From positions 496,001 to 560,000 of the forward strand of contig JAYWIR010000016.1 in NCBI GenBank assembly GCA_036172245.1: a DNA stretch of 64,000 nucleotides, read 5' to 3'. The DNA comes from Raillietiella orientalis (lineage: Eukaryota). The position numbers and the translations under genes were made by a program. Below are positions 1-64,000 of this stretch, piece by piece (positions within the stretch are counted from its first letter, which is position 1; every line of letters begins with the position of its first letter). Below the pieces are notes generated by a model, which was not told the origin of the DNA, did not search any database, and saw nothing but the letters and a program-made list of their open reading frames with translations.

Positions 1-99
1 TGCACCATCGTATCTTGCCGAAGGTTCTAGACATTGAAGGATGTGGGTGACATCAGGCGTCCAAGCTTAACCTGGAGCTCTGAATTCATTGAGGAATGC

Positions 100-900
100 G
101 AATGCAATACCGAGCTCGCGATGGATCTATCGATTTTCCCTCACCGTTCCAGGATGGAGAGATCCTTTTGGAAGTGTGTGGACAGGAAGGGGAAATCCTC
201 CGGCTTGTTCTGTGAACAGAACCCACAGATGGGTACACGCAAAACCGAATTCGAACCATCTTTTCTAGGGTTCACTCGAAGTGGAAGCCCCTGGGGCAGA
301 CCACGAACAGAACGGCTCTCGTCCACTTGCTGTGATTGGCTGGAAGCTTTCAGATTCCGGATAATTCGACACGGGAATGGCATCTCCATCTTCAGAGGAG
401 GCCGTTACCTGGTTTGAGGCACCACAGACAGGATTCGAGCTTCCCACTGAGATGTGAGATCCCTTGAATCTCGTGGACTTTCTGGAAGTTTCTGGATCCT
501 GAGATGCACGGTGATGGAAGCGAGCTACCATTTGCTGATGGTTAGGCCGTCATCCCATTCCATCCTATTTGACTTCCCGGCGTGCGGTTTCTTTTTGACC
601 GCAAGATTCCGCGTTCCCGTGAAGCTCCCGCCTTCGAAGCCAATCACTGCATCAGACACAAGCTGATGTGGGAAGGAAGAGGAAGCAATGAAGCAGCACT
701 TCAAGGATTCATTTACCCAAGATCTTTTTCGACAAGTCGCTTCAGAACAGAAACCTTTGATCTCTTCCCTCATGGGCGAGTGCTGTGGTTCTAGAAGAGG
801 GGACACTTCTGACAAGGTCCGAGGCGCCTCAGGGACCGGGCGCCAGTCTCCCCGGGTCGTGTTGGGCTTCGCTCGAAAGTGAGAAGGATCCACTGATGGG
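100..900 (-). mobile_element. Degenerate R2-like non-LTR retrotransposon, reverse transcriptase region
   Basis: Across frameshifts, in order: TRNLAVKKKPHA, RP-TISK/MVARFHHR (cf. RPITI..L.R.FHRIL), RIIRNL, RGLPQGLPL (cf. RGV.QG.PLSP). Confidence 0.65.
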
Positions 901-1704
901 CGAAGGGTCGAGCACTAACAAAAGACTCCGTTCTTCACACCTGAATCTGTCTTTCGGCCCTGAGAAATCTGGCGTGTGCGCATTTCCATGGAGCATGGGA
1001 TTTGGATTCCAGCTGCCCAGTGTGACCGCCGGACTCACCAGAATCTTTTGGCATCACTTTCTCTCTTCTGTTTCTGATACCTCCATCAGGCTGAGGCTCA
1101 AGAGCTTGCCGAATTTCCTGCTCCTTGTTGGCAGCCGAGTATGTATCAGGAAAAATCGAGACCCGCAAGTCTTACAGCAATGCAACGAAGAAGCGCATCG
1201 AAAACACTTCAGGGTTGTTTGGTGACCAACCCTTGGAGGTCGGTTTGCTTCATCCTTGGATTGCAGTCGGGATAGACGGAGAATTTCCCAGAGATTCCGA
1301 GAGCCGGTTCCGTGTGTTGCATCACGAACGGATATTTGAAATCCAAAAACACTCCGTCACCTAGGCAACGGCACCGCTGATTCGCCTTTGCCACCATCGT
1401 TTTCCATAATGCTGATGGAGTTTTATTCAAACGAAGCTGCTTCCAGTTACCGTATTCTTCCGTCTGACCAAAAGATATCATACGATCTGTGTACACCGAG
1501 CATGCGGAGAACACTTTTACCGATTGTGCACTCCCTGGATAAGACTGCACTCGTGAGCACGTAGAAATGGCAAAAGTATGGCCAGAGATACCATCAGAAA
1601 TGAGTTACCAGAAAGGTCACCACACGAATGCATTGGCAAGTGGGCAACGTGACATGATGGAAACCGTTTTTGCGTTCTTCCGCTTTCTCTGCTTTTCCTC
1701 CACC

Positions 1705-1867
1705 TCTTTTTTTTGTTTTTCGGATTTTCTTTTTTTTTTGGTTTGCCAAGTGCTGAAGAACCGTTCATCACCTTCGGAGGAAGAGGAGGGAGGGAGGAGG
1801 GGTTCACGAAGCTCTTTTAATAACATCCATTCCACTTGAAGGTGCGTGGAACTCTTCAAGTTATAGG
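1705..1867 (-). repeat. Family B 3' terminus with A-rich tail
   Basis: Minus-strand aacttgaagagttccacgcaccttcaagtgg...aaagagcttcgtg...ggttcttcagcact matches 43317-43420 and 57728-57820, then an A-rich tail (T-runs at 1707-1739). Confidence 0.8.
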
Positions 1868-1871
1868 TTTA

Positions 1872-2050
1872 TCACCCGCCGGAACATTTATTATAAAAAA
1901 TAAAATAAACACACGTCTGTAGGGCCATCGGCCCTACATCGTCCGAAAATGTTCGGAACCTACCGAGTAACTGGCACGCAGGCCGGCTGGGTTCGCATCG
2001 GCAGCGGAGGGGAAGGGGGCAAACAAAAATAAAAATAAAACAAAACAAAA
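1872..2050 (+). repeat. Family A module (hairpin plus A-rich linker), copy 1
   Basis: ctggcacgcaggcc.gc.gggt.cgc.tcggcagc and ggaaggg...aaacaaa are shared with 10800-11000 (-); weaker match to 3400-3600. Perfect hairpin at 1918-1938. Confidence 0.75.
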
Positions 2051-2059
2051 CTCTGGGGG

Positions 2060-2660
2060 CACGGGAAGGGATCGCTGTCCTCTGGAGGATGCTGGCAAGT
2101 TCCATCCGAGTATGCTCCAGGTGGGATCATCTTGCTGCCGTCCTCATGAAGCGCAGGACGAAGCGGATTGCGTCCCTATTGCGCCATCCTCCTCTCGAGT
2201 AGTTCCAGGCCTCTGGCAGAATCTCGCGGGCAAAGAGCAGCAAAGAGCTGCTGGGGATGCAGCAGGCGAAAGGGCATCGCGCACGAAGAGGCGCTTTATC
2301 ACGTCCTTGAGATTGTCCATCGGTGCCACAAGGGCCGTTGCCTAACGCCACCATAGGGGCCGGAGGGCAACACAAGCTACGGGCAGGTGCGGAAGGATTT
2401 CCTTTCCCCGCATTTGCAACAGTTGGGGTTCACAGCCCACCGGGTCCGGTGAGACCGGAGGGCGTTGCACAGGAGACCCCAGCGCAACAGCAGAAGTGCC
2501 GACTCTTACCACCTCATGGAGAGGGTCCGGTTGTTCTACAGCGCTAAGGACCACTCGAGGTCCTGTGGGATTTCCAGCAGCTCACCCCAGCCCAATAGCT
2601 CTTTCGATGGGACTCTGGGGGTCGCAGCGTCCGTGAGTTGGCCCGTGGTCCAACCACCTA
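2060..2660 (+). mobile_element. R2-like thumb/CCHC/RLE remnant
   Basis: GKG..QVP, LMKRR..ASLLR, RGQRAAKSCWGC...EALYHVLE-CP, RHH, VRPEGVA, GLWGS. DNA match to 10560-10790 (-). Confidence 0.6.
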
Positions 2661-3090
2661 ATTCCTTCGCTCTTCCACCAATCTCACATCGGACCTCCCT
2701 TCTGGTCGGCTGTCACTGCCCAGATGCTCCCTGAGGGAGAGCAGTGCCGCTGCCAGGGAGGCCCTTTCTGCCCAAGCACGAGAGGCGGGCTGCACGATGA
2801 CGTCCTGCAGCGAGCGGTTGTTGTAGAAGGAGTGCAGCAGTCGCTGCCGCATCTCCGGGATCACTTCGCCCTTCTGCGTCCATGTGAGAACGGTTTCCTG
2901 CAACCAAGCGATACTGTTCGTCGGCCGGCAGGAGATCCAAGTGTTGGTCATGGTCAGCTTGGCCACCCGCCGGAGTCCCAGTTCGCAGCTTGACACGTTG
3001 CGTCTGTGCTGCCGCGTCAGGAACGGAGGCAGTTCCACGTAGCCGGTGGCTCGCTTGAGCAGGTGTCGTGCGGGAATAGGGGTTAGCCAA
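2658..3090 (-). CDS. Unidentified coding fragment with strong G/C third-position codon bias
   Basis: Open frame ...RHLLKRATGYVELPPFLTRQ...WLQETVLTWTQKGEVIPEMRQRLLHSFYNNRSLQDVIVQ; codons mostly end in G/C (ctg, aag, gcc, acc, tac). No family recognised. Confidence 0.35.
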
Positions 3091-3099
3091 GGAGGAATC

Positions 3100-3290
3100 G
3101 GCCTATGAATCCAGGAAGACTCCAGAGAAAGGAGCCTGTTCTTTTCACGTTTGGGAAGAACCCTAAAGGGAGCCCTCGCCCTGGTTGTCTTCGAAGGGAT
3201 CCCCGAAGAAATCTCGTCCTTATTCTCTCCGAAGGGGTGTTCCGTAGGAAAGGGAGGGACTCCTAAATTTCTTCTTCGGAGAGAACCGGC
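3100..3290 (-). repeat. Family B middle segment
   Basis: cctatgaatccaggaag (3102-3118) and cacgtttggga...ctcgccctggt.gtct.cgaaggga match 10123-10240. Confidence 0.85.
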
Positions 3291-3344
3291 ATCCGTTCCA
3301 ACCAGCTCCGCACTGAAAGTCTACAGGCCAGCTTGCGTCATCCT

Positions 3345-3600
3345 GCACACGGGACTCGAAACCCAGGACGCATTCACTTCTCGGCACCGATCCTTATTTT
3401 CGCCCGGTCATTCCGGAACGTTTGTTGTAAAAAAGTCATATAAAATATAAAAATGCCCTTCTTCGTAGTGGCTGCACATCACCACTGCGAAGGGAAATTC
3501 CGCCGCGGAGGCGCTGCTTCACGTGGGCAGCTCACCGCTGAGGTCCGCACAGGAGGATTGGGGAAGGGGTAAACAAAAACAAAAAAACACACGCACAAAA
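3345..3600 (+). repeat. Family A module, copy 3, preceded by part of the H head (gggactcgaaaccc)
   Basis: ggtcattccggaacgtttgttgtaaaaaa, a hairpin at 3462-3491 and ggggaaggggtaaacaaaaac are collinear with copies 1 and 2. Confidence 0.6.
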
Positions 3601-3619
3601 GTTGAGTCTTAAAAAATGT

Positions 3620-3995
3620 GAGGGTAAAGGGATCGAGGATTTCTTCCTGGCGTCCTCAGCACCCTCCGGAGGACGTTGGCAACTTGCTCCTCTTGCTGGA
3701 GAGATGCGGCCTTCCTCACGAAGGTGCAGACGATTGGGACGACCTCATCACTCGAGTGGCCTTTCGGCGCAGCTTCTCGCCGCCACGATCCCACGAAGGC
3801 CGCACGGAGCTGCGAGGGAAGCTGCAAGAGACATCGAGTCGCGCGCGAAGAGGCACAGAAAAAAAACCCTTTTCCGTTGCCCATCGGGAGTGGGGGGGTC
3901 GCAACGGAGCGTTTCCAGTTACTCGGGAGGGCAGCACAATCCAGCAACAGGTGAGGGAAAGTCTCCCGTTTCCCACACCTGGCACAGTCTGAGGG
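3620..3995 (+). mobile_element. RLE-element C-terminal remnant related to 2060-2660
   Basis: Shared gggatcg...cctc.ggagga.g.tggcaa start and ggga.t.gggggtcgca.cg end; RRCRRLG knuckle-like peptide. Confidence 0.45.
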
Positions 3996-4059
3996 CTACG
4001 TCCCCTCTTGTCCAACGGTGGACCCGTGCGTTGCATGGGATCGCCCAGCGCAACAACTG

Positions 4060-4145
4060 GGCGTCGATCCTTTGCAGGAATTCGAACCCACAACGCTAAA
4101 TACCACGCGCGGAGACCGCGGCCACATGGCCACCAACGCGGGCAT
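4060..4145 (-). mobile_element. tRNA-derived SINE-like head (H), copy 1
   Basis: Minus strand has A-box-like TGGCCATGTGG (4122-4132) and B-box GGTTCGAATTCC (4077-4088). gcggtctccgcgcgtggta is identical to 42702-42720. No intact cloverleaf. Confidence 0.75.
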
Positions 4146-4249
4146 CTTGGCATTTGGCAGTTTGCTACGGGCGGTCGTTCCTTGCCGATGCGGTGCTGAT
4201 TCAGCCTAGAAGCGTGCGTGCATGCCAGGCAGGGAAACGCTTCCCAGCC

Positions 4250-5080
4250 TCTTCTCCAAGATGGTAGCTCGCGATTCCCTCTTAAGATATGAAGAAGATG
4301 CTCAACGGATTCTTTCGAAACAGGACGAAGGGGTTTCGCAGTTCATGCAAGCATCAAAGCAGCTCTCACAAGCGAGAATGCTTCTCGTCTTCAAAAGACT
4401 CGCTGCCTGCATGGAACAACAGAAGAATTTGTGTGGATACCGTGAGAGGAGCGCAAATGACCCCCTCTAAAACTACTTTCTTTGCATCATCATGGTCCAG
4501 AGAACAGCCAGAATTCCGCTCTTGAATCTCCTTCTGATCCTGCGAAGAGTTTGGCACACCTTTCATCAAAAAGAGAGGACAGGAGGGAGCTGCTTCAAGA
4601 AACCCGCAGCGCGGCCACAAAGCAACAAGAGTTTCCTCTCGGCGGCTCGTGCCCAGCGCTTCGATGGAATCTTGAAGCTACGTGGCAAGGCGGAAGGTGC
4701 CAGTCCCTTTACGCTGCCGACTCGCTGCGCCATCGTGGATCCTGAAAAATTAACCAGGCCAGGAACGGTGACTACGGATGCAGAGTTGGCTCTTAGCTAA
4801 GAGGAACCTCGAAAAACCACGGCCTGCTGCATACAGCACTACTCAGCAGCATTGTTCTGGAACACACCTCCTCACGATCATGCAACGGATTAAGGTTATG
4901 AGCACGAGCATCTCCTCAGTCATTAAGCCGGTGAAGATTCGCCGGCTTAATGACTTGTCGGGAGCAGCAACTCATCCCTCATCTTCTGCAGCTTATCGTA
5001 GGTCTTCGCTTGCGAAAACGCTGGCTAAATTCAGTATTCCCGTCGACAACTCTCCAATAAAGGAAATTCCACAGAACACG
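4250..5080 (+). mobile_element. Very degenerate non-LTR RT remnant
   Basis: PLLNLLLILRRV, RFDG, CAIVDPEK, RLNDLSGAA, GLRLRKRW in RT motif order. Confidence 0.4.
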
Positions 5081-7469
5081 TAATGCGGACGTCACACCTG
5101 ATCGCTACAAGAACCGAGTGCACACTCCTCCTCTCCCTCATCATGTGAAACGATCCTCCCACATCCTGACTCCCCTCACATCCATGAATTACGGATCTCC
5201 TGTACCCGAAAAACATCGACTATTTAAACACAGCATGAATCAACAAACGATGGTGAACTAAGACCCCTGTCCTTAACCCCAATTCCCACAAGCGTGTTCC
5301 CAACCGACTCCATGGCGAATGAGCAATCACCTCACGTTTCATATCTCACGTTAATAGTGGACCATTTCCGGTTAGTAGTGGGCTTATTTCCAGTGTGCAC
5401 AGTGTTCGTTTCCCGAAGCTCCGCGCTGTCTAACGTGCATGCGCCCTGCCTTTACAAGCGCACTGCGCTTGCGCACACTCAGTGCACCCTCGTATCGGAC
5501 TGATGGAGTCGCGCGCACGGAAAGCGTGTTTTCTCTTCGAAGCAAAGTTCTTCCCTCCAGTGGAACTGATGCCCTGCTTCAAGAGGGCAGATCTATTTCC
5601 TCGAACTACGTATCTTTGTCCTCGAGCACCGCTGGCTGTTCCCTCTTGCTTCTGCAAGCTTTCCGTGTGCGGAACGGAAGAGGTCTGCCAAGCGAGGAAG
5701 ACCCGAGAGTCTAATGATGCTGCACGCTGAGTAGAGAAATCTGCGAGCTTTTTCCAGCCTCTCGCAAAAGGAAGCGAAGAGACTGCATCCGTGAAAATGA
5801 CCAATCCTTCCCTCCCTCCCAGAATCGCCCCGAATCCAGGCAATCAATCACCTTCATGTGAAGGGCTTCTTCGCATTGGTCTGAAAGGGTGAGCCACTCT
5901 TGTCTCCTGAGATAAACTGGCGGCCGCGGGAATTAACTGACCTTCTTGTCATCATCCTGAGGCCTCTGGATACCCGACTTCTTTCCAAGTTGCGGCTCCC
6001 TAATCCCGTATAAGGGAAAAGCGAAGGAATCGTCGCACTGAGGTTTCGAATCGAGAGAATAGAAAGATCGACTAACTGACCGTGAACAGCTTCATCATTG
6101 CCATCGGGATTGAGTGAAGCCTTCTTGATCTCCTCCTTGCGCCGAGAAACCAAGGAAACGGAGGTTGTTCAGAGGACGGAAAAGGGAAACCTTTTCTTCC
6201 ATTTCCTCGGCGTCCAAAGATCCGAAGAAGCTCTGTACAAGGAGGTCCATCAAGTCTGCTCAGAGAGCAACGGCTGAATAACAGAGAAACATGCATGACC
6301 AACACGAGTGAGTGGTTTCTCGTGCTCTGAGGTGGGCAAAAGCGGAGGAAGGGAATGGGCTTTTGAAAGGCAGCAGCCCATCAAAAGGGCGACCCGACAC
6401 TTCTTAGGGCTGCTGAAAGTAGGGCACTTCTTCGAGGTTGAGAGGAAAAGATTTGTCTCCATGACAGCTGATGAGAACCTTGAGGAATTCATCCTGCCGT
6501 GAGAAACCCTTTGCTTGCACCAGCAGGCTTGGGAGGGTACGATGACGTCACGATCTGCTCCAGGCACATGATCACAGCTCAAAGCTGCACCCAGATGAGA
6601 TGCGGATGATCTGCAAGCGAGGAGCTGCAAGAAAGGACCTAGACTCCCACTCCGGACTCTGGTCTCGAGTGGGGTATTTGCTTTTCCTTCTCCATAAAGT
6701 AGTTCTATGAGCTCTCAACAGATAGGTGGCTCTTCAGCTGATGAGAACAGATTTTTGTTTCAGGAAAAAGTTCAAGTACGGGATGCAGATGCCCGTCACC
6801 TAGAGTGTTTTCAGTCCCGTGCGCCGCCCGACATGCTCGTGGTGCTTGGAGACTCCTGACTCGGATCCCATGCAGCAGGACACATTCCGTGGGTCGCATT
6901 CGGCAGACCTGTCGAGGAACTCGGGGCTCCCCAGCATTCAGTGGTTTTTTTTCTCGTCTTTTCCATCGGGGGAGAATCAGGAGAAGCGTGGCAAAGAAAG
7001 GAGGCCGAATTCGGGAAACGGCGCCTTCAGCAGAGGAGTCCTGCGAAAACCTCGGTGTCCGGGGAGCGCCCAGAGTGCCATTGTCGGGAAGGACGCCCAA
7101 CCGTGGCACTCCAGCGCTCTTCCCCTTCTGTCTTCCCCGAAACCCGGTCCTCCCAGTCCCGTGGGAGACTAGGAATCACCTTCGGTCGAAAGACACAGGT
7201 TCTCAGAGGAGCCCGAGCTTGCGCGAGCGCCACGAGATCTCAAAGAGCGACAAAATGAAAAGGGAATAGGGGACTGCCTGACATACAGACAGGAAACATG
7301 AGGCGGAAGATGGTGATGTGCGCCAGCATCCAGCATAGGCGGGAAACAAGGTGGGACATCTTGAGTCGCCAGCAAGAATGAGTGGCTGTCCATGAGTTTC
7401 TGATTAGATGACCAGGTCACATATGAATACCCGACAGCCGACGCGCGCATGAGAAAGAAAACCGGGAAG

Positions 7470-7980
7470 ATGGGAACAATCGAATGGGTTCAATATTCAG
7501 CAGATGGATTCAGCAGTCGGACGACGATCAAGGGGGAGCGAAGCAAGCTCGCGACCCAGGTCAAGAACGCTGCCCTGAAACTCTGGGACGTGGCAGTCGC
7601 CAATGAGACCATCCAGAGAGCAGATTCGAAGCTAATGCCGGGTCGAGTGCTACAGGGCGAAGGAAAGTCGTTTGTCCCTTACGAGCAGGGGTCAGGGGCG
7701 TCGGAAGTAGGGGGGTACATATCGAGTTTTTCAGTTCTCCTCCACTACCGTAAGAGCAGTCATCGTAGGATTATCGTAGGATTTGGAGGGATTCAGGAGA
7801 CGATGAAGCGTGGAAGACTTGAACATTCTCATGAGGCAGAAGGAACACGTCGGAATGGGAAGGGACACTTCATTCCTCGGATGCGTAGTGAACACATAGG
7901 GTTGGTGAGCATCCGTTATGGAAAGAACTTCGAAGGTCAGAGGAAGAGTTGAAAAGGAGAAGATGCTAGAATTTCTTCCT
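7470..7980 (+). mobile_element. R2-like C-terminal remnant (thumb, knuckle, RLE)
   Basis: IEWVQY, NAALKLW, CRVEC..KES (other frame), HRRII, GHFIPRM, LVSIRYG (cf. DVTVRYE). Confidence 0.5.
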
Positions 7981-8099
7981 TCTACGTTTTGCCACCCTTG
8001 TTCTAGCATCCTTTTACGCTCCAAGTTTTCAGTATGGCCGGGACCCGTGCTGGTGACGCATTCTGGGTCACCAGGATGAACGGCTGCCTGAAAGCTTCT

Positions 8100-8660
8100 C
8101 ACACGATGCTCAGGTGGCGATAACTAAGGAGACCCACCACGAACCCTCATGTGTACCAAATTTCCATAGGAAGCTCCAAAACTATCCGGCGACCCAAGAG
8201 TGTCCTTTCGCACGGAGGGCAAACACGGCGGCGATGTAGAAGCGTGGTGTCGCCAAGGAGAAGAGTTTAGAAGCGCGGGATGGGTTCCGAAAGCAAAAGG
8301 AGCAACACATCCCACGGAGCGAAACGATCTGGGTCCGTGATTCCCGGGCTACTGTCCTCGAGCCGTTCCCGTCCGCGGGATGCCACCCGCCCACGGCCGA
8401 GGAAGGCTTGCGCCACAGGTTGCAGAGACGCACGGAGACGGCGGCGCCAATCCTGGAATCCATTCGGCGACTCTTGGGGGTTCACCAGGATGGCGAGTCC
8501 CTACTCCCCGTCTCCATTCTTCCGACCGAAGCCGGCGCCTTCTAGGGGAACGCAATCAAAACGTTTTGCCTTGGACCGCCCCGTCCGTCCATCACGGCAG
8601 GAAACACTGAGCAGACGAAGGCACTCTTGCCGGGACGCGCGAAACCCAATCCCTTTTCTC
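8100..8660 (-). mobile_element. NeSL/Utopia-like C-terminal remnant
   Basis: RFDCVPLEGA (cf. ARLNCVPLNGA), WRRRLRA, PDRFAPWDV, FALRAKG followed by IV.GA. Confidence 0.6.
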
Positions 8661-9980
8661 ACGACGTGGCGCCTCGTTACTCCAGCGCCAAACATCTGTG
8701 CCCGCGGGAACGTCGGGAGAATCCGACTACAGGAAATTCGCGTTCATCTTGCTGCCAGATGGGTGTATCCAGCTAAGGGAATGTTTATCCAGAGTTGTTG
8801 GAGGGGAAGGGGGGAGAGGGAGGATCCGACCCCGCTCCCTTGGCCTGACCTTTCGAACGCGGGAGTCGGTGCGCGTTCGGGCGATCGCGCGTCGTTCCGC
8901 GATGGCACGGAGTTCCCTCCTCCCTCCCTCCCGCGAGCACGACCGACGACGACGACCCTTCCCGAGGAACGCGCGCGCCGAGCTCTCGAAGGAATGCGCG
9001 CCCCTCGCGGTTTCCTGCTCTCCTGGACTCTGCCGATCGGGCTCGCGTTTTCTCACGAGGTGGGGCATCCTCCTGCAATTAGCCTTCTTTCCAAGGGGAG
9101 AGGGCTCCTGCTCCCGAGTGTGGGAAGAGAGCATTCCCGCATGCCTTTTTTTTTTTTTTTTCGACGGATCGGTAGTCGCATCCTTCCCTTCCGCCGGCCG
9201 CGGGAGTTGAGTTCTCATCCAGGGACACGAGGCGTTCCGTTCCCTGATGAAAAGTGGTCACGTTGACTCTCCCGTCCGGAGAGAACTGCGGACGAGCGGC
9301 ACCGCGAAACAGGACCCTCGGGGGCGGGGGTTCGTAGGCGCGCTCTCTTGGGAGAGCTCGGAAACGTGACATCACGGAGGTTTCGGAAGAGCGGCGGCTC
9401 CCATCCGATGCGGGGAGCCTGGTCACGTGCGGCCAAAAAGGGATGTCAAGAAGGCGAATACCGATGGAGCGCGAGCACCTCCGCACGCCTCCGAAGATTC
9501 GAAGCGACCTTGCCGCGAGGAATCCGGCCCAGCTTCCTCTTTGGGTGTGTAAGACGAGTAGATCTGGCAAACCTGCGCCGTCATTCGACCCGTAGAGATA
9601 GCAGCAGCGCCTCGATCTCCCCGAGCTGAAGACCACGGCAAAAAAAAAAAAAACCTTCCAAAGAAGAGCGGCAATCGGAGATTCGGCAGGAAGACGTCAC
9701 GTGTTCAAGGTCTTCAGGAATGAGTAGGCAAATCCCGCAACGGTTTCGTGGCAGGCAGGCAGCAAGATTGTGGACCAACAGCCTCTTTCCGGCAGACGGT
9801 TCTGAAGACGGCGTGCCAATAGCCTACGCGTCGGCTACTGGAATGCCCGGCAAATCAGTCGACCTCGGCGCCCTCGGCGCCACGCGGTTCGCTCTGGTTT
9901 CAAGCCGTGCCGGGTACTTAGCGATGTTCAAGGTCACAGGAACTGAACATCGGCCTGGGGCACTTGCTGACGCGACTCTG

Positions 9981-11190
9981 CTTTCTTTTTTCTCGGTTCG
10001 CCAAATGCTAGAGAATCACCCGTCTCCGTAGGGTGGGCTCATGAAGCGCTTTCACACCTCCCACGCCATCCAAAGGTTCAAATAACCCTTCAAGAGTTAG
10101 GAGTGAACCCGAAAGAACCCACCCTATGAATCCAGGAAGGCTCTGGAGGAAGCAGTCCATTCCTCTCACGTTTGGGAGGGAACCTCGAAGAGAACTCTCG
10201 CCCTGGTCGTCTCCGAAGGGAATCTCTTCCTTGTTCTCTGCAGAGGGATTCCCTGGGGGGGACGCTGCTCCCCATTTCTTCTCCCATGGGAACCCGGAAA
10301 GGATCCTCTCCTTCCTTGCTCAAGAACCACGAAAGGGACACTTCCCAATTTCTCTGAAGGGCGCTCCCCGAAGAGAGCAGCACGCTTCTTGATACTCTGG
10401 AGAGGCAACCCCTGAGGGAGCTCCATGGTACGCGATGGAGAGTCTCCCCTCGAGGAGAGAACGGCTCCTTTTTCACAACCGGTGCGGAATTCCGAAGGGA
10501 ACCGGCTCCTTGATTCCTGGAAGGACCCTAGAGGATCAGGGAAGCTGATTGGAAGAATCTGGCTAGTCGTCGGCCTCATTCCCAGCAGCACTTTGCTGCC
10601 TACGCGGTAGGATCGTGGCCGCATGAAGCAACGCGAAAGGAGGCCACAACGACAGGGACGTCACCTACTTTGCCGTCCTCTTCATGAGGACAGCGTCAAG
10701 ATCTTGGAACCACGAAACAGGAACTTGCCGGCATCCTTACAAGGATACAGCGGACGCCCTCCAACACACAGTGATCCCTTCCCGAACCCCTCCCCCTCCC
10801 TTCATCTTTTTTGACTGCAGTTTTTTTTGGTTTGTTTGTCTTCCCTTCCCTCGTGCTGCCGAGGCGCACCCTGCTGGCCTGCGTGCCAGATCCTGGCAGG
10901 TTCCTTTTCGTATTCATAAGTAACGTGGCAGGATCAAAAGTCCTGCCACAGACATGTAGGTTTATAAATAAAACGCCCCAGCGTGACCAGGTGTCATACC
11001 AATGCGCACCTTTATCCTGCAGGAAAACCAGCGTCGTTCTGAGAGGAGAGGGGGGGGGATTCGAATCCCACGGCGCACCCCCCGTTCTCGGCGTCAATCC
11101 TTTCCTCCCCGGGTGGGATTCGAACCCGTGACTCCAGGTGCCAGGAGCGTTCGAGCTCAGGCACGCAGCCTCCGACGCTGGCCGCGTAGC
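9981..11190 (-). mobile_element. Composite candidate SINE: tRNA-like head H + module A + R2-like thumb fragment + family B 3' end + A tail
   Basis: Head 11026-11190 matches 42690-42815. 10560-11000 matches 1872-2260. 9981-10525 matches 42880-43430 and 57325-57830. A-rich end at 9982-9991. Confidence 0.6.
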
Positions 11191-11229
11191 TGTGGTCGAA
11201 CGCGTCTCGAACACCAGCTGGGACCCGAG

Positions 11230-11650
11230 CACTCGGGCTTAAGTGTTTTCGATGAAGTGGCTGCAGACCTCAGATCCCGAAATGCGTGAACCAGTGACCG
11301 CGACGGCCGGAGGCTTCCTCGCGTTCACCGTCAGCGCTTCCCTGGAAACAAAGAAACTCCGCCAGCAAAGCTCACGGGAATGCCAACAGGTCGACGAAGC
11401 GGCCGCAGCAGAGGACTGGAATCGGAGGCTCGACAAACGCGAACCACGGGCTGCCTTGACCTTTTCGTGCGTTTCCCGGATGACCACGCACCCAACTCAA
11501 ACAAACCCTATAAACTTCCCGTCTCCGGGAGACGAATGTTTTGATTTGTCTGTGCGGGTGGGATGGGATTTTCGAGGGCGGGGACATCCGGACCTTCCAT
11601 ACAACGCCTTGCCGCACGTTTTCGACTGCGGGTTTGCTTATGTGAGAAAA
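11230..11650 (-). mobile_element. R2-like CCHC/RLE remnant
   Basis: VWKVRM, PET, IRETHEKV, WFAFVEPPIP..GRFVDLLA (cf. W..EP.I...PDL). Confidence 0.45.
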
Positions 11651-12499
11651 TAAACACGCGCTCCGCACGCAAGTGAAAGAACGGGAGCATGCACTGGAGA
11701 GAGAGGGGAGGGAAGGGGGAGGGAAGGAGGAGCTCATGTGAAAGGACTTCCGCTGGCACTGGCACCACAAAGATGAGGACGGTTTTACCTGGCAAACACG
11801 TGCCTTTTTCTCCAGCCGCTATCCGAAAGTGAGAACAGCGCTAGGGGCGAGCGCGTGTTGGGAGGTCTCCGCGAGATTTCGGAGGCAGCCTCCTCGCACC
11901 ATTGTCTTCCAGAGGCACAAGAGCTGGATGAGGGAAGATCGGCCACTGCTTATTTTCGCTCCCGTTTCTATTTTACGCCTCCCTCCTCCCCCACGAGGAT
12001 GCGCGCTTGCTGGAGTCACCGAGTGGAAAGCTCGCACCGTGCCCCGTGGATCTGCCCCGGGGCACATCCTCCGTCCCGATCCCCTCTTCCGATGCGAAGG
12101 TTCACGACAGTTCCCTCTCGGAGGGAGCTCGGATTCACCGTCGCACTGCCGGAAAGTCCCTGTCGAGCTCCGCGAAACAGCTGGGAAGGTTGCACTGCTC
12201 CCCCCTCCTAGCGGCCGGCCGTGGAACGAACACCTCGGATGAAGACGGCGAAGCGAGGCACCTCCGGTAATCGAAGGTCCTAGGGAGCCACTCGACTCCC
12301 TCCCCCTCGATCCCAGCGACCTGTTCTGAACATTCCTTCCTTCCCGAATCCCAAAGATAAGGCGCCGCGAGCCTCCTTTCTTTTCTCTTTCGCAGCGCCC
12401 GCCTTTCGCACTTGTTGAGGCAAATGTTTCCAGGGAAGGTAATTAATCAAGGTGTAGTTCCTTCTCAAGAGAACACGGAAGGAAATTATCTCACCGTAC

Positions 12500-14620
12500 T
12501 GGAACCAGAGGGATCACAGTGAAGATTGACGTGTTTCTGTGCGAGCTGCAGTCCCCTAGATTTATTGCGTCCTCCTGTTGCTGTCGTGGTAAATCGCGAA
12601 ATGTTAATCTCCTTTTTGTAAGCGCGCGCGGAACGCCAGAAAGGATCCTTTTGACTCTTGGAATCGCTGACTTCCTCACTCCATCCTTCACGGCATCCCT
12701 GCCCAGCCAACTCGCTTCACTGCAGCCAGCGCCATCCCCGTGATTAACGGCTCGTGTCTTTCGAGCTGACAGCTCCTTGGCGACGCGGTGCAGCGACCAG
12801 CGGAGAAAAACGTTTCTCTCTGCATTGAGTCGTTGGGGGAGAGCCCTCGATTGGTCCAAGTTCCTCCGGTGGATGCTCTTGGAACTGCCCGGAATGCTGG
12901 AAACCCCGATTCTTCTCTCTCTGGTGTGTGTTTTTCCGTCGCCGCCGACCAACCGCCGATCACTTCCCGATCTCGCGGAGGGAGGTAGGGAAGGAGAGGG
13001 GAACAGCTCACCCGTGGCACGCGAGCGAGCCAAGTGTCGGCGGCGACTTCAGGCTCCTTCCCAGGCGTCTGTCGGTTGGCGCCAATGCAAGTGGAGCGAT
13101 GACCGTGGTCGCGGTGTGCGTGTGAGAGAGACAAGGGGCGGGGGGGAGGATCGCAGCTTAACCGGTGGACCCGAACATCGCCCACTCCAGAGGGGACGCG
13201 CTCTGAGGAGGGCAGATCACTGGGGACGCTCTCCAGTCTGCCATTCGCTCCCTCAAGGAGACGCGACCGCTTTCCATTGAGCGGGAAGCCGCGTCCCGCA
13301 AGGTACACGAGCAGGGTTCGGAGACGACCTGGAAGGAGCGCAGGAATGCGATGAGATGATGTTTCCAGGCTCTGCCGGATTGTTCTGCCCCGCGTGCACA
13401 CGTCTGATCCTCCGCGCTTGAAATATGATGATTGATCGCTGGGCAAGCCGATCCTCTGCAGCCATCCCTCGCACACTGGTGTGCCTTCAGATTTCCGCCT
13501 TCCAGCAGGAAAGGCAAAGAAGTGAAAGATGAAAGGCCTCCACAGGGCTGACACATTCATCCGAGGGGTCTCTCTGGACCCTGGCGAGTGGTTTCCTGCA
13601 GGCGTCCTTGACTGCATCATCGATGACTAGAGAGACCCTGCAAAGGGAACATCTGAGATTCGGTGGAGGCGAAGAAAGTCTCGTGCTTTCGAACTGGGTA
13701 TCCCGGAAACGGAATCCCTTTCAGGATTTCTTTCTCCTCTCTCCCTGGAACAGTCGATCTTTGGAGATGCTCTTCACTAATGCTGCGCCTCTTCTAGACG
13801 ATTCCTGCTGTTCCAGGGAGAAAAAGGATGGTCAAATAGTCATTTGGTAGTTGAGCAGCGTCTTTGTGAAGCGAAAATCTGGAGCCAGATTTAGTGCCTG
13901 ACCCTTGGGGCCACACCCTCGAGCCGCCACGTGAACTGTAAATTAACAGCGAAAACTCTGCTGCTGTTCAACACAGCAGCTGCCTGAAAGACACATAGAA
14001 CACCTTCTGCCAATGTCTCCAAGCAGTCACAGAGATGTTTTTCGTCTTTGTCGTGTGGGACCGGATCGGCTCTTGAAGCTGCGAGCACAACGTGACGCTG
14101 GAGGAGGCAGAGTTTGTACCGCATGCTGCCGTTTCCTTTTTACATGGGGAGGGAAGGGGGCGAATAAGTGTTTATTTTCCCAGGGGATCGTGAAGGCGGT
14201 CGAGTGGGTTCCCCTGGCGTCGGCTTCTCCCGCGGGAGACGCTGGCGCCGGACGCCGGGGTGCGCGGCGTCTTCTCCTCCACCTCTTACTGTGACAGCGG
14301 CGCCGACGAGCGCTTGGAAGCCGCCGACCGGTTTCTGCTTCAGGGCCAGATTAGCCCTCAGCTGATCTAGCCCTGATCTGCATCTTCCTTTAGGCATCCT
14401 GGAGATTCCTTTCGAATGTGCCTTGCAACGGGGGCCAAAGAGTGTGGAGAGGGCATGCCCTCAGGGCACAATGCTTACGAAGCCGGACCGTCCATCCAGG
14501 AAATCCTGCCTTCACGAGATCGTGGAATCGATTTCTGTTTCTGCTTTCTGCTGGTGGATCACCTTCCTTTCGTCTTCTCCTGGTTTTCGGGCATCTCATC
14601 TTGCAATTATGCATCCTCTG
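12500..14620 (-). mobile_element. Interrupted R2-like element (pre-RT region to RLE)
   Basis: RRRRK..QDFLDG (~14500), LHKDAAQLPNDYLTI (~13850), LRTLLVYLAGRGFPLNGKRS (cf. GL.LNPKKC), RHEPLITGMALAAVKRVGW (~12730). Two GC-rich interruptions. Confidence 0.6.
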
Positions 14621-16499
14621 CGATGATCAAAACAGACGCCCAGTGGGCGCGACGGTACTCCTCGTTGAGCCGCTCACTTCGTTGGCTGATCTTTCGAGTT
14701 TGCAGTTGTCCGGCCACGAGTCGCTCCCGGCAGCTCTCAGGCTGCTGTCTTGTCGATCAAACTGCTCAGCGGATGATTCTCTGCAACTCCAGGGTGACCT
14801 TGGGGAAGCCTCCGCGGCTGGAAATCGCTTTCGATCCCCTTTTCTTCCTAGAGTGGAAGAACTTTCTTTCACTGAGCCTGTTTGTCCCCGAGCAAAGAGA
14901 GGAGACGGAAAGAAGAACGATGCAGAATCAGATGAGCGGATGCTCACTCCGAGGCAGTATTGGGACTCTTTTAGAAACGAAACTGATTTCAGCCAGGCAT
15001 CTACTGCCTGTAACCCTGAGCATTCGGGGCCCAGCTCTACCTACAGGCACGAATGAGGAGGAAACCCATCAAAGTGGGGATCACGATTTCCTTAAAACGC
15101 AATGATGTGCCATGCTGACGTAACCGCACAGTCCCTAGGTTCAGCATATGTAGATGCTTCTGGAAACTCTTCCTGCCGCTGGACCATACACGAAGACCGC
15201 CCCCAGACATGATCTCGTAGAACCTTGGTGGTGATCACATCGTGAGGATTGCTTGGCTTGCGTCCTCCGGGTACCGAGCATGCGTTGTACCTGCTCCTGA
15301 ACACCGTTCTTCGCAGACTCCAAGTCCGTTGCAGAGCTGAACGGCGACGGACGCTGACGGAGGGGTGGTTCCGGGGCAGACTTCGAGACGAGGGAGGTTC
15401 GGGATCTTCCCATCTTCCTTGCAGCAGGCGTCGCAGGTCTTGTCTCGCGAATGCTACATCCTGGCGAAAAACCAGAGAGACTGCTTGTTGCCAGGCACTG
15501 TCGTTGTCTACTCCGAACTGTCCGGCCAATTCAGGAAGAATGCCGTGCACGTTTCCTCGAGCACATGAAACTGAAGTGCCGCGTTCACGCAGCGTCTTCC
15601 GTGTGCAACGGAAGCACCGACTGGCGAAGGCCCAGCCCGACTTGTCAACCCGCTGCATCCCGCATGCGCAAATATGTCCTCCTGGAATGCGGATGGCGCG
15701 GAGTGGGTAAAAAATTACTTGCGCTCCGCCTTGCTCCGAGCCGCCGCGCATCTCCTACGAAGAAGCATCCGAAAACGAGACTCGAGAGGTGAAAAGGAAT
15801 GGCATTTTTGAAAAACCGCTCCCTTTGCTGCCATGAATCACTAATCCCGCCTAATTGCCGGTCACCGTTTTCCATACCCTTTGCATCTCTTTGTGACTAC
15901 GAGAGATGAAAGAAATGCTCCGGGGCATTGGCATTTAAGGAACAAGGAGCAAGGGAAACATGAAGGTAGAGAACACCCCTGCGTTGAACTACCTTTACTA
16001 GGGACACAAATGCCGGATTCTCAAGCCGATACAGTAGATGATGAATGGAAAGGGAGGAGGGAGTGTTCTGATTCTTCGACCGTAAAAAAAAGCGTGAGGA
16101 ATGAATCTTCTCCTGAATGGACTTGCGCGGTCACGTTCCGCCGCCGACATTCAGGATCGTTGGGGGAGTGCACAGCTTTCAAAAATGGGAACACATCCAC
16201 CGAGGTGGGATGGCTGAAAGGTTTTCAAGTCGGCGCCGAGGCCGCTCCGGAGGATGCGATTTATTTAGCAGCGACCACTCGTCCAGACCCCAGCAGTCAA
16301 CGACCCCCATGCGCCGGCGTCTTCTCGCCCACGATTTGAGGTCCCGGGTTTTTCAGAGCCTCTTTCCGGGCAAGCAGCCCTTTTCTACAAACACCACCCT
16401 CGGCTCTCCAAACTTCGACACCTCTGGCTTGCCTTCCCTAGTGGTTGTTCCCACCACTACTATCCCATCGTTTTTGACGTTAACATCGCTGTCAGATCG

Positions 16500-17400
16500 T
16501 TTCCTCATCACTTCTTTTCCTTTTGCTCCGAAGCCATCCAAAATGGGCCCAGCGAGAGAACGCCACTTGGAACTTGTTCCACGTGTTTCTAAAACCCACC
16601 CTCTTCTGAGCTGTCGCCAGTAAGATCTGATAACAGAAGAGGAGAGGACTCTTGGTTTTGATCGCAGAGCATGGACTGGGTGAGGGAGCCCAACGCCGCG
16701 TAGGGCTGCTTGCCGAGCAAAACCCACCCCTGGGAATGGGTTGGATGCACGCCGGGACAGCTTTCGCTGAGGAAGGATTCCAGATTGCGCACAGATTGGA
16801 CTTGGATCACAGAAGAGACGGGCGGCGAAGATGTCGTCGGGTGACCATGGCACCGCGAAAGCACCGAATTACTCGCAGTCCTACATTTCGGTGGATTGAG
16901 ATAAATTGAGATAAAGATCGAAAGTCTCCATCGCATCACAAATCAAGCAGTTTGCCGGAATCCCGTTAGATGCAGTGATCGTCTTGAAGCTCCGAAGTCC
17001 GAGTCTTCCTTTTAGGGAACCGGATTACCGTTTCTCTCGAAAAGAATCGATGTGGATCATGGAAAAACAAAACAAAACAAAACACGCATCCAAAAACTTC
17101 ACTTAGAAGTTCGTGTACAGCTGCCAAGTGTTTTGGATAGCACTTGGGCCGAGTTGGGCTCAGTAAGCAGATCAAGGCGCGAGAGAGGGGGTGCAACTTG
17201 CTCCGCCCTCACGATTCAGTGATCCGGAAGCACCCCCGTGACTGTCTTTTCCCAAGCGCGCATTCCTGCCACTCGAAGCAGGAATGATTCCTCTTGGAGT
17301 CAAGGGTCGGTCTTCCCAACTGGCTGCTGGCAACCGGGTTGAGCGCAGTACTGCGTAACACCTCGGTTCTCCCCCCCTCTCCCGGAGGCCAGCCAAGAAC
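16500..17400 (-). mobile_element. Non-LTR RT remnant including the catalytic xxDD region
   Basis: EDRPLT, RQSRGCF, KHLAAVHELL, ELQDDHCI, SPDDIFAA (16830-16841), NLESFLSE...VHPTHS, in order. Confidence 0.6.
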
Positions 17401-17749
17401 CACTCCGATTGCTCGCTTGCATGCTTTTCTGGCTGATCCCCACGAAATAATGGATCTGCCGTTCTCCCACATGGGGACAGGGGGATCCTCCCACCTTTGC
17501 CAAATCAGAGCTCCTGCTGAAGAGACGGGCAGCCCAGGTAAGAGGGAAACATCTGCCTCTCAAATGGAGTGAATCTCGGTTCTTTGTAAATCGATCTGGG
17601 AAGCTTCACAAAGGCGGGCAGGGAGAGACCGGAGCGGAGCTGGAACACTCGCCGGTGAAAGGAGATCTGTGGAAGAATGCCAGCTCGGGAACGTGAATGC
17701 GGCCGAGGGATGATTCGATTCATCTTGCCTTTGTGCTCCTGATACAGCT

Positions 17750-18400
17750 TATTTACAAGGGCAGTCGGTGCTCGCTGCGAGCCGTTTCCGAGTCACCCGT
17801 CGTGAAACACTTGCGAACACTTTCATCCATCAGTGCTGAACGCGTTGAAATGGGAGAGGCCTGCAAGCAGCAGATGGGAGGGAGCCTGCCGCACATCTCG
17901 CACGCTGCGTACCGAGCAGCAAACGGGGGAGAGGATGAACCTGCAATGCAAGGAAAGAGAGGGAAGGTGCTTGGAGTCCCCTAAGAAAGGATGGAGGTAG
18001 AAGAAAATTCAAAGCGTCGAGAGGTCGAGGGGATTCGATGGTTTCACGAAAGCCGCCGTCTGTGCTGAGGTCGTTGAGGCATCGCAAGGACTCTCTCGTT
18101 GCAATGGCGCAGCTTCCGGAGCTGTGCCAACAGCCGAGGAAAGCAGCAGCATTCCTGCTCTGCTCCGTTCGGCGCACCAGTGACGTTCAGTTGGTGCTCA
18201 GCGGAACCTTCTGTCGGAGATCAGCAGCCGCCGCAGCTCAGAGAATACAAGCATACACGAGGATCCCAAAGCCTGAAAATGTTCCCGTACCTTCTGCTCC
18301 ACGTGGACAAGAGGCCGTTTCTCAAGAGTGAGGCAATTTGCGCCCCCCATGGAACGGTCCATGAAGCAGATGCTAAAGAACAGCAGATTTCCTTTAACGT
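17750..18400 (+). mobile_element. R2-like CCHC/RLE remnant
   Basis: CKQQMGGSLPHISH, then SDVQLVLSG...AAAAQRIQAY (cf. DVQVV....AH..K..KY). Confidence 0.5.
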
Positions 18401-18419
18401 AAGCTCTTCTAGCTCAGAT

Positions 18420-19000
18420 CCTACGGGGAAGCGGCGACGGAGGAGGCGAGAACAGCAGAGAAGAGAATTCGATGCCGTTCCTGGAGGGGACGCACAGAAG
18501 TTTTGCCTGCGGTGCCTCATTCGTTCGCGGGGCTTCGTCATCGGAAGATGGAAGGCGCGGTTGGGAGAAGAAAACAACGCTGCACCTGGCACGATTTCAC
18601 AGGCAGAATGACCGCCGAGAGAATTGACCGCTTGGTGAATCCAATATGCCCCTTGGTTTCAGCAATGCTGGGATCACCTTGACGACGAACGGGATCTTCC
18701 GTGAAACAATGAATCCGAGAAAAGAATCGGGGATTTATTCCCGATCTGCGAAGCGGGAACCTCCTTCTAGACAAGAGATGTGCCCATTCGGGACGAGTGT
18801 GAGAGAGCCCTTGAGGGATTTCTCCTGATGCCCGATGAAAGATACGGGAGAGTATCTTTTCCAGATGCTGCAGCGGCCGTTCCGATGGTGTGGGGCGAGG
18901 CAGAAGACCTCATCCCAGATTTGAGGGACTTGTATTTTAAGTTAACAAGCAGAATAAGGATTCCATCCAAAAAGGGTCACATCTGCCCGAAACGAAAGGA
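18420..19000 (+). mobile_element. R2-like pre-RT/RT N-terminal remnant
   Basis: KRRRRRREQQRREFDAV..QKFCLRC (cf. RR.EYARVQ), QCWDHL, LFPICE, GFLLMPDERYGRVSFP. Confidence 0.5.
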
Positions 19001-20939
19001 TTGAGGGTGAAGAGCAAATCCCGTACTCACGATGAGACGGGACTGGAAACCTACTGGAGAAAAAACCCGGGAATGAGGACCGACAAAGTAAATAAATAGG
19101 GGTGGAAGAATGCATCGGTGTCACCGTGAGGGCATTCTTCCCGACAGCCTTATATTAGTCAGGAACGGACGAAGAGGAGCCAGGATACCGTTGATGCGAG
19201 AGCTCGTGATTGGTAGAGCCAGTTGGTGACGACTTGCAGCCTTCACGTTTGCTCCCAAAGCCCTTTGATTTCGCATTGGACCTCTTTGCACGAGGGCAGT
19301 GGCGAACCAAGAGCGGTTCTCTTGGACGCTGCCTCACTCTCTGCTTCCGGAGACTGCGGCGGGAGGGCAGGGGAAATTGGTGTGCACTGAAAAGGAGGCT
19401 CGCGCCCCCTCTGACACATTGATTGATGACGCCTTTGCGATTCTTCTAGTCTCATTCGCTTACTCTGGCGGTCTTCCGCTCCGTTGCGCTCCATTCGTTT
19501 TCGATCGGGGATTCCCGGCCGTGACCAGCGACGCTTCCCTTATTAAGATTTCCGTGCTGGCAGGATGGATTGCAGTTCCAAAGCGACCGCTAGCGGCCAC
19601 AACCGCGAGTGCTCCGCTCGAAGAGCGTCTCTCGTTGACGGCGATGCCTGCTATCCCCCTGTGAAAGAAACGAAACAGCGAATGACCCCTGATACGAGAA
19701 TCTCCTTCTGACTTTCGTCCCGGAAGAGAATCAGGAAGACAGACCTTCCGGAAAAGGAAGCCGAATGGTGAAAAGACATCGAGAAAGCACGCACGAAAGG
19801 GGAACCCAGCTGCAAGGAGGTCACATGGGTCGGGAATTTCCCTCGAGTTTCCCAAGACTTCCCCTTCCTTCCCAAGGACTCGAGAACTTGGCTTTTTCCT
19901 CGTTTCCTGCTTCCAGAAACTCACCCGAAACCCATCAGCAAAATCCCGTCTCCAATACGATCTTCCTTTCCGCCAGCACGTCTGCTGGGAGCGTCTCCCT
20001 GACGCCGCGGCCTGGCTCGCGGCGGACGGCGGGAGACTGCGGGGGAGATCGCAGACGCACGATCGAGCATCCCGCTGCAGCCACATCCCAGCCGCTCACC
20101 TCCGTGGTGCGCATGCCACGCGGAGTCCCGGAGTTCCGTCTTCCCCGCAGCGCGCAGGCAGGTTGCTTCTCTCCCGACGGGAGGGAGGGTTGAACCGGGC
20201 GGAACACCCGCTCTTTCGACGTCTTCAGCCTCCGGGATGCGGCATCCAGCTGCAGCCCGTCTTGAACACGCGGTACTCGTCGCCGAGCAACAGAACTCTT
20301 TCCGCCTGAGTGCTCACGCCGTCGCCTCGCCTCTGCCGGCAGTCTCATCTTCCTGGCCCGCCTCGAAACCTCCCACGGAAACACCTCAGCGCACCGTCGA
20401 ACTCGCGCGTTCGTGCCTTTTTCTCGCCCGCGTACGGAGGAGGGCAGCTTTCGTCTTCCTGGAGGTCGTTTTCGAGGAGCTTCCACGCCCCTCAGTTCTT
20501 CTCAGTCTCTGGGACACGCCCGGACTTCGGATTCGGAAGCGATTCCGACCCGCGCGCACGGAAGAGCCCCACGGTGGAAGCGGCGGCGTCGACGACTCCC
20601 TCGACCTGGAGTCCGTCCGCAGCGCCGGGCGAGCGTCGTCGTCTCTCACGCGGACGCGCACCAATGAAAGATGCCGCGCCTCCGAATCGGCGTCGGTGGA
20701 CGACCTATCGACCCGTCTGCAAAGATCCGCATCTTGGGAGCGGACGCTCCTCGTTACGGCCCCGGCCGCGGCCGTCCTTTCGCCGCAAGAGGGGACGGCC
20801 CGACGAGCGAGGCATTCACGTTGCTCGTCCTCTCTTGGTCTCGTACGACCACACGCGGCCGCTCCGGGCCCCCTTCTTCCTCCCCTTCCCCCCTCACCCT
20901 CCTTCCTCGTTCGAAACGCTGCGGAGAAACGTCCTCTTG

Positions 20940-21583
20940 CCCTGGAGGGGGCGAACACTGGATGCGGTGGATCTTCGCTCGAGGGGCGGTCGGCCCAACA
21001 TCCCATAGCGAGACGGGGAGAGTCGTCTGCTCGCGTCCTCGGTGCCACCTGCAAGCACCCCGGATGTGCACGACCGGGGAAGCACCTCGGTGGCAGCGGA
21101 GCGTGGCGCGCCCGCTTCGGGGCGAGCACTGGAAACCCGAGGCGAGCACACGGCGCGGTGCCGAGGGAGCCAAAGCCAGACCCTTCCGAGCGAAAGCGGG
21201 CCACTTCGGAAGAGAAACGGTCCGAAGGCTGGGCCACCGACTGGTGCAGGAGACATCCTGAGGACCACAATCCCGGTGTGGAGGAGGGCTGGGCGGTGCG
21301 GGGTGACTCCAAGGTGGAAACGGCAGGCGGTCCCCACTGCCGCGGATCGCATGCTCCACAAACATGCGCTGCAGTCAGCGAGAGAGCGAATGAAGTGTCG
21401 CCGTGCAAGACAGGTCGAATTGGGGGGGGGGTCGCTTCCAGGTGGACGTCGCAAGCGCTGGGTTGCTTCCACAAGCTGTGTCCTGCTGTAGGGCTGGTCA
21501 CGCAAGCATATCGCTCACACGTGATTCAAGTTCTTTCCAATTTGTCATCATCGCAGCCTTTTTACCTTCGTGTTCTCTTTTAG
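20940..21583 (+). mobile_element. R2-like C-terminal remnant within a CpG-rich block
   Basis: CKHPGC, CRRH...EEGWAVRGDSKVETAGG (cf. RH...GW.V..EP.I.T..G), GGVASRWTSQAL, YRSHVI. Confidence 0.5.
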
Positions 21584-23049
21584 GGTGAGATGATGTTTGG
21601 GTAAGAGACGGGACTCTTCTTCTTCGGGTGTACGGCACTTCGCCTCTGTTTTCCTTCCCAGGTCTCCCCGTTTCAGGGTGATCTTCGAGGGAGCAGAGTT
21701 CGACAAAGATGGCAATTCAGACTGCTTTCTCTCTTCTTCCCGACTGAGTGACACGAGAGACACACAGTGCTCTCTCCACGGTGGGAAAAGTAAAAGAATT
21801 CGTGGCGTCTACTGCCTTTTTTTTTTTGTTTTTTTCCAGGGCGTTGAATTCCTCGGGACACTTCTCGGCCTGGCGGTTCTATCCGCACTGAGCTCGGGAC
21901 GTGGGGAAGGGAAATGACGTTACGGAGGTTTCCTTTCCAAGGGGAGGTCGCTTCCTCCCGCGATAGCCTTCCCTTGGGAAGAAAATGTCGCCCTGTGGAC
22001 ACGATCAGTTTCATTCGCTAAGGAATGTTTTCTTCGGATGAGGGGGAGTTGAGCGCCACATGCTGGGAGTGGGCATCGGAAAATGCGCTCCTACGGGGAT
22101 GCTGATTTTATGCGGGGCTGATCTCACTTTGGTGGATTTCTCCACGTGGGGTCATCATCATTAAAACATCCTGCTCGGTCTTCCCACTTTGACTCTGAGT
22201 GCTCGTTTGGAGGCGGGCTATGCATTGGAGGCGAGTGGAGACCGGTGAAAACATCTCCGTCTCGACTGGGCTTCGTACCCAGCCCTTCCCATGAGACTTC
22301 CGGATTCGTCCGGGGCATTCAGGAAAGCCTCGTCACAAGGGAAAGCCCTCGTGCAGCGAGCACCGAGACCCCGTCTCGAGCTGGAGAGTTCTTAAAAAGA
22401 GATGCGGCGCTTGCGAGCGACCGAACCCGTGTCGCATCTTCAGCTGGACCGGAAGCTTACATCTCTGTGAACGGCTTCCTCCCTAGGGTTTTCGTATCTC
22501 TACAGCGAGACGAGGAATCTGCGAAGAAGGTTACTCCAGCTGAACGGACTGGCTACAGCCACGTCCCCAGCCTCCGTGAGCCCATGTTTGTGGAGCCATG
22601 CTAGCGAGTCAGCGGATGGAAGAAGAATAGACAGATATACGAGCGAGGTCGCAGTCCTAGCAGTCTATATGTCCCGGGGGCAAAAATCACTCGATTCACT
22701 CATGCACTCAATGGGGAAGCAATCTGTGACAACCCCTCCTCCCTCGTCCTGCCAAACGTCTTATTATTTTATTGTATTCATTGCCCTTTCTCTCTAACGC
22801 TTCTTAGTTGACTCCTGACCGTGCATCAGGAAGGAGGTCTTCCGAGGACTGGACTCTTAAGGAAGAGAACTTCCCACTACTTCGTTCGTTTACGTGTATG
22901 TTCAATAAACATGTAAACATGTTATGTATGACATGTCCTTGTGTGACCTGCCAAACTGCAGTGTCGCATCATTGGTCCACAAAAGAAATGAAATTTTCCA
23001 ATAAGTATTTTGCTGGTGCGAAATGGGGGACGAAACCTCACTGGGGACA

Positions 23050-23600
23050 GTGCTGCGGAGGGAGGGGAGAGTGATCCGGCTATTATCAGGGAATCGCCAT
23101 TCCCACTTCCTTCAGCGCCATCTTTGCAAGATCACAAAAAGTTTCTGTAACTTGGGCAAGGGAAGGCGGCGGTTTGAATTTTCCCTTCAGTCCGGCAGAT
23201 GGGGCGTGCCATTCTCGTTTCACTGAGATTGGCTCACGGGAAGGGAGACCTTGCCTTCGTGGTCCTTCTACCTGGAAATAAGACAAGAGCCCTCTCCTTG
23301 AAGAAGGATCATGGAAGCCTTATTCACGAGCAGGCCTTATTCACAGACTTATTCATTCGCTTGACGCTTTGGGTCGCCTCCTTCCGTTACTCTCTTGTAT
23401 ATAAACCTGAGAACAGGCTACGCTTAGATGCCCTCTCTCTGGTGGTCACTCCGCAGAGTTCAACAGGTTATCAGAAGACATCAGACAAGGATTCCACGCT
23501 TGACGGTGATCGGCAAGAGTTCTTTTTTTCTTCTTCTCCCTTCCTCACCTTCCAGGGAATCCCACGACGAATGTGGGACCAAGAGCTTTCTCCCAAGTCG
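23050..23600 (-). mobile_element. Non-LTR RT remnant
   Basis: LPITVKRGILV, DNLL..HLSVAC, GPRRQGLP, LKEVGMAI. Confidence 0.5.
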
Positions 23601-24479
23601 CGTCAACTTAAAATATGTGCGCTTCTCCAGACTCGGTTCTTCCCCTTGAAAATGCTCTTCGTCCCCTCTAACGAACCACTGTAACTCACAGCATCCCTAT
23701 CTGATTTACTGCAAGGACGTGACGTTCGGTGATTCAGCCACTTCCTCAGCGAAAAGATCGGAGATATCCTCGGTAGCCTTAGGCGTTCGATGAGAATGAA
23801 GCATTATACTTGATTTACTGGATGCTTTTGCAGCAGCCTCCCTCCCCACTTCCCGCACCTCCACGAGCTGGTAGGTTCTCTGCTCCATGGATCTGTAGCC
23901 CACTAAGAAAACACAATGTCAAGTCTGCTCTAGGAAACTCCTTCCTCTTTCTCCTCCCCCTTCGCTCTTCAGTGGTCGCTTGCTGCTCAGCGAGTCCCCA
24001 GAGGGATGCGTTGGAAACGCCTCCTCGACACCACCACAGGGAGTGTCCGCGTAACTAACGAACGGAGTGCGTCGGCTTCCTGGGGTGCTGATCTCTTCGC
24101 CACTGCGTGGCGGTGGCCAAGCCGACAGTGTCATCTAGACGCTTTGCTTGTGACCTGCTTCGCTCTTTCGAGGGAAGACCTTTCGGAGGCATGCTCCAGG
24201 ACGGAGTTACGCATGCGTGCTCCGGCGCAGCCTCTTTTACCTGTCGTCAACGAAGCTGCCAATTGCCGCGCAGGTTGAACTTCTGCTCGAAAACTTGATG
24301 TTCGTCTTCTGAGGTCCTCTGAGTATCCTCTGAAGAGTCGCCACGCCACGCACCACCGTCAGCTCGGGAGGAATCTGCGTCCGTGAGATTCCCTCTACCT
24401 GGCTGTTGAGGGTCTGCTCAAGAATGCCGAAGAACGGAAAGAAAGAGAATTCAACTTTGATGGGATGTATGGATCTCTT

Positions 24480-24750
24480 GTGGTCACCATCACCGTTTCA
24501 GTTCCTCGATCCATCGATCTCTGCTTTTCTTTGTGGGTGGTGATGATCCCTGCGTTCCGTGAAGTTTGGTGAACTCTTGGTTTGCCGACCTCTTCGCGCT
24601 AGAATGTATCTATGAGTTCTTCCCCCTTTCTGGTTCATTCTTTCGACATGATGAGGAACGCACCAGCTGAAGAGCAGCATGGTAAGAAATAAAGCATTTC
24701 TGAAGCAACGGTCAAAACATTCCATCAGGTTCATGATGCCGTTTGTTGGT
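24480..24750 (-). mobile_element. Possible RT motif 3-4 remnant
   Basis: FDRCFRNAL...CVPHHV and ILARRGRQ. Confidence 0.35.
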
Positions 24751-27700
24751 GGGGTATCCGAAATACTAGGAGAAATAGGTAATGACGGACGATGGAACTT
24801 GAGGGCCAGGTTTAGGTCAAATGCTCCTCATCTTTCCTATTCCTGATGCATTGGTTTTTTTTCGTGTTGTGTCCTTGTTTATCCCATCTTCATCCTTTCA
24901 AAGGTTTCCCTCCTGAACCGCTCAGAGAGTTCCCGAACTCTCACAGATGGCCTCGCTTTCTCGAGGGTGAGCAAAGAGACGAGAAGTAACGAGGCAATGA
25001 CGGGTTGGCGCTTCTAGAGGATTCCTGTGGTTTGATGGCGGTACGAACGGAAAAATTTTGAGGATGAACTTTTTTCCCAATTAAATCTTGCTGTCATCAG
25101 GAATCACTGTTTGTTTGTTTTTTTGACTTTTTTCTACCCCCGGGTGTTTCGATAGGGAGACACCGCCTTGTATCCAGCTAAAGGCACTGTGCACTCCGGT
25201 GGGTGTGACGTCAAGTGTGGTACTCCGAGGCTGCATGACAGGATTTGGCCGCAGCAGAGTTCGCTGCGAGAACTCGGCAGCCTCCTCGGCGAATCATCTG
25301 AACAGCGATTGCCCCCTATTTTGCACGAGCACTCCTTGGATCTTCTTTCCTGGAGGTCACGAAACTCATCGGACGCCCGTCCGTGTTCCACGAGACCGGC
25401 TGTGAAACGAACACTCATTGGACTGTATCTTGTAGAAGATCAGCGGCGGCTCGCCAGATTTCTGCACGCTCGCGGACCTGTGCTCCACAGAGATGCGAGG
25501 AAAGAACTGACAAGATGATTAATAAAATCGTTTCCAAGTGACAGCTCTTTGGGCAATCACTGCGACTTCGCTGTCATCAAGCAAACCTGCGTGCAGCACC
25601 TTTCGTCTTCAAGGTTAATAAATGATAGTGACTCTCTTCTCCTCCAGCGAGGAGGCGGGAGTTTAATTTTGGATCGGATGCTTCCCATCCATGAACACAG
25701 GCAGCAACGGTGTTATCAAGGAAGGACCAACTACCTAGGAAGAGAGGGCGTTGCGACAAAAAGCGAAATCGCTAAAAAGAGAGAGTGCGCGTGTGGCCTA
25801 ACTGAAGGGAAACGACGAAGGGAAGCTGGAAGGGGTATCACTGAGGGCAAGCCGTGGAAAATTGTTCTCTAGGCAAAAGACGGCGGTAAAAGAAAAAAAA
25901 AAGTCGACACCTTACCGCCTTTCTTTTCGAAGACGTCCGTTTGCATCAAACACAAAAGCCGGTGCAAGTGGATAGCATCTTAATCGATCATGGAGGTCTC
26001 AGCTTAAGACTCCATGCCGAAGTGGACTTAACGACGGTTTGCAATGAATGGTTTTGCCTTTCAGGAAAAATCCATTTTTAATGGCAAAACAAACAGAAGT
26101 AGGAATGGGGACCTTCGAGTTAGCGGGGTATAAAAGTTGAAATGGCTCGTTCCTTCCTTTGGTGACGAAAGTGTGTTACTTTGAAGAGGAATTTGTCAAC
26201 GCGCGCAATTTGTAGGGGTGTGCTTCAAAGGAACGGAAAGATTGAGCCACGCATCCAGTGAGGGATTTTCGTGGATCGCGATGGAAATGAGCTCGTTGTC
26301 GATTGCCGATGCAAACCACGGGAACTCGAAACGTTAGCATAAGAGGAAAACCATCCGAGGAAGCTTTTTTCCTGGGGAAGTGGCCGTGCGATGCGAGCGC
26401 TCGAGGGGCCGAACGAACGAGCGGCAAATTTCAGCGATGACGCGAGCCGTGCAGCGCTGTGGGCGAGAATGCGCCAGAGGCATCAGTTCGTGCCATCTCC
26501 GGAGAGAGCAAACTCGAGACCTGCCAGGCAACCAGGAGCCGGCACTCTCCATGAAAATCAGAACTAGGTCACCGAGGATGCGCTCGCGTGCTCACCATCT
26601 TCGGAAGCGTCCCGTCTGCGGCCGAGGGGGCACTTCCGGGACACCGCCGATCCGCACCGAACGATTATAATGCGAGGTGGCACGTTGGCGCAAGTTGCGA
26701 CCGATATTCACGAGAGAGCCATTGCGGGACACTTGAAAGACGTGCTCGCGGTGCACGGCCGTCCAGAAATGCACGAAGCAGGGTGGAACCGTTCATGGAG
26801 TCCGGCTGTGAAGAGTTGGAGCTGTCGTACCATGGAGCCGGTGGACATCCCCCTCGGGGCTCGCTTCTCCGGAGCGCGCGTCAACTCAGCGGAGAGGCAG
26901 TTGAACACAACGCTCTCCCATAAAGTCGCCATCCGTTCTCGCTGTATTTAAAGGAAGGCGAAAGAATTTCCATGCCATCGTAGGTGGCTTCAGATGAGTC
27001 AGAAGCCACCTCTTTTTCCTCGTCGGTCTTCTCTCCCTGTCCCTTAGGGAGCGGCGGTCAAACCAAAAGGTTCGAACGTGCTGTCCGGTGCGAGTCGAGG
27101 GAGACAGACCCGAAAGGATAAGGTGGCAGCTTCCTTCCTTGTTTCCTCAAATCTGAAGCGTGCCGCGCTACGCTTGTGGTCGCGGATGAGCGCCTCTCTG
27201 GAACACTCTGCTCATCGGTTTGTGTGCACCAAACGTGTCGACACCAGTCTGATTCTTGCTGACGGATTACGGTCATTTCGATTCCGCCCCAAGCTCAGGG
27301 CTGCTCAAAATACTCAAGACCGCGCAGTTCCACTGGCAAAGGGTGATGCTGCAGACCTCGGATGTCATCTCCGCCGATTGCGTTTGCTCTTCCGGTTAGT
27401 GAAGGATGCGGTGCTCGCGTTCCGGGCTGATTCCCCCTAACGCAGCCGAGTTCCCGAGTGATGCGGGGCTTTCTTATTGGCTTCCCGCGAGTCAGCTCCT
27501 ATTTCTCCGTCCTCACCAAATCACGGAATGCTGGTGGGGGGAAGAGGAGTTACTCCAGAAGCAGTCTGTTTACAAACGGGAGTTCTGTTTATTAGCATTA
27601 TGGGCTCGGCAGATCTCTCTCACGGTGCTGATAGTGATTACGTCCGGAGGACTCGGAAAGCACTTAGGAAAGTTCCACCACTGAGGTGTGGATTTTTAGG

Positions 27701-28649
27701 GTCCTCGTCCAAACAGGGTGTGCGCCATGATGAAGCCCTTTGCTTCTTCGGATGCCTCTGCGTGCCATTCATATTTATTTCAGTGGTGATATTAGGGTTT
27801 CACTGCCTTACTAGCGTTTAAGTTAAATGACTTCGCCTGAGCTTTTGAGGAAGACGTAGAAACCACATTCGGAAGTCTATTTGGAAACGTAGAAAGTTTT
27901 GGAAACACGTTCTGTGCCTTGACTGAGAGCATACATACCAATGACTGGACTGCAAAGGAACGGGGATTTGGGCACCAAGTGCTGGAGACAGCGATCTTCA
28001 GGGAAAAAAACAGGAATGTCCTGAGATGTGTATGGCATTAGCGCACCATGCAATGAAGTAAACGGTTTCTGAATGATGAAGAGTTTATGACGGTCAGCTG
28101 GCAAGCGAATGCCATACCACTGAAATGCCCATCTTGGAAGAATTGCCCTTTACAATTGAGAGGATAGGATGCATAGAATAATAAAATGACGGAAGCTAAC
28201 GCGGTCAAGAAATCAAAGACTCATTTTGGGTTCAGAGGTAGCATTCAGATGATGGTGTGAGGCACAACGATGCAGACGAGTGAGGCTGCATCTGTTGAAT
28301 GATGCGGCGAAAGCACAGAATCGCATCTTCAGCTGCTATCTTGGGATGCAAACAGCGCACTGAGGCATTCAAGGTAAAGGAGCAGCTTTGCAGGTGATTG
28401 GTACAGCAAATAGTACACCCGAACGGTTAGAAAATGTTCGCGGAGTTTCTTTCCCTGTTAAGTGGAGATCTGATTTCAATTCTCCCTGGGAGTATGGGAG
28501 TTCTTTTTTAAAAAAATGCGATGAATGTTATGATTCACCATTCTGCGGTTTTGTCCTTTTGGGGTTCAAAAGATGAGATTTCGGCTGTTCACAATGGAGA
28601 CCCACTCTCAGCCCCTTTGCTCCTTCACCAGCAGAACTTCGGCGCTTTC

Positions 28650-29800
28650 AGTCCTACGTTTTGCGTCCCCCGTGCAAAGTGGGGTCTTGACCAAAGCGGC
28701 GGTCGTTTGCCTGTTCCTGGAGTAATCATTCATACCCGCAGGATGATTGCACTGTTTCGGTGCTCGGCCGGTTCACCAGAGTGCTGCTCGCATCTTCAGC
28801 TCATCCGAAACAGTCCTCGAGGCATCCCAAGGTGCCACCACAGACGGAATTGCCTGCTTCAGGGGTTCCTCACCGATACTCGCTCTTGTTTCCTTCTTTG
28901 GCTCCTTCCGATGGAGGATCTGGGATTCCATCTCAGGCCGCAGGAATGTAGGTGAAGGTTCTGATGCGTAAGATGGAAAAATCCCTCACACCCTCCCCCC
29001 CCAAAAAAGGAAAAAGAAAACTCCTGAAATGGACGCACGTTTTAGTTACACAGCATTTCAGCTCGTCCAGAGGAATCCCTGACCTATTTACGTTTATCAG
29101 GATGCGAGTCGTAGTGGCTCCAGGTGCTGTTTTGAATGGGGCGAATTTTTCGAATGCTGTGGAAATGGAAAATCCATCCTTCCTCAGTTATTCTCAACAT
29201 TCGAATTTTATGAATTGATTCGTCTTTTCGGAATGTGGGATTCCTTGGAACGGTTCGAACAACTGTAAGCAGCTGTGCTCTTCTTCATAAACTCGAATTT
29301 TCCGAGCTTGCCTCATCTTCGGTTTCGGAATCTATACAAAAGGATTACGCAAGCTTCCTCGTCCTTCTGACAACGGATCATGATCATTTTTCATACTATA
29401 TCTGTGAAGCGTATGCAGTGATAGCAAATCAGAAAGATTGAATGGAGGCAGCTCGAGAACTTCGGAAATTAATCAATAGATGCTCAACTTTTTTTCAGAT
29501 AGGGAGTGAATGGATTCATTGCCCGGGAAGATTAAAGACAGAGAAGCTTAAGTTCTCACTCGCTTTTTGAGATTAAGTTTCCCAATCATGGAAATTCGTG
29601 GTATCTTTGTCATGGAAAAACACAAGATAATGCCGGCATCTTATATCACCTTCTTCGAAGACGGAATATTGAATTCCTGGATAATGCGATGCAGGACTCT
29701 TGGAGGAAAGCAATCTCATAGTGGAACGGCTTGATGTTTCCCATGTAAGAGAGTGAGGAATGAAGAGGAGAAGCAAACTTTCCCAGCATTTGGCGGCAAC
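28650..29800 (-). mobile_element. NeSL/Utopia-like RT remnant
   Basis: SPASHYPGIQYSVFEEGD..FHDWET (RT0-like), CGLRWNPRS, WHLGMP, RAPKQ..ILRV. Confidence 0.5.
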
Positions 29801-30679
29801 GAGAGTTGTTTCTTCAGGGACCCATCACTTGGTGCTCGCATCCCTTCCTCTGTGCGAATCCTTGAGTTTCTTCTGCCTTCTGCCTTCTGGAGTCATCGTG
29901 CGGACCTACGCGACCGACGCAGCTTTCGAGATTTTTCTCTTGGAGGCAGATCGGAAAAGCATCACCGTGCTACGGAAGCAAACACTGATGCGCCTTCTTT
30001 CTAGTGGACGAAGCATCTGAGACCCGCCATTCGTGTGATTCCCTGGAAACGTCGCGGATACGTCGCCCCTCCCAAAAAAAATAAAAAGAAAAGAAAAAAA
30101 ATGTTGGCTCGCAAGACGTCATCACGCTGTTTTCACGATCCACCGGCTGCCCTTTTGGTGTTACGTCGCTCCCAACTGCATTTGCTTCCGTTGATCAGCT
30201 AACCGCAGGCGCACAGTTCGCGAAGATGGTCTAACGGAAGGCACCGGCTCCATGGAGTTCGCAAGCGGTCCGGAGAAGCTGGGATCAGCGGCGAGGAGAT
30301 GGCGAACCACGGAGGCGAACGCTCATCTTTTGCCGAAATCCGACGGAAAAACACGCAAGATCACCTGGGTGTTTCAGGTATCACTCGAAGAAACGAGATA
30401 GCAAAGAGTCCGGGCAGCCCGTGCCTCAGGGCCGGTGAAAGCCCTCCCTGCTAACTCAGACTGGAAACAGACGGAGCGCCGTTCCCTTGAGAAGTTGGCA
30501 CTCAAATCAGATTCGCTTTTCTTTCTGATTGATTACTTAGGCAACTTTAGTTTGTCTTCTCCTCTGTACCCTCATGTGCCTAATTATCCATTAAATTCCC
30601 TGAAGAAATTTTAATCTGTCTGGGAAAAGGGAAACGTTCTTCAACTCAAGGGCGAAGAGCTGCTGGAAAACTAATCTAC

Positions 30680-31930
30680 GCCCTCAATCATGGGGCAATC
30701 TCCGAGGGGGTTCATTTCGAGCCGCCCTAATTTCGGAGGAAAAGAATTGGACCGCCTCAAGTGATCGTTGTTTTTCTGGTTTGATATCTGATCTCTGTGC
30801 AAACAGCCAGCACTTCCTCCGAACACCGGTCCGGGATGGATGCAAAACAACCGCGGAGCGTTCGGCAGGAGCACGCGGAAGCTGCAGGAACCACCAACGC
30901 GCCACTCCCGAAGAGCTCTTTACCAGTGGGCGCAACCGCCCCTTCCATGTTCCTCGCAGCTGATCTCCATCGAGTGGGGAGGCGCTGCATTCGGAGCCAT
31001 GTAAGGTATCCAAGCTTTCCCTCTGAGGTCCACGCTTCTGTGCACCGTGACTGGCAGGTAACTGCACTGCACGCCGATCACTTTCCCTTTCTTTATGTGC
31101 GTGAAATCGGAAGGGATGCTGGAGGGTGCACGAGAATGCCCGCGGGAAAGGATTCTTTCGATCGAAAATGCAAGCCGACCGAGATCGCCGGATCTTCCCT
31201 TCGATCTTGGCATCTCACGAGCTTGCCTCTTCAGCGACGTCGCCAGATGCACTGCGTCAGCGATCTTCCCGGAAAGGGGTGCGGATCAGGGCTGGTGCCG
31301 GTCGGGAGAGCGCGTGAGATCGGGACGCCTTCCTCGAACGGAAGCTGCCGAGTGAAGGAGTGTGGGCTTCCACAGACCACCGAGAGTCTGTCCGATGAGG
31401 ACAACTTCGTGGTCGAAGAACGAGGTTGCTCTCTCACCTGAAAATCCCGGATTTCGAGGCACATCCATTCGATTCTTCATCGAAAGACCTGAAAAAAAGG
31501 CAACAGCGCTTGTTCTCAACAGGGCGACCAAATTCCGATGATCTTCCCGGAAGCGAGAGTTCGTAGTTCCCGAGCCCAGGCATGGTTTGTGCGGCCGGAT
31601 CCTTGCCGCGGTCACCCAACCTCTTGGGAGGCGGAAAGAACAGTGCAAAAACAGGCTTCACGGCAATCCTTCCCGACTTCAAGGACAGTTCCGACGCTTT
31701 TGAAGGGGACCACCACCCTTCCGCGGATATTCCCGAAAGATTTTCGGGACTGTCGAGCGCATATTCCTCCCCCGTGATCACATGCACTCCTCCTCCTCCT
31801 CTCCTGCTTTCCGAGGCATGCTGGTTTATTTTATTGCCCACTTCAACGCGATCCTGATTTTGGAAAGCGAGGTCCTGGGCTACTGAGGATAGCAGGAGGA
31901 GGGTTCCAAACAAAACCGATCGTGCGATCA
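30680..31930 (-). mobile_element. Compressed R2-like RT-thumb-knuckle remnant
   Basis: LSSVAQDLA..DRV, GISAEGWWSP, IAVKPVF, FRED..LVAL, GLSMKN, PRSKGRSG, WLRMQRLPTRWRSAAR. Confidence 0.55.
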
Positions 31931-32949
31931 GCGTTTTTCTCCAGGATTTATTTCGACTAGAATGCGAGCGGAGATCAGAGTGATGAGGGGCTCGGACAAA
32001 GGCAACCCACTGTCACGTTCCGTTTTATTATCAGTAGATTAGTCACCTAGATACCTGAGTGTGTTATCTCGAGGGAAAATCTATGGCCAGTCTCTCGAGG
32101 AAATATGGAAGGGTTCCAGGGAATTAAGGAGAGCAGGCAATTTAACAAGTGTTTCATTTTAAAATGCCTGCGCGTCGCAATCGTTCCTGGCATTCCTTAA
32201 TCCCGAACAGCACCGTTGACCCTTCATCTCCGAACGTGTACATCTTGCGCGCATCGCTGTACCGCGTGTCTCCCTATACGCACGCATTACGCGCTTCCGA
32301 CGGCCGAGCAATCGCTTTCCGTGTGAGCGCATTGCGTTCACTGCGTGTGCCGCGAGAGCGTCGACAAAGTCAATTCACTTTTATTTTCCTCGTGACCATA
32401 GACTGCCAGTGGCGCCATTACAACCGCAAGCCTGCAGGAACCTCGTGAACCTTGCAGGCTCTTTAAGGTTTGAGTACGAAAATCATGCGGCGATGTTGCA
32501 ACACCACGTCGAGGAGAGAAATCACCGGTTGCCCCCGGCGATTCGTGAGGGGGATCCATTCTGCCGCACTCCCCCCCACCCCCTACCAGATTTTCTTTTT
32601 TTTTTCCTTTTTTTTTTTTTACAGACTCAGCGGATCCCGTGTTAACGCATGCACCTTTGCGGTGCTTTACCTTTCTTCCACTGGGCACCCGTTTCCCTCT
32701 GGACCTCCCCCGTCGGCGATCCGGCGGCCACAAGGGAACCGATCGCCGATTCCGACTACCTGCGGCTTGCCCTTCACGAAACGCACACACATCGCGCAAA
32801 TAGGGGGCACCTCTCGAGGAGGAGGAGTAGGGAGAGTAAGGGATCGGCTCCCTGGCCTCCCACCATCCCCTCTGCGCGGTTTGCTCCCGGCATCTGTGCT
32901 TTTTTTGATTCCTGCCGTGGTGATGGCTCTCCATGCGAATCGATGTGCC

Positions 32950-33200
32950 GCCGTAGCACAAAGGCTTCCGATCCCGAAACTTGATTTTTCGGCCGTTGGT
33001 CTTCTAGACGCCTTCTATCCTTTACTTCCGTCTCAACTTTTCTGAAGCTTCGGAAAAGGATGCTGGAGATCCTTCTCCACGTGACTCGCTTAACGATGCG
33101 TGCTCCAAGCTGCTTTGCAAATTCCACGTAAGGCATTTCTAAGAGGACATCGAAACCGGATGGATGTTTTCCTTGATTCATCTGATTAGAGCATTCCCTG
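32950..33200 (-). mobile_element. R2-like knuckle/RLE remnant
   Basis: DVLL..C, GARIVKR..RISSIL (cf. HGARI.RH..I). Confidence 0.4.
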
Positions 33201-33506
33201 GAAGGAAATTTCGTTTCCCTGGAAGGAAACTGCTTCCTTCTGAATGGGGACGGTAAGAACGGAGCTTCGTGTAACGAGTACTAAGATCGTTAGGATGAAT
33301 CCACCATCCTACCTCCAGCAGCTGCGCATTGCATGCTCAGTGCAATCCGGTAATAAAACTGAATTGACCACTGATCTCGCTGCGCCAGGAATGCAGACCA
33401 GCCACGGGGAGCGACCGCGCAGCGCTCGAAGCAAAGGGGGAGAGGTTCGTTGCCAAGGCTACCGACAGGATCGTTCCATGGGCAAGAAGCAAGGCAGGAA
33501 AAAAAA

Positions 33507-33525
33507 AGAGAGAGAGAGAGAGAGA
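33507..33525 (+). repeat. (AG)n microsatellite between A-runs
   Basis: Seen directly. Confidence 0.9.
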
Positions 33526-35649
33526 AAAAAAAGAATTGACCTCTGAAGCAGCTGTCCAGATAAACTCACGGCCTCTGCTTTACTTGTCCGAAATGACAGT
33601 GTTTATTTGTGCTCGGAGTGGCGTCTTCTTTCCTCCTCTTGTTTAGCAGAAAGACAATGCTTCTCTGAAGAGTTCCAAACAGCCCTCGTCACGCTATTCA
33701 TCCGCGGCAGAAATGCATCTTCTTTGTCTTTATCGTTGATTTCGCTGATAATAGCGAAATTTATGGGTTTGTTTATTAAGAGAAGAGTGAGCTGTCCGGT
33801 CCAAAGCAGGTGCAGATAGGATCTCGGTTTCTTGAAGACTAACAAGTGAGTTTATTCTCGTCAGATTCGCCTGCCGTGCTTCTCATTTCGATTTATTGCC
33901 GAGCAGCTCCTCGTGGGCATTAGGATGCGTCGCCTCGGGCAAGAAAAATGCATCTCGGGGTGGTCACGTCGGGCTCAGCCACCCAAAGATTCGAGGAGAT
34001 CTCGCTGAAGTGGGACGCTACCTGGCGCTCTCGGATGCCACTCCGGGACAGGAGGGAATCGTGGGATTCTTTCGCGTCGGTCGCGCGCCGGTGCTGGCGC
34101 GGGTGCGCAAGCAAGCTACTCGATGCACCATGGAGTCCAGTCAGCTTGGTTCCGGCGGTGGTGGAAACCATGGCAGCAATCCGTATCGACCACGGCATCC
34201 CAGAACTACGCTGCTCTCTGCATTCCTTGCTTTGCCGCTGGTGCGCCCCAGGATGCATCCTCCCACGCAATCCTCTACCCGCACGATCGTGAGGCTGGAA
34301 TCTGACGCCGCCTCCGAAACGCGTGCTTTCCCATGGCTAGCCAACGTCCGAAGACTTTTCCCGGAAGAGTGCCGCTGCCGCACTCATCTTCTCCACACCT
34401 GTGATCCCAAATCATCCCCCAGACAGCAGTGTCGCATTCCTCGCTTTTTCCTTGGGGTTTCCGTCTTCCGCTCAAAGAGGAAGGATATTGCCAAGAGGCT
34501 ATCCAGAGGGATCGATTTTTCGACTAATCTTCCTCTTCCTCCTTGTTCCTTGTCTTTTGCTAATGGCATTCTGACTGCACCCTTCTCAGGAATTTCAACG
34601 AGCACTTGCACTTGATTCCTCATCCCGACATGCTTGTGCGGAGAAGTCGAAATGTTTCCTTCCAGAAACCTGAAGATCTCAAGAGTTTTTCCAAGGGAAT
34701 GATCCCCCTCCTCCCATCCCCCAGCTGGACGATCTCAAGCAAGAAAACGGTCTGTCTCTCCCAGGAGCGGAATCCTCAAACTCTGCAACGCTTTTGGGCA
34801 TACTGAAAGGTTTCAGATTCATGATGCAGCTGTCGGAGATGGCGCATATCAAGGTCGAATCGGATCTTCTGATGTATCTCTCTTTTCCACGAGAAAGGTT
34901 CCCTCCGAATTTTAGGAATTCTTCAATCCCCGATCCATCTTTCCCAGGCAGCATCGACACGCAGCCGTCAGATCTCATCTCTGCCTTGCATCCAAGGCCA
35001 TCCCTCTCAGCCGTTTGTCTGATAAAGAGGGAATCCTTCACACCGGATGATGTTGTTCTCTTCCGGATCCTTCGAGCAACCAACGGCGCGACAGCACCTC
35101 CGCGAAGCTTTCCGGGATCAGCCGCTGCTCGCGTGTTCCATGCGGACACTGCCATCGGACATCTCGAGCTGTTTTTCTACGACAACGGCAACGCTTCCCA
35201 GTTGGCACTCTCAACATTTGTGACTTCTCGTAGCAAAAAAAAAAAAAAATAGGCCGGGAAGCTCCGAATTTCAATTCATCGGAATGTCACTGATGAGAAA
35301 TTGCTTATGAGTTCGTGGCAGTATTGCGCTCAAGAGATCCTTTGGATTAGGAGAATTTGGAGAGCCTCATCACGAGGTGGATCCAGAGAGTGAGAGGTTG
35401 GGAAAATCCACCTCACAGATTCACTTTTGTGATTCACTTTTCCTCAGGCAGGATTGCGATGAAGACATGATCATCGCAGAGCCACGCTGCGTGCGAGGGG
35501 TCTCTCGTGGCAACCTCGGATCGCCAGACCCGAGACCCCCCACCTATCTTTCTCGGAATCCAGTCCTTTCACAGGAACAGCGGGTCGAGGATTGCCAGTT
35601 GGTATCGTCTACTTTTTTTTCTTTTTCCTGTTGTACGTCGCTAAAGCCC

Positions 35650-36000
35650 TTCTTCGGTCTCGTGGCAGCACTGCCTGGTTCTCAGCAAAGATACTGCTCG
35701 GAGTCTTCACATTCGTAAGAGTCGAACGTCTCCCAGAATGTTCAAACCGGTTTCTTTGATTGCCGATGGTGAAACACCCCAATGATCGGCAGGTTCTTTT
35801 CTCATTCGAAGTTCGTTCTCTATACGGAACAAATTCCCAGGGGGATTCCCCACTACCTGGCCATCCGGTCGGAAGAGAGAAGCTGCATCCACGCTCAAAA
35901 CGGGCACTGTTCATCACGAACTGTGTCCCAGGCAGTGCACCCAATGCGTGTCCCCGGCTGTCTGTACGTTGGCTCACATCACCCCCTAATTTAGAGATTT
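35650..36000 (-). mobile_element. R2-like thumb/CCHC remnant
   Basis: TDSRGH, VVGNPPGNLF/VPYRERTS, TCRSLGC, KETGLNILG. Confidence 0.5.
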
Positions 36001-36329
36001 CTCTCTGGGGTTCAAAAATTCTATTGTGATTTCTGATCTTCAAGGGCTTCCTCCTGGAACTCCAACTTCCCTGAGCCCCTCTTCTTTTTTCTAGGGACCA
36101 AGATCTTCGAGATGCTACCGTCGAAGCACGTAGCACCCCTTTCGAGAGGGGAGGAGAAACAATTCCCTGCTCATTTCTTCCAGAGCTGTCTCTGCGTTCT
36201 CACCAGAGCGGACCACATCGGGTATGATGACTCCACTTTCCTTCTGGGGCACCAGGGCTGGCCAGAGTCTTGAGTCGACAAGTAGTGCACGTTACCATAG
36301 CAGCGCTTCACTACTGGGTAAGGTGCTGC

Positions 36330-37050
36330 ACCATTAACGCATGCGCCGAGGAACGCACAGGTTCCAACTTCGTTTGATCAACGATCCTGTGCTCCTTGAA
36401 GACTTCATGAAACTGGAATGATCATTTGTAGGGATCGCCAGCCAGACTAATGGGAAGATGTCTGGCAGCTTAAGGATTGTGTGCGATGTTAACCACGCAA
36501 GGAAGACACCCTGCACTCACTCGGCTGGACGGACCGGTGAGTGTTCTGAATGGCATCCTTTTTAGAAGCCGTCCCCGGAATTCTTAACCGAGTCCAAATT
36601 CCTAGTGATGAATGCGAAGGGAGAAAGATGTCCCATGTGCCTAAAACTCTGTTCCCTTCATTTAGTGGAACTCGGTTCTGGTTTTTGAAACTGCACCTGA
36701 ACATCCGGGGATAGAATTTTAATTCCCTCCACAATTTCTAGATAATGGCAAGGGAGTCCGTTTTCGGATTCATAGTGAGGACCAGCAGCAGGTTCTACGA
36801 TTGCAGATCAGCGAGCGGGATAAGCTTCAACTAGCACCGCGACGGACGCTGAGAAGGAAGCCATTTTTTTAATGATGATGATCCAGAAATGTTAATGGAT
36901 TTCAAGATGACACTACTCGCCCACGATCTGCACTCTGATGGCGTTCCCTCGCCGAAGGGAGGACTCTTCGCGGTCTTCATCTCACTAGAATGCCACGTCC
37001 GTTCGCAAATTACGGATCTCTTCGAGATCACATTGGAGCATCGGTTTGTT
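36330..37050 (-). mobile_element. NeSL-like RT remnant
   Basis: PSECRSWASSVILKS...KKWLP, DIFLPSHSS..TRLRIP, VQGVFLA, LA..TND. Confidence 0.55.
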
Positions 37051-38099
37051 CTTCCGTGAATACCTGGTGAAGGCTGCAGATTTGTCCCACACTGTATCTG
37101 CTGGTGGACACTCCCTGTGCGAAGAGGTGGGACAAGTTTTCGTGGCAATCGTGAGCAGCACTCTTCGAAATGCTCAAATATGTGTTGTGGCTATCATGCA
37201 ATCATTACTTCTCATAGAGAATGAGCTTGTGATCGTGTTGCAGTGATCCTGCATCATCCAGAATCGGCTTTCCAGATTCACGCTAATGGGAACAGAAATG
37301 ATAGAAGAAATGCAGAAAGCGCTTCCCTTGGCGAAATACGAAGCTGATCCCTTGTAGTGAGATCGTCGGTGCCTTCCTCGTTCGCTCACCATCGTGCGGA
37401 GTCGGGTTCGTTCCCATGTCGGGATTCGAGGATGAGCCAATCGAGCTCTGGGAATCTGGGACACTTTTCGCTTCGACTGTACCAGTTGTACTCCTTTTGG
37501 GTCTTCATATATGGGCGGTCCACTTGTATGCTTTGCTTTTTTTTGCACTGGATTTCACAGGTTGAGCTTGAAGAGCAGCTTTTCGCTCTTCGCCCAGCTC
37601 GAGTTGGCCTGAAGATGGATATAGACCGAATGAAGACCACGGAGGATGAGTTTCGAGTGATGAGGCATATGAGACAGACGAATTCATGCCTATTCGAAAA
37701 TGCGTACACGTTTGGTATGTGTACAGGGAACGAGCGAAAATTTTTCGCTCGACATGGTGGCATCTGCACGCTGGCCACTCCCGTCTGCTGGGGTTTCAAA
37801 GAAGGAAGAATACGAAGAATCTTTCACTCGAACTTATGGTCGTAGAAATCTTTTACCTTTAGCATAGCTTTGCCGTAACTGAATGGCAACATCTCGCATT
37901 CAAGAATCCAAAATCAAATCATCGAAACGGATGGCAAAAAAGCAGATGATCTCAGCATCCGAGAATCCCTGAATCTCTGGCAACCTTGAATTTAAGCACT
38001 GTGCGATGTTCTGTCCATCAAAGGGCTTTCATTTTTTACTAACTGCAGGATAGCGGCGGATGTGCGGAAGAACTCCGCGGATGATTGAAACTAGTGACA

Positions 38100-38450
38100 G
38101 GCGCATAGACGAGAACCCTGCCCTCAGCTGTCGGTAGGAACGAGATTTCCTAGGAAAATCCAGGGGAACCTTCAAACCAGTTGCACCCCCGAGAACCGCG
38201 ACTTTCAACAACTCCAGAGGTCGGCTTGTCTGTCATGAATTGCCGACCGTCAAGCCTCATCCGGCTCAATGCAGTGCCTGCGATGATGACTTGCATGGCT
38301 TTCCCCGATCTCGGATGGGCATTTTCAGCGAGAAGCCGCGATGCGGCCTATCGGATGACGACAGCGACGTTCGGGAAGGTCAGGAAAGTGAAGGGTTCGA
38401 ACCAGAGAGATGTGTAAATAACAGACACACATCGACGAGATCCATCAGCA
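38100..38450 (-). mobile_element. Possible RLE remnant
   Basis: WFEP...PNVAV, AMQVIIAGTALSR, GSRG. Confidence 0.35.
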
Positions 38451-39097
38451 GCAGTCGAACTACGACCCGAATCTTCCCGAGCCCCAAAGTTGTCTGAAGT
38501 GCATTCGCCGGTGATCTCTGTGGAAGCATCCATCTTTAGCTACACGTCCTTCTGATGCGAACTGCATTAAAGTTGGGACTCCAGTGAAATTCCGGAAGCC
38601 ATTCCGCTGCCCTGCACGATCTAGGGAGTTGATTGCAGTAGTATCTACTATTTAAGGAACTGGGTAAGTCTTACAGGGCATAGAGTGACGCCTCCAGAAT
38701 GGGCGCGAGTCTTCCTCATCGTGCAGTGCTGGATGCCAACCGCCCGAAAGAGGAGTCCTTGTAAATTTCAAGCAACAAATGCTGCTCTTTTATTGTAGCT
38801 TCCGAAGCGCTCAGGAAGCTGGAGATTCCAGGGCTCGTAGCAACTGCCTAAGTGTGCATGCGGCAATAAAGGACAAGATTTACGAAATGAAGTCGGGATA
38901 CTGTGCAGGAAGTTCCGGAAAGGACTACAGGGAAGTAGTGAACAGCAAAAGCGCATCCCAGACGAACGGGAAAAGAATAAATAAGGAGATGAATTTTTGC
39001 TTTGCCTCCTTTTCTTCCTTCTTGGCTTCCATTCACTGCCGAAATTCAGAACTGTCACGAATTCTTCGCAAGGAATTTCTTTCCCTGCGTGCCGAAT

Positions 39098-39116
39098 ACA
39101 CACACACACACACACA
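39098..39116 (+). repeat. (AC)n microsatellite; a second one lies at ~39396-39412
   Basis: Seen directly. Confidence 0.9.
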
Positions 39117-40249
39117 AAGTCATAGAGAATTCCATCTTGGAATTATGGAGTATTGTTTTCAGTGAGTCCCCCGCAGCCGTCACTAAAGGGGAAAACGACC
39201 ACCGTGATGCCATCCCGAGTTTCAGCAAAGCTCATTCGGGATGCTGCTCGATAAGGCTATTTGATTCCAGAAGAGTCCCTGTTGTCGGTGATCCTTGTGA
39301 CTCGGCTGCGACTGTGACCTCCACTGCATGACCCCGCATAAAGGTGCTTGAGTTCATTTTGAAGGCAGCAGCCATCTTCACATGAAAGTTTAAAAACACA
39401 CACACACACACATCTACACAATGGCAGATTTATCAGCTTTGTCGAAAGTAGAAAATGGACGCGAATCTCAGCAAGTGGGTCATTGGTGGCGCCGGGAATT
39501 CAGAGTTTGCCATTTTGAAGGAAGGAAGCAGGCATTTCCGGGCTCTGATCCGACGATTCCCAAATCGAAGTGGATGTCACCTGCAGGTAGTTAACTTAAT
39601 TAATTACGTCTGCGTTGCGAGAAACACGATTCAAAGAGAGCATTGTAGAGATAAACCTCAATTTCTCTGCATTTAGAAAAGGAAGCTCTTTGCTGTCAAA
39701 TCTTTAGGATCCCACGATTGGCTCTGATATGTTCTCTGGGTCTGAAAGATTCCGCAGCCTCCTTCTCCTCCTCACAAAAATATCAGATTTGCCCATTTTA
39801 TGCTCGCTGTCGATAGTTGGACTTGCTTGCCGCTGTCTCAAAGGTCTCCTGAAATATCCTGACGGAAACAGAAAAGAGGGAAGAATTTCAAATTCCAGTT
39901 TAATTCTTTTTTTTTTTTTCCGGTGCTCTGCAAGTTCTTCTGGCAGCCTTCTCTCATTCGGGAAGACAAACTGTGGGCGTGGATGAATGAAAGTTTCTCA
40001 AAGTTGTTCAGAGCCTCGGGTAAAGCAACAGGAAACTCTTGGTGAGGAACACGAAGGACATCCCTCCCGTAAGTGATTTCTCGCAGCACAGAACAGGGAA
40101 CAGTGGGTGTTCCCGAACCCTGTACTGCACGCGCCTTCTTGTGCGTCACACACAGAAGTTACCTTAAGGTTTGCTGCCAATCGCGCTTCTGAGGTTAGCG
40201 TCCTCCTGCCGCCACCACAATCCGATTGGAGAATTTTCAAGATGCAGAG

Positions 40250-41370
40250 CTATCTGGCCGGAGCTCCCAGCGAACGTGCTCTCGCTGGATAACCGCAGCT
40301 TCCCGATGATGTAAGATTTCGTGTCCTCCCTGTACCAACAACCTGATCCCCCAAAATCCCAAGTGAAAAGGTGCACCGCGTGAATGAGCCTACTCAAGAG
40401 CAGCCGTTTCCAGGACGGTCTTGCTCCTGAGGAGGAGTACTGTCGAGTCGAACGCCAGGAACGACTGGGAAGATCCACTTGCCATGCAAGATCAGTAGAA
40501 CTCTTGCATTCATTCCATAGACCGCGAACCCTCCAGAATACTGCTGCCATACGTCACTTATCTCAACAGTAGGACGGGCGATAGAGGATAGAAGACATAG
40601 GCGATAGAAAATGAGAAAATAATAAAAATGGATTAGGCGGTCGATGTCCTTCTTAAACGTGCAGCATCCTGACTGCCTGAGTCAGGGTCGTGCGTCGCGA
40701 CCTTTTCTCCTTACCGGGGAGTGTATGAGGCACGGCGACTATCGGCTCATCCATGCGGCACTGTTCGACATACTGCCCGTAGGAACTACGCCCTCAGGAA
40801 TGGCGGCATAGGACGTGCCGAAGATGTGCAGTACGGAAGGAGTAGCTCCAATCTCGGCTACCCACGATCAGGCAGCATCAGGATCAAGAAGGCAGGGAGC
40901 CAACGAGACTCCACGCTTCGGGTGGCCTTGGCGCTGCAAGGCGAGAAACGAGTCATCACCGTCGATGTCGCCTTCTCCTTTCGAGATCTCCACAGCTGCT
41001 TCGGAAGAAGAGCTCTATCGAAAAGAACGCAGATAGCAGGAATGGACTCTCGGCTCCTCGTTCAAAGGAGCCCCAGCGTTGATGTGGGCATTCGTACTGG
41101 AATCCTTGAAATGCCTGGAAATGGGGAAAAAACTGGAAACTGGACACCACGCACCAGGAAGGGGACGATGTGTTCCAGAATCCAGAGCTCCCGCGAGATC
41201 TACTGGAAACGGCTGGGTGAACAGTGCTGAAACAGCAATCTCTTGTGGACCGCAGCCTCGACCAGCTGATTGCATAGAAAAGGAGACTATGGTGGAAAAT
41301 CCCTTCCTCCGCCTCACAGAAATCCCCCTTTTCTTATGCGATCTGTAACAACGGAAGGTGAATAAACAGC
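40250..41370 (+). mobile_element. NeSL/Utopia-type element 3' part: thumb, CCHC, RLE, 3' UTR
   Basis: QGRASRPFLLTGECMRHGDYRLIHAALFDILP (40683 on), CRRC (40816-40827), LRVALAL.GEKRVITVDVAFSF, VG..WNP*N, MCSRIQSSREIY. AATAAA at 41361. Confidence 0.85.
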
Positions 41371-41899
41371 TAATCGTAAAAGGCGTAGTGGCAACCACGA
41401 ACGCTTCTTACTTTGCTCCGAGTCCAGCGGATCAGGGTTTGGACAATTTCACGTCCGGGACGACACGTGGAAAGTGGAGCAAACCCAACCGCGACAGCAG
41501 GGCAATTGGATGGTGAGAAGGCGAGCGTCCGGAAGAATCAAAGCAAAAATGATCGTTTGAGAGAGGAACATTGGGAGACTCAACGGACACTCATGCATCC
41601 GAAAGAAAATAGCCTGGAACCTACGCGCAATGCAACACAGGCGCCGTATACATCCATTTCTAGCAGGACACCCGCATCAAGAGTGTTTTGTTCCCTTCGG
41701 GTAGTTTTTCATACAATGGCGAACACCTTGGGTTTGCAGGCTGCAGCGGCGCAAATCGACCTTTTGCTGGTGCGAGCACTGCTTAGGCGGCGCTAATCGT
41801 TTGCCCGGAAGATGCTGAGAGTGAGAGGAGTCTCCAGGTCGCATTCTCAACAGATGCGTTCAGACCAGACGATGATCACACGGATGCATGGCAACCACC

Positions 41900-42240
41900 T
41901 CCTCCCTTCCTCAAAGGAGGTATCCCCCGAGAACTGGGCTAGGCGTTGAGCCAGAAGGCTTCGGCCGAACCACTGGACATTGCTTGCCCCCACGAATACA
42001 CATCAATCGCGTTGCATGAAACAAATTCGCCCAAAACGGAAAAGGAATGATGAGGATCGTTGGTCCACTCCTAAACGAAAGAAGGAAATTTTCAAGGCAA
42101 TTTCGAGCCATTCTCAGAGCAATTTTTGTGGATTCCCTTCGATCCAAGAAGTGTTGGCGAATGCAACGGGTATTGGAAGTTCCAAAGGAGCGACGAGTTA
42201 CACCTCTGCTCCCTGAAGAATCGTCTAGGATTCTCATAAT
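41900..42240 (-). mobile_element. Possible R2-like pre-RT region remnant
   Basis: RMARNCLENFL...PFWANLF. Confidence 0.35.
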
Positions 42241-42676
42241 CCTTTCTGGATCCTTATAATCTTCACCACCTTCATCTTGAAGGGAAACGGTCCATCCCGA
42301 GATTCCGGCCTCTGATCGGACCTTTGGTGCTCCAAAGGAAATATCGGGATATCATACTCGACGTAATTTCTTGAGAGTCAGTTGACATCTTTGGAAGATC
42401 CTAGGGAAGGGAAAGAGTGCGCAGGAATAGCCGTGACCTTATCTGAAGGAGTGCCCTCCTCAACGCGCGTGATCTCATGGTAGGACATTTGGAAGCACTG
42501 GACCATGCCATCGACATGGTCACGAATGAACTAAAGATCCTGAAGAAGTGAGACAATCTGCGGAGGAAGAAAACGGCCTCCAGCAGCATCCGATGCCACC
42601 ACCTGATCTTTCGGGACCATCGGATGGGTCCTCCAGCCACGCCGTAGGACGATCTGATCTGCCGAAGAAACGATAT

Positions 42677-43435
42677 GGCCCGTGTTGACGGCCTTGTGGC
42701 TGCGGTCTCCGCGCGTGGTACCAAACGTTGCGGGTTCGAATTCCCACGTGGAGGATCGACGGCGAGAAATAGGTGCGTCGTGGGTTTCGAGTCACCCCGC
42801 AGAATGACGCTGGTTGTGCAACATTCAGAATGGAAGCCGGAAACCGGATGTCCCCGTCGACTGGGCGGGATTGGAAGTCCTTCCAGGAATCAAGGAGCAC
42901 CAGTTCACCAGTTCCCTTCGCGGTTCCCCTCCAGTTGTGAAAATGGAGAGGTCTCCCCCCCCTCCCCTCGGAGATGGACTCTCCATCGCTGGAGCCAGGA
43001 TCTGGTTGGTGATTTTCTCGGGCGGTTGCCTCTCCAAAGTTTCAAGAAGCGCGCTGCTCCCTCCGGCGAGCGCCTTTCAGAGAAATTGGGAAGCGTCCCT
43101 TCGGGGTTCTCTTCCGAGGAGCAAACAAGGAGCAGATCCTTTTCGGGGGGTGCCTCCGGAGAAGAAATCCCAGGAGCGGATCCTTTCCGGGTTCCCTTCG
43201 GAGAAGAAATGGGGAACTCCTCCTCCGGGGGATCTGATCGGAGCCCAAGAGGGACGAATTCCCTCCTCCGGAGCCCTTCCTGGATTCATAGGGTGGTCCC
43301 CTTTCGGGATGCCTTCAACTTGAAGAGTTACACGCACCCTCAGGTGGCGTGGGCAGCGTCAAAGAACTTAGTGACTTCCCACCCCACCCTCTCTAAAGAG
43401 ACGGACAGTTCTTCAGCACTCTTTAAGAACCAAAG
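42677..43435 (+). mobile_element. tRNA-like head H joined to family B 3' end (candidate SINE copy)
   Basis: A-box-like cggccttgtgg and B-box ggttcgaattcc (42733-42744); head ends at cagaatgacgctggtt (42800-42815). B runs from ~42835 to gttcttcagcactc..aagaac. Confidence 0.7.
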
Positions 43436-43469
43436 ATGATTGGACGAGACTCTTGAGGCTTGCGAGGCC

Positions 43470-44120
43470 TCCTGCCACCCTCCACGGCTGCAGATGTCTG
43501 CGCGCGAACGCCGTGCGCGCACTACGACCACAAAAAAGTGGCGTGTGCGATCCGGGATCCCCTATCCATCCGAAGTTAATGCCTCCGAGGGTCTCGGCGA
43601 GCCGGATACACCTGCTGGTGCCCCGGAGGGAGAGCGCCGAGTGCAGATGCTGCACCGAGCCCGTCCTCCTCGCTGTCCGCGGAGAACGCGGGGCGGAGTG
43701 CGCGCTCGCGCCTCGACTCGCTGGAAAACGCCGCGCCTTCCCTCGCGCGCGAGCACCGGCGCAGTTCGTGGAGCGTTTGCCGCCACTCGGACACACTCCC
43801 GGGAGTTTCTTCACGGGCCGGTGAGATGTCCCTCCGCTTCTCTCTTCAGAAGGGAAACACTGGAGTCGCCGATACACGGAAGCAGGTCACTGGGGATGGC
43901 AGCCAGGAGAAGGGGGGTGTTTACCCGGGAGAGCGAGAGAGAGCACGCGAAGAAATCTGCTGCTTCCGTTCCCGGCAAGCCTGCACCGCTCCCGCGTATC
44001 TGCTGCTGCCAAGTCTGACTTCCCGTGGGCTACTCACTTGGACAATGCGATGTGGGGAGCGGCGTCCGCGCGTGCGCACCAGTGTGCTTCCTGAGCAGAT
44101 GGGAAGGAGGGGGAGGGAAG
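43470..44120 (+). mobile_element. R2-like thumb/CCHC/RLE remnant
   Basis: TLHG, SRIHLLVPRRESAECRCC, FVERLPPLG, VADTRKQVTGD, SLTSRGLL. Confidence 0.6.
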
Positions 44121-46689
44121 GAACTTCTTCCTGGAGGACAGACACACGACATCCTGCTTCACCCTCGGCTGCTTCCCTGGAAAACCCTCTGCGGGACGCG
44201 CTTCCTGATTCTGCGGGTCGTAGGCGGAGGACATTCAAACCGAAAGGAAGGCATGCTTCCGGGGAAACCAATCTTCATCCTTCGGGGCACTCTGCGGATC
44301 TGGAATCTCGATTCAGGATGGCATCACGAGCGAGGAAGTCCTGGGAAGGCAATGCTCGACTGAGACGCGTTTCCCATCTCTCCCTCCGTTTCATCCTCAC
44401 AGTCCCCCCCCTCCTTCCTCAAAAGTTCCTGGTAGGGTTCCATGCTTGCTACATCTCTCTGCATCCTGTGCCAGTAGAGAAGAAAGCACGTTGGGATGTC
44501 CCTGACTCATCACCAGCCTCTCGTCAGTGTAGCAAGGGAGTGTTCTCATGAGAAAACCTCCCCCGAGGTTCGGATTCTGGTGGGTGGATATCAAGAACTG
44601 CGGTCCCGGTCCCCCAGTGGCTGCATCTTGAACTTGTCTCAGAAAGGCAAGGTCGCTTGCGTTTCAATGGCTCTGGGAGCAAAGGAATTGAAAACTTGGA
44701 GCACCCTGCAGCGGGTTCACCCTGCAGAGGCCATCTTTCTCGCATCAAAACCCACAAGGGTCAAGTTTCTGCAAGGGAGGTCAGCCTCACTCTGAGTTGG
44801 TCTGGATCACAGATAGCATTCACGAGGTGCTCAGCTACATTCGGACGCCTGGCTAAACAGAAGGCTCTTACGGTTGTATGTCTCATATGCCACCAGGCAC
44901 GGAGCAGACTCTCAATCTTAGATCCGGCGATGCCGATCTGGTATCTCAGGTCTCGACGCCATCAATTTCCACTACCTCGTGACCCTGAAGACAAATTTCA
45001 TCTGTTGCTGCTCGCCCGCTAGGGTCGCTTCTCCATGGCTTTCTTTCTGAACCTCGGAGGTGAACTGGAAATCTCTCGCAGAGACTGATGCCGGATAAAT
45101 CTCATGTCAGCAGGTATCTGCTGAGGGAGTCGCCTGCACCAAGTTTCGACCACAGTCTCACCTCATCCCATTCACCAGTCAAATGGAGCAATTTTTCAAA
45201 ATGCTCTTCCGATCGACACTTACCAGATAGGAATGAGAAGGCGCCCTAGCGCCTGTCTCCATGGTTACCGCTCATCTGCTTCCTCAGGTGCTAGAAATTC
45301 TCGTTCCTCCGTAGACCATTTTTCTTAGGAGTGCGCTGCTTTGAGGGCTGGCACTCAAAAAGAACACTTAGGAATGGAACTCCTCGAAGAAAGGTCTTAG
45401 AAGTCTTCAGATCCTCATTTCTGCTATTCTCACGTTCGCAATCCCCTTCTAGAAGACAGATTCAGCTCCCGTTTTTTGATGCCATCCGCTCTCAGTTTCG
45501 ACTTCGTCCGCAGTATATTCAAAAAATCAGTTTTCTCCTTACGAAACCGTGCTCTGAGATCACATCTCGAACCATCGTCTCAAATACGAAGCGTGCCCAT
45601 GCTTTAACATTTGTCGGCAGCGTATGCGGATCCGAATGGGCCTGAGTTTCCTTTAGCTACAGCTTCAGCACCGCTTTCCATGACTGTGTTTGAACTATTA
45701 GTGGCTACACTAATGGCTCAAACTTCAGACTGAGGAACATGAGAACTCTTCGAAAATATCTGACGCCTTCCCTTGTCTTGGATTGTAGTTCATCATTGTA
45801 CTTCAATCCGTATCCTACACTCTATCAGCATTCTTCTCGTGCAACCATTACAACTCACGGTCTATTTGTTTCCTGAGGAAGAGTACATTCTTTCGTGGGT
45901 GCTTTCGTACACGGTTATGGAAATCCAAGTCCTCGAGGAAACTGAGTGGCCATCTTGCCAGAAGCCTACCCTTTCCAATGCTAAAAGCAGCTAGAGCATT
46001 GTAGAGATCAGCTGCCTGAGGATCATTTCATGGACAAGAAGCAAGTAACTACAGTTGCGAAGAAAACCTGGTCACATCCTCCTAAGAATGCAGCCATCAA
46101 AGAGATTCCTCCTTTCAAAATGAATGATGGAAACAAGAACTTCCCTCTGCCACAGAGTAGAACAAAATGACTAAGGATCGATGGTTTAGGATAACTAACG
46201 TCCTCAGTTAAGTTTGTAGACTTCTTTTGAGGCACGGAACACAGAAATCACACAGAAGGCAGAACTGCATATATGATGAGTAGCTCCTGATTCAGCGTAC
46301 CTCAAGGGCTCTAGACCATCTGCCGTTCCTCATAACGACTCGTGAAGACCAAGGCGTTGCTCTCTTTGTTAGCGCAAGAGTATGTTCAAAAGAAGCACTG
46401 AAGGTCCCTTCTCAGCGGACAATGCAGGTAGGTGCAATCTTGGCGTAAACTCAGGGGAGGATAGCCATTTCCTATAGGGCAGTGGACCGAATTCACAGAA
46501 GAATGGATCCGTTTCCCGTCAATGTTTCCGGTAAGGGGCAGCCATTCAAATGGGCAACTTGGGCTTACTGCTCGCGTTTTTGATGTGACCCTCACACGGA
46601 ACTTGAACTTTCCGCGATTCTTTCGAGATGGTCAATCCAAGTAAAAGCATCGCAGATGATGGAATCCTCAGAAACCGACAAAACTGGTA

Positions 46690-46950
46690 GGATCAGACGT
46701 TCCTTGGATGCTCGACCCAGGGATTCTCTCCAAGACGGGAACCCGCCTGTCCGGAGTGAACTTGGCAGAAAGCAGTCCTCGCAGTGTCCTTCCCGTCGCT
46801 ACCCGCGCGAGGAGTTCTTTCCGAAGAGCTTCCACTCTGTGTTCGGTCCCCTGGATCGCCAGGGTGTTTCGCCGAGTAATGACCTTTGCTGATAGGTGGG
46901 GAGAGTGTTCAGCCATTCCAAGTCAAACCACGAAGACGAGCCTTCCGGGT
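46690..46950 (+). mobile_element. R2-like thumb remnant
   Basis: GTRLSGVN...PRSVLPVATRARSSFRR..LC (cf. T.LLSG..F..R..LPTRARS.RG). Confidence 0.5.
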
Positions 46951-47199
46951 GGAGAACTTTCTTGCAATTTAGAGTTCCCGGATTTGGCAAAACAGAGCTG
47001 ACATTGAGGCATCAGCCGGTACTCAACTCCCCTCCTCCCTACACCTACACGACCTCCTGGCGGCATGCGCGTTGAAGATTTGCGATTGATCTTAGGTCTC
47101 TGGAACAGAAGAAATGAAACGAAAGGGAAAACGAAAGTCTCATTCCCACTGCACTCTTCCTAACCTATGAGACTTTTGTCAGTTGGCTGCTGGTGAGGG

Positions 47200-47560
47200 G
47201 CACTTCGGGGCTGGATTGCAAGATGACTCGTCTGCAAACCAACCCTTGCACATTGTGCCCTCGGGACGGCGTTCCGCTGCATACGATGCAGATCAGGAAA
47301 AGCATTTGAGGGAGAAATCTGCAGCTATTGCTTGCAGACCGAAGACGCACACGGGACCTACCCCGTGTGCGTCCCCCGCCGCCGAGGCTTATTTCCTTGT
47401 TCACAGTTCTCTCACACGAAATACAATCCTCGAATTATTGTCCACGATTTCCGCCATTTGGTCACTTGGACGAAGGAGCGATGCTGTGCTCCTGCTAGTA
47501 CTTGCTGATCTTAGACCGTGATTCAGAACGTGTTCGTTCACGTCTCGTTCTGTACTGCGT
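47200..47560 (+). mobile_element. L1/Tx1-like C-terminal zinc-finger remnant
   Basis: R*LVCK..LAHCALGTAFR...ICSYCLQTEDAHGTYPVC. Confidence 0.45.
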
Positions 47561-48799
47561 CATCCGCTGCTTCAGGTTTTCTGTCTGCGTGAGAGATACG
47601 CCGAATTTTTCTGAGCACCACTTCGTTCTTCGACTGCCCTGGTTGCACAGGGATCCCAACACCAATGCCCGTACCGCAGCCCTGCAGCTTTGGCTGCAAA
47701 AAGAAGGCAGTCACTTCCCAGAGGCGGGATTCCTCCTTTTGTTGCCTGTTCCCTGGAACGATATGCCACAGACTTCGTCCATTCCTGTCTCTTTCTGGTC
47801 TGGGAGGATCAGGGTTCCGTTGTCCCGAAAGCAGACGCTAAGTTTGCCCCCGCATTGGCAGGAGTTGCAGCACCGTGATCCTTTTTCTCCTGAAAGCACA
47901 CGGACTGCCGGAAGCTAATAGGCTGAACAGCTCCTCGGAAAAAATCTGACTGTGGCACATACCACATCTTGGAAAGGACGAACCCCCTCTTGGTCGTTCT
48001 CCAGAGGGCTCACCTTAGGGTGGAAATGTCTGGAAAGAAATGGTAGGGAAAAAAAACCTGCAGGGGGACTCGACCTCCCGCTCCGAAGAACCAATGTTCC
48101 CGCTGTAGTACATGCACTTTTTTTTTTTGCAAGCTCTCAGCAACTCCTCCAAGCTGAGTAAAGAAATTTTCAATAAATCCATCCCGGGTGACCATGGTTT
48201 CTCGGTTTCCATCCTTCAGTTGACAACTTCGCAAGGAAGATAAGCACAGCAACCGATATGAAGAAGGTTATTCCTTGTGACAGAGAAATAAGAAACTTCG
48301 CTGATTTCGTGTGCTGTCGGATTTCCTCCAACGCACATCTAATTGTGCTTTTTTTCCCCCTAGAGTCTTCTACAAAAGGATTTCCAAGGATATTGCCAAA
48401 GAATATTGCGATTCACCCTCTCTTTTATTTTGGGACGAAATGCTGCAGTGCTCCAGGAATCGTGCGTGTTCAGGACAGACGTTCGATGATTTCATTAGAT
48501 CAACGTCCAGCTGCAAAATCATACCTGATACCCTAGAAATGCTGGATACGCTCCAGATGCTCGAACTGATTCGGCAAAAAAGGAAAATCTACATGCGAAG
48601 GCAGATATCCTCCCAGCATCAGTTTCCAATTTGCGAGCAATCGAAAGCGACCACGTCCGCAGCGCCTGGGAGGCTCACAGAACGAAAGAAGTGCATTTGA
48701 CCCCGCAACACTCGAAGAGGCGAGAAGCGGTTGCTGCCGTCAGAATAGCCATCTTGATGAAGTACGTGACAAGAGCCTTCGAGGGCCCTGCAGTACGCT

Positions 48800-51491
48800 G
48801 ACCAGCGTCTCTGCTGGCATCTAAGGATTCAAGAAAATGATGTAGGGAATTGCCGATTATCCTCGATCCTGGCCGTCAAGCCAATGGGTACCTTCTCGTC
48901 CAAGAATAGGTCCTTGTTGTGCGGGTCCGAGTCTCGTGCCTTTTACCTAGTCCGACCAACGGTGGGATCCTTTGTTTCGATCCAAAGGAACAACACAATT
49001 CATAACACAGCGCGGAAGCTCCTCGCGCATCAGGACAAAGGGAGAGTTCCTGTTCCTGTTGGACGTGGGTCTACAGGGAAGGGGAGGGGAATGGCCAAAA
49101 GTTTAGGCAATTCTCTCAGTGTCTTGCACCAAGGGAGCCGTTGGCTTCCTGGCTCTTTTGCAGAGAGTAGCTGGAAATTCAGTTTGGAACTCTGTGGCAA
49201 GCTCTGACCTTAATTTCTTCTTTTAGGATGCTCATGAGGAAGTACAGCGCTGCCACCTTTGTGCCACTCCTGAGTTTTAAGCTCCTGAAAAGGATTCAAC
49301 GGATGCTGTAGTCTATGAGTGACCTTATCATGGGGTTGTAGGGGGAGCGTTTCCTCTTCCATCGAGGAGTTCTCCAAGGAACTTTATCTTGGACAGACCC
49401 TGTAAGTGCGTCGCCTGCTCTACTGCTTCCCAGTCGTGGATGAGGGTGCTCTAGGTGTAGGGATAAACGTCACCCCCTATTCTCCCTCATGCCGGGCATC
49501 GCCCTCCGTTCCTGCTCAGTGTTGAAGCCTCGAGGTATACGGTCTCCCCCTGAGAGGACATCAGGATGCCGTCTTGTATCTCCGGTAGGATCACCACAGT
49601 ACAGTACCAATGGCTTGTGGGTTTAAGGTAGGCTGTCGGAACGTTGTCCACGTGGAGCCCATTACTTTTTGCGATTCCTGTTGGAGGGCTATTCGCAGTC
49701 GTCGATGGTCAAACGTTGTCTCCTCTAAAGGCATCTTTAAATGGATGTGGAATGCTTATGAAAAGCGGGATCACTATCGACAGATCCTTCTTTCTGAGTT
49801 CCGTTGTTATTTTCAGTCTGACGCTTCTGACGAGTTACCGTTCCCTCTGCCACATGGCGCGTCGATCTTCCACTTCCCTGGTGGTCCAGACAGAGCGAGC
49901 AGACATGAGACCGTTGAGCCACCTAGCGTAGACTCGATGGAGCGCTCACGGCCACTCATCCCGGGAGCTTCCCGATGCATTGCCGCGAGTCCTCGAGCAC
50001 GGCGACGTACACGGTGTCCTGCGTACTGATGCCGCCTGCCGCTAATGGACGACAGAGACACTTGATCTTTACCCAGGTTTGATATTTCGCCATATTTAAG
50101 CATCGCTGAGGCTTGGCGCAATGCTTCACCTCCAAAGTGCTGCAGAAAGCCACGCCGAATAGGAATTTGCAGATTGGAGCAACCTGTTCCACAGACTGGT
50201 CCCGATGTACTGAATGGTTTCGCTCCAAACCCATCTGATTGTGCCGTTCCATTTGATTGCTGGCGATGCCTGTACGTCCTCATTGAGGATGCCCAAGCCT
50301 TGGACTCCATCCATGGATGTTCATGAGATGAAGGCAGACTCCAGGCGTGGCTTTGTATGCGCAAAAAGCAAGTGGTACTTACTGGAAGGAGGATGACTGG
50401 AGGGGTCCAGTTCACTTCAACGCAGTTGGCTTGACCCACTACGAATCTCATGTCATCTCCGATTTCAAGCATCGGAAGCATCCTGGAACTTTCGTCGAGC
50501 TGGAGCAACAGTGTAGCGGTTCTTCTGGTTTTGCTTTTGGATCCCCCTCCCTCCGATGGGATGCATCTGACGCTCGAAGGAGAGGAGGAGAAGAGGAAAG
50601 TCTTCGGCATCCGTCCAAGGTCTCTCAGATTCCGCAGGCTATTGTCCCTGTCGAGGATGCCTCTGTGGCGGAAGTGGGACTGGAAACTTTGCGTCCCCTT
50701 GAATGTCCCTTGAGGTGGGATGGCACTTCTCCGGGGATATTCCTTTCGCAGCCGGAGAACGACTGCTTCCCGAGAGCGGTACTTTACTGATGCTCTTCGG
50801 GGATTCGTTTCGCTTCACAATAGGGATTCTTCATCCCGATTGATCGCGATCCCGGGAATCACTCCGAAAGTTCTTTTGAGGAGAACCCGCATCTGCAGCA
50901 AGGAAGACGCAGGTTCTCGACTCCATCTGTGTAGAGACGATAGGCTCACCAGGAAGCCGGTCTGATCTTGTGCTCCAACGCCAAACGGATGCAGGTGCGA
51001 GCATTGTTTCTCAGGCTGTCGCTTACAGCGAGGCTCTGAAACACTTACTGATGCCCGCCTTCGTGCATCCTCATGATGGAATCAGGAGACTGTGAGGGAC
51101 CTACTTCCATCCCGTCACGCAGCCGCAGGCATGGGCAGGGTCTGGGTCGTTGCTGGAGGATCAAGAATGGCCATCCTGTCTCCCGATGAGCAGGAATGCT
51201 TGGTGATGGGAATCGCTGACCATATGGAGGCGATTGGAGAATCCAACCCTCTCCAACAAGAGCACCATCAAACTCCTGGAGAAACATTACCCCGGCAGGA
51301 TACTCGACGATGCCATCTCGCTTCCCAGGACGCAACTCGAGGCCATTCGGAACGCCATGGGTCTTTTAGGGCATCGATCGGGAGCAGGAAGAGGTGGTGA
51401 ATATTACTGCAACGCGGTAGATGGTCTGCTTGCGTGGCTCATCAAGCACAAGGGACAGTGGAAAAGTCTGGGCAGGCGAACGAAGCTATAG
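48800..51491 (+). mobile_element. RLE element remnant spanning RT to endonuclease
   Basis: NCRLSSIL, SLGNSLSVLH, HRGVLQGTLS (~49360), GCRL..SETL (~51030), ENPTL..IKLLEK.Y, NAMGLLG, CNAVDG. Confidence 0.55.
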
Positions 51492-52041
51492 TGGCTACAG
51501 ACCCGCAAGGGTGGGTGGAGTTTCTCGGCATTTCCAGAGGAAACTTCTAGATCTCGGGCTTCCTGGTTGATGCCTCCGTTCCCTCTCTTTGTCTCTAGGA
51601 GGCTTTCATCTCGCTGGCGCACTGGGCTCAACGCCGAAGCGAGGAACGTCGCCACCCTCATCGGGGAGAGCGCCCAAAGAGTGCACCTACCGCGCATAGT
51701 GGGGATACTTACGCAGAGGACTGTTTGAATGCGGAGGGCTGGGTCAGAAATGGAAGCGCTTTTTTCCCCTGAGGCTGCCTGTGGGACTTGTGCAAAGCCG
51801 CGATCACGTATCCGGGCGTACCGGTTGCCTCCTCGCTGTCAACTCTCTGCCACGTGCGAACAGCGGTGACCGCCAAAGCAGCTGAAAGAGTGTGGATGTC
51901 GTTCCGTAGAGCCGTTTGCGATAGCCATCGTCCACATGGACAGAGGCAAAACGATGCAGTCTCGGATGTGAGGTTATAGGAAACCTTTGGACGATGCCAG
52001 GCAGCTACCCGATACCGGTGAGAGCACTCCCTTCCCGTCCC

Positions 52042-52393
52042 TCAAGGGCTGTTCAGGGGATTCCATGTTCCAAGTGCTCCAACAATTATAGCTTTAACTT
52101 CGGCTTGAATTCCTTTTCCTCGTAAATGCAGGGTTATTCCCCGATATTTATTTTCCTTATCCTTACTTGCAGAGCCAAATGCTTCCTCCGTATATTCAAA
52201 AGGACAGGAGACATGAACAATTAGTGTACCATTTCTGCAGTACAAGGTCAGGTTTCAGGCTGGAGTTGCAACCTGGAACAGCTTGGTTTGCCGATATTAC
52301 TTTCCATCCTGCTGTATCTTGAGCTGCTGCTTTCGTCCTTAAAGCAGTGCCATCATATCTGGCTGTGTAGAGACGATAATGCCTGCAGTTCCC
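52042..52393 (-). mobile_element. Well-preserved Utopia/NeSL-type restriction-like endonuclease fragment
   Basis: NCRHYRLYTARYD..LRTKAAA..GWKVISANQAVPGCNSSLKPDLVLQK / (frameshift) LIVHVSCPFEYTEEAFGSASKDKENKY..LRGKG...IIVGALGTWNPLN. A canonical PD..(D/E)xK RLE layout, with the second catalytic D read as H. Confidence 0.92.
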
Positions 52394-52989
52394 AGGGAGT
52401 TACACCGAGTTCCATTCGCTTGGTATTTATTTCTTTATTTATTGTCTTTCTCTCCAATTCCACCAGTCCTTCCTTGGTCCATGCCAAGTGAGGATACTCC
52501 TTTTGGGCAAGGGCCGACATAGATCGGTATCCAGTTGCATTTGTTTTAATTAATTGACTTATTTTAAAAAAATGTCCTGGTTATCCGGGCCGAAAATCTC
52601 ACGTGAGCTGAATCCATTTCTGCGTTCAGCATCCGTCTTCCCCGAGGAACCGACTCTTTTCTCGCCAGTGGAACCTCAATGCTTCCGTCTTCATGACTAA
52701 GGCGTTGGTTTCATCGTTGCACCCCGAATCGCTCCTGCTTGGCAGACACCAAGTGGACAGGTTCGTAGGGTGTCAGTGGTCATCCTTCACGTCATACGGG
52801 AGATCATGTACAGACCCATGAGGGAGTTGCCTGGCTTCTCCGGAAACCCTCTTCTTTGAAAGCCCTTGAAGACCGACGAGTGTTACCGGAGTGGGGACTG
52901 GACCACGGCAGCGAAGAGAAAGATCCCTTCCTTTGCTTCGCATCAAGAAGTCGGCAGAGAGACGAAAACAGCCGCCTGTAGGCCACACA

Positions 52990-54872
52990 GCAAGGAAGAG
53001 ATATGAGCGGAAAGATGCGCACGAGGTCCCTCAAGAGGAGCACTCTGTTGGGCTCACTATGAGCTCGCACGGAACCGAGAGATGTACAAAAAGAGCAGTC
53101 CAGAGAAATGCGAAGCGCTCATGTACTCGGATCAGCTGTGGAGAACGACCTGAAAGGCGAGGACCAGGGAGATCGACTTGCCCGGAAGGCGAAGTCCTAC
53201 GGGGAAAAACAGGCTGCCGGAAAAGAATTCCAGATTCAGCATCCGGAGGAAGGATAGCTGAGGTAGCCCGATCTGGGGCTGGATGCTGAAGAATGCTGGA
53301 AAGTGTTCGGCGGAAATTATTCCGTGTGCGGCCCATCCCTTGCCAGAAAGGGCCGAGGTAAGACGAGGAGAAGAGCCAGACATGGTCTATGGCCCAGTCT
53401 CTTTCCACCAGAGACCGTGTTCCACGCTCGGCGAAGAGCTTGCTTCCGGAAGACGAATCCGCAGGAAAAAGATGCTTCTTTTCTTTTGGCGAAGGATGCT
53501 GGTGTATTTTTCTCCCTCTTCTCAGAGAAGGCAAGGTGCACCATCATCTTTCCACACGAGTTTCCTCCTTTTCAGGGATGCCTCAGTGCTCCGTTTTCAA
53601 GGCCTCTCGTTCACTCGCCATGGCATCAACTCGTTCGCTCCCATCGGTAAGAACCAGGTCATCTACCTCTTTTTGCCGCCTCGAAGAGTTCTTTCGCCTC
53701 CGAGTGGTGGAGCACATCAGGTGCGTTGGTGGCGTCGCGGATACCAGACTCGGCTTTTGCCCGGAAAAGCTGCAGGAGGAAGCAGCCTATCTCAAACAGC
53801 TCAGAGATGATCAGAGCTCTTGGGACACCGTACGTTTCCGCGCATCCATCACTACAGCCTCCGTTCTCGTGATGCATCCACGCTGGACGTCAGGATCCCG
53901 ATACCCGTGCCCTTCGCATGGCTAAAGAGGCGCTACTGAGAGATGCAGACCAAGGCAGATACCCTTTCAGGTAGCCTCTGAGGCCGGCTGGCTCTTCGGT
54001 TCGATGATGACTGGCGCAACATGCTGAGGGGAGATCTGCCAGAATTCCAGGAAAAGAATTCTCCGTTAGACTGCTCGCGAATCCACCATGGCTCCGCTAC
54101 GGTCTGCCTCTGAAACCTTTCCTTGGGCGTCATAGTTTCTGAGAGAGTTTCCAGCGCATGGAGAGCTCCTCTCACGAGATTCCGTAAGGTTACGGAGGCA
54201 GACGATCCTCGAAAGCCGTCGAGTCCTGCTTCATGGAGGCTGGGCTTCGGCAACAGGGAAAGAAATGCTCCTCTTCCCTCTGCACGGCCTCAAAGATGCT
54301 GCGAGGGAATCTCGGCTTCCCCGGCATCGCTCGAGCTTGGGCCTGCCAGGTCCCTCGAGTTCCCCCGAATGGTTCCACAACGCAAGATGGAGCATCCAGG
54401 AAGCTGCGTTGCCTCTGCGTTTCCCAATAAGTTCATGGGGGGCGCCGTCGCCAATGCCCGTCCTCCGCGAGACGCGGATCCCTGTAGTCTGCCTGATTCA
54501 GGAAACCGAGGCAATCGGCCAACCAGGCTGAGGAGCAGCCCTTCTGATCACGAAAAAGGAGATTCTGGGAATGCGAGGGAGAGGGATGTCCGATGGGTTC
54601 GACTGAAGAGTGAAAGACGGAGACTGAAGGGAGGAAATCCGAAGCCGGATTTTGGCTGCCAGGTGGCCAAACTCTGGCTCCACCCAAGTGTCGAGGTCGG
54701 AGTGCCTGACGGCGGCAACATGAAAAGAATCAATGATTGGCAGCTGCGCCAAGCACGACGTCTCCTTTCCCTCTCCTCCAGGAGACGCAACCGGCACCGG
54801 ACGTTCTTCTTCGACGGGATAGAAAAGTCGCGCGCTCCTTCGCGGCGTCACAGCACGATGGTTCCAGCCTAG
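52990..54872 (+). mobile_element. Compressed near-full-scaffold R2-like element
   Basis: Zinc-finger-like CARGPSRGALCWAH, KNAGKCSAEII, FSRP, LGFCP, DDQSSWDTV, CLIQET, KPDFGC..VEVGV. Confidence 0.6.
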
Positions 54873-55279
54873 CAGCTTCCACTCATTTCTTCCTCCTCGT
54901 GAATGTCCCGCGCCCGCAGCAGCGAGGTCGGGCCGCCCCGCGAGTGGGAAGGACACTGGGTCCGAGGCTCAACCAAAGGTTGGAACCGGGGCGAAAGAAG
55001 ATTTCATCGTCTTCTGCTTCCTGTCTCCCCGGATGGATGCGAGGGAGGGAAGCATCACGACTCCAGAGTCAGAATTTAGGAGCCTTTTCTAGGGGAGGAC
55101 GCGGCTGTGGCGTCTTAGGGTGAAGCATCCCATCTGATCTGTGCTGAGTAGCTCAGGTCAGATGGTCAGGTCAGCCAACCCGGGACCAATCAGTCTGCCC
55201 CCTCTCCCCCTCCTCTTCTCGAGCAGAAGAACCTTTACCATTCTTTCTCCTCGAAGGAGAGGACTGTAGAGAGTGTGGG

Positions 55280-56560
55280 TGGGCGGGGGCGGGCTGCTCA
55301 GTCCCAGCCTCCTCCCCGCCACCTTCCCAGATATGTACGGAACACCACGGCGGCCAGCAGGTCTGGCGTAGAGAACTCTCGAGCAGGCTCCCGCGGACTC
55401 ATGGATGTCATCACTGACCCAAGACTGGGGAGCCACCTAGGAAACGGGACTGCACATGCAACTCGTCTTCCAGAGCGGCAGGAGACGCCCGGAGAACGAC
55501 CCAGCCGGAAGTTCATCGTGGTCACCGTGGCGCTAGCACCGAGACATCCACGCGTATCGACATTATCTGGAGGAGGACCGATGTAGGTCTCTGTATTGAG
55601 GGAGAGACCCCTGTTTTTCATGCAGCAGGCAACAGAGGTCATTCCGGCCGAGCGAGGCTTCTCGACAGGGAGGAGTGGGTTAGCTCAAAGATCGGAGATG
55701 GAACGTCCGAGACTCAAGAAAGGAGTGAGAGCGCTGGGTGCTGGAGAAAGGGGGAGGGGAGTGCAGCAACTGGTGCCTTGACTGCTGCGCCAGAGTAGGC
55801 GCGCCCAAGCTTGCTTTCCGGAGACTTCATGCGCCTCCGGCGTTGCGGCATTCCCTTTCTTAGTGGATGGGAACTTTCCTTGGGTTGGCGTAACTCTCCG
55901 TCTCTCCCTTCTCCCTCCCTTTTTTTCATCCCTTGATCGCCTTCGGAGATTCTTGGACTTGAACGCAGGCAGAGACACCCTCCACCACCTTCGGTTGCCA
56001 AGGAACTTCTTGAGCTCAGGATCCGAGCAGGACGAGTCAATTTTATGGTATTCTCCGATTCCTTGCTCCACCAAGAGGAGGAGGAACCTTCGCGAGCCAT
56101 CCAGGAGATCGTCCTTTGGTCATGTCCTGAGAGAGGCATTCCCAGAGCACAGAAACATTCCCCTGGAAACCGAGGAACACAAGCTCATCTTACCTCGAGG
56201 ACTGCAGCCCTAGGAGCCCTCGTGCGAAACCACGCGGCACCCGGAGACTCGATCCCTGCCTGTCGCAAGAGGGGACCCCTAGGCAGGAGTCCAACTTCCG
56301 GAGTGGAAGGCGTCAAGGCACGCTTTCTCTTGCCAGGACCGGGAGAGAGGGGGGAAGGCGAGGATTGCCACTCCTCTACCCTTGATCCTCCCTGCCCTCT
56401 CCACAGAGTCTTCCTCGTTGCTGCAGGCGAGGGAGGCATGGCCTTCAACGGCTAACGCGAACTTTCCGGAAGCACCACGTGGAGAAGGACTGACGAGCTC
56501 GATGGGGATGGAGATTGTATTTGCGCGCCGCGTCTGGAAGGCTCTTCTAGAAAAACAGAG
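55280..56560 (-). mobile_element. R2-like RT-thumb-RLE remnant
   Basis: RRAFQT, EGGGG, WARLLWRSSQG, L*AKPLLP, GRNDLCC..GSLPQ, WRGGGW. Confidence 0.55.
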
Positions 56561-56949
56561 TTGAGGGAGGAGTGAAGGCAGCTGGAGGAGCATCCTCCTC
56601 CTGTGGATCCGAAAGGTGTCGACCGGCTTTTCTTCGGGAAGTCGGAAGTCCGGAAGCTGCATGCGGGGACTGGAAGTAAGAAGTCCGCGAGAGGAATGGG
56701 AGGAGGCTTCCAGATAGAGACGCATTATCCCGAAACTTCCACATCGAGGTCGGAAATCTCCGCTAGCCCTCCCGGAGGAGAAGCTCCGGGCTGCCTCCGC
56801 TCTTGTCGAGAGAGCGCCAGACCTTCCCGTGTGTCAGCCGTGTGTGCCCTCAGCAGAGCTCGGAGATCGGAGGCCGGGCAGGCCAGCTGTCAGCCCTGGA
56901 AACCAGAGCGACTTGGGATACTCTGGGGAACGTAGCCGGGGGCCGGCGG

Positions 56950-57880
56950 GAGATCTGGTGACAGAATCTGCACAACGCGCGGTCCGCGCGAGAGCCGAGC
57001 CAAGTGGACAGCCGGAGCGCTCCCGATGACGTGCGGAACCAGTGTCTAATTGGCTCACAGGAGAAGTTGATTCCTTGATCTCTCCCTCTCTCGATCCGGG
57101 TAAAGAAGAGAGTTGCCAGCATCTTGCGAATCCCCATCCACGGACTGCCTACGAAGTCCAAGATCTCGCTGCCATCCGTGGGATCGGCATCAGAGGGGAG
57201 AAGTTTCTCTCCCAGCACGACGGAGGAAGATAGCTGGAGGATCTCGGGAATTCCCTTCTTTCGAAAACCGGCCGGATGCCCCTGTTGGCTGGCCTCCGGG
57301 GTTGGAAGTTGACCCTCCGGGGTTCTTCCAGGAATCAAGGAGTCCTTCCGAGTTTTACTCCAGTTGTAATAATGGAGCCATCCATGGAGTTGTTTGATAA
57401 CCTTTTCGGGGGTTGCCTCTCCATAGAGTCAAGAAGTGCGCTGCTCCCTTCGGGGAGCGCCATTCAGAGAAATCGGGAAGCGTCCTTCGGGGTTCTTTCC
57501 AGAGAAGGAAACGAGAAACAGTTCCTTTCCAGGGTGTCCCTCCGGGAAAGAAACCAAGAGCAGCCCCTCAGAAAGTCTCTCCGGAGAGAATAAGGAAGAG
57601 GTTTCCTTCGGGGTTTCCTTCGGAGACGACCAGGGCGGGGGTTCCCTCCCAAGAGTAAGAGAGGAACGAATTTTTTCCTCGAAACTTCCTGGATTCATAG
57701 GGTGGTCCCTACTGGGGCATCTCCTTTAAATTGAGGAGTTAACACACCCTCGGGTAGCGTGGGCAGCGTCAAAGAGCTACGTAGGCCCACCCTGAGGAGG
57801 AGGGTGGTTCTTCAGCGCTCCTTGAGAACAAAAAGAAAAAAAAAAGAAAACTCGAAATAAAAATAAAAATAAAAAAGGGA
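56950..57880 (+). mobile_element. R2-like 3' end: thumb remnant, family B, poly(A)-like tail
   Basis: W*QNLH, SNWLTG, ILRIPIHGLPTKSK, then B (57262-57830) and an A-rich tail at 57830-57876. Confidence 0.75.
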
Positions 57881-58339
57881 GAGAGAGAGGGATCCACCTT
57901 CCGTTTTGGTCACCTGTTGCTTCTCTGGGAGAAAAAGGAAAAGTCCTCGAGGATCGCCCCTGCCATTTTCATGATTCCCTGTGCAGGCATGGTGAGCGCT
58001 TTTCTGGTCGCCGCTCGTCCCGTCGGAAGGGGGGCTGAGGCGCTTACGAAATGGGGGAGGTGGAGAGAAATGTGCCGTGCGTCTGGAGGGGGAGGTAGAC
58101 TGACATGCTGAGCTCTCGCCTTCATTCCCTGCTTCGCCTCTCCAGGAATGTGGATGTCCGTGGACCAGGCAAGGCGGGCCAGATCCTAAAAAAAAAAATC
58201 TCCCTCCTGGTGGCCTTTCTGGAGGAGGAATTCGTGTTCTCCCTCCTTCGTAGGAAATCCAGAATATTCTGCGTGCACTTTTGCAGAAGGAGAGCAAGCA
58301 GAAGGAGGAAGAAGAGGGAACACGAGCGGTGCTTCCCTC

Positions 58340-59780
58340 TCACTCGCTTGCTTGCCTAAGGAACGACGATCTGAACACACACGCAGCATCCTCGATGATC
58401 TGCCACTCTTTTGCAAGGCGGACGATCCGGGAAGCGAAATTTTCGCTATCCTGGAGTGTGGGAGCCTCCAAGAGTTCACAGATCGCGTCTGGGTTTCGGA
58501 GCATGGCTTCGATCCTTCGATTGCCATGGCATCCCGAGTGTGTTCGAAAGCAGTTCCAACCTCTCGCGTACTTTTCCAGACGGTTGATAACTTGGAGCTC
58601 GCCTTCGAGAACCTTCCCCTGCCATCCCACACTCTCTGAGGTATTGGAAGAAAACCACGCTAGGGCTCTTCCCGGAGATGGAAACGGCTCGATCTCTCAG
58701 TCTGTTCGCGGTGTTCCCTCGATCGATAAAAACCATTTTCCCGCCGGGCGCGACCTTCGCAGCCCACACCCAAATTTCCAGAAGGGGGGAAAGTTCTGCT
58801 CGCTCCTTCCGGGAGGACTGGTGGGCTCCTGCCGGGAAGTCGGTGGAAATGCAGCCGCGGTGAAGCGGCACCGAAGCCTTCCTGAAGGCCACCCGAACGA
58901 GAAGCCTTCCTGTTGGTCAGCGCCCACCGAAACGCTGGAACAGGGAGGTGTTTCTCTTTTCCCCGGGAGGAGGTCAGGTCGCACGTGAGGACACTGCTGC
59001 CACTGCAGCGGGGATGCGCGAACAGCCAAACGATCGGCCGGTTCCATTGCGATTTTTTTTTTCCTTTTTGCGAGAGCGCCAAGGTCTCTGAGCTGGTTCC
59101 GGGTGATGCCACGTTCACCAAGAGCGTCTGCAGCCAACCAGTCAGAAGAAGGATGTTTTTCTTCTAGTTCACTTACCTTCTCACCTCTCGGATCCTTTGA
59201 TGATCTGTGCTCGCCGCAACCATCGGTAACCAGGAAGCGATCGAGCTCCCTGGCTTCTGGCGCCCGCCGACGAATCCGAGCAGCACCGCCTTCGGAGCGC
59301 GCGATTCCCGCGAGATATTCGTATGTAGCCGCTTCCTCTCCGAAGAGGATTTCCCGACTGAGATATGACATGCTGTTTCATAAAGCGGGTCCATCTGGGT
59401 TCATCTCACCATACTGAGAGCTCGAGGCATCGAGCCGAGCACGTTTCATTCTTGGAAGCCGAAGGACTTTGTCAGGAGAGGATGCGACTTTGAACCAATC
59501 GGTGAAGCTTTTCACTCTCGATTAGATAACGAGACCGAACCGGAAGACGCTTTGCCTGTTTTTCCTTTTTCTTTTTTTTCCCGCGCGCTCCCGACTTCTC
59601 CTGCTTTCCTTCCTTCTTTCACCAAGAGCGATGACACGTTTTCCTCTTGTGATTTCCCGAAGCAATTCGGAGCATGTGTGCCGCCATAAATCTTCCCCAT
59701 CATCATGGCACTTATTGGTAAGTAGGATGCGCATCCCTTCTTGAGGAGCCGGGCTTTCCTCCGAGATCGCATTTTTCTAA
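58340..59780 (-). mobile_element. RLE-element RT-to-endonuclease remnant
   Basis: RLLKKG..SYLPISAMMMGKIYG (RT 1-2), TYEYLAG, NRLEKY, GCHG. Confidence 0.5.
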
Positions 59781-62700
59781 TTCTAATCGCATCTCTTGAC
59801 GAGACAACACATCATCACCACATGCTCGCCGCTTTATTGCCGGCAGGAAAAGAGGATGGCTCCCTCGCGCTCTTGTCTTCGTTTTTCCCCACCCCTTCGA
59901 GGAGCATTCACTTTCCAAGGAGATGGAGGAGCTACCGGATGCCGGGGAATCCCAAAGCTCGTTTCCAAGTCCGTCCCCTGCTTCCGATCGAGGCCACGCA
60001 AGACGACCGCGAGCGCGCGCGGGAGAGGCCGAAAATCGGTGCGACCCGGAGTCCCCTCCCCCCTTCCCCTCCTTCTACTCTTTCCCCGGAGATCCGCTCT
60101 CACGGACACATGCGCACGTGCTTCCCCGCCCAAGGAGCTCAAGAAGTTCAGCGCGCAGCGATGGTCGCGAACGCACGCGAGCGTCCTCGCGCGAGCGAGC
60201 TTCGAGCATCGATCTTCCGTAGGGTGGATCAATCCTCACCGTCTTCCAGCCGCCCACGGCTTGTGTTAAGCGCGAAAGCACCTCCCCTGGATGCCTTCGC
60301 GAAGAGCGGTGCTGCTGTCTCTTCCGACTTCCACTCACGTTGCCACCCATCGTCGCCTCTCCCTTGGAATACAAATCCTGCGCTAATTTCTTGTCTGCCC
60401 GGGATGAGGAGTGAAGCGGATAGGCACGGCGTGTCAAGACCGAACGTCTCTTGGAGTGATAAAAGACCTTTTCCCCTCTTCTCTGCCCGCCACACCTTTC
60501 GCGCGCTTCGGGAACGCACGCCCACAATTTTACAGAGGAAATGAAAAGCGTCATCTTCGGACCGTTCCTCTGCAGCTCGGGAGACTGCCGGTACTCCGCG
60601 TTGCGACAGCGCCGGCAGCTAAAGGACGGAGCTTAGTGGTTAAGAGAGCTATTAACAGGGATTCTCTTGTAATCCACGTTCAAATCGTCTAAAGTGGATG
60701 TTGGTAGGTCCACCTCAGATGTCGGCGCACGACGGTCGCCCATCGGCTTACGAAAGAAGCAGGAAAACTAACAAAAGAACGAAATGGCAAGTCCAGAAAT
60801 GAACGGTGCGTCATGCTGTCGATACGAGTCGGGAAAAGCGTCATCCAGGTCACAAGCAGCAAGTGGAATCAATGCACATGTGGTCTGGTGACCGAATTTG
60901 CCAGCAGTCAAGTAGACCCCAGCGCTGTCGTGCTGCCGTGCGGCGATGGCACGCGTTTCCACGGAAGGAAGCCGACTGCCTGCACACATGGAGCGGAGAA
61001 AGACGGGAGGGACATTTTCGCCGGCATCCGGCTACTTGTGCTTCAGGGATGTCTCTGAAAATGAGCCGTGCAAAGATCCTAAAGAAATAGGAAGGTCTGG
61101 GAGGTCCGGATCCGCGGACGAGAGGCAGCATGGAGACCTGAGAAATCTGTAAAGATCATCGATAAAGAGGGAGCTCTTTTGCTTAGCACTGGATCGAGGA
61201 GTTTTGTCAATTTTCCCCTTAATAAAGCACAAATCTTCTCCAATTCCCGAGGTACCTAAGGAATCCTAGAGCGCTGGAAAGTAAAACCAATTTCAGCCTC
61301 TGCAGCCGACAAGAATTCCTGGAGAAGGTCCTGGCCTCTCCGAAAAGAACAAAATGGAATAAGATGCCTGAAGTTCGCAAAACGGTAGGATTTGATCTCA
61401 AGTCTTAAACCGGCGATTCGCAAGTGGGCGAGCAAATCTTCTGTGTAAGTGGATTTGTCGGGGCACAGCTCGCAGGGCACGAGAGATTCTGGAGCACGGG
61501 CAGAACCGAGGGCGAGCAGCGGGCCCATTGGTGGCCGGCTGCCGCCGGATGGATGCCACCGGGTGGGCGGGCCACCGGAAAAAGAATACGCTATGGAACA
61601 CAGCGAGAGCCTGAAGCAAAAGTTTAGCAGCTAGGGATCCAAGCTATTTGTGTCCAAGGAGACTCGAGGTAATCGATCACCTCGCAGATAGCTCATGGAT
61701 CAGTGATGAGTGTTTGGAGTGAGAAGATGAAAGCACTTTCGAGCTCCCTTCGGTCTTCTACGGAGGCGACTGGACGGAAGCGCTGACGTTCCAGCTGGAT
61801 CTCATTTGTAATCCAGGTCGGGAGGATGCCAGCGAAATCGGAAGATGAAAAGAAGTGTTTCGTTTCACTCGCTTGGGATCGAGATGAATCACCCAAGAGA
61901 GCACCGGATGATGGCGTTCGGAAAACCAATGCAAAATACATTGACATGGAAACTCGAATGCCGGAGGGCGGAACTGGCGTTTGCTCGGATTAAGCGGTGA
62001 TGCGGCAATGGAGAGGGAGGTCGTGGAAGACGAGCACTTGCGGTGAGGATGCAGGTGAACTTCAGTTTTGCGGCTATCAGAAGGGGTGATTAACTGACTG
62101 CTTTCCAGTTGATACTGGAATGATGAAACGATGATGCTGTGGGTGGCTCTCGGGGCGGTGTCAAAGGAAAAGCCAAGGATGCCAACTTTCGGTAGAACGG
62201 AATGAGAAATTCGAAACTAAAGTGAGATTCCCTTTTTTTCTTTTTCTTTTTTTTTATTTTACCAGCGCACCACTACACATGAAGTCTCCGATTAGAACTC
62301 GTGTGCAGAAGAGTCAACCGCTTTCGAAGCAGCTTCCCGCCTCTGACGTTAAGAAACACACCGAAGCAAAAGCCATCACTGGCTAAAAGAATCTTCTCGA
62401 GAAAATTCGCATCTTCTGAGAAACAGAGAGGCTTCTCGTGAAAGGCAAGCTTTGGACCAGACGCACGTTTCGCAGCAGTTCTAACTGATCGCAGTCCAAA
62501 GGATTTTCTTGTCAACCGAGGCACACATTGCCCGATCCGACGACAAAAGCCGGGGGGGGGGGGGGAGAAGGCCGATCAATTACCATTCCTCATCGGTAAC
62601 TGAACATGGTTCTGGAATATCTGTGTCCGTGTCAGGACCAAGGCTGAAGCTTTCCGAACAGTAAAGAATGCTCTGATTTTTTCCTTTGTCTGTCATTAGC

Positions 62701-62899
62701 CACATCAGGAGGAAGCTGAAGCTGCATTCCTCAAGATCATTCATCTCAAAAGAGATCTTCAAAGCAAGCTGCCGTTTCATCTGCCGCGAGGAGTCCCGAT
62801 TCTGATTTCATCTCAGTAATGTCGAACAGGAGGCTTTTCTGTCAGAAGTGTCGGAGTAGTAATTAGGAAGGCGTGCAACTCCGGAAACACAAGAAAGAT

Positions 62900-64000
62900 G
62901 CCAACGAAGCGAAAGAAGAATCTCGGCGGCAAATTCAAAAATAAACAGGATGAAAACCAGCGTTACAGATACCTGAGATAATGGTGACCTCTCCAAAAGT
63001 GTAGTCCTTGGTTTTCACCGTGATAACTGCCATAAGATGCCGCCACTGTTCCGATACTGCGGAAAGAAACTGACAAGGACACGCGAAACGTGGAAAAATC
63101 AGGACAACGACGCGTGGTCCAGCATGATAAAGAAGGGTCTCTGGGAACTCTTCCACCCCCACCTCCCCCACCCTCAAAGACGGAAACCGAGACGTCTTCC
63201 ACGGGATCCGGGACGTAGACCTGGCACAGCCTACCCACGTATCTCCCTATCTTGAAAAAGATTGAGGATACTGCCCGGGTGAGGGGAACGCCCAACGATC
63301 CCTACTGATCCGAAACTCAAGGCCAGCCAGAAATCCTGACACCTCGTTTTGTAACGACGATGTGTTAGAAACATATGAAAAGTGCCAGTTGTTCCACGCA
63401 ACTATTGTTTTCGTATGTGAGTTGCGTTTAATCGATCCACCCCACCGCTTGTCCGGATGGAGACAGCTGCAGGTCAACCGAAGAACAAGCTAGGAACGGC
63501 TTCTGAGACAGTTGGCTCCTGTTTAAGGAAACAGCTTTGACCCAGAGACCAACACTGCATCGAGTTGCTACTGGCATCAGGGTGTTATTAGAAATCGGGG
63601 AGAAGAGCTGGCTGCACCAGATCTCTTCTCCCCGACTCGATGCCCTCTTAACACCCGGATGGAACTCAAGTAGCAAAAAATTCCAAGATCATCTAGATAA
63701 AAAAGAAGTGAGCATACATTGATTGCATGTGAGTGGACAGGAAGAATCTGCAAAGCGATAAACGAATTTGCCAGACCTGCATCCCTGGAAGCACACTTCC
63801 TCAGCGTCTCAATCGCTGAGGAAATTGCTGTGCCATGAGTATGTAGGCTCCCCAAAGCGTCAAGGGTCTTGAATGAGGGACGCCTGCTAGCTAGAAAATG
63901 CTGATGAAGGTGACGGAAGCTGCTCGTGAACCCTAATTAAGCCAACACTAAGGCGATGCTGCGCAATGATGGGGATGTTATGGAGAGCAGTTCCGAGATG
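62900..64000 (-). mobile_element. Utopia/NeSL-like RT remnant that continues past the window end
   Basis: FKTLDA..HTH..ISSAIETLRK, LANSF..PVH, GVKR, FSPISN, CSCLH, LGVP, IPWK. Confidence 0.65.

Follow-up and report, generated by a model that had tools for sequence, protein, structure and literature searches.

A long and abundant tRNA-headed SINE family in Raillietiella orientalis whose 3' end shows no link to the RLE retrotransposons tested

Non-autonomous elements with internal repeats and target-site duplications (TSDs) include the R2 SIDEs, which serve here as a comparison system beside EhSINE1, and the EhLINE elements are of the RLE type. EhSINE1, as described in PMC2996970, is likewise non-autonomous, carries internal repeats of 26-30 nt, forms TSDs, has about 70 bp of its 3' end in common with its partner EhLINE1 and possesses no tRNA head. 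The tRNA SINEs of SINEBase are described with a tRNA head, a body of no known source, an A-tail, far more than 100 dispersed copies, variable internal repeats and subfamilies; the 175 SINE families given there span 75-662 nt, and the definition used is <700 bp with a working limit of <1 kb (PMC3531059). In the T+ SINEs such as B2 and Can, which PMC9599045 lists from placental mammals only, the poly(A) is immediately preceded by a variable T-run, the arrangement that termination by Pol III at this point and later addition of the A-tail would produce, and AATAAA lies upstream of this terminator. Mobilisation of SINEs by L1-type LINEs goes through the poly(A) and needs no homology of the tails, according to PMC9599045 and PMC3747384, the latter under the term relaxed recognition, and the same source (PMC3747384) describes stem-loops as common at the 3' ends of stringent SINE/LINE pairs.

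The element at 9981-11190 of the window (the whole stretch of 64,000 nucleotides analysed here, G000:C16:496001-560000) is a copy of an abundant, long tRNA-headed SINE, in which the head (H) and the body (B) are one repeat (Table 1). The family is a new, lineage-specific one and largely ordinary for the tRNA-SINE type. It shares with the tRNA SINEs of SINEBase the tRNA head, the body of no known source, the A-tail, the copy number, the variable internal repeats and the subfamilies (PMC3531059), and shows the testable features of such SINEs except shortness and a clear A box. Unlike the families described in that source, its complete copies measure 0.9-1.1 kb (about 0.9 kb in subfamily 1, 950-1096 nt in 12 copies of subfamily 2), above 700 bp and around the 1-kb working limit, and their head includes a further, incomplete tRNA-like unit. 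As in the T+ SINEs of PMC9599045, a terminator precedes the A-tail, with a variable T-run adjoining the poly(A); unlike those elements as described there, neither consensus has AATAAA, and a predicted hairpin takes its place. With EhSINE1 as presented in PMC2996970 the family has in common the non-autonomous nature, the internal repeats and the TSDs, and it differs by its tRNA head and by having no end in common with any RLE element tested.

Table 1. Positions of the SINE copies in the window and of the sequences lodged in or standing before them
Feature	Position	Strand	Evidence
SINE head: tRNA-Arg-like unit with B box and second, 5'-truncated tRNA-like unit	11026..11182	-	head profile 11181-11026, E 2e-20
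Linker between head and body, ending at antisense LINE hot spot (family ~154-171)	11000..11025	-	full profile at family 163 by 11003; insertion junctions
Nested 5'-truncated 3' fragment of L1/Tx1-like LINE-C, antisense to SINE	10556..10999	+	LINE-C 3' profile 10640-10994, E 5e-49; tblastx 10556-10982
SINE body B, family 217-787, ~30-nt repeats, ends at internal A-run, terminus absent	9981..10538	-	full profile E 3e-127
Unbroken SINE copy from head to internal A-run (family 2-788)	42678..43446	+	full profile E 1e-200 (copy helped build profile)
Head of uninterrupted copy	42678-42816	+	head profile
Third copy: first half of head (copy runs to 1654)	4057..4143	-	profile 4142-4057
Sense LINE-C fragment in head of third copy, ~12-bp head duplication on both sides	3400..4056	-	LINE-C profile 3723-3400; tblastx 3778-4075; insertion junctions
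Third copy: remaining head and internally deleted body	3078..3395	-	profile 3395-3289 and 3298-3078
Third copy: second half of head	3326-3395	-	profile match
Second sense LINE-C fragment in third copy, family ~664	1880..3084	-	tblastx 1887-3084; profile 2192-1877, E 1e-95
Third copy: 3' part, A-run and conserved stretch, stops just short of hairpin	1654..1879	-	profile 1883-1654, positions 649-852
Head-less SINE copy, positions 175-827	57262..57877	+	profile E 9e-137; no head upstream at maximum sensitivity
Single-copy stretch, earlier called R2-like; no RLE/RT match	56500..57261	+	DNA, protein, profile searches

The genome comprises 210 Mb in 491 contigs. As DNA queries, B gave 4836 and H 2411 first-look candidates, and for each of the two, 40 were scored and 30 fetched. 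The repeats named in an earlier, sequence-only reading of this DNA were recovered by self-comparison of the window, and its claim that H and B belong together was borne out genome-wide: both were found on one strand at 28/29 non-self loci picked with H and at 25/29 picked with B, so that chance nesting of two mostly unlinked repeats is not what the genome holds. Among the former 29 loci, the head ran directly into B at 22 and reached B after a gap at six, and a single one (L046) was without B inside the locus, where a long antisense LINE piece extends up to the locus end. Among the latter 29, a head stood close upstream at 22 and farther away, with an antisense LINE piece between, at three; four had no head. 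On large contigs, 20 segments of 10 kb, chosen by round coordinates, contained six heads (four leading into B, two into an antisense LINE piece) and one 3' piece cut by the edge, from which about 7,400 copies are extrapolated (95% range 3,000-15,000); the head-body-tail unit is dispersed in well over 100 copies. Reversed-sequence controls gave no match with the head and body-part profiles and one with the full profile.

The arrangement with H upstream of B in the same sense, earlier seen in two of the three heads of the window, holds for all three of them. The head at 4057-4143, which had been counted as unlinked, is part of a copy that runs from 4143 to 1654 and is split by two nested LINE pieces in sense orientation. 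The proposed length was about 0.75-1.2 kb and complete copies reach 0.9-1.1 kb; the 1.2 kb at 9981-11190 include about 440 nt of an antisense LINE fragment lodged at a site where it recurs in many copies. When 38 copies were aligned, they gave a core of about 850 nt with a mean identity of 0.81 to the majority sequence. The two subfamilies are told apart by shared diagnostic differences; subfamily 2, found via the search for the terminus, is the younger (pairwise identity 0.85, 0.78-0.96 over 12 copies). A short internal piece of the SINE body is also located at 26761-26875 (+).

The head is tRNA-related, as in tRNA-derived SINEs. It best resembles tRNA-Arg(CCT), with z 6.3 against block shuffles when 50 of the 62 listed tRNAs of the genome were compared, and tRNA-Arg(TCT) is the next-best match (z 5.1). 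The second unit behind it is 5'-truncated and more weakly similar to a tRNA, the likeness covering the 3' two thirds (best z 3.3). A B box with at most one mismatch was present in 30/37 heads, and an A box in 2/37 with at most one mismatch and in 19/37 with at most two, as compared to 18% of shuffles. The three heads with A and B boxes reported from the window do exist and each has a B box with at most one mismatch, while their A box is degenerate. No tRNA was called in the window by ARAGORN or Rfam, and ARAGORN recognised the consensus of subfamily 1 as tRNA-like at a lowered threshold only and did not call that of subfamily 2. The description as a tRNA-headed, SINE-like retroposon is supported by these results.

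The body contains internal repeats of about 30 nt in variable number. The A-rich run, which had been taken as the tail of B, is internal: complete copies extend about 110 nt beyond it, through about 55 conserved nucleotides and a predicted stem-loop to a T-run and poly(A). The true terminus is absent from every copy in the window. The search for it in the genome gave 62 candidates, of which 40 were scored and all 40 fetched; a T-run of at least two was found at 37/40 of these loci and of at least four at 25/40, and an A-tract at 38/40. Both subfamily consensus sequences are free of an internal T4 and of AATAAA; AATAAA occurs in 8/40 copies in the region examined upstream of the T-run, into which the degenerate A-run or the end of a LINE falls. 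The terminal stem-loop has a column identity of 84% over 29 copies, and the predicted hairpin folded better than shuffles in two of three copies (z -5.8, -2.0 and +1.3), with compensatory pairs at 0/8. One complete copy (L243:500-531) has about 20 extra T between the 5' duplication and the head.

Simple-repeat tails and TSDs, the marks of retroposition, were both found in the family. TSDs exceeded 95% of the null in 13/20 complete copies and 99% in 12, measured 9-15 bp and mostly began within the A-tract. In many older copies the sequence breaks off 10-50 nt short of the hairpin end or at the internal A-run, and the loci not picked for the hairpin show ragged ends (n = 52) that peak immediately before it. 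In this the family is like the tailless retropseudogenes and SINEs of PMC5322556, described there as breaking off in many copies at favoured internal positions short of the true end; the TSDs at our early ends, in comparison, were mostly undetected (3/23 copies ending near the hairpin start, 4/11 at the A-run, 0/8 at other ends), and this test is limited by the age of the early-ending copies (81% to consensus). Internal priming would fit the tailless copies, although TSDs mostly went undetected there. The 71 late ends comprised 21 with the hairpin, seven with LINE-C within 120 nt, seven with LINE-C later and 36 with neither, and it is rejected that all tailless ends are LINE-C insertions, because LINE-C lies downstream at 14/71, a minority. 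Priming of the tailless copies by LINE-C at a CATC motif was set aside as unsupported, with TSDs above the null in 0/13 and the motif upstream in 1/13 (5/23 in the other set).

LINE-C, the element nested in these SINE copies, is a high-copy LINE (2666 candidates), and judged from its RT we call it L1/Tx1-like, the best match of this RT in PDB being human L1 ORF2 (6e-9), with R2 at 6e-7. It lies antisense at family position ~154-171 in 15 copies, with inserts of about 200-1200 nt and a duplication of about 15 bp where both sides are visible; most of these insertions look independent because of the varied insert lengths and the duplications, and three inserts of about 680-710 nt with a common 5' end may be one event that was copied. 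In the sense orientation, the hot spots are at family ~552, 590 and 664 and at the hairpin start. Of the 29 non-self loci picked with LINE-C, six were flanked by the SINE, more than its share of 1.6% predicts (p 6e-6; 3e-3 at 5%), and most LINE-C copies are outside the SINE. Insertions at such fixed, orientation-specific sites, with varied 5' truncation, were seen in the window and at L004, L017, L038, L045, L050, L059, L184, L201, L229, L267 and L273. Repeated landing at few fixed, orientation-specific sites in another repeat is also described in PMC4494074 for Tx1-Mar in Mariner-N4_AMi and for Tx1 in Tx1D; as compared to these, the landing repeat here is a SINE and most copies of the LINE lie elsewhere. 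Behind its ends LINE-C mostly has ACCA- or ATCATC-type motifs, which were not seen at the TSD starts of the SINE, and LINE-C was rejected as the SINE partner, having no common 3' end with it and other target motifs.

The best explanation of these data, which we consider rather probable, is a high-copy tRNA-headed retroposon that Pol III likely transcribes and that a poly(A)-reading LINE of the L1/Tx1 type, rather than the R2 type, likely copies in trans. Pol III would start at the tRNA-like head, read through the body, whose consensus offers no T4, and stop at the T-run behind the hairpin; the SINE RNA would carry or gain poly(A), the LINE endonuclease would nick an A-rich site, and reverse transcription would be primed on the poly(A). 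The copy at 9981-11190 was later split by the antisense L1/Tx1-like fragment, and at 57262 only the body is left. RT families of the L1/Tx1 type abound in the genome, and the best 30 RT loci (of 150 listed, from 3358 candidates) belong to one endonuclease-bearing family of the L1/Tx1 type. This family (L142-L171, L255, L256, e.g. on G000:C71, C26 and C114) has long open frames and forms head-to-tail arrays about 5.5 kb apart, often in small contigs or near contig ends, and a decayed piece related to it is at 49146-49990 (-) of the window. Against this explanation, the SINE terminus matched none of six L1/Tx1-type 3' ends, including those of the tandem family and LINE-C, and in the two L1/Tx1 families considered the favoured target motifs seem to differ from those of the SINE. 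The weak A box, the hairpin with its uneven folding and absent compensatory pairs, and the early ends with mostly undetected TSDs count against it too.

The partner could also be of the stringent type, in which case the hairpin would come from the 3' UTR of an extinct or unsampled APE-type LINE (L2, CR1, RTE, I/R1 or another L1 lineage) and be recognised by its RT. The conservation of the terminal stem-loop speaks for this, as do the stem-loops reported for such pairs (PMC3747384), and the RT loci examined were 37 of the 150 listed (3358 candidates). We nevertheless hold it unlikely, as all 40 scored terminus matches (of the 62 candidates) stand behind the SINE or behind LINE-C lodged in the SINE, with SINE 3' sequence preceding 36 of them, a LINE-C end three, and other sequence with SINE body upstream one, and none is the own end of a LINE; the T-run between the hairpin and poly(A) would moreover suit a Pol III end better than a LINE mRNA.

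Even less probable, in our estimation, is that the copies are retrocopies of one or a few structured non-coding genes, or that a retroposon with a tRNA-like 5' end was transcribed by Pol II or from an upstream promoter. A length above the 75-662 nt of the SINEBase families (PMC3531059, as far as its collection reaches) and the weak A box would agree with it, but the thousands of copies in two subfamilies with diagnostic differences and the 5' start fixed at the tRNA-like head do not, and Rfam offered no source RNA, with nothing above E 0.48 on two complete copies and nothing near the gathering score for body or terminus.

That an RLE element (R2/NeSL/Utopia-type) was the source or the mobiliser of the 3' part of the SINE is very unlikely. 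The sequence-only reading had placed B at 56950-57880 directly after R2-like coding sequence and derived from this both an R2-group 3' end and mobilisation by RLE machinery; the DNA before 57262 is single-copy and matched no RLE protein in any test, while the positive controls worked. A DNA search of the genome with 56700-57270 returned the self match only. Pfam gave nothing in six frames of 53500-57300, PDB gave no retroelement in the three sense frames of 56500-57300, the R2 chains not being matched, and a protein search of the own genome with the stretch gave two weak matches (E 0.05 and 0.5) with no retroelement at either. Over 55800-57300, a profile of 129 RLE proteins reached at best -6 bits among 630 tile-frames and tblastn of 150 RLE proteins at best E 0.34, with a protein set that is NeSL/Utopia-biased and could miss a short frameshifted R2-clade remnant there. 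The same profile gave 55 bits and 13 bits for true fragments in the window (52048-52384 and 40668-40784, respectively), and one RLE protein of the genome matches the PDB R2 chains at 1e-57. RLE proteins of the genome recovered the window fragments 52048-52384 (-) and 40674-40878 (+) and nothing at 56950-57270; both, the second with a full extent of 40668-40878, are genuine decayed RLE-domain fragments, and the SINE follows neither. A possible RT-thumb motif read by eye before 57262 was backed by no test. B at 57262 is a head-less SINE and not a LINE 3' UTR, because its first nucleotide corresponds to about family position 175, where the SINE body begins and near which the LINE often splits the SINE.

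RLE elements are abundant in this genome, with five NeSL/Utopia-type loci and 155 RLE-domain matches from 1174 candidates. Their 3' UTRs, where tested, are short and A/T-rich, and some elements are dispersed and end in short A-tracts, which would favour a role in the spread of the SINE. Poly(A) and TSDs alone are compatible with an RLE partner too. The tails were compared in the 800 nt behind 40 RLE ORF ends (chosen from 150 listed, 31-72% identity) and in five further stretches, and the full SINE profile had no match in these 45, the best E of any SINE profile being 0.29 on the same strand and 0.05 antisense. Several of the tested RLE 3' ends abut sequence that we take to be U2 snRNA or 28S rRNA, whereas the SINE is dispersed: those of L287, L290, L291, L292 and L304 (Utopia-type) are directly followed by presumed U2 snRNA-like sequence, and that of L260 (G000:C83:276300-280000), with an RLE open frame of 817 aa, abuts what is presumably antisense 28S rRNA near the R2 site. 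An antisense LINE-C piece lies within the U2-like part of L290. Short TSD-forming elements with RLE partners do exist, as the pair EhLINE1/EhSINE1 with its common end shows in the account of PMC2996970. RLE coding directly upstream was found at 0/40 terminus loci, and the only clear RLE signal among them is L236 (G000:C32:463814-466874), 5' of the head of the copy, where a complete young SINE lies, in the same orientation, inside the terminal part of an RLE ORF. This copy has its own 11-bp TSD and is therefore nested, an example of how insertion can place a SINE behind RLE coding sequence. The RLE link is not supported, and the idea that RLE machinery feeds a tRNA SINE, the one claim that would have been surprising, has lost its sole sequence evidence. 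The remaining variant, a tRNA-headed Pol III SINE moved in trans by a dispersed NeSL/Utopia-type RLE element via hairpin and poly(A) and with no common tail sequence, has a very small chance, and the literature searched by title and abstract opening held no example of a tRNA SINE with an RLE partner.

The SINE family found here is useful for repeat annotation, and is unusual mainly in its length of about 1 kb and in its end of hairpin, T-run and poly(A) without AATAAA. An L1/Tx1-like LINE uses the family as a landing site, and this behaviour has a crocodilian precedent. Its end may, if this can be shown, represent a route of termination followed by adenylation outside the mammalian T+ SINEs, which we put forward tentatively.
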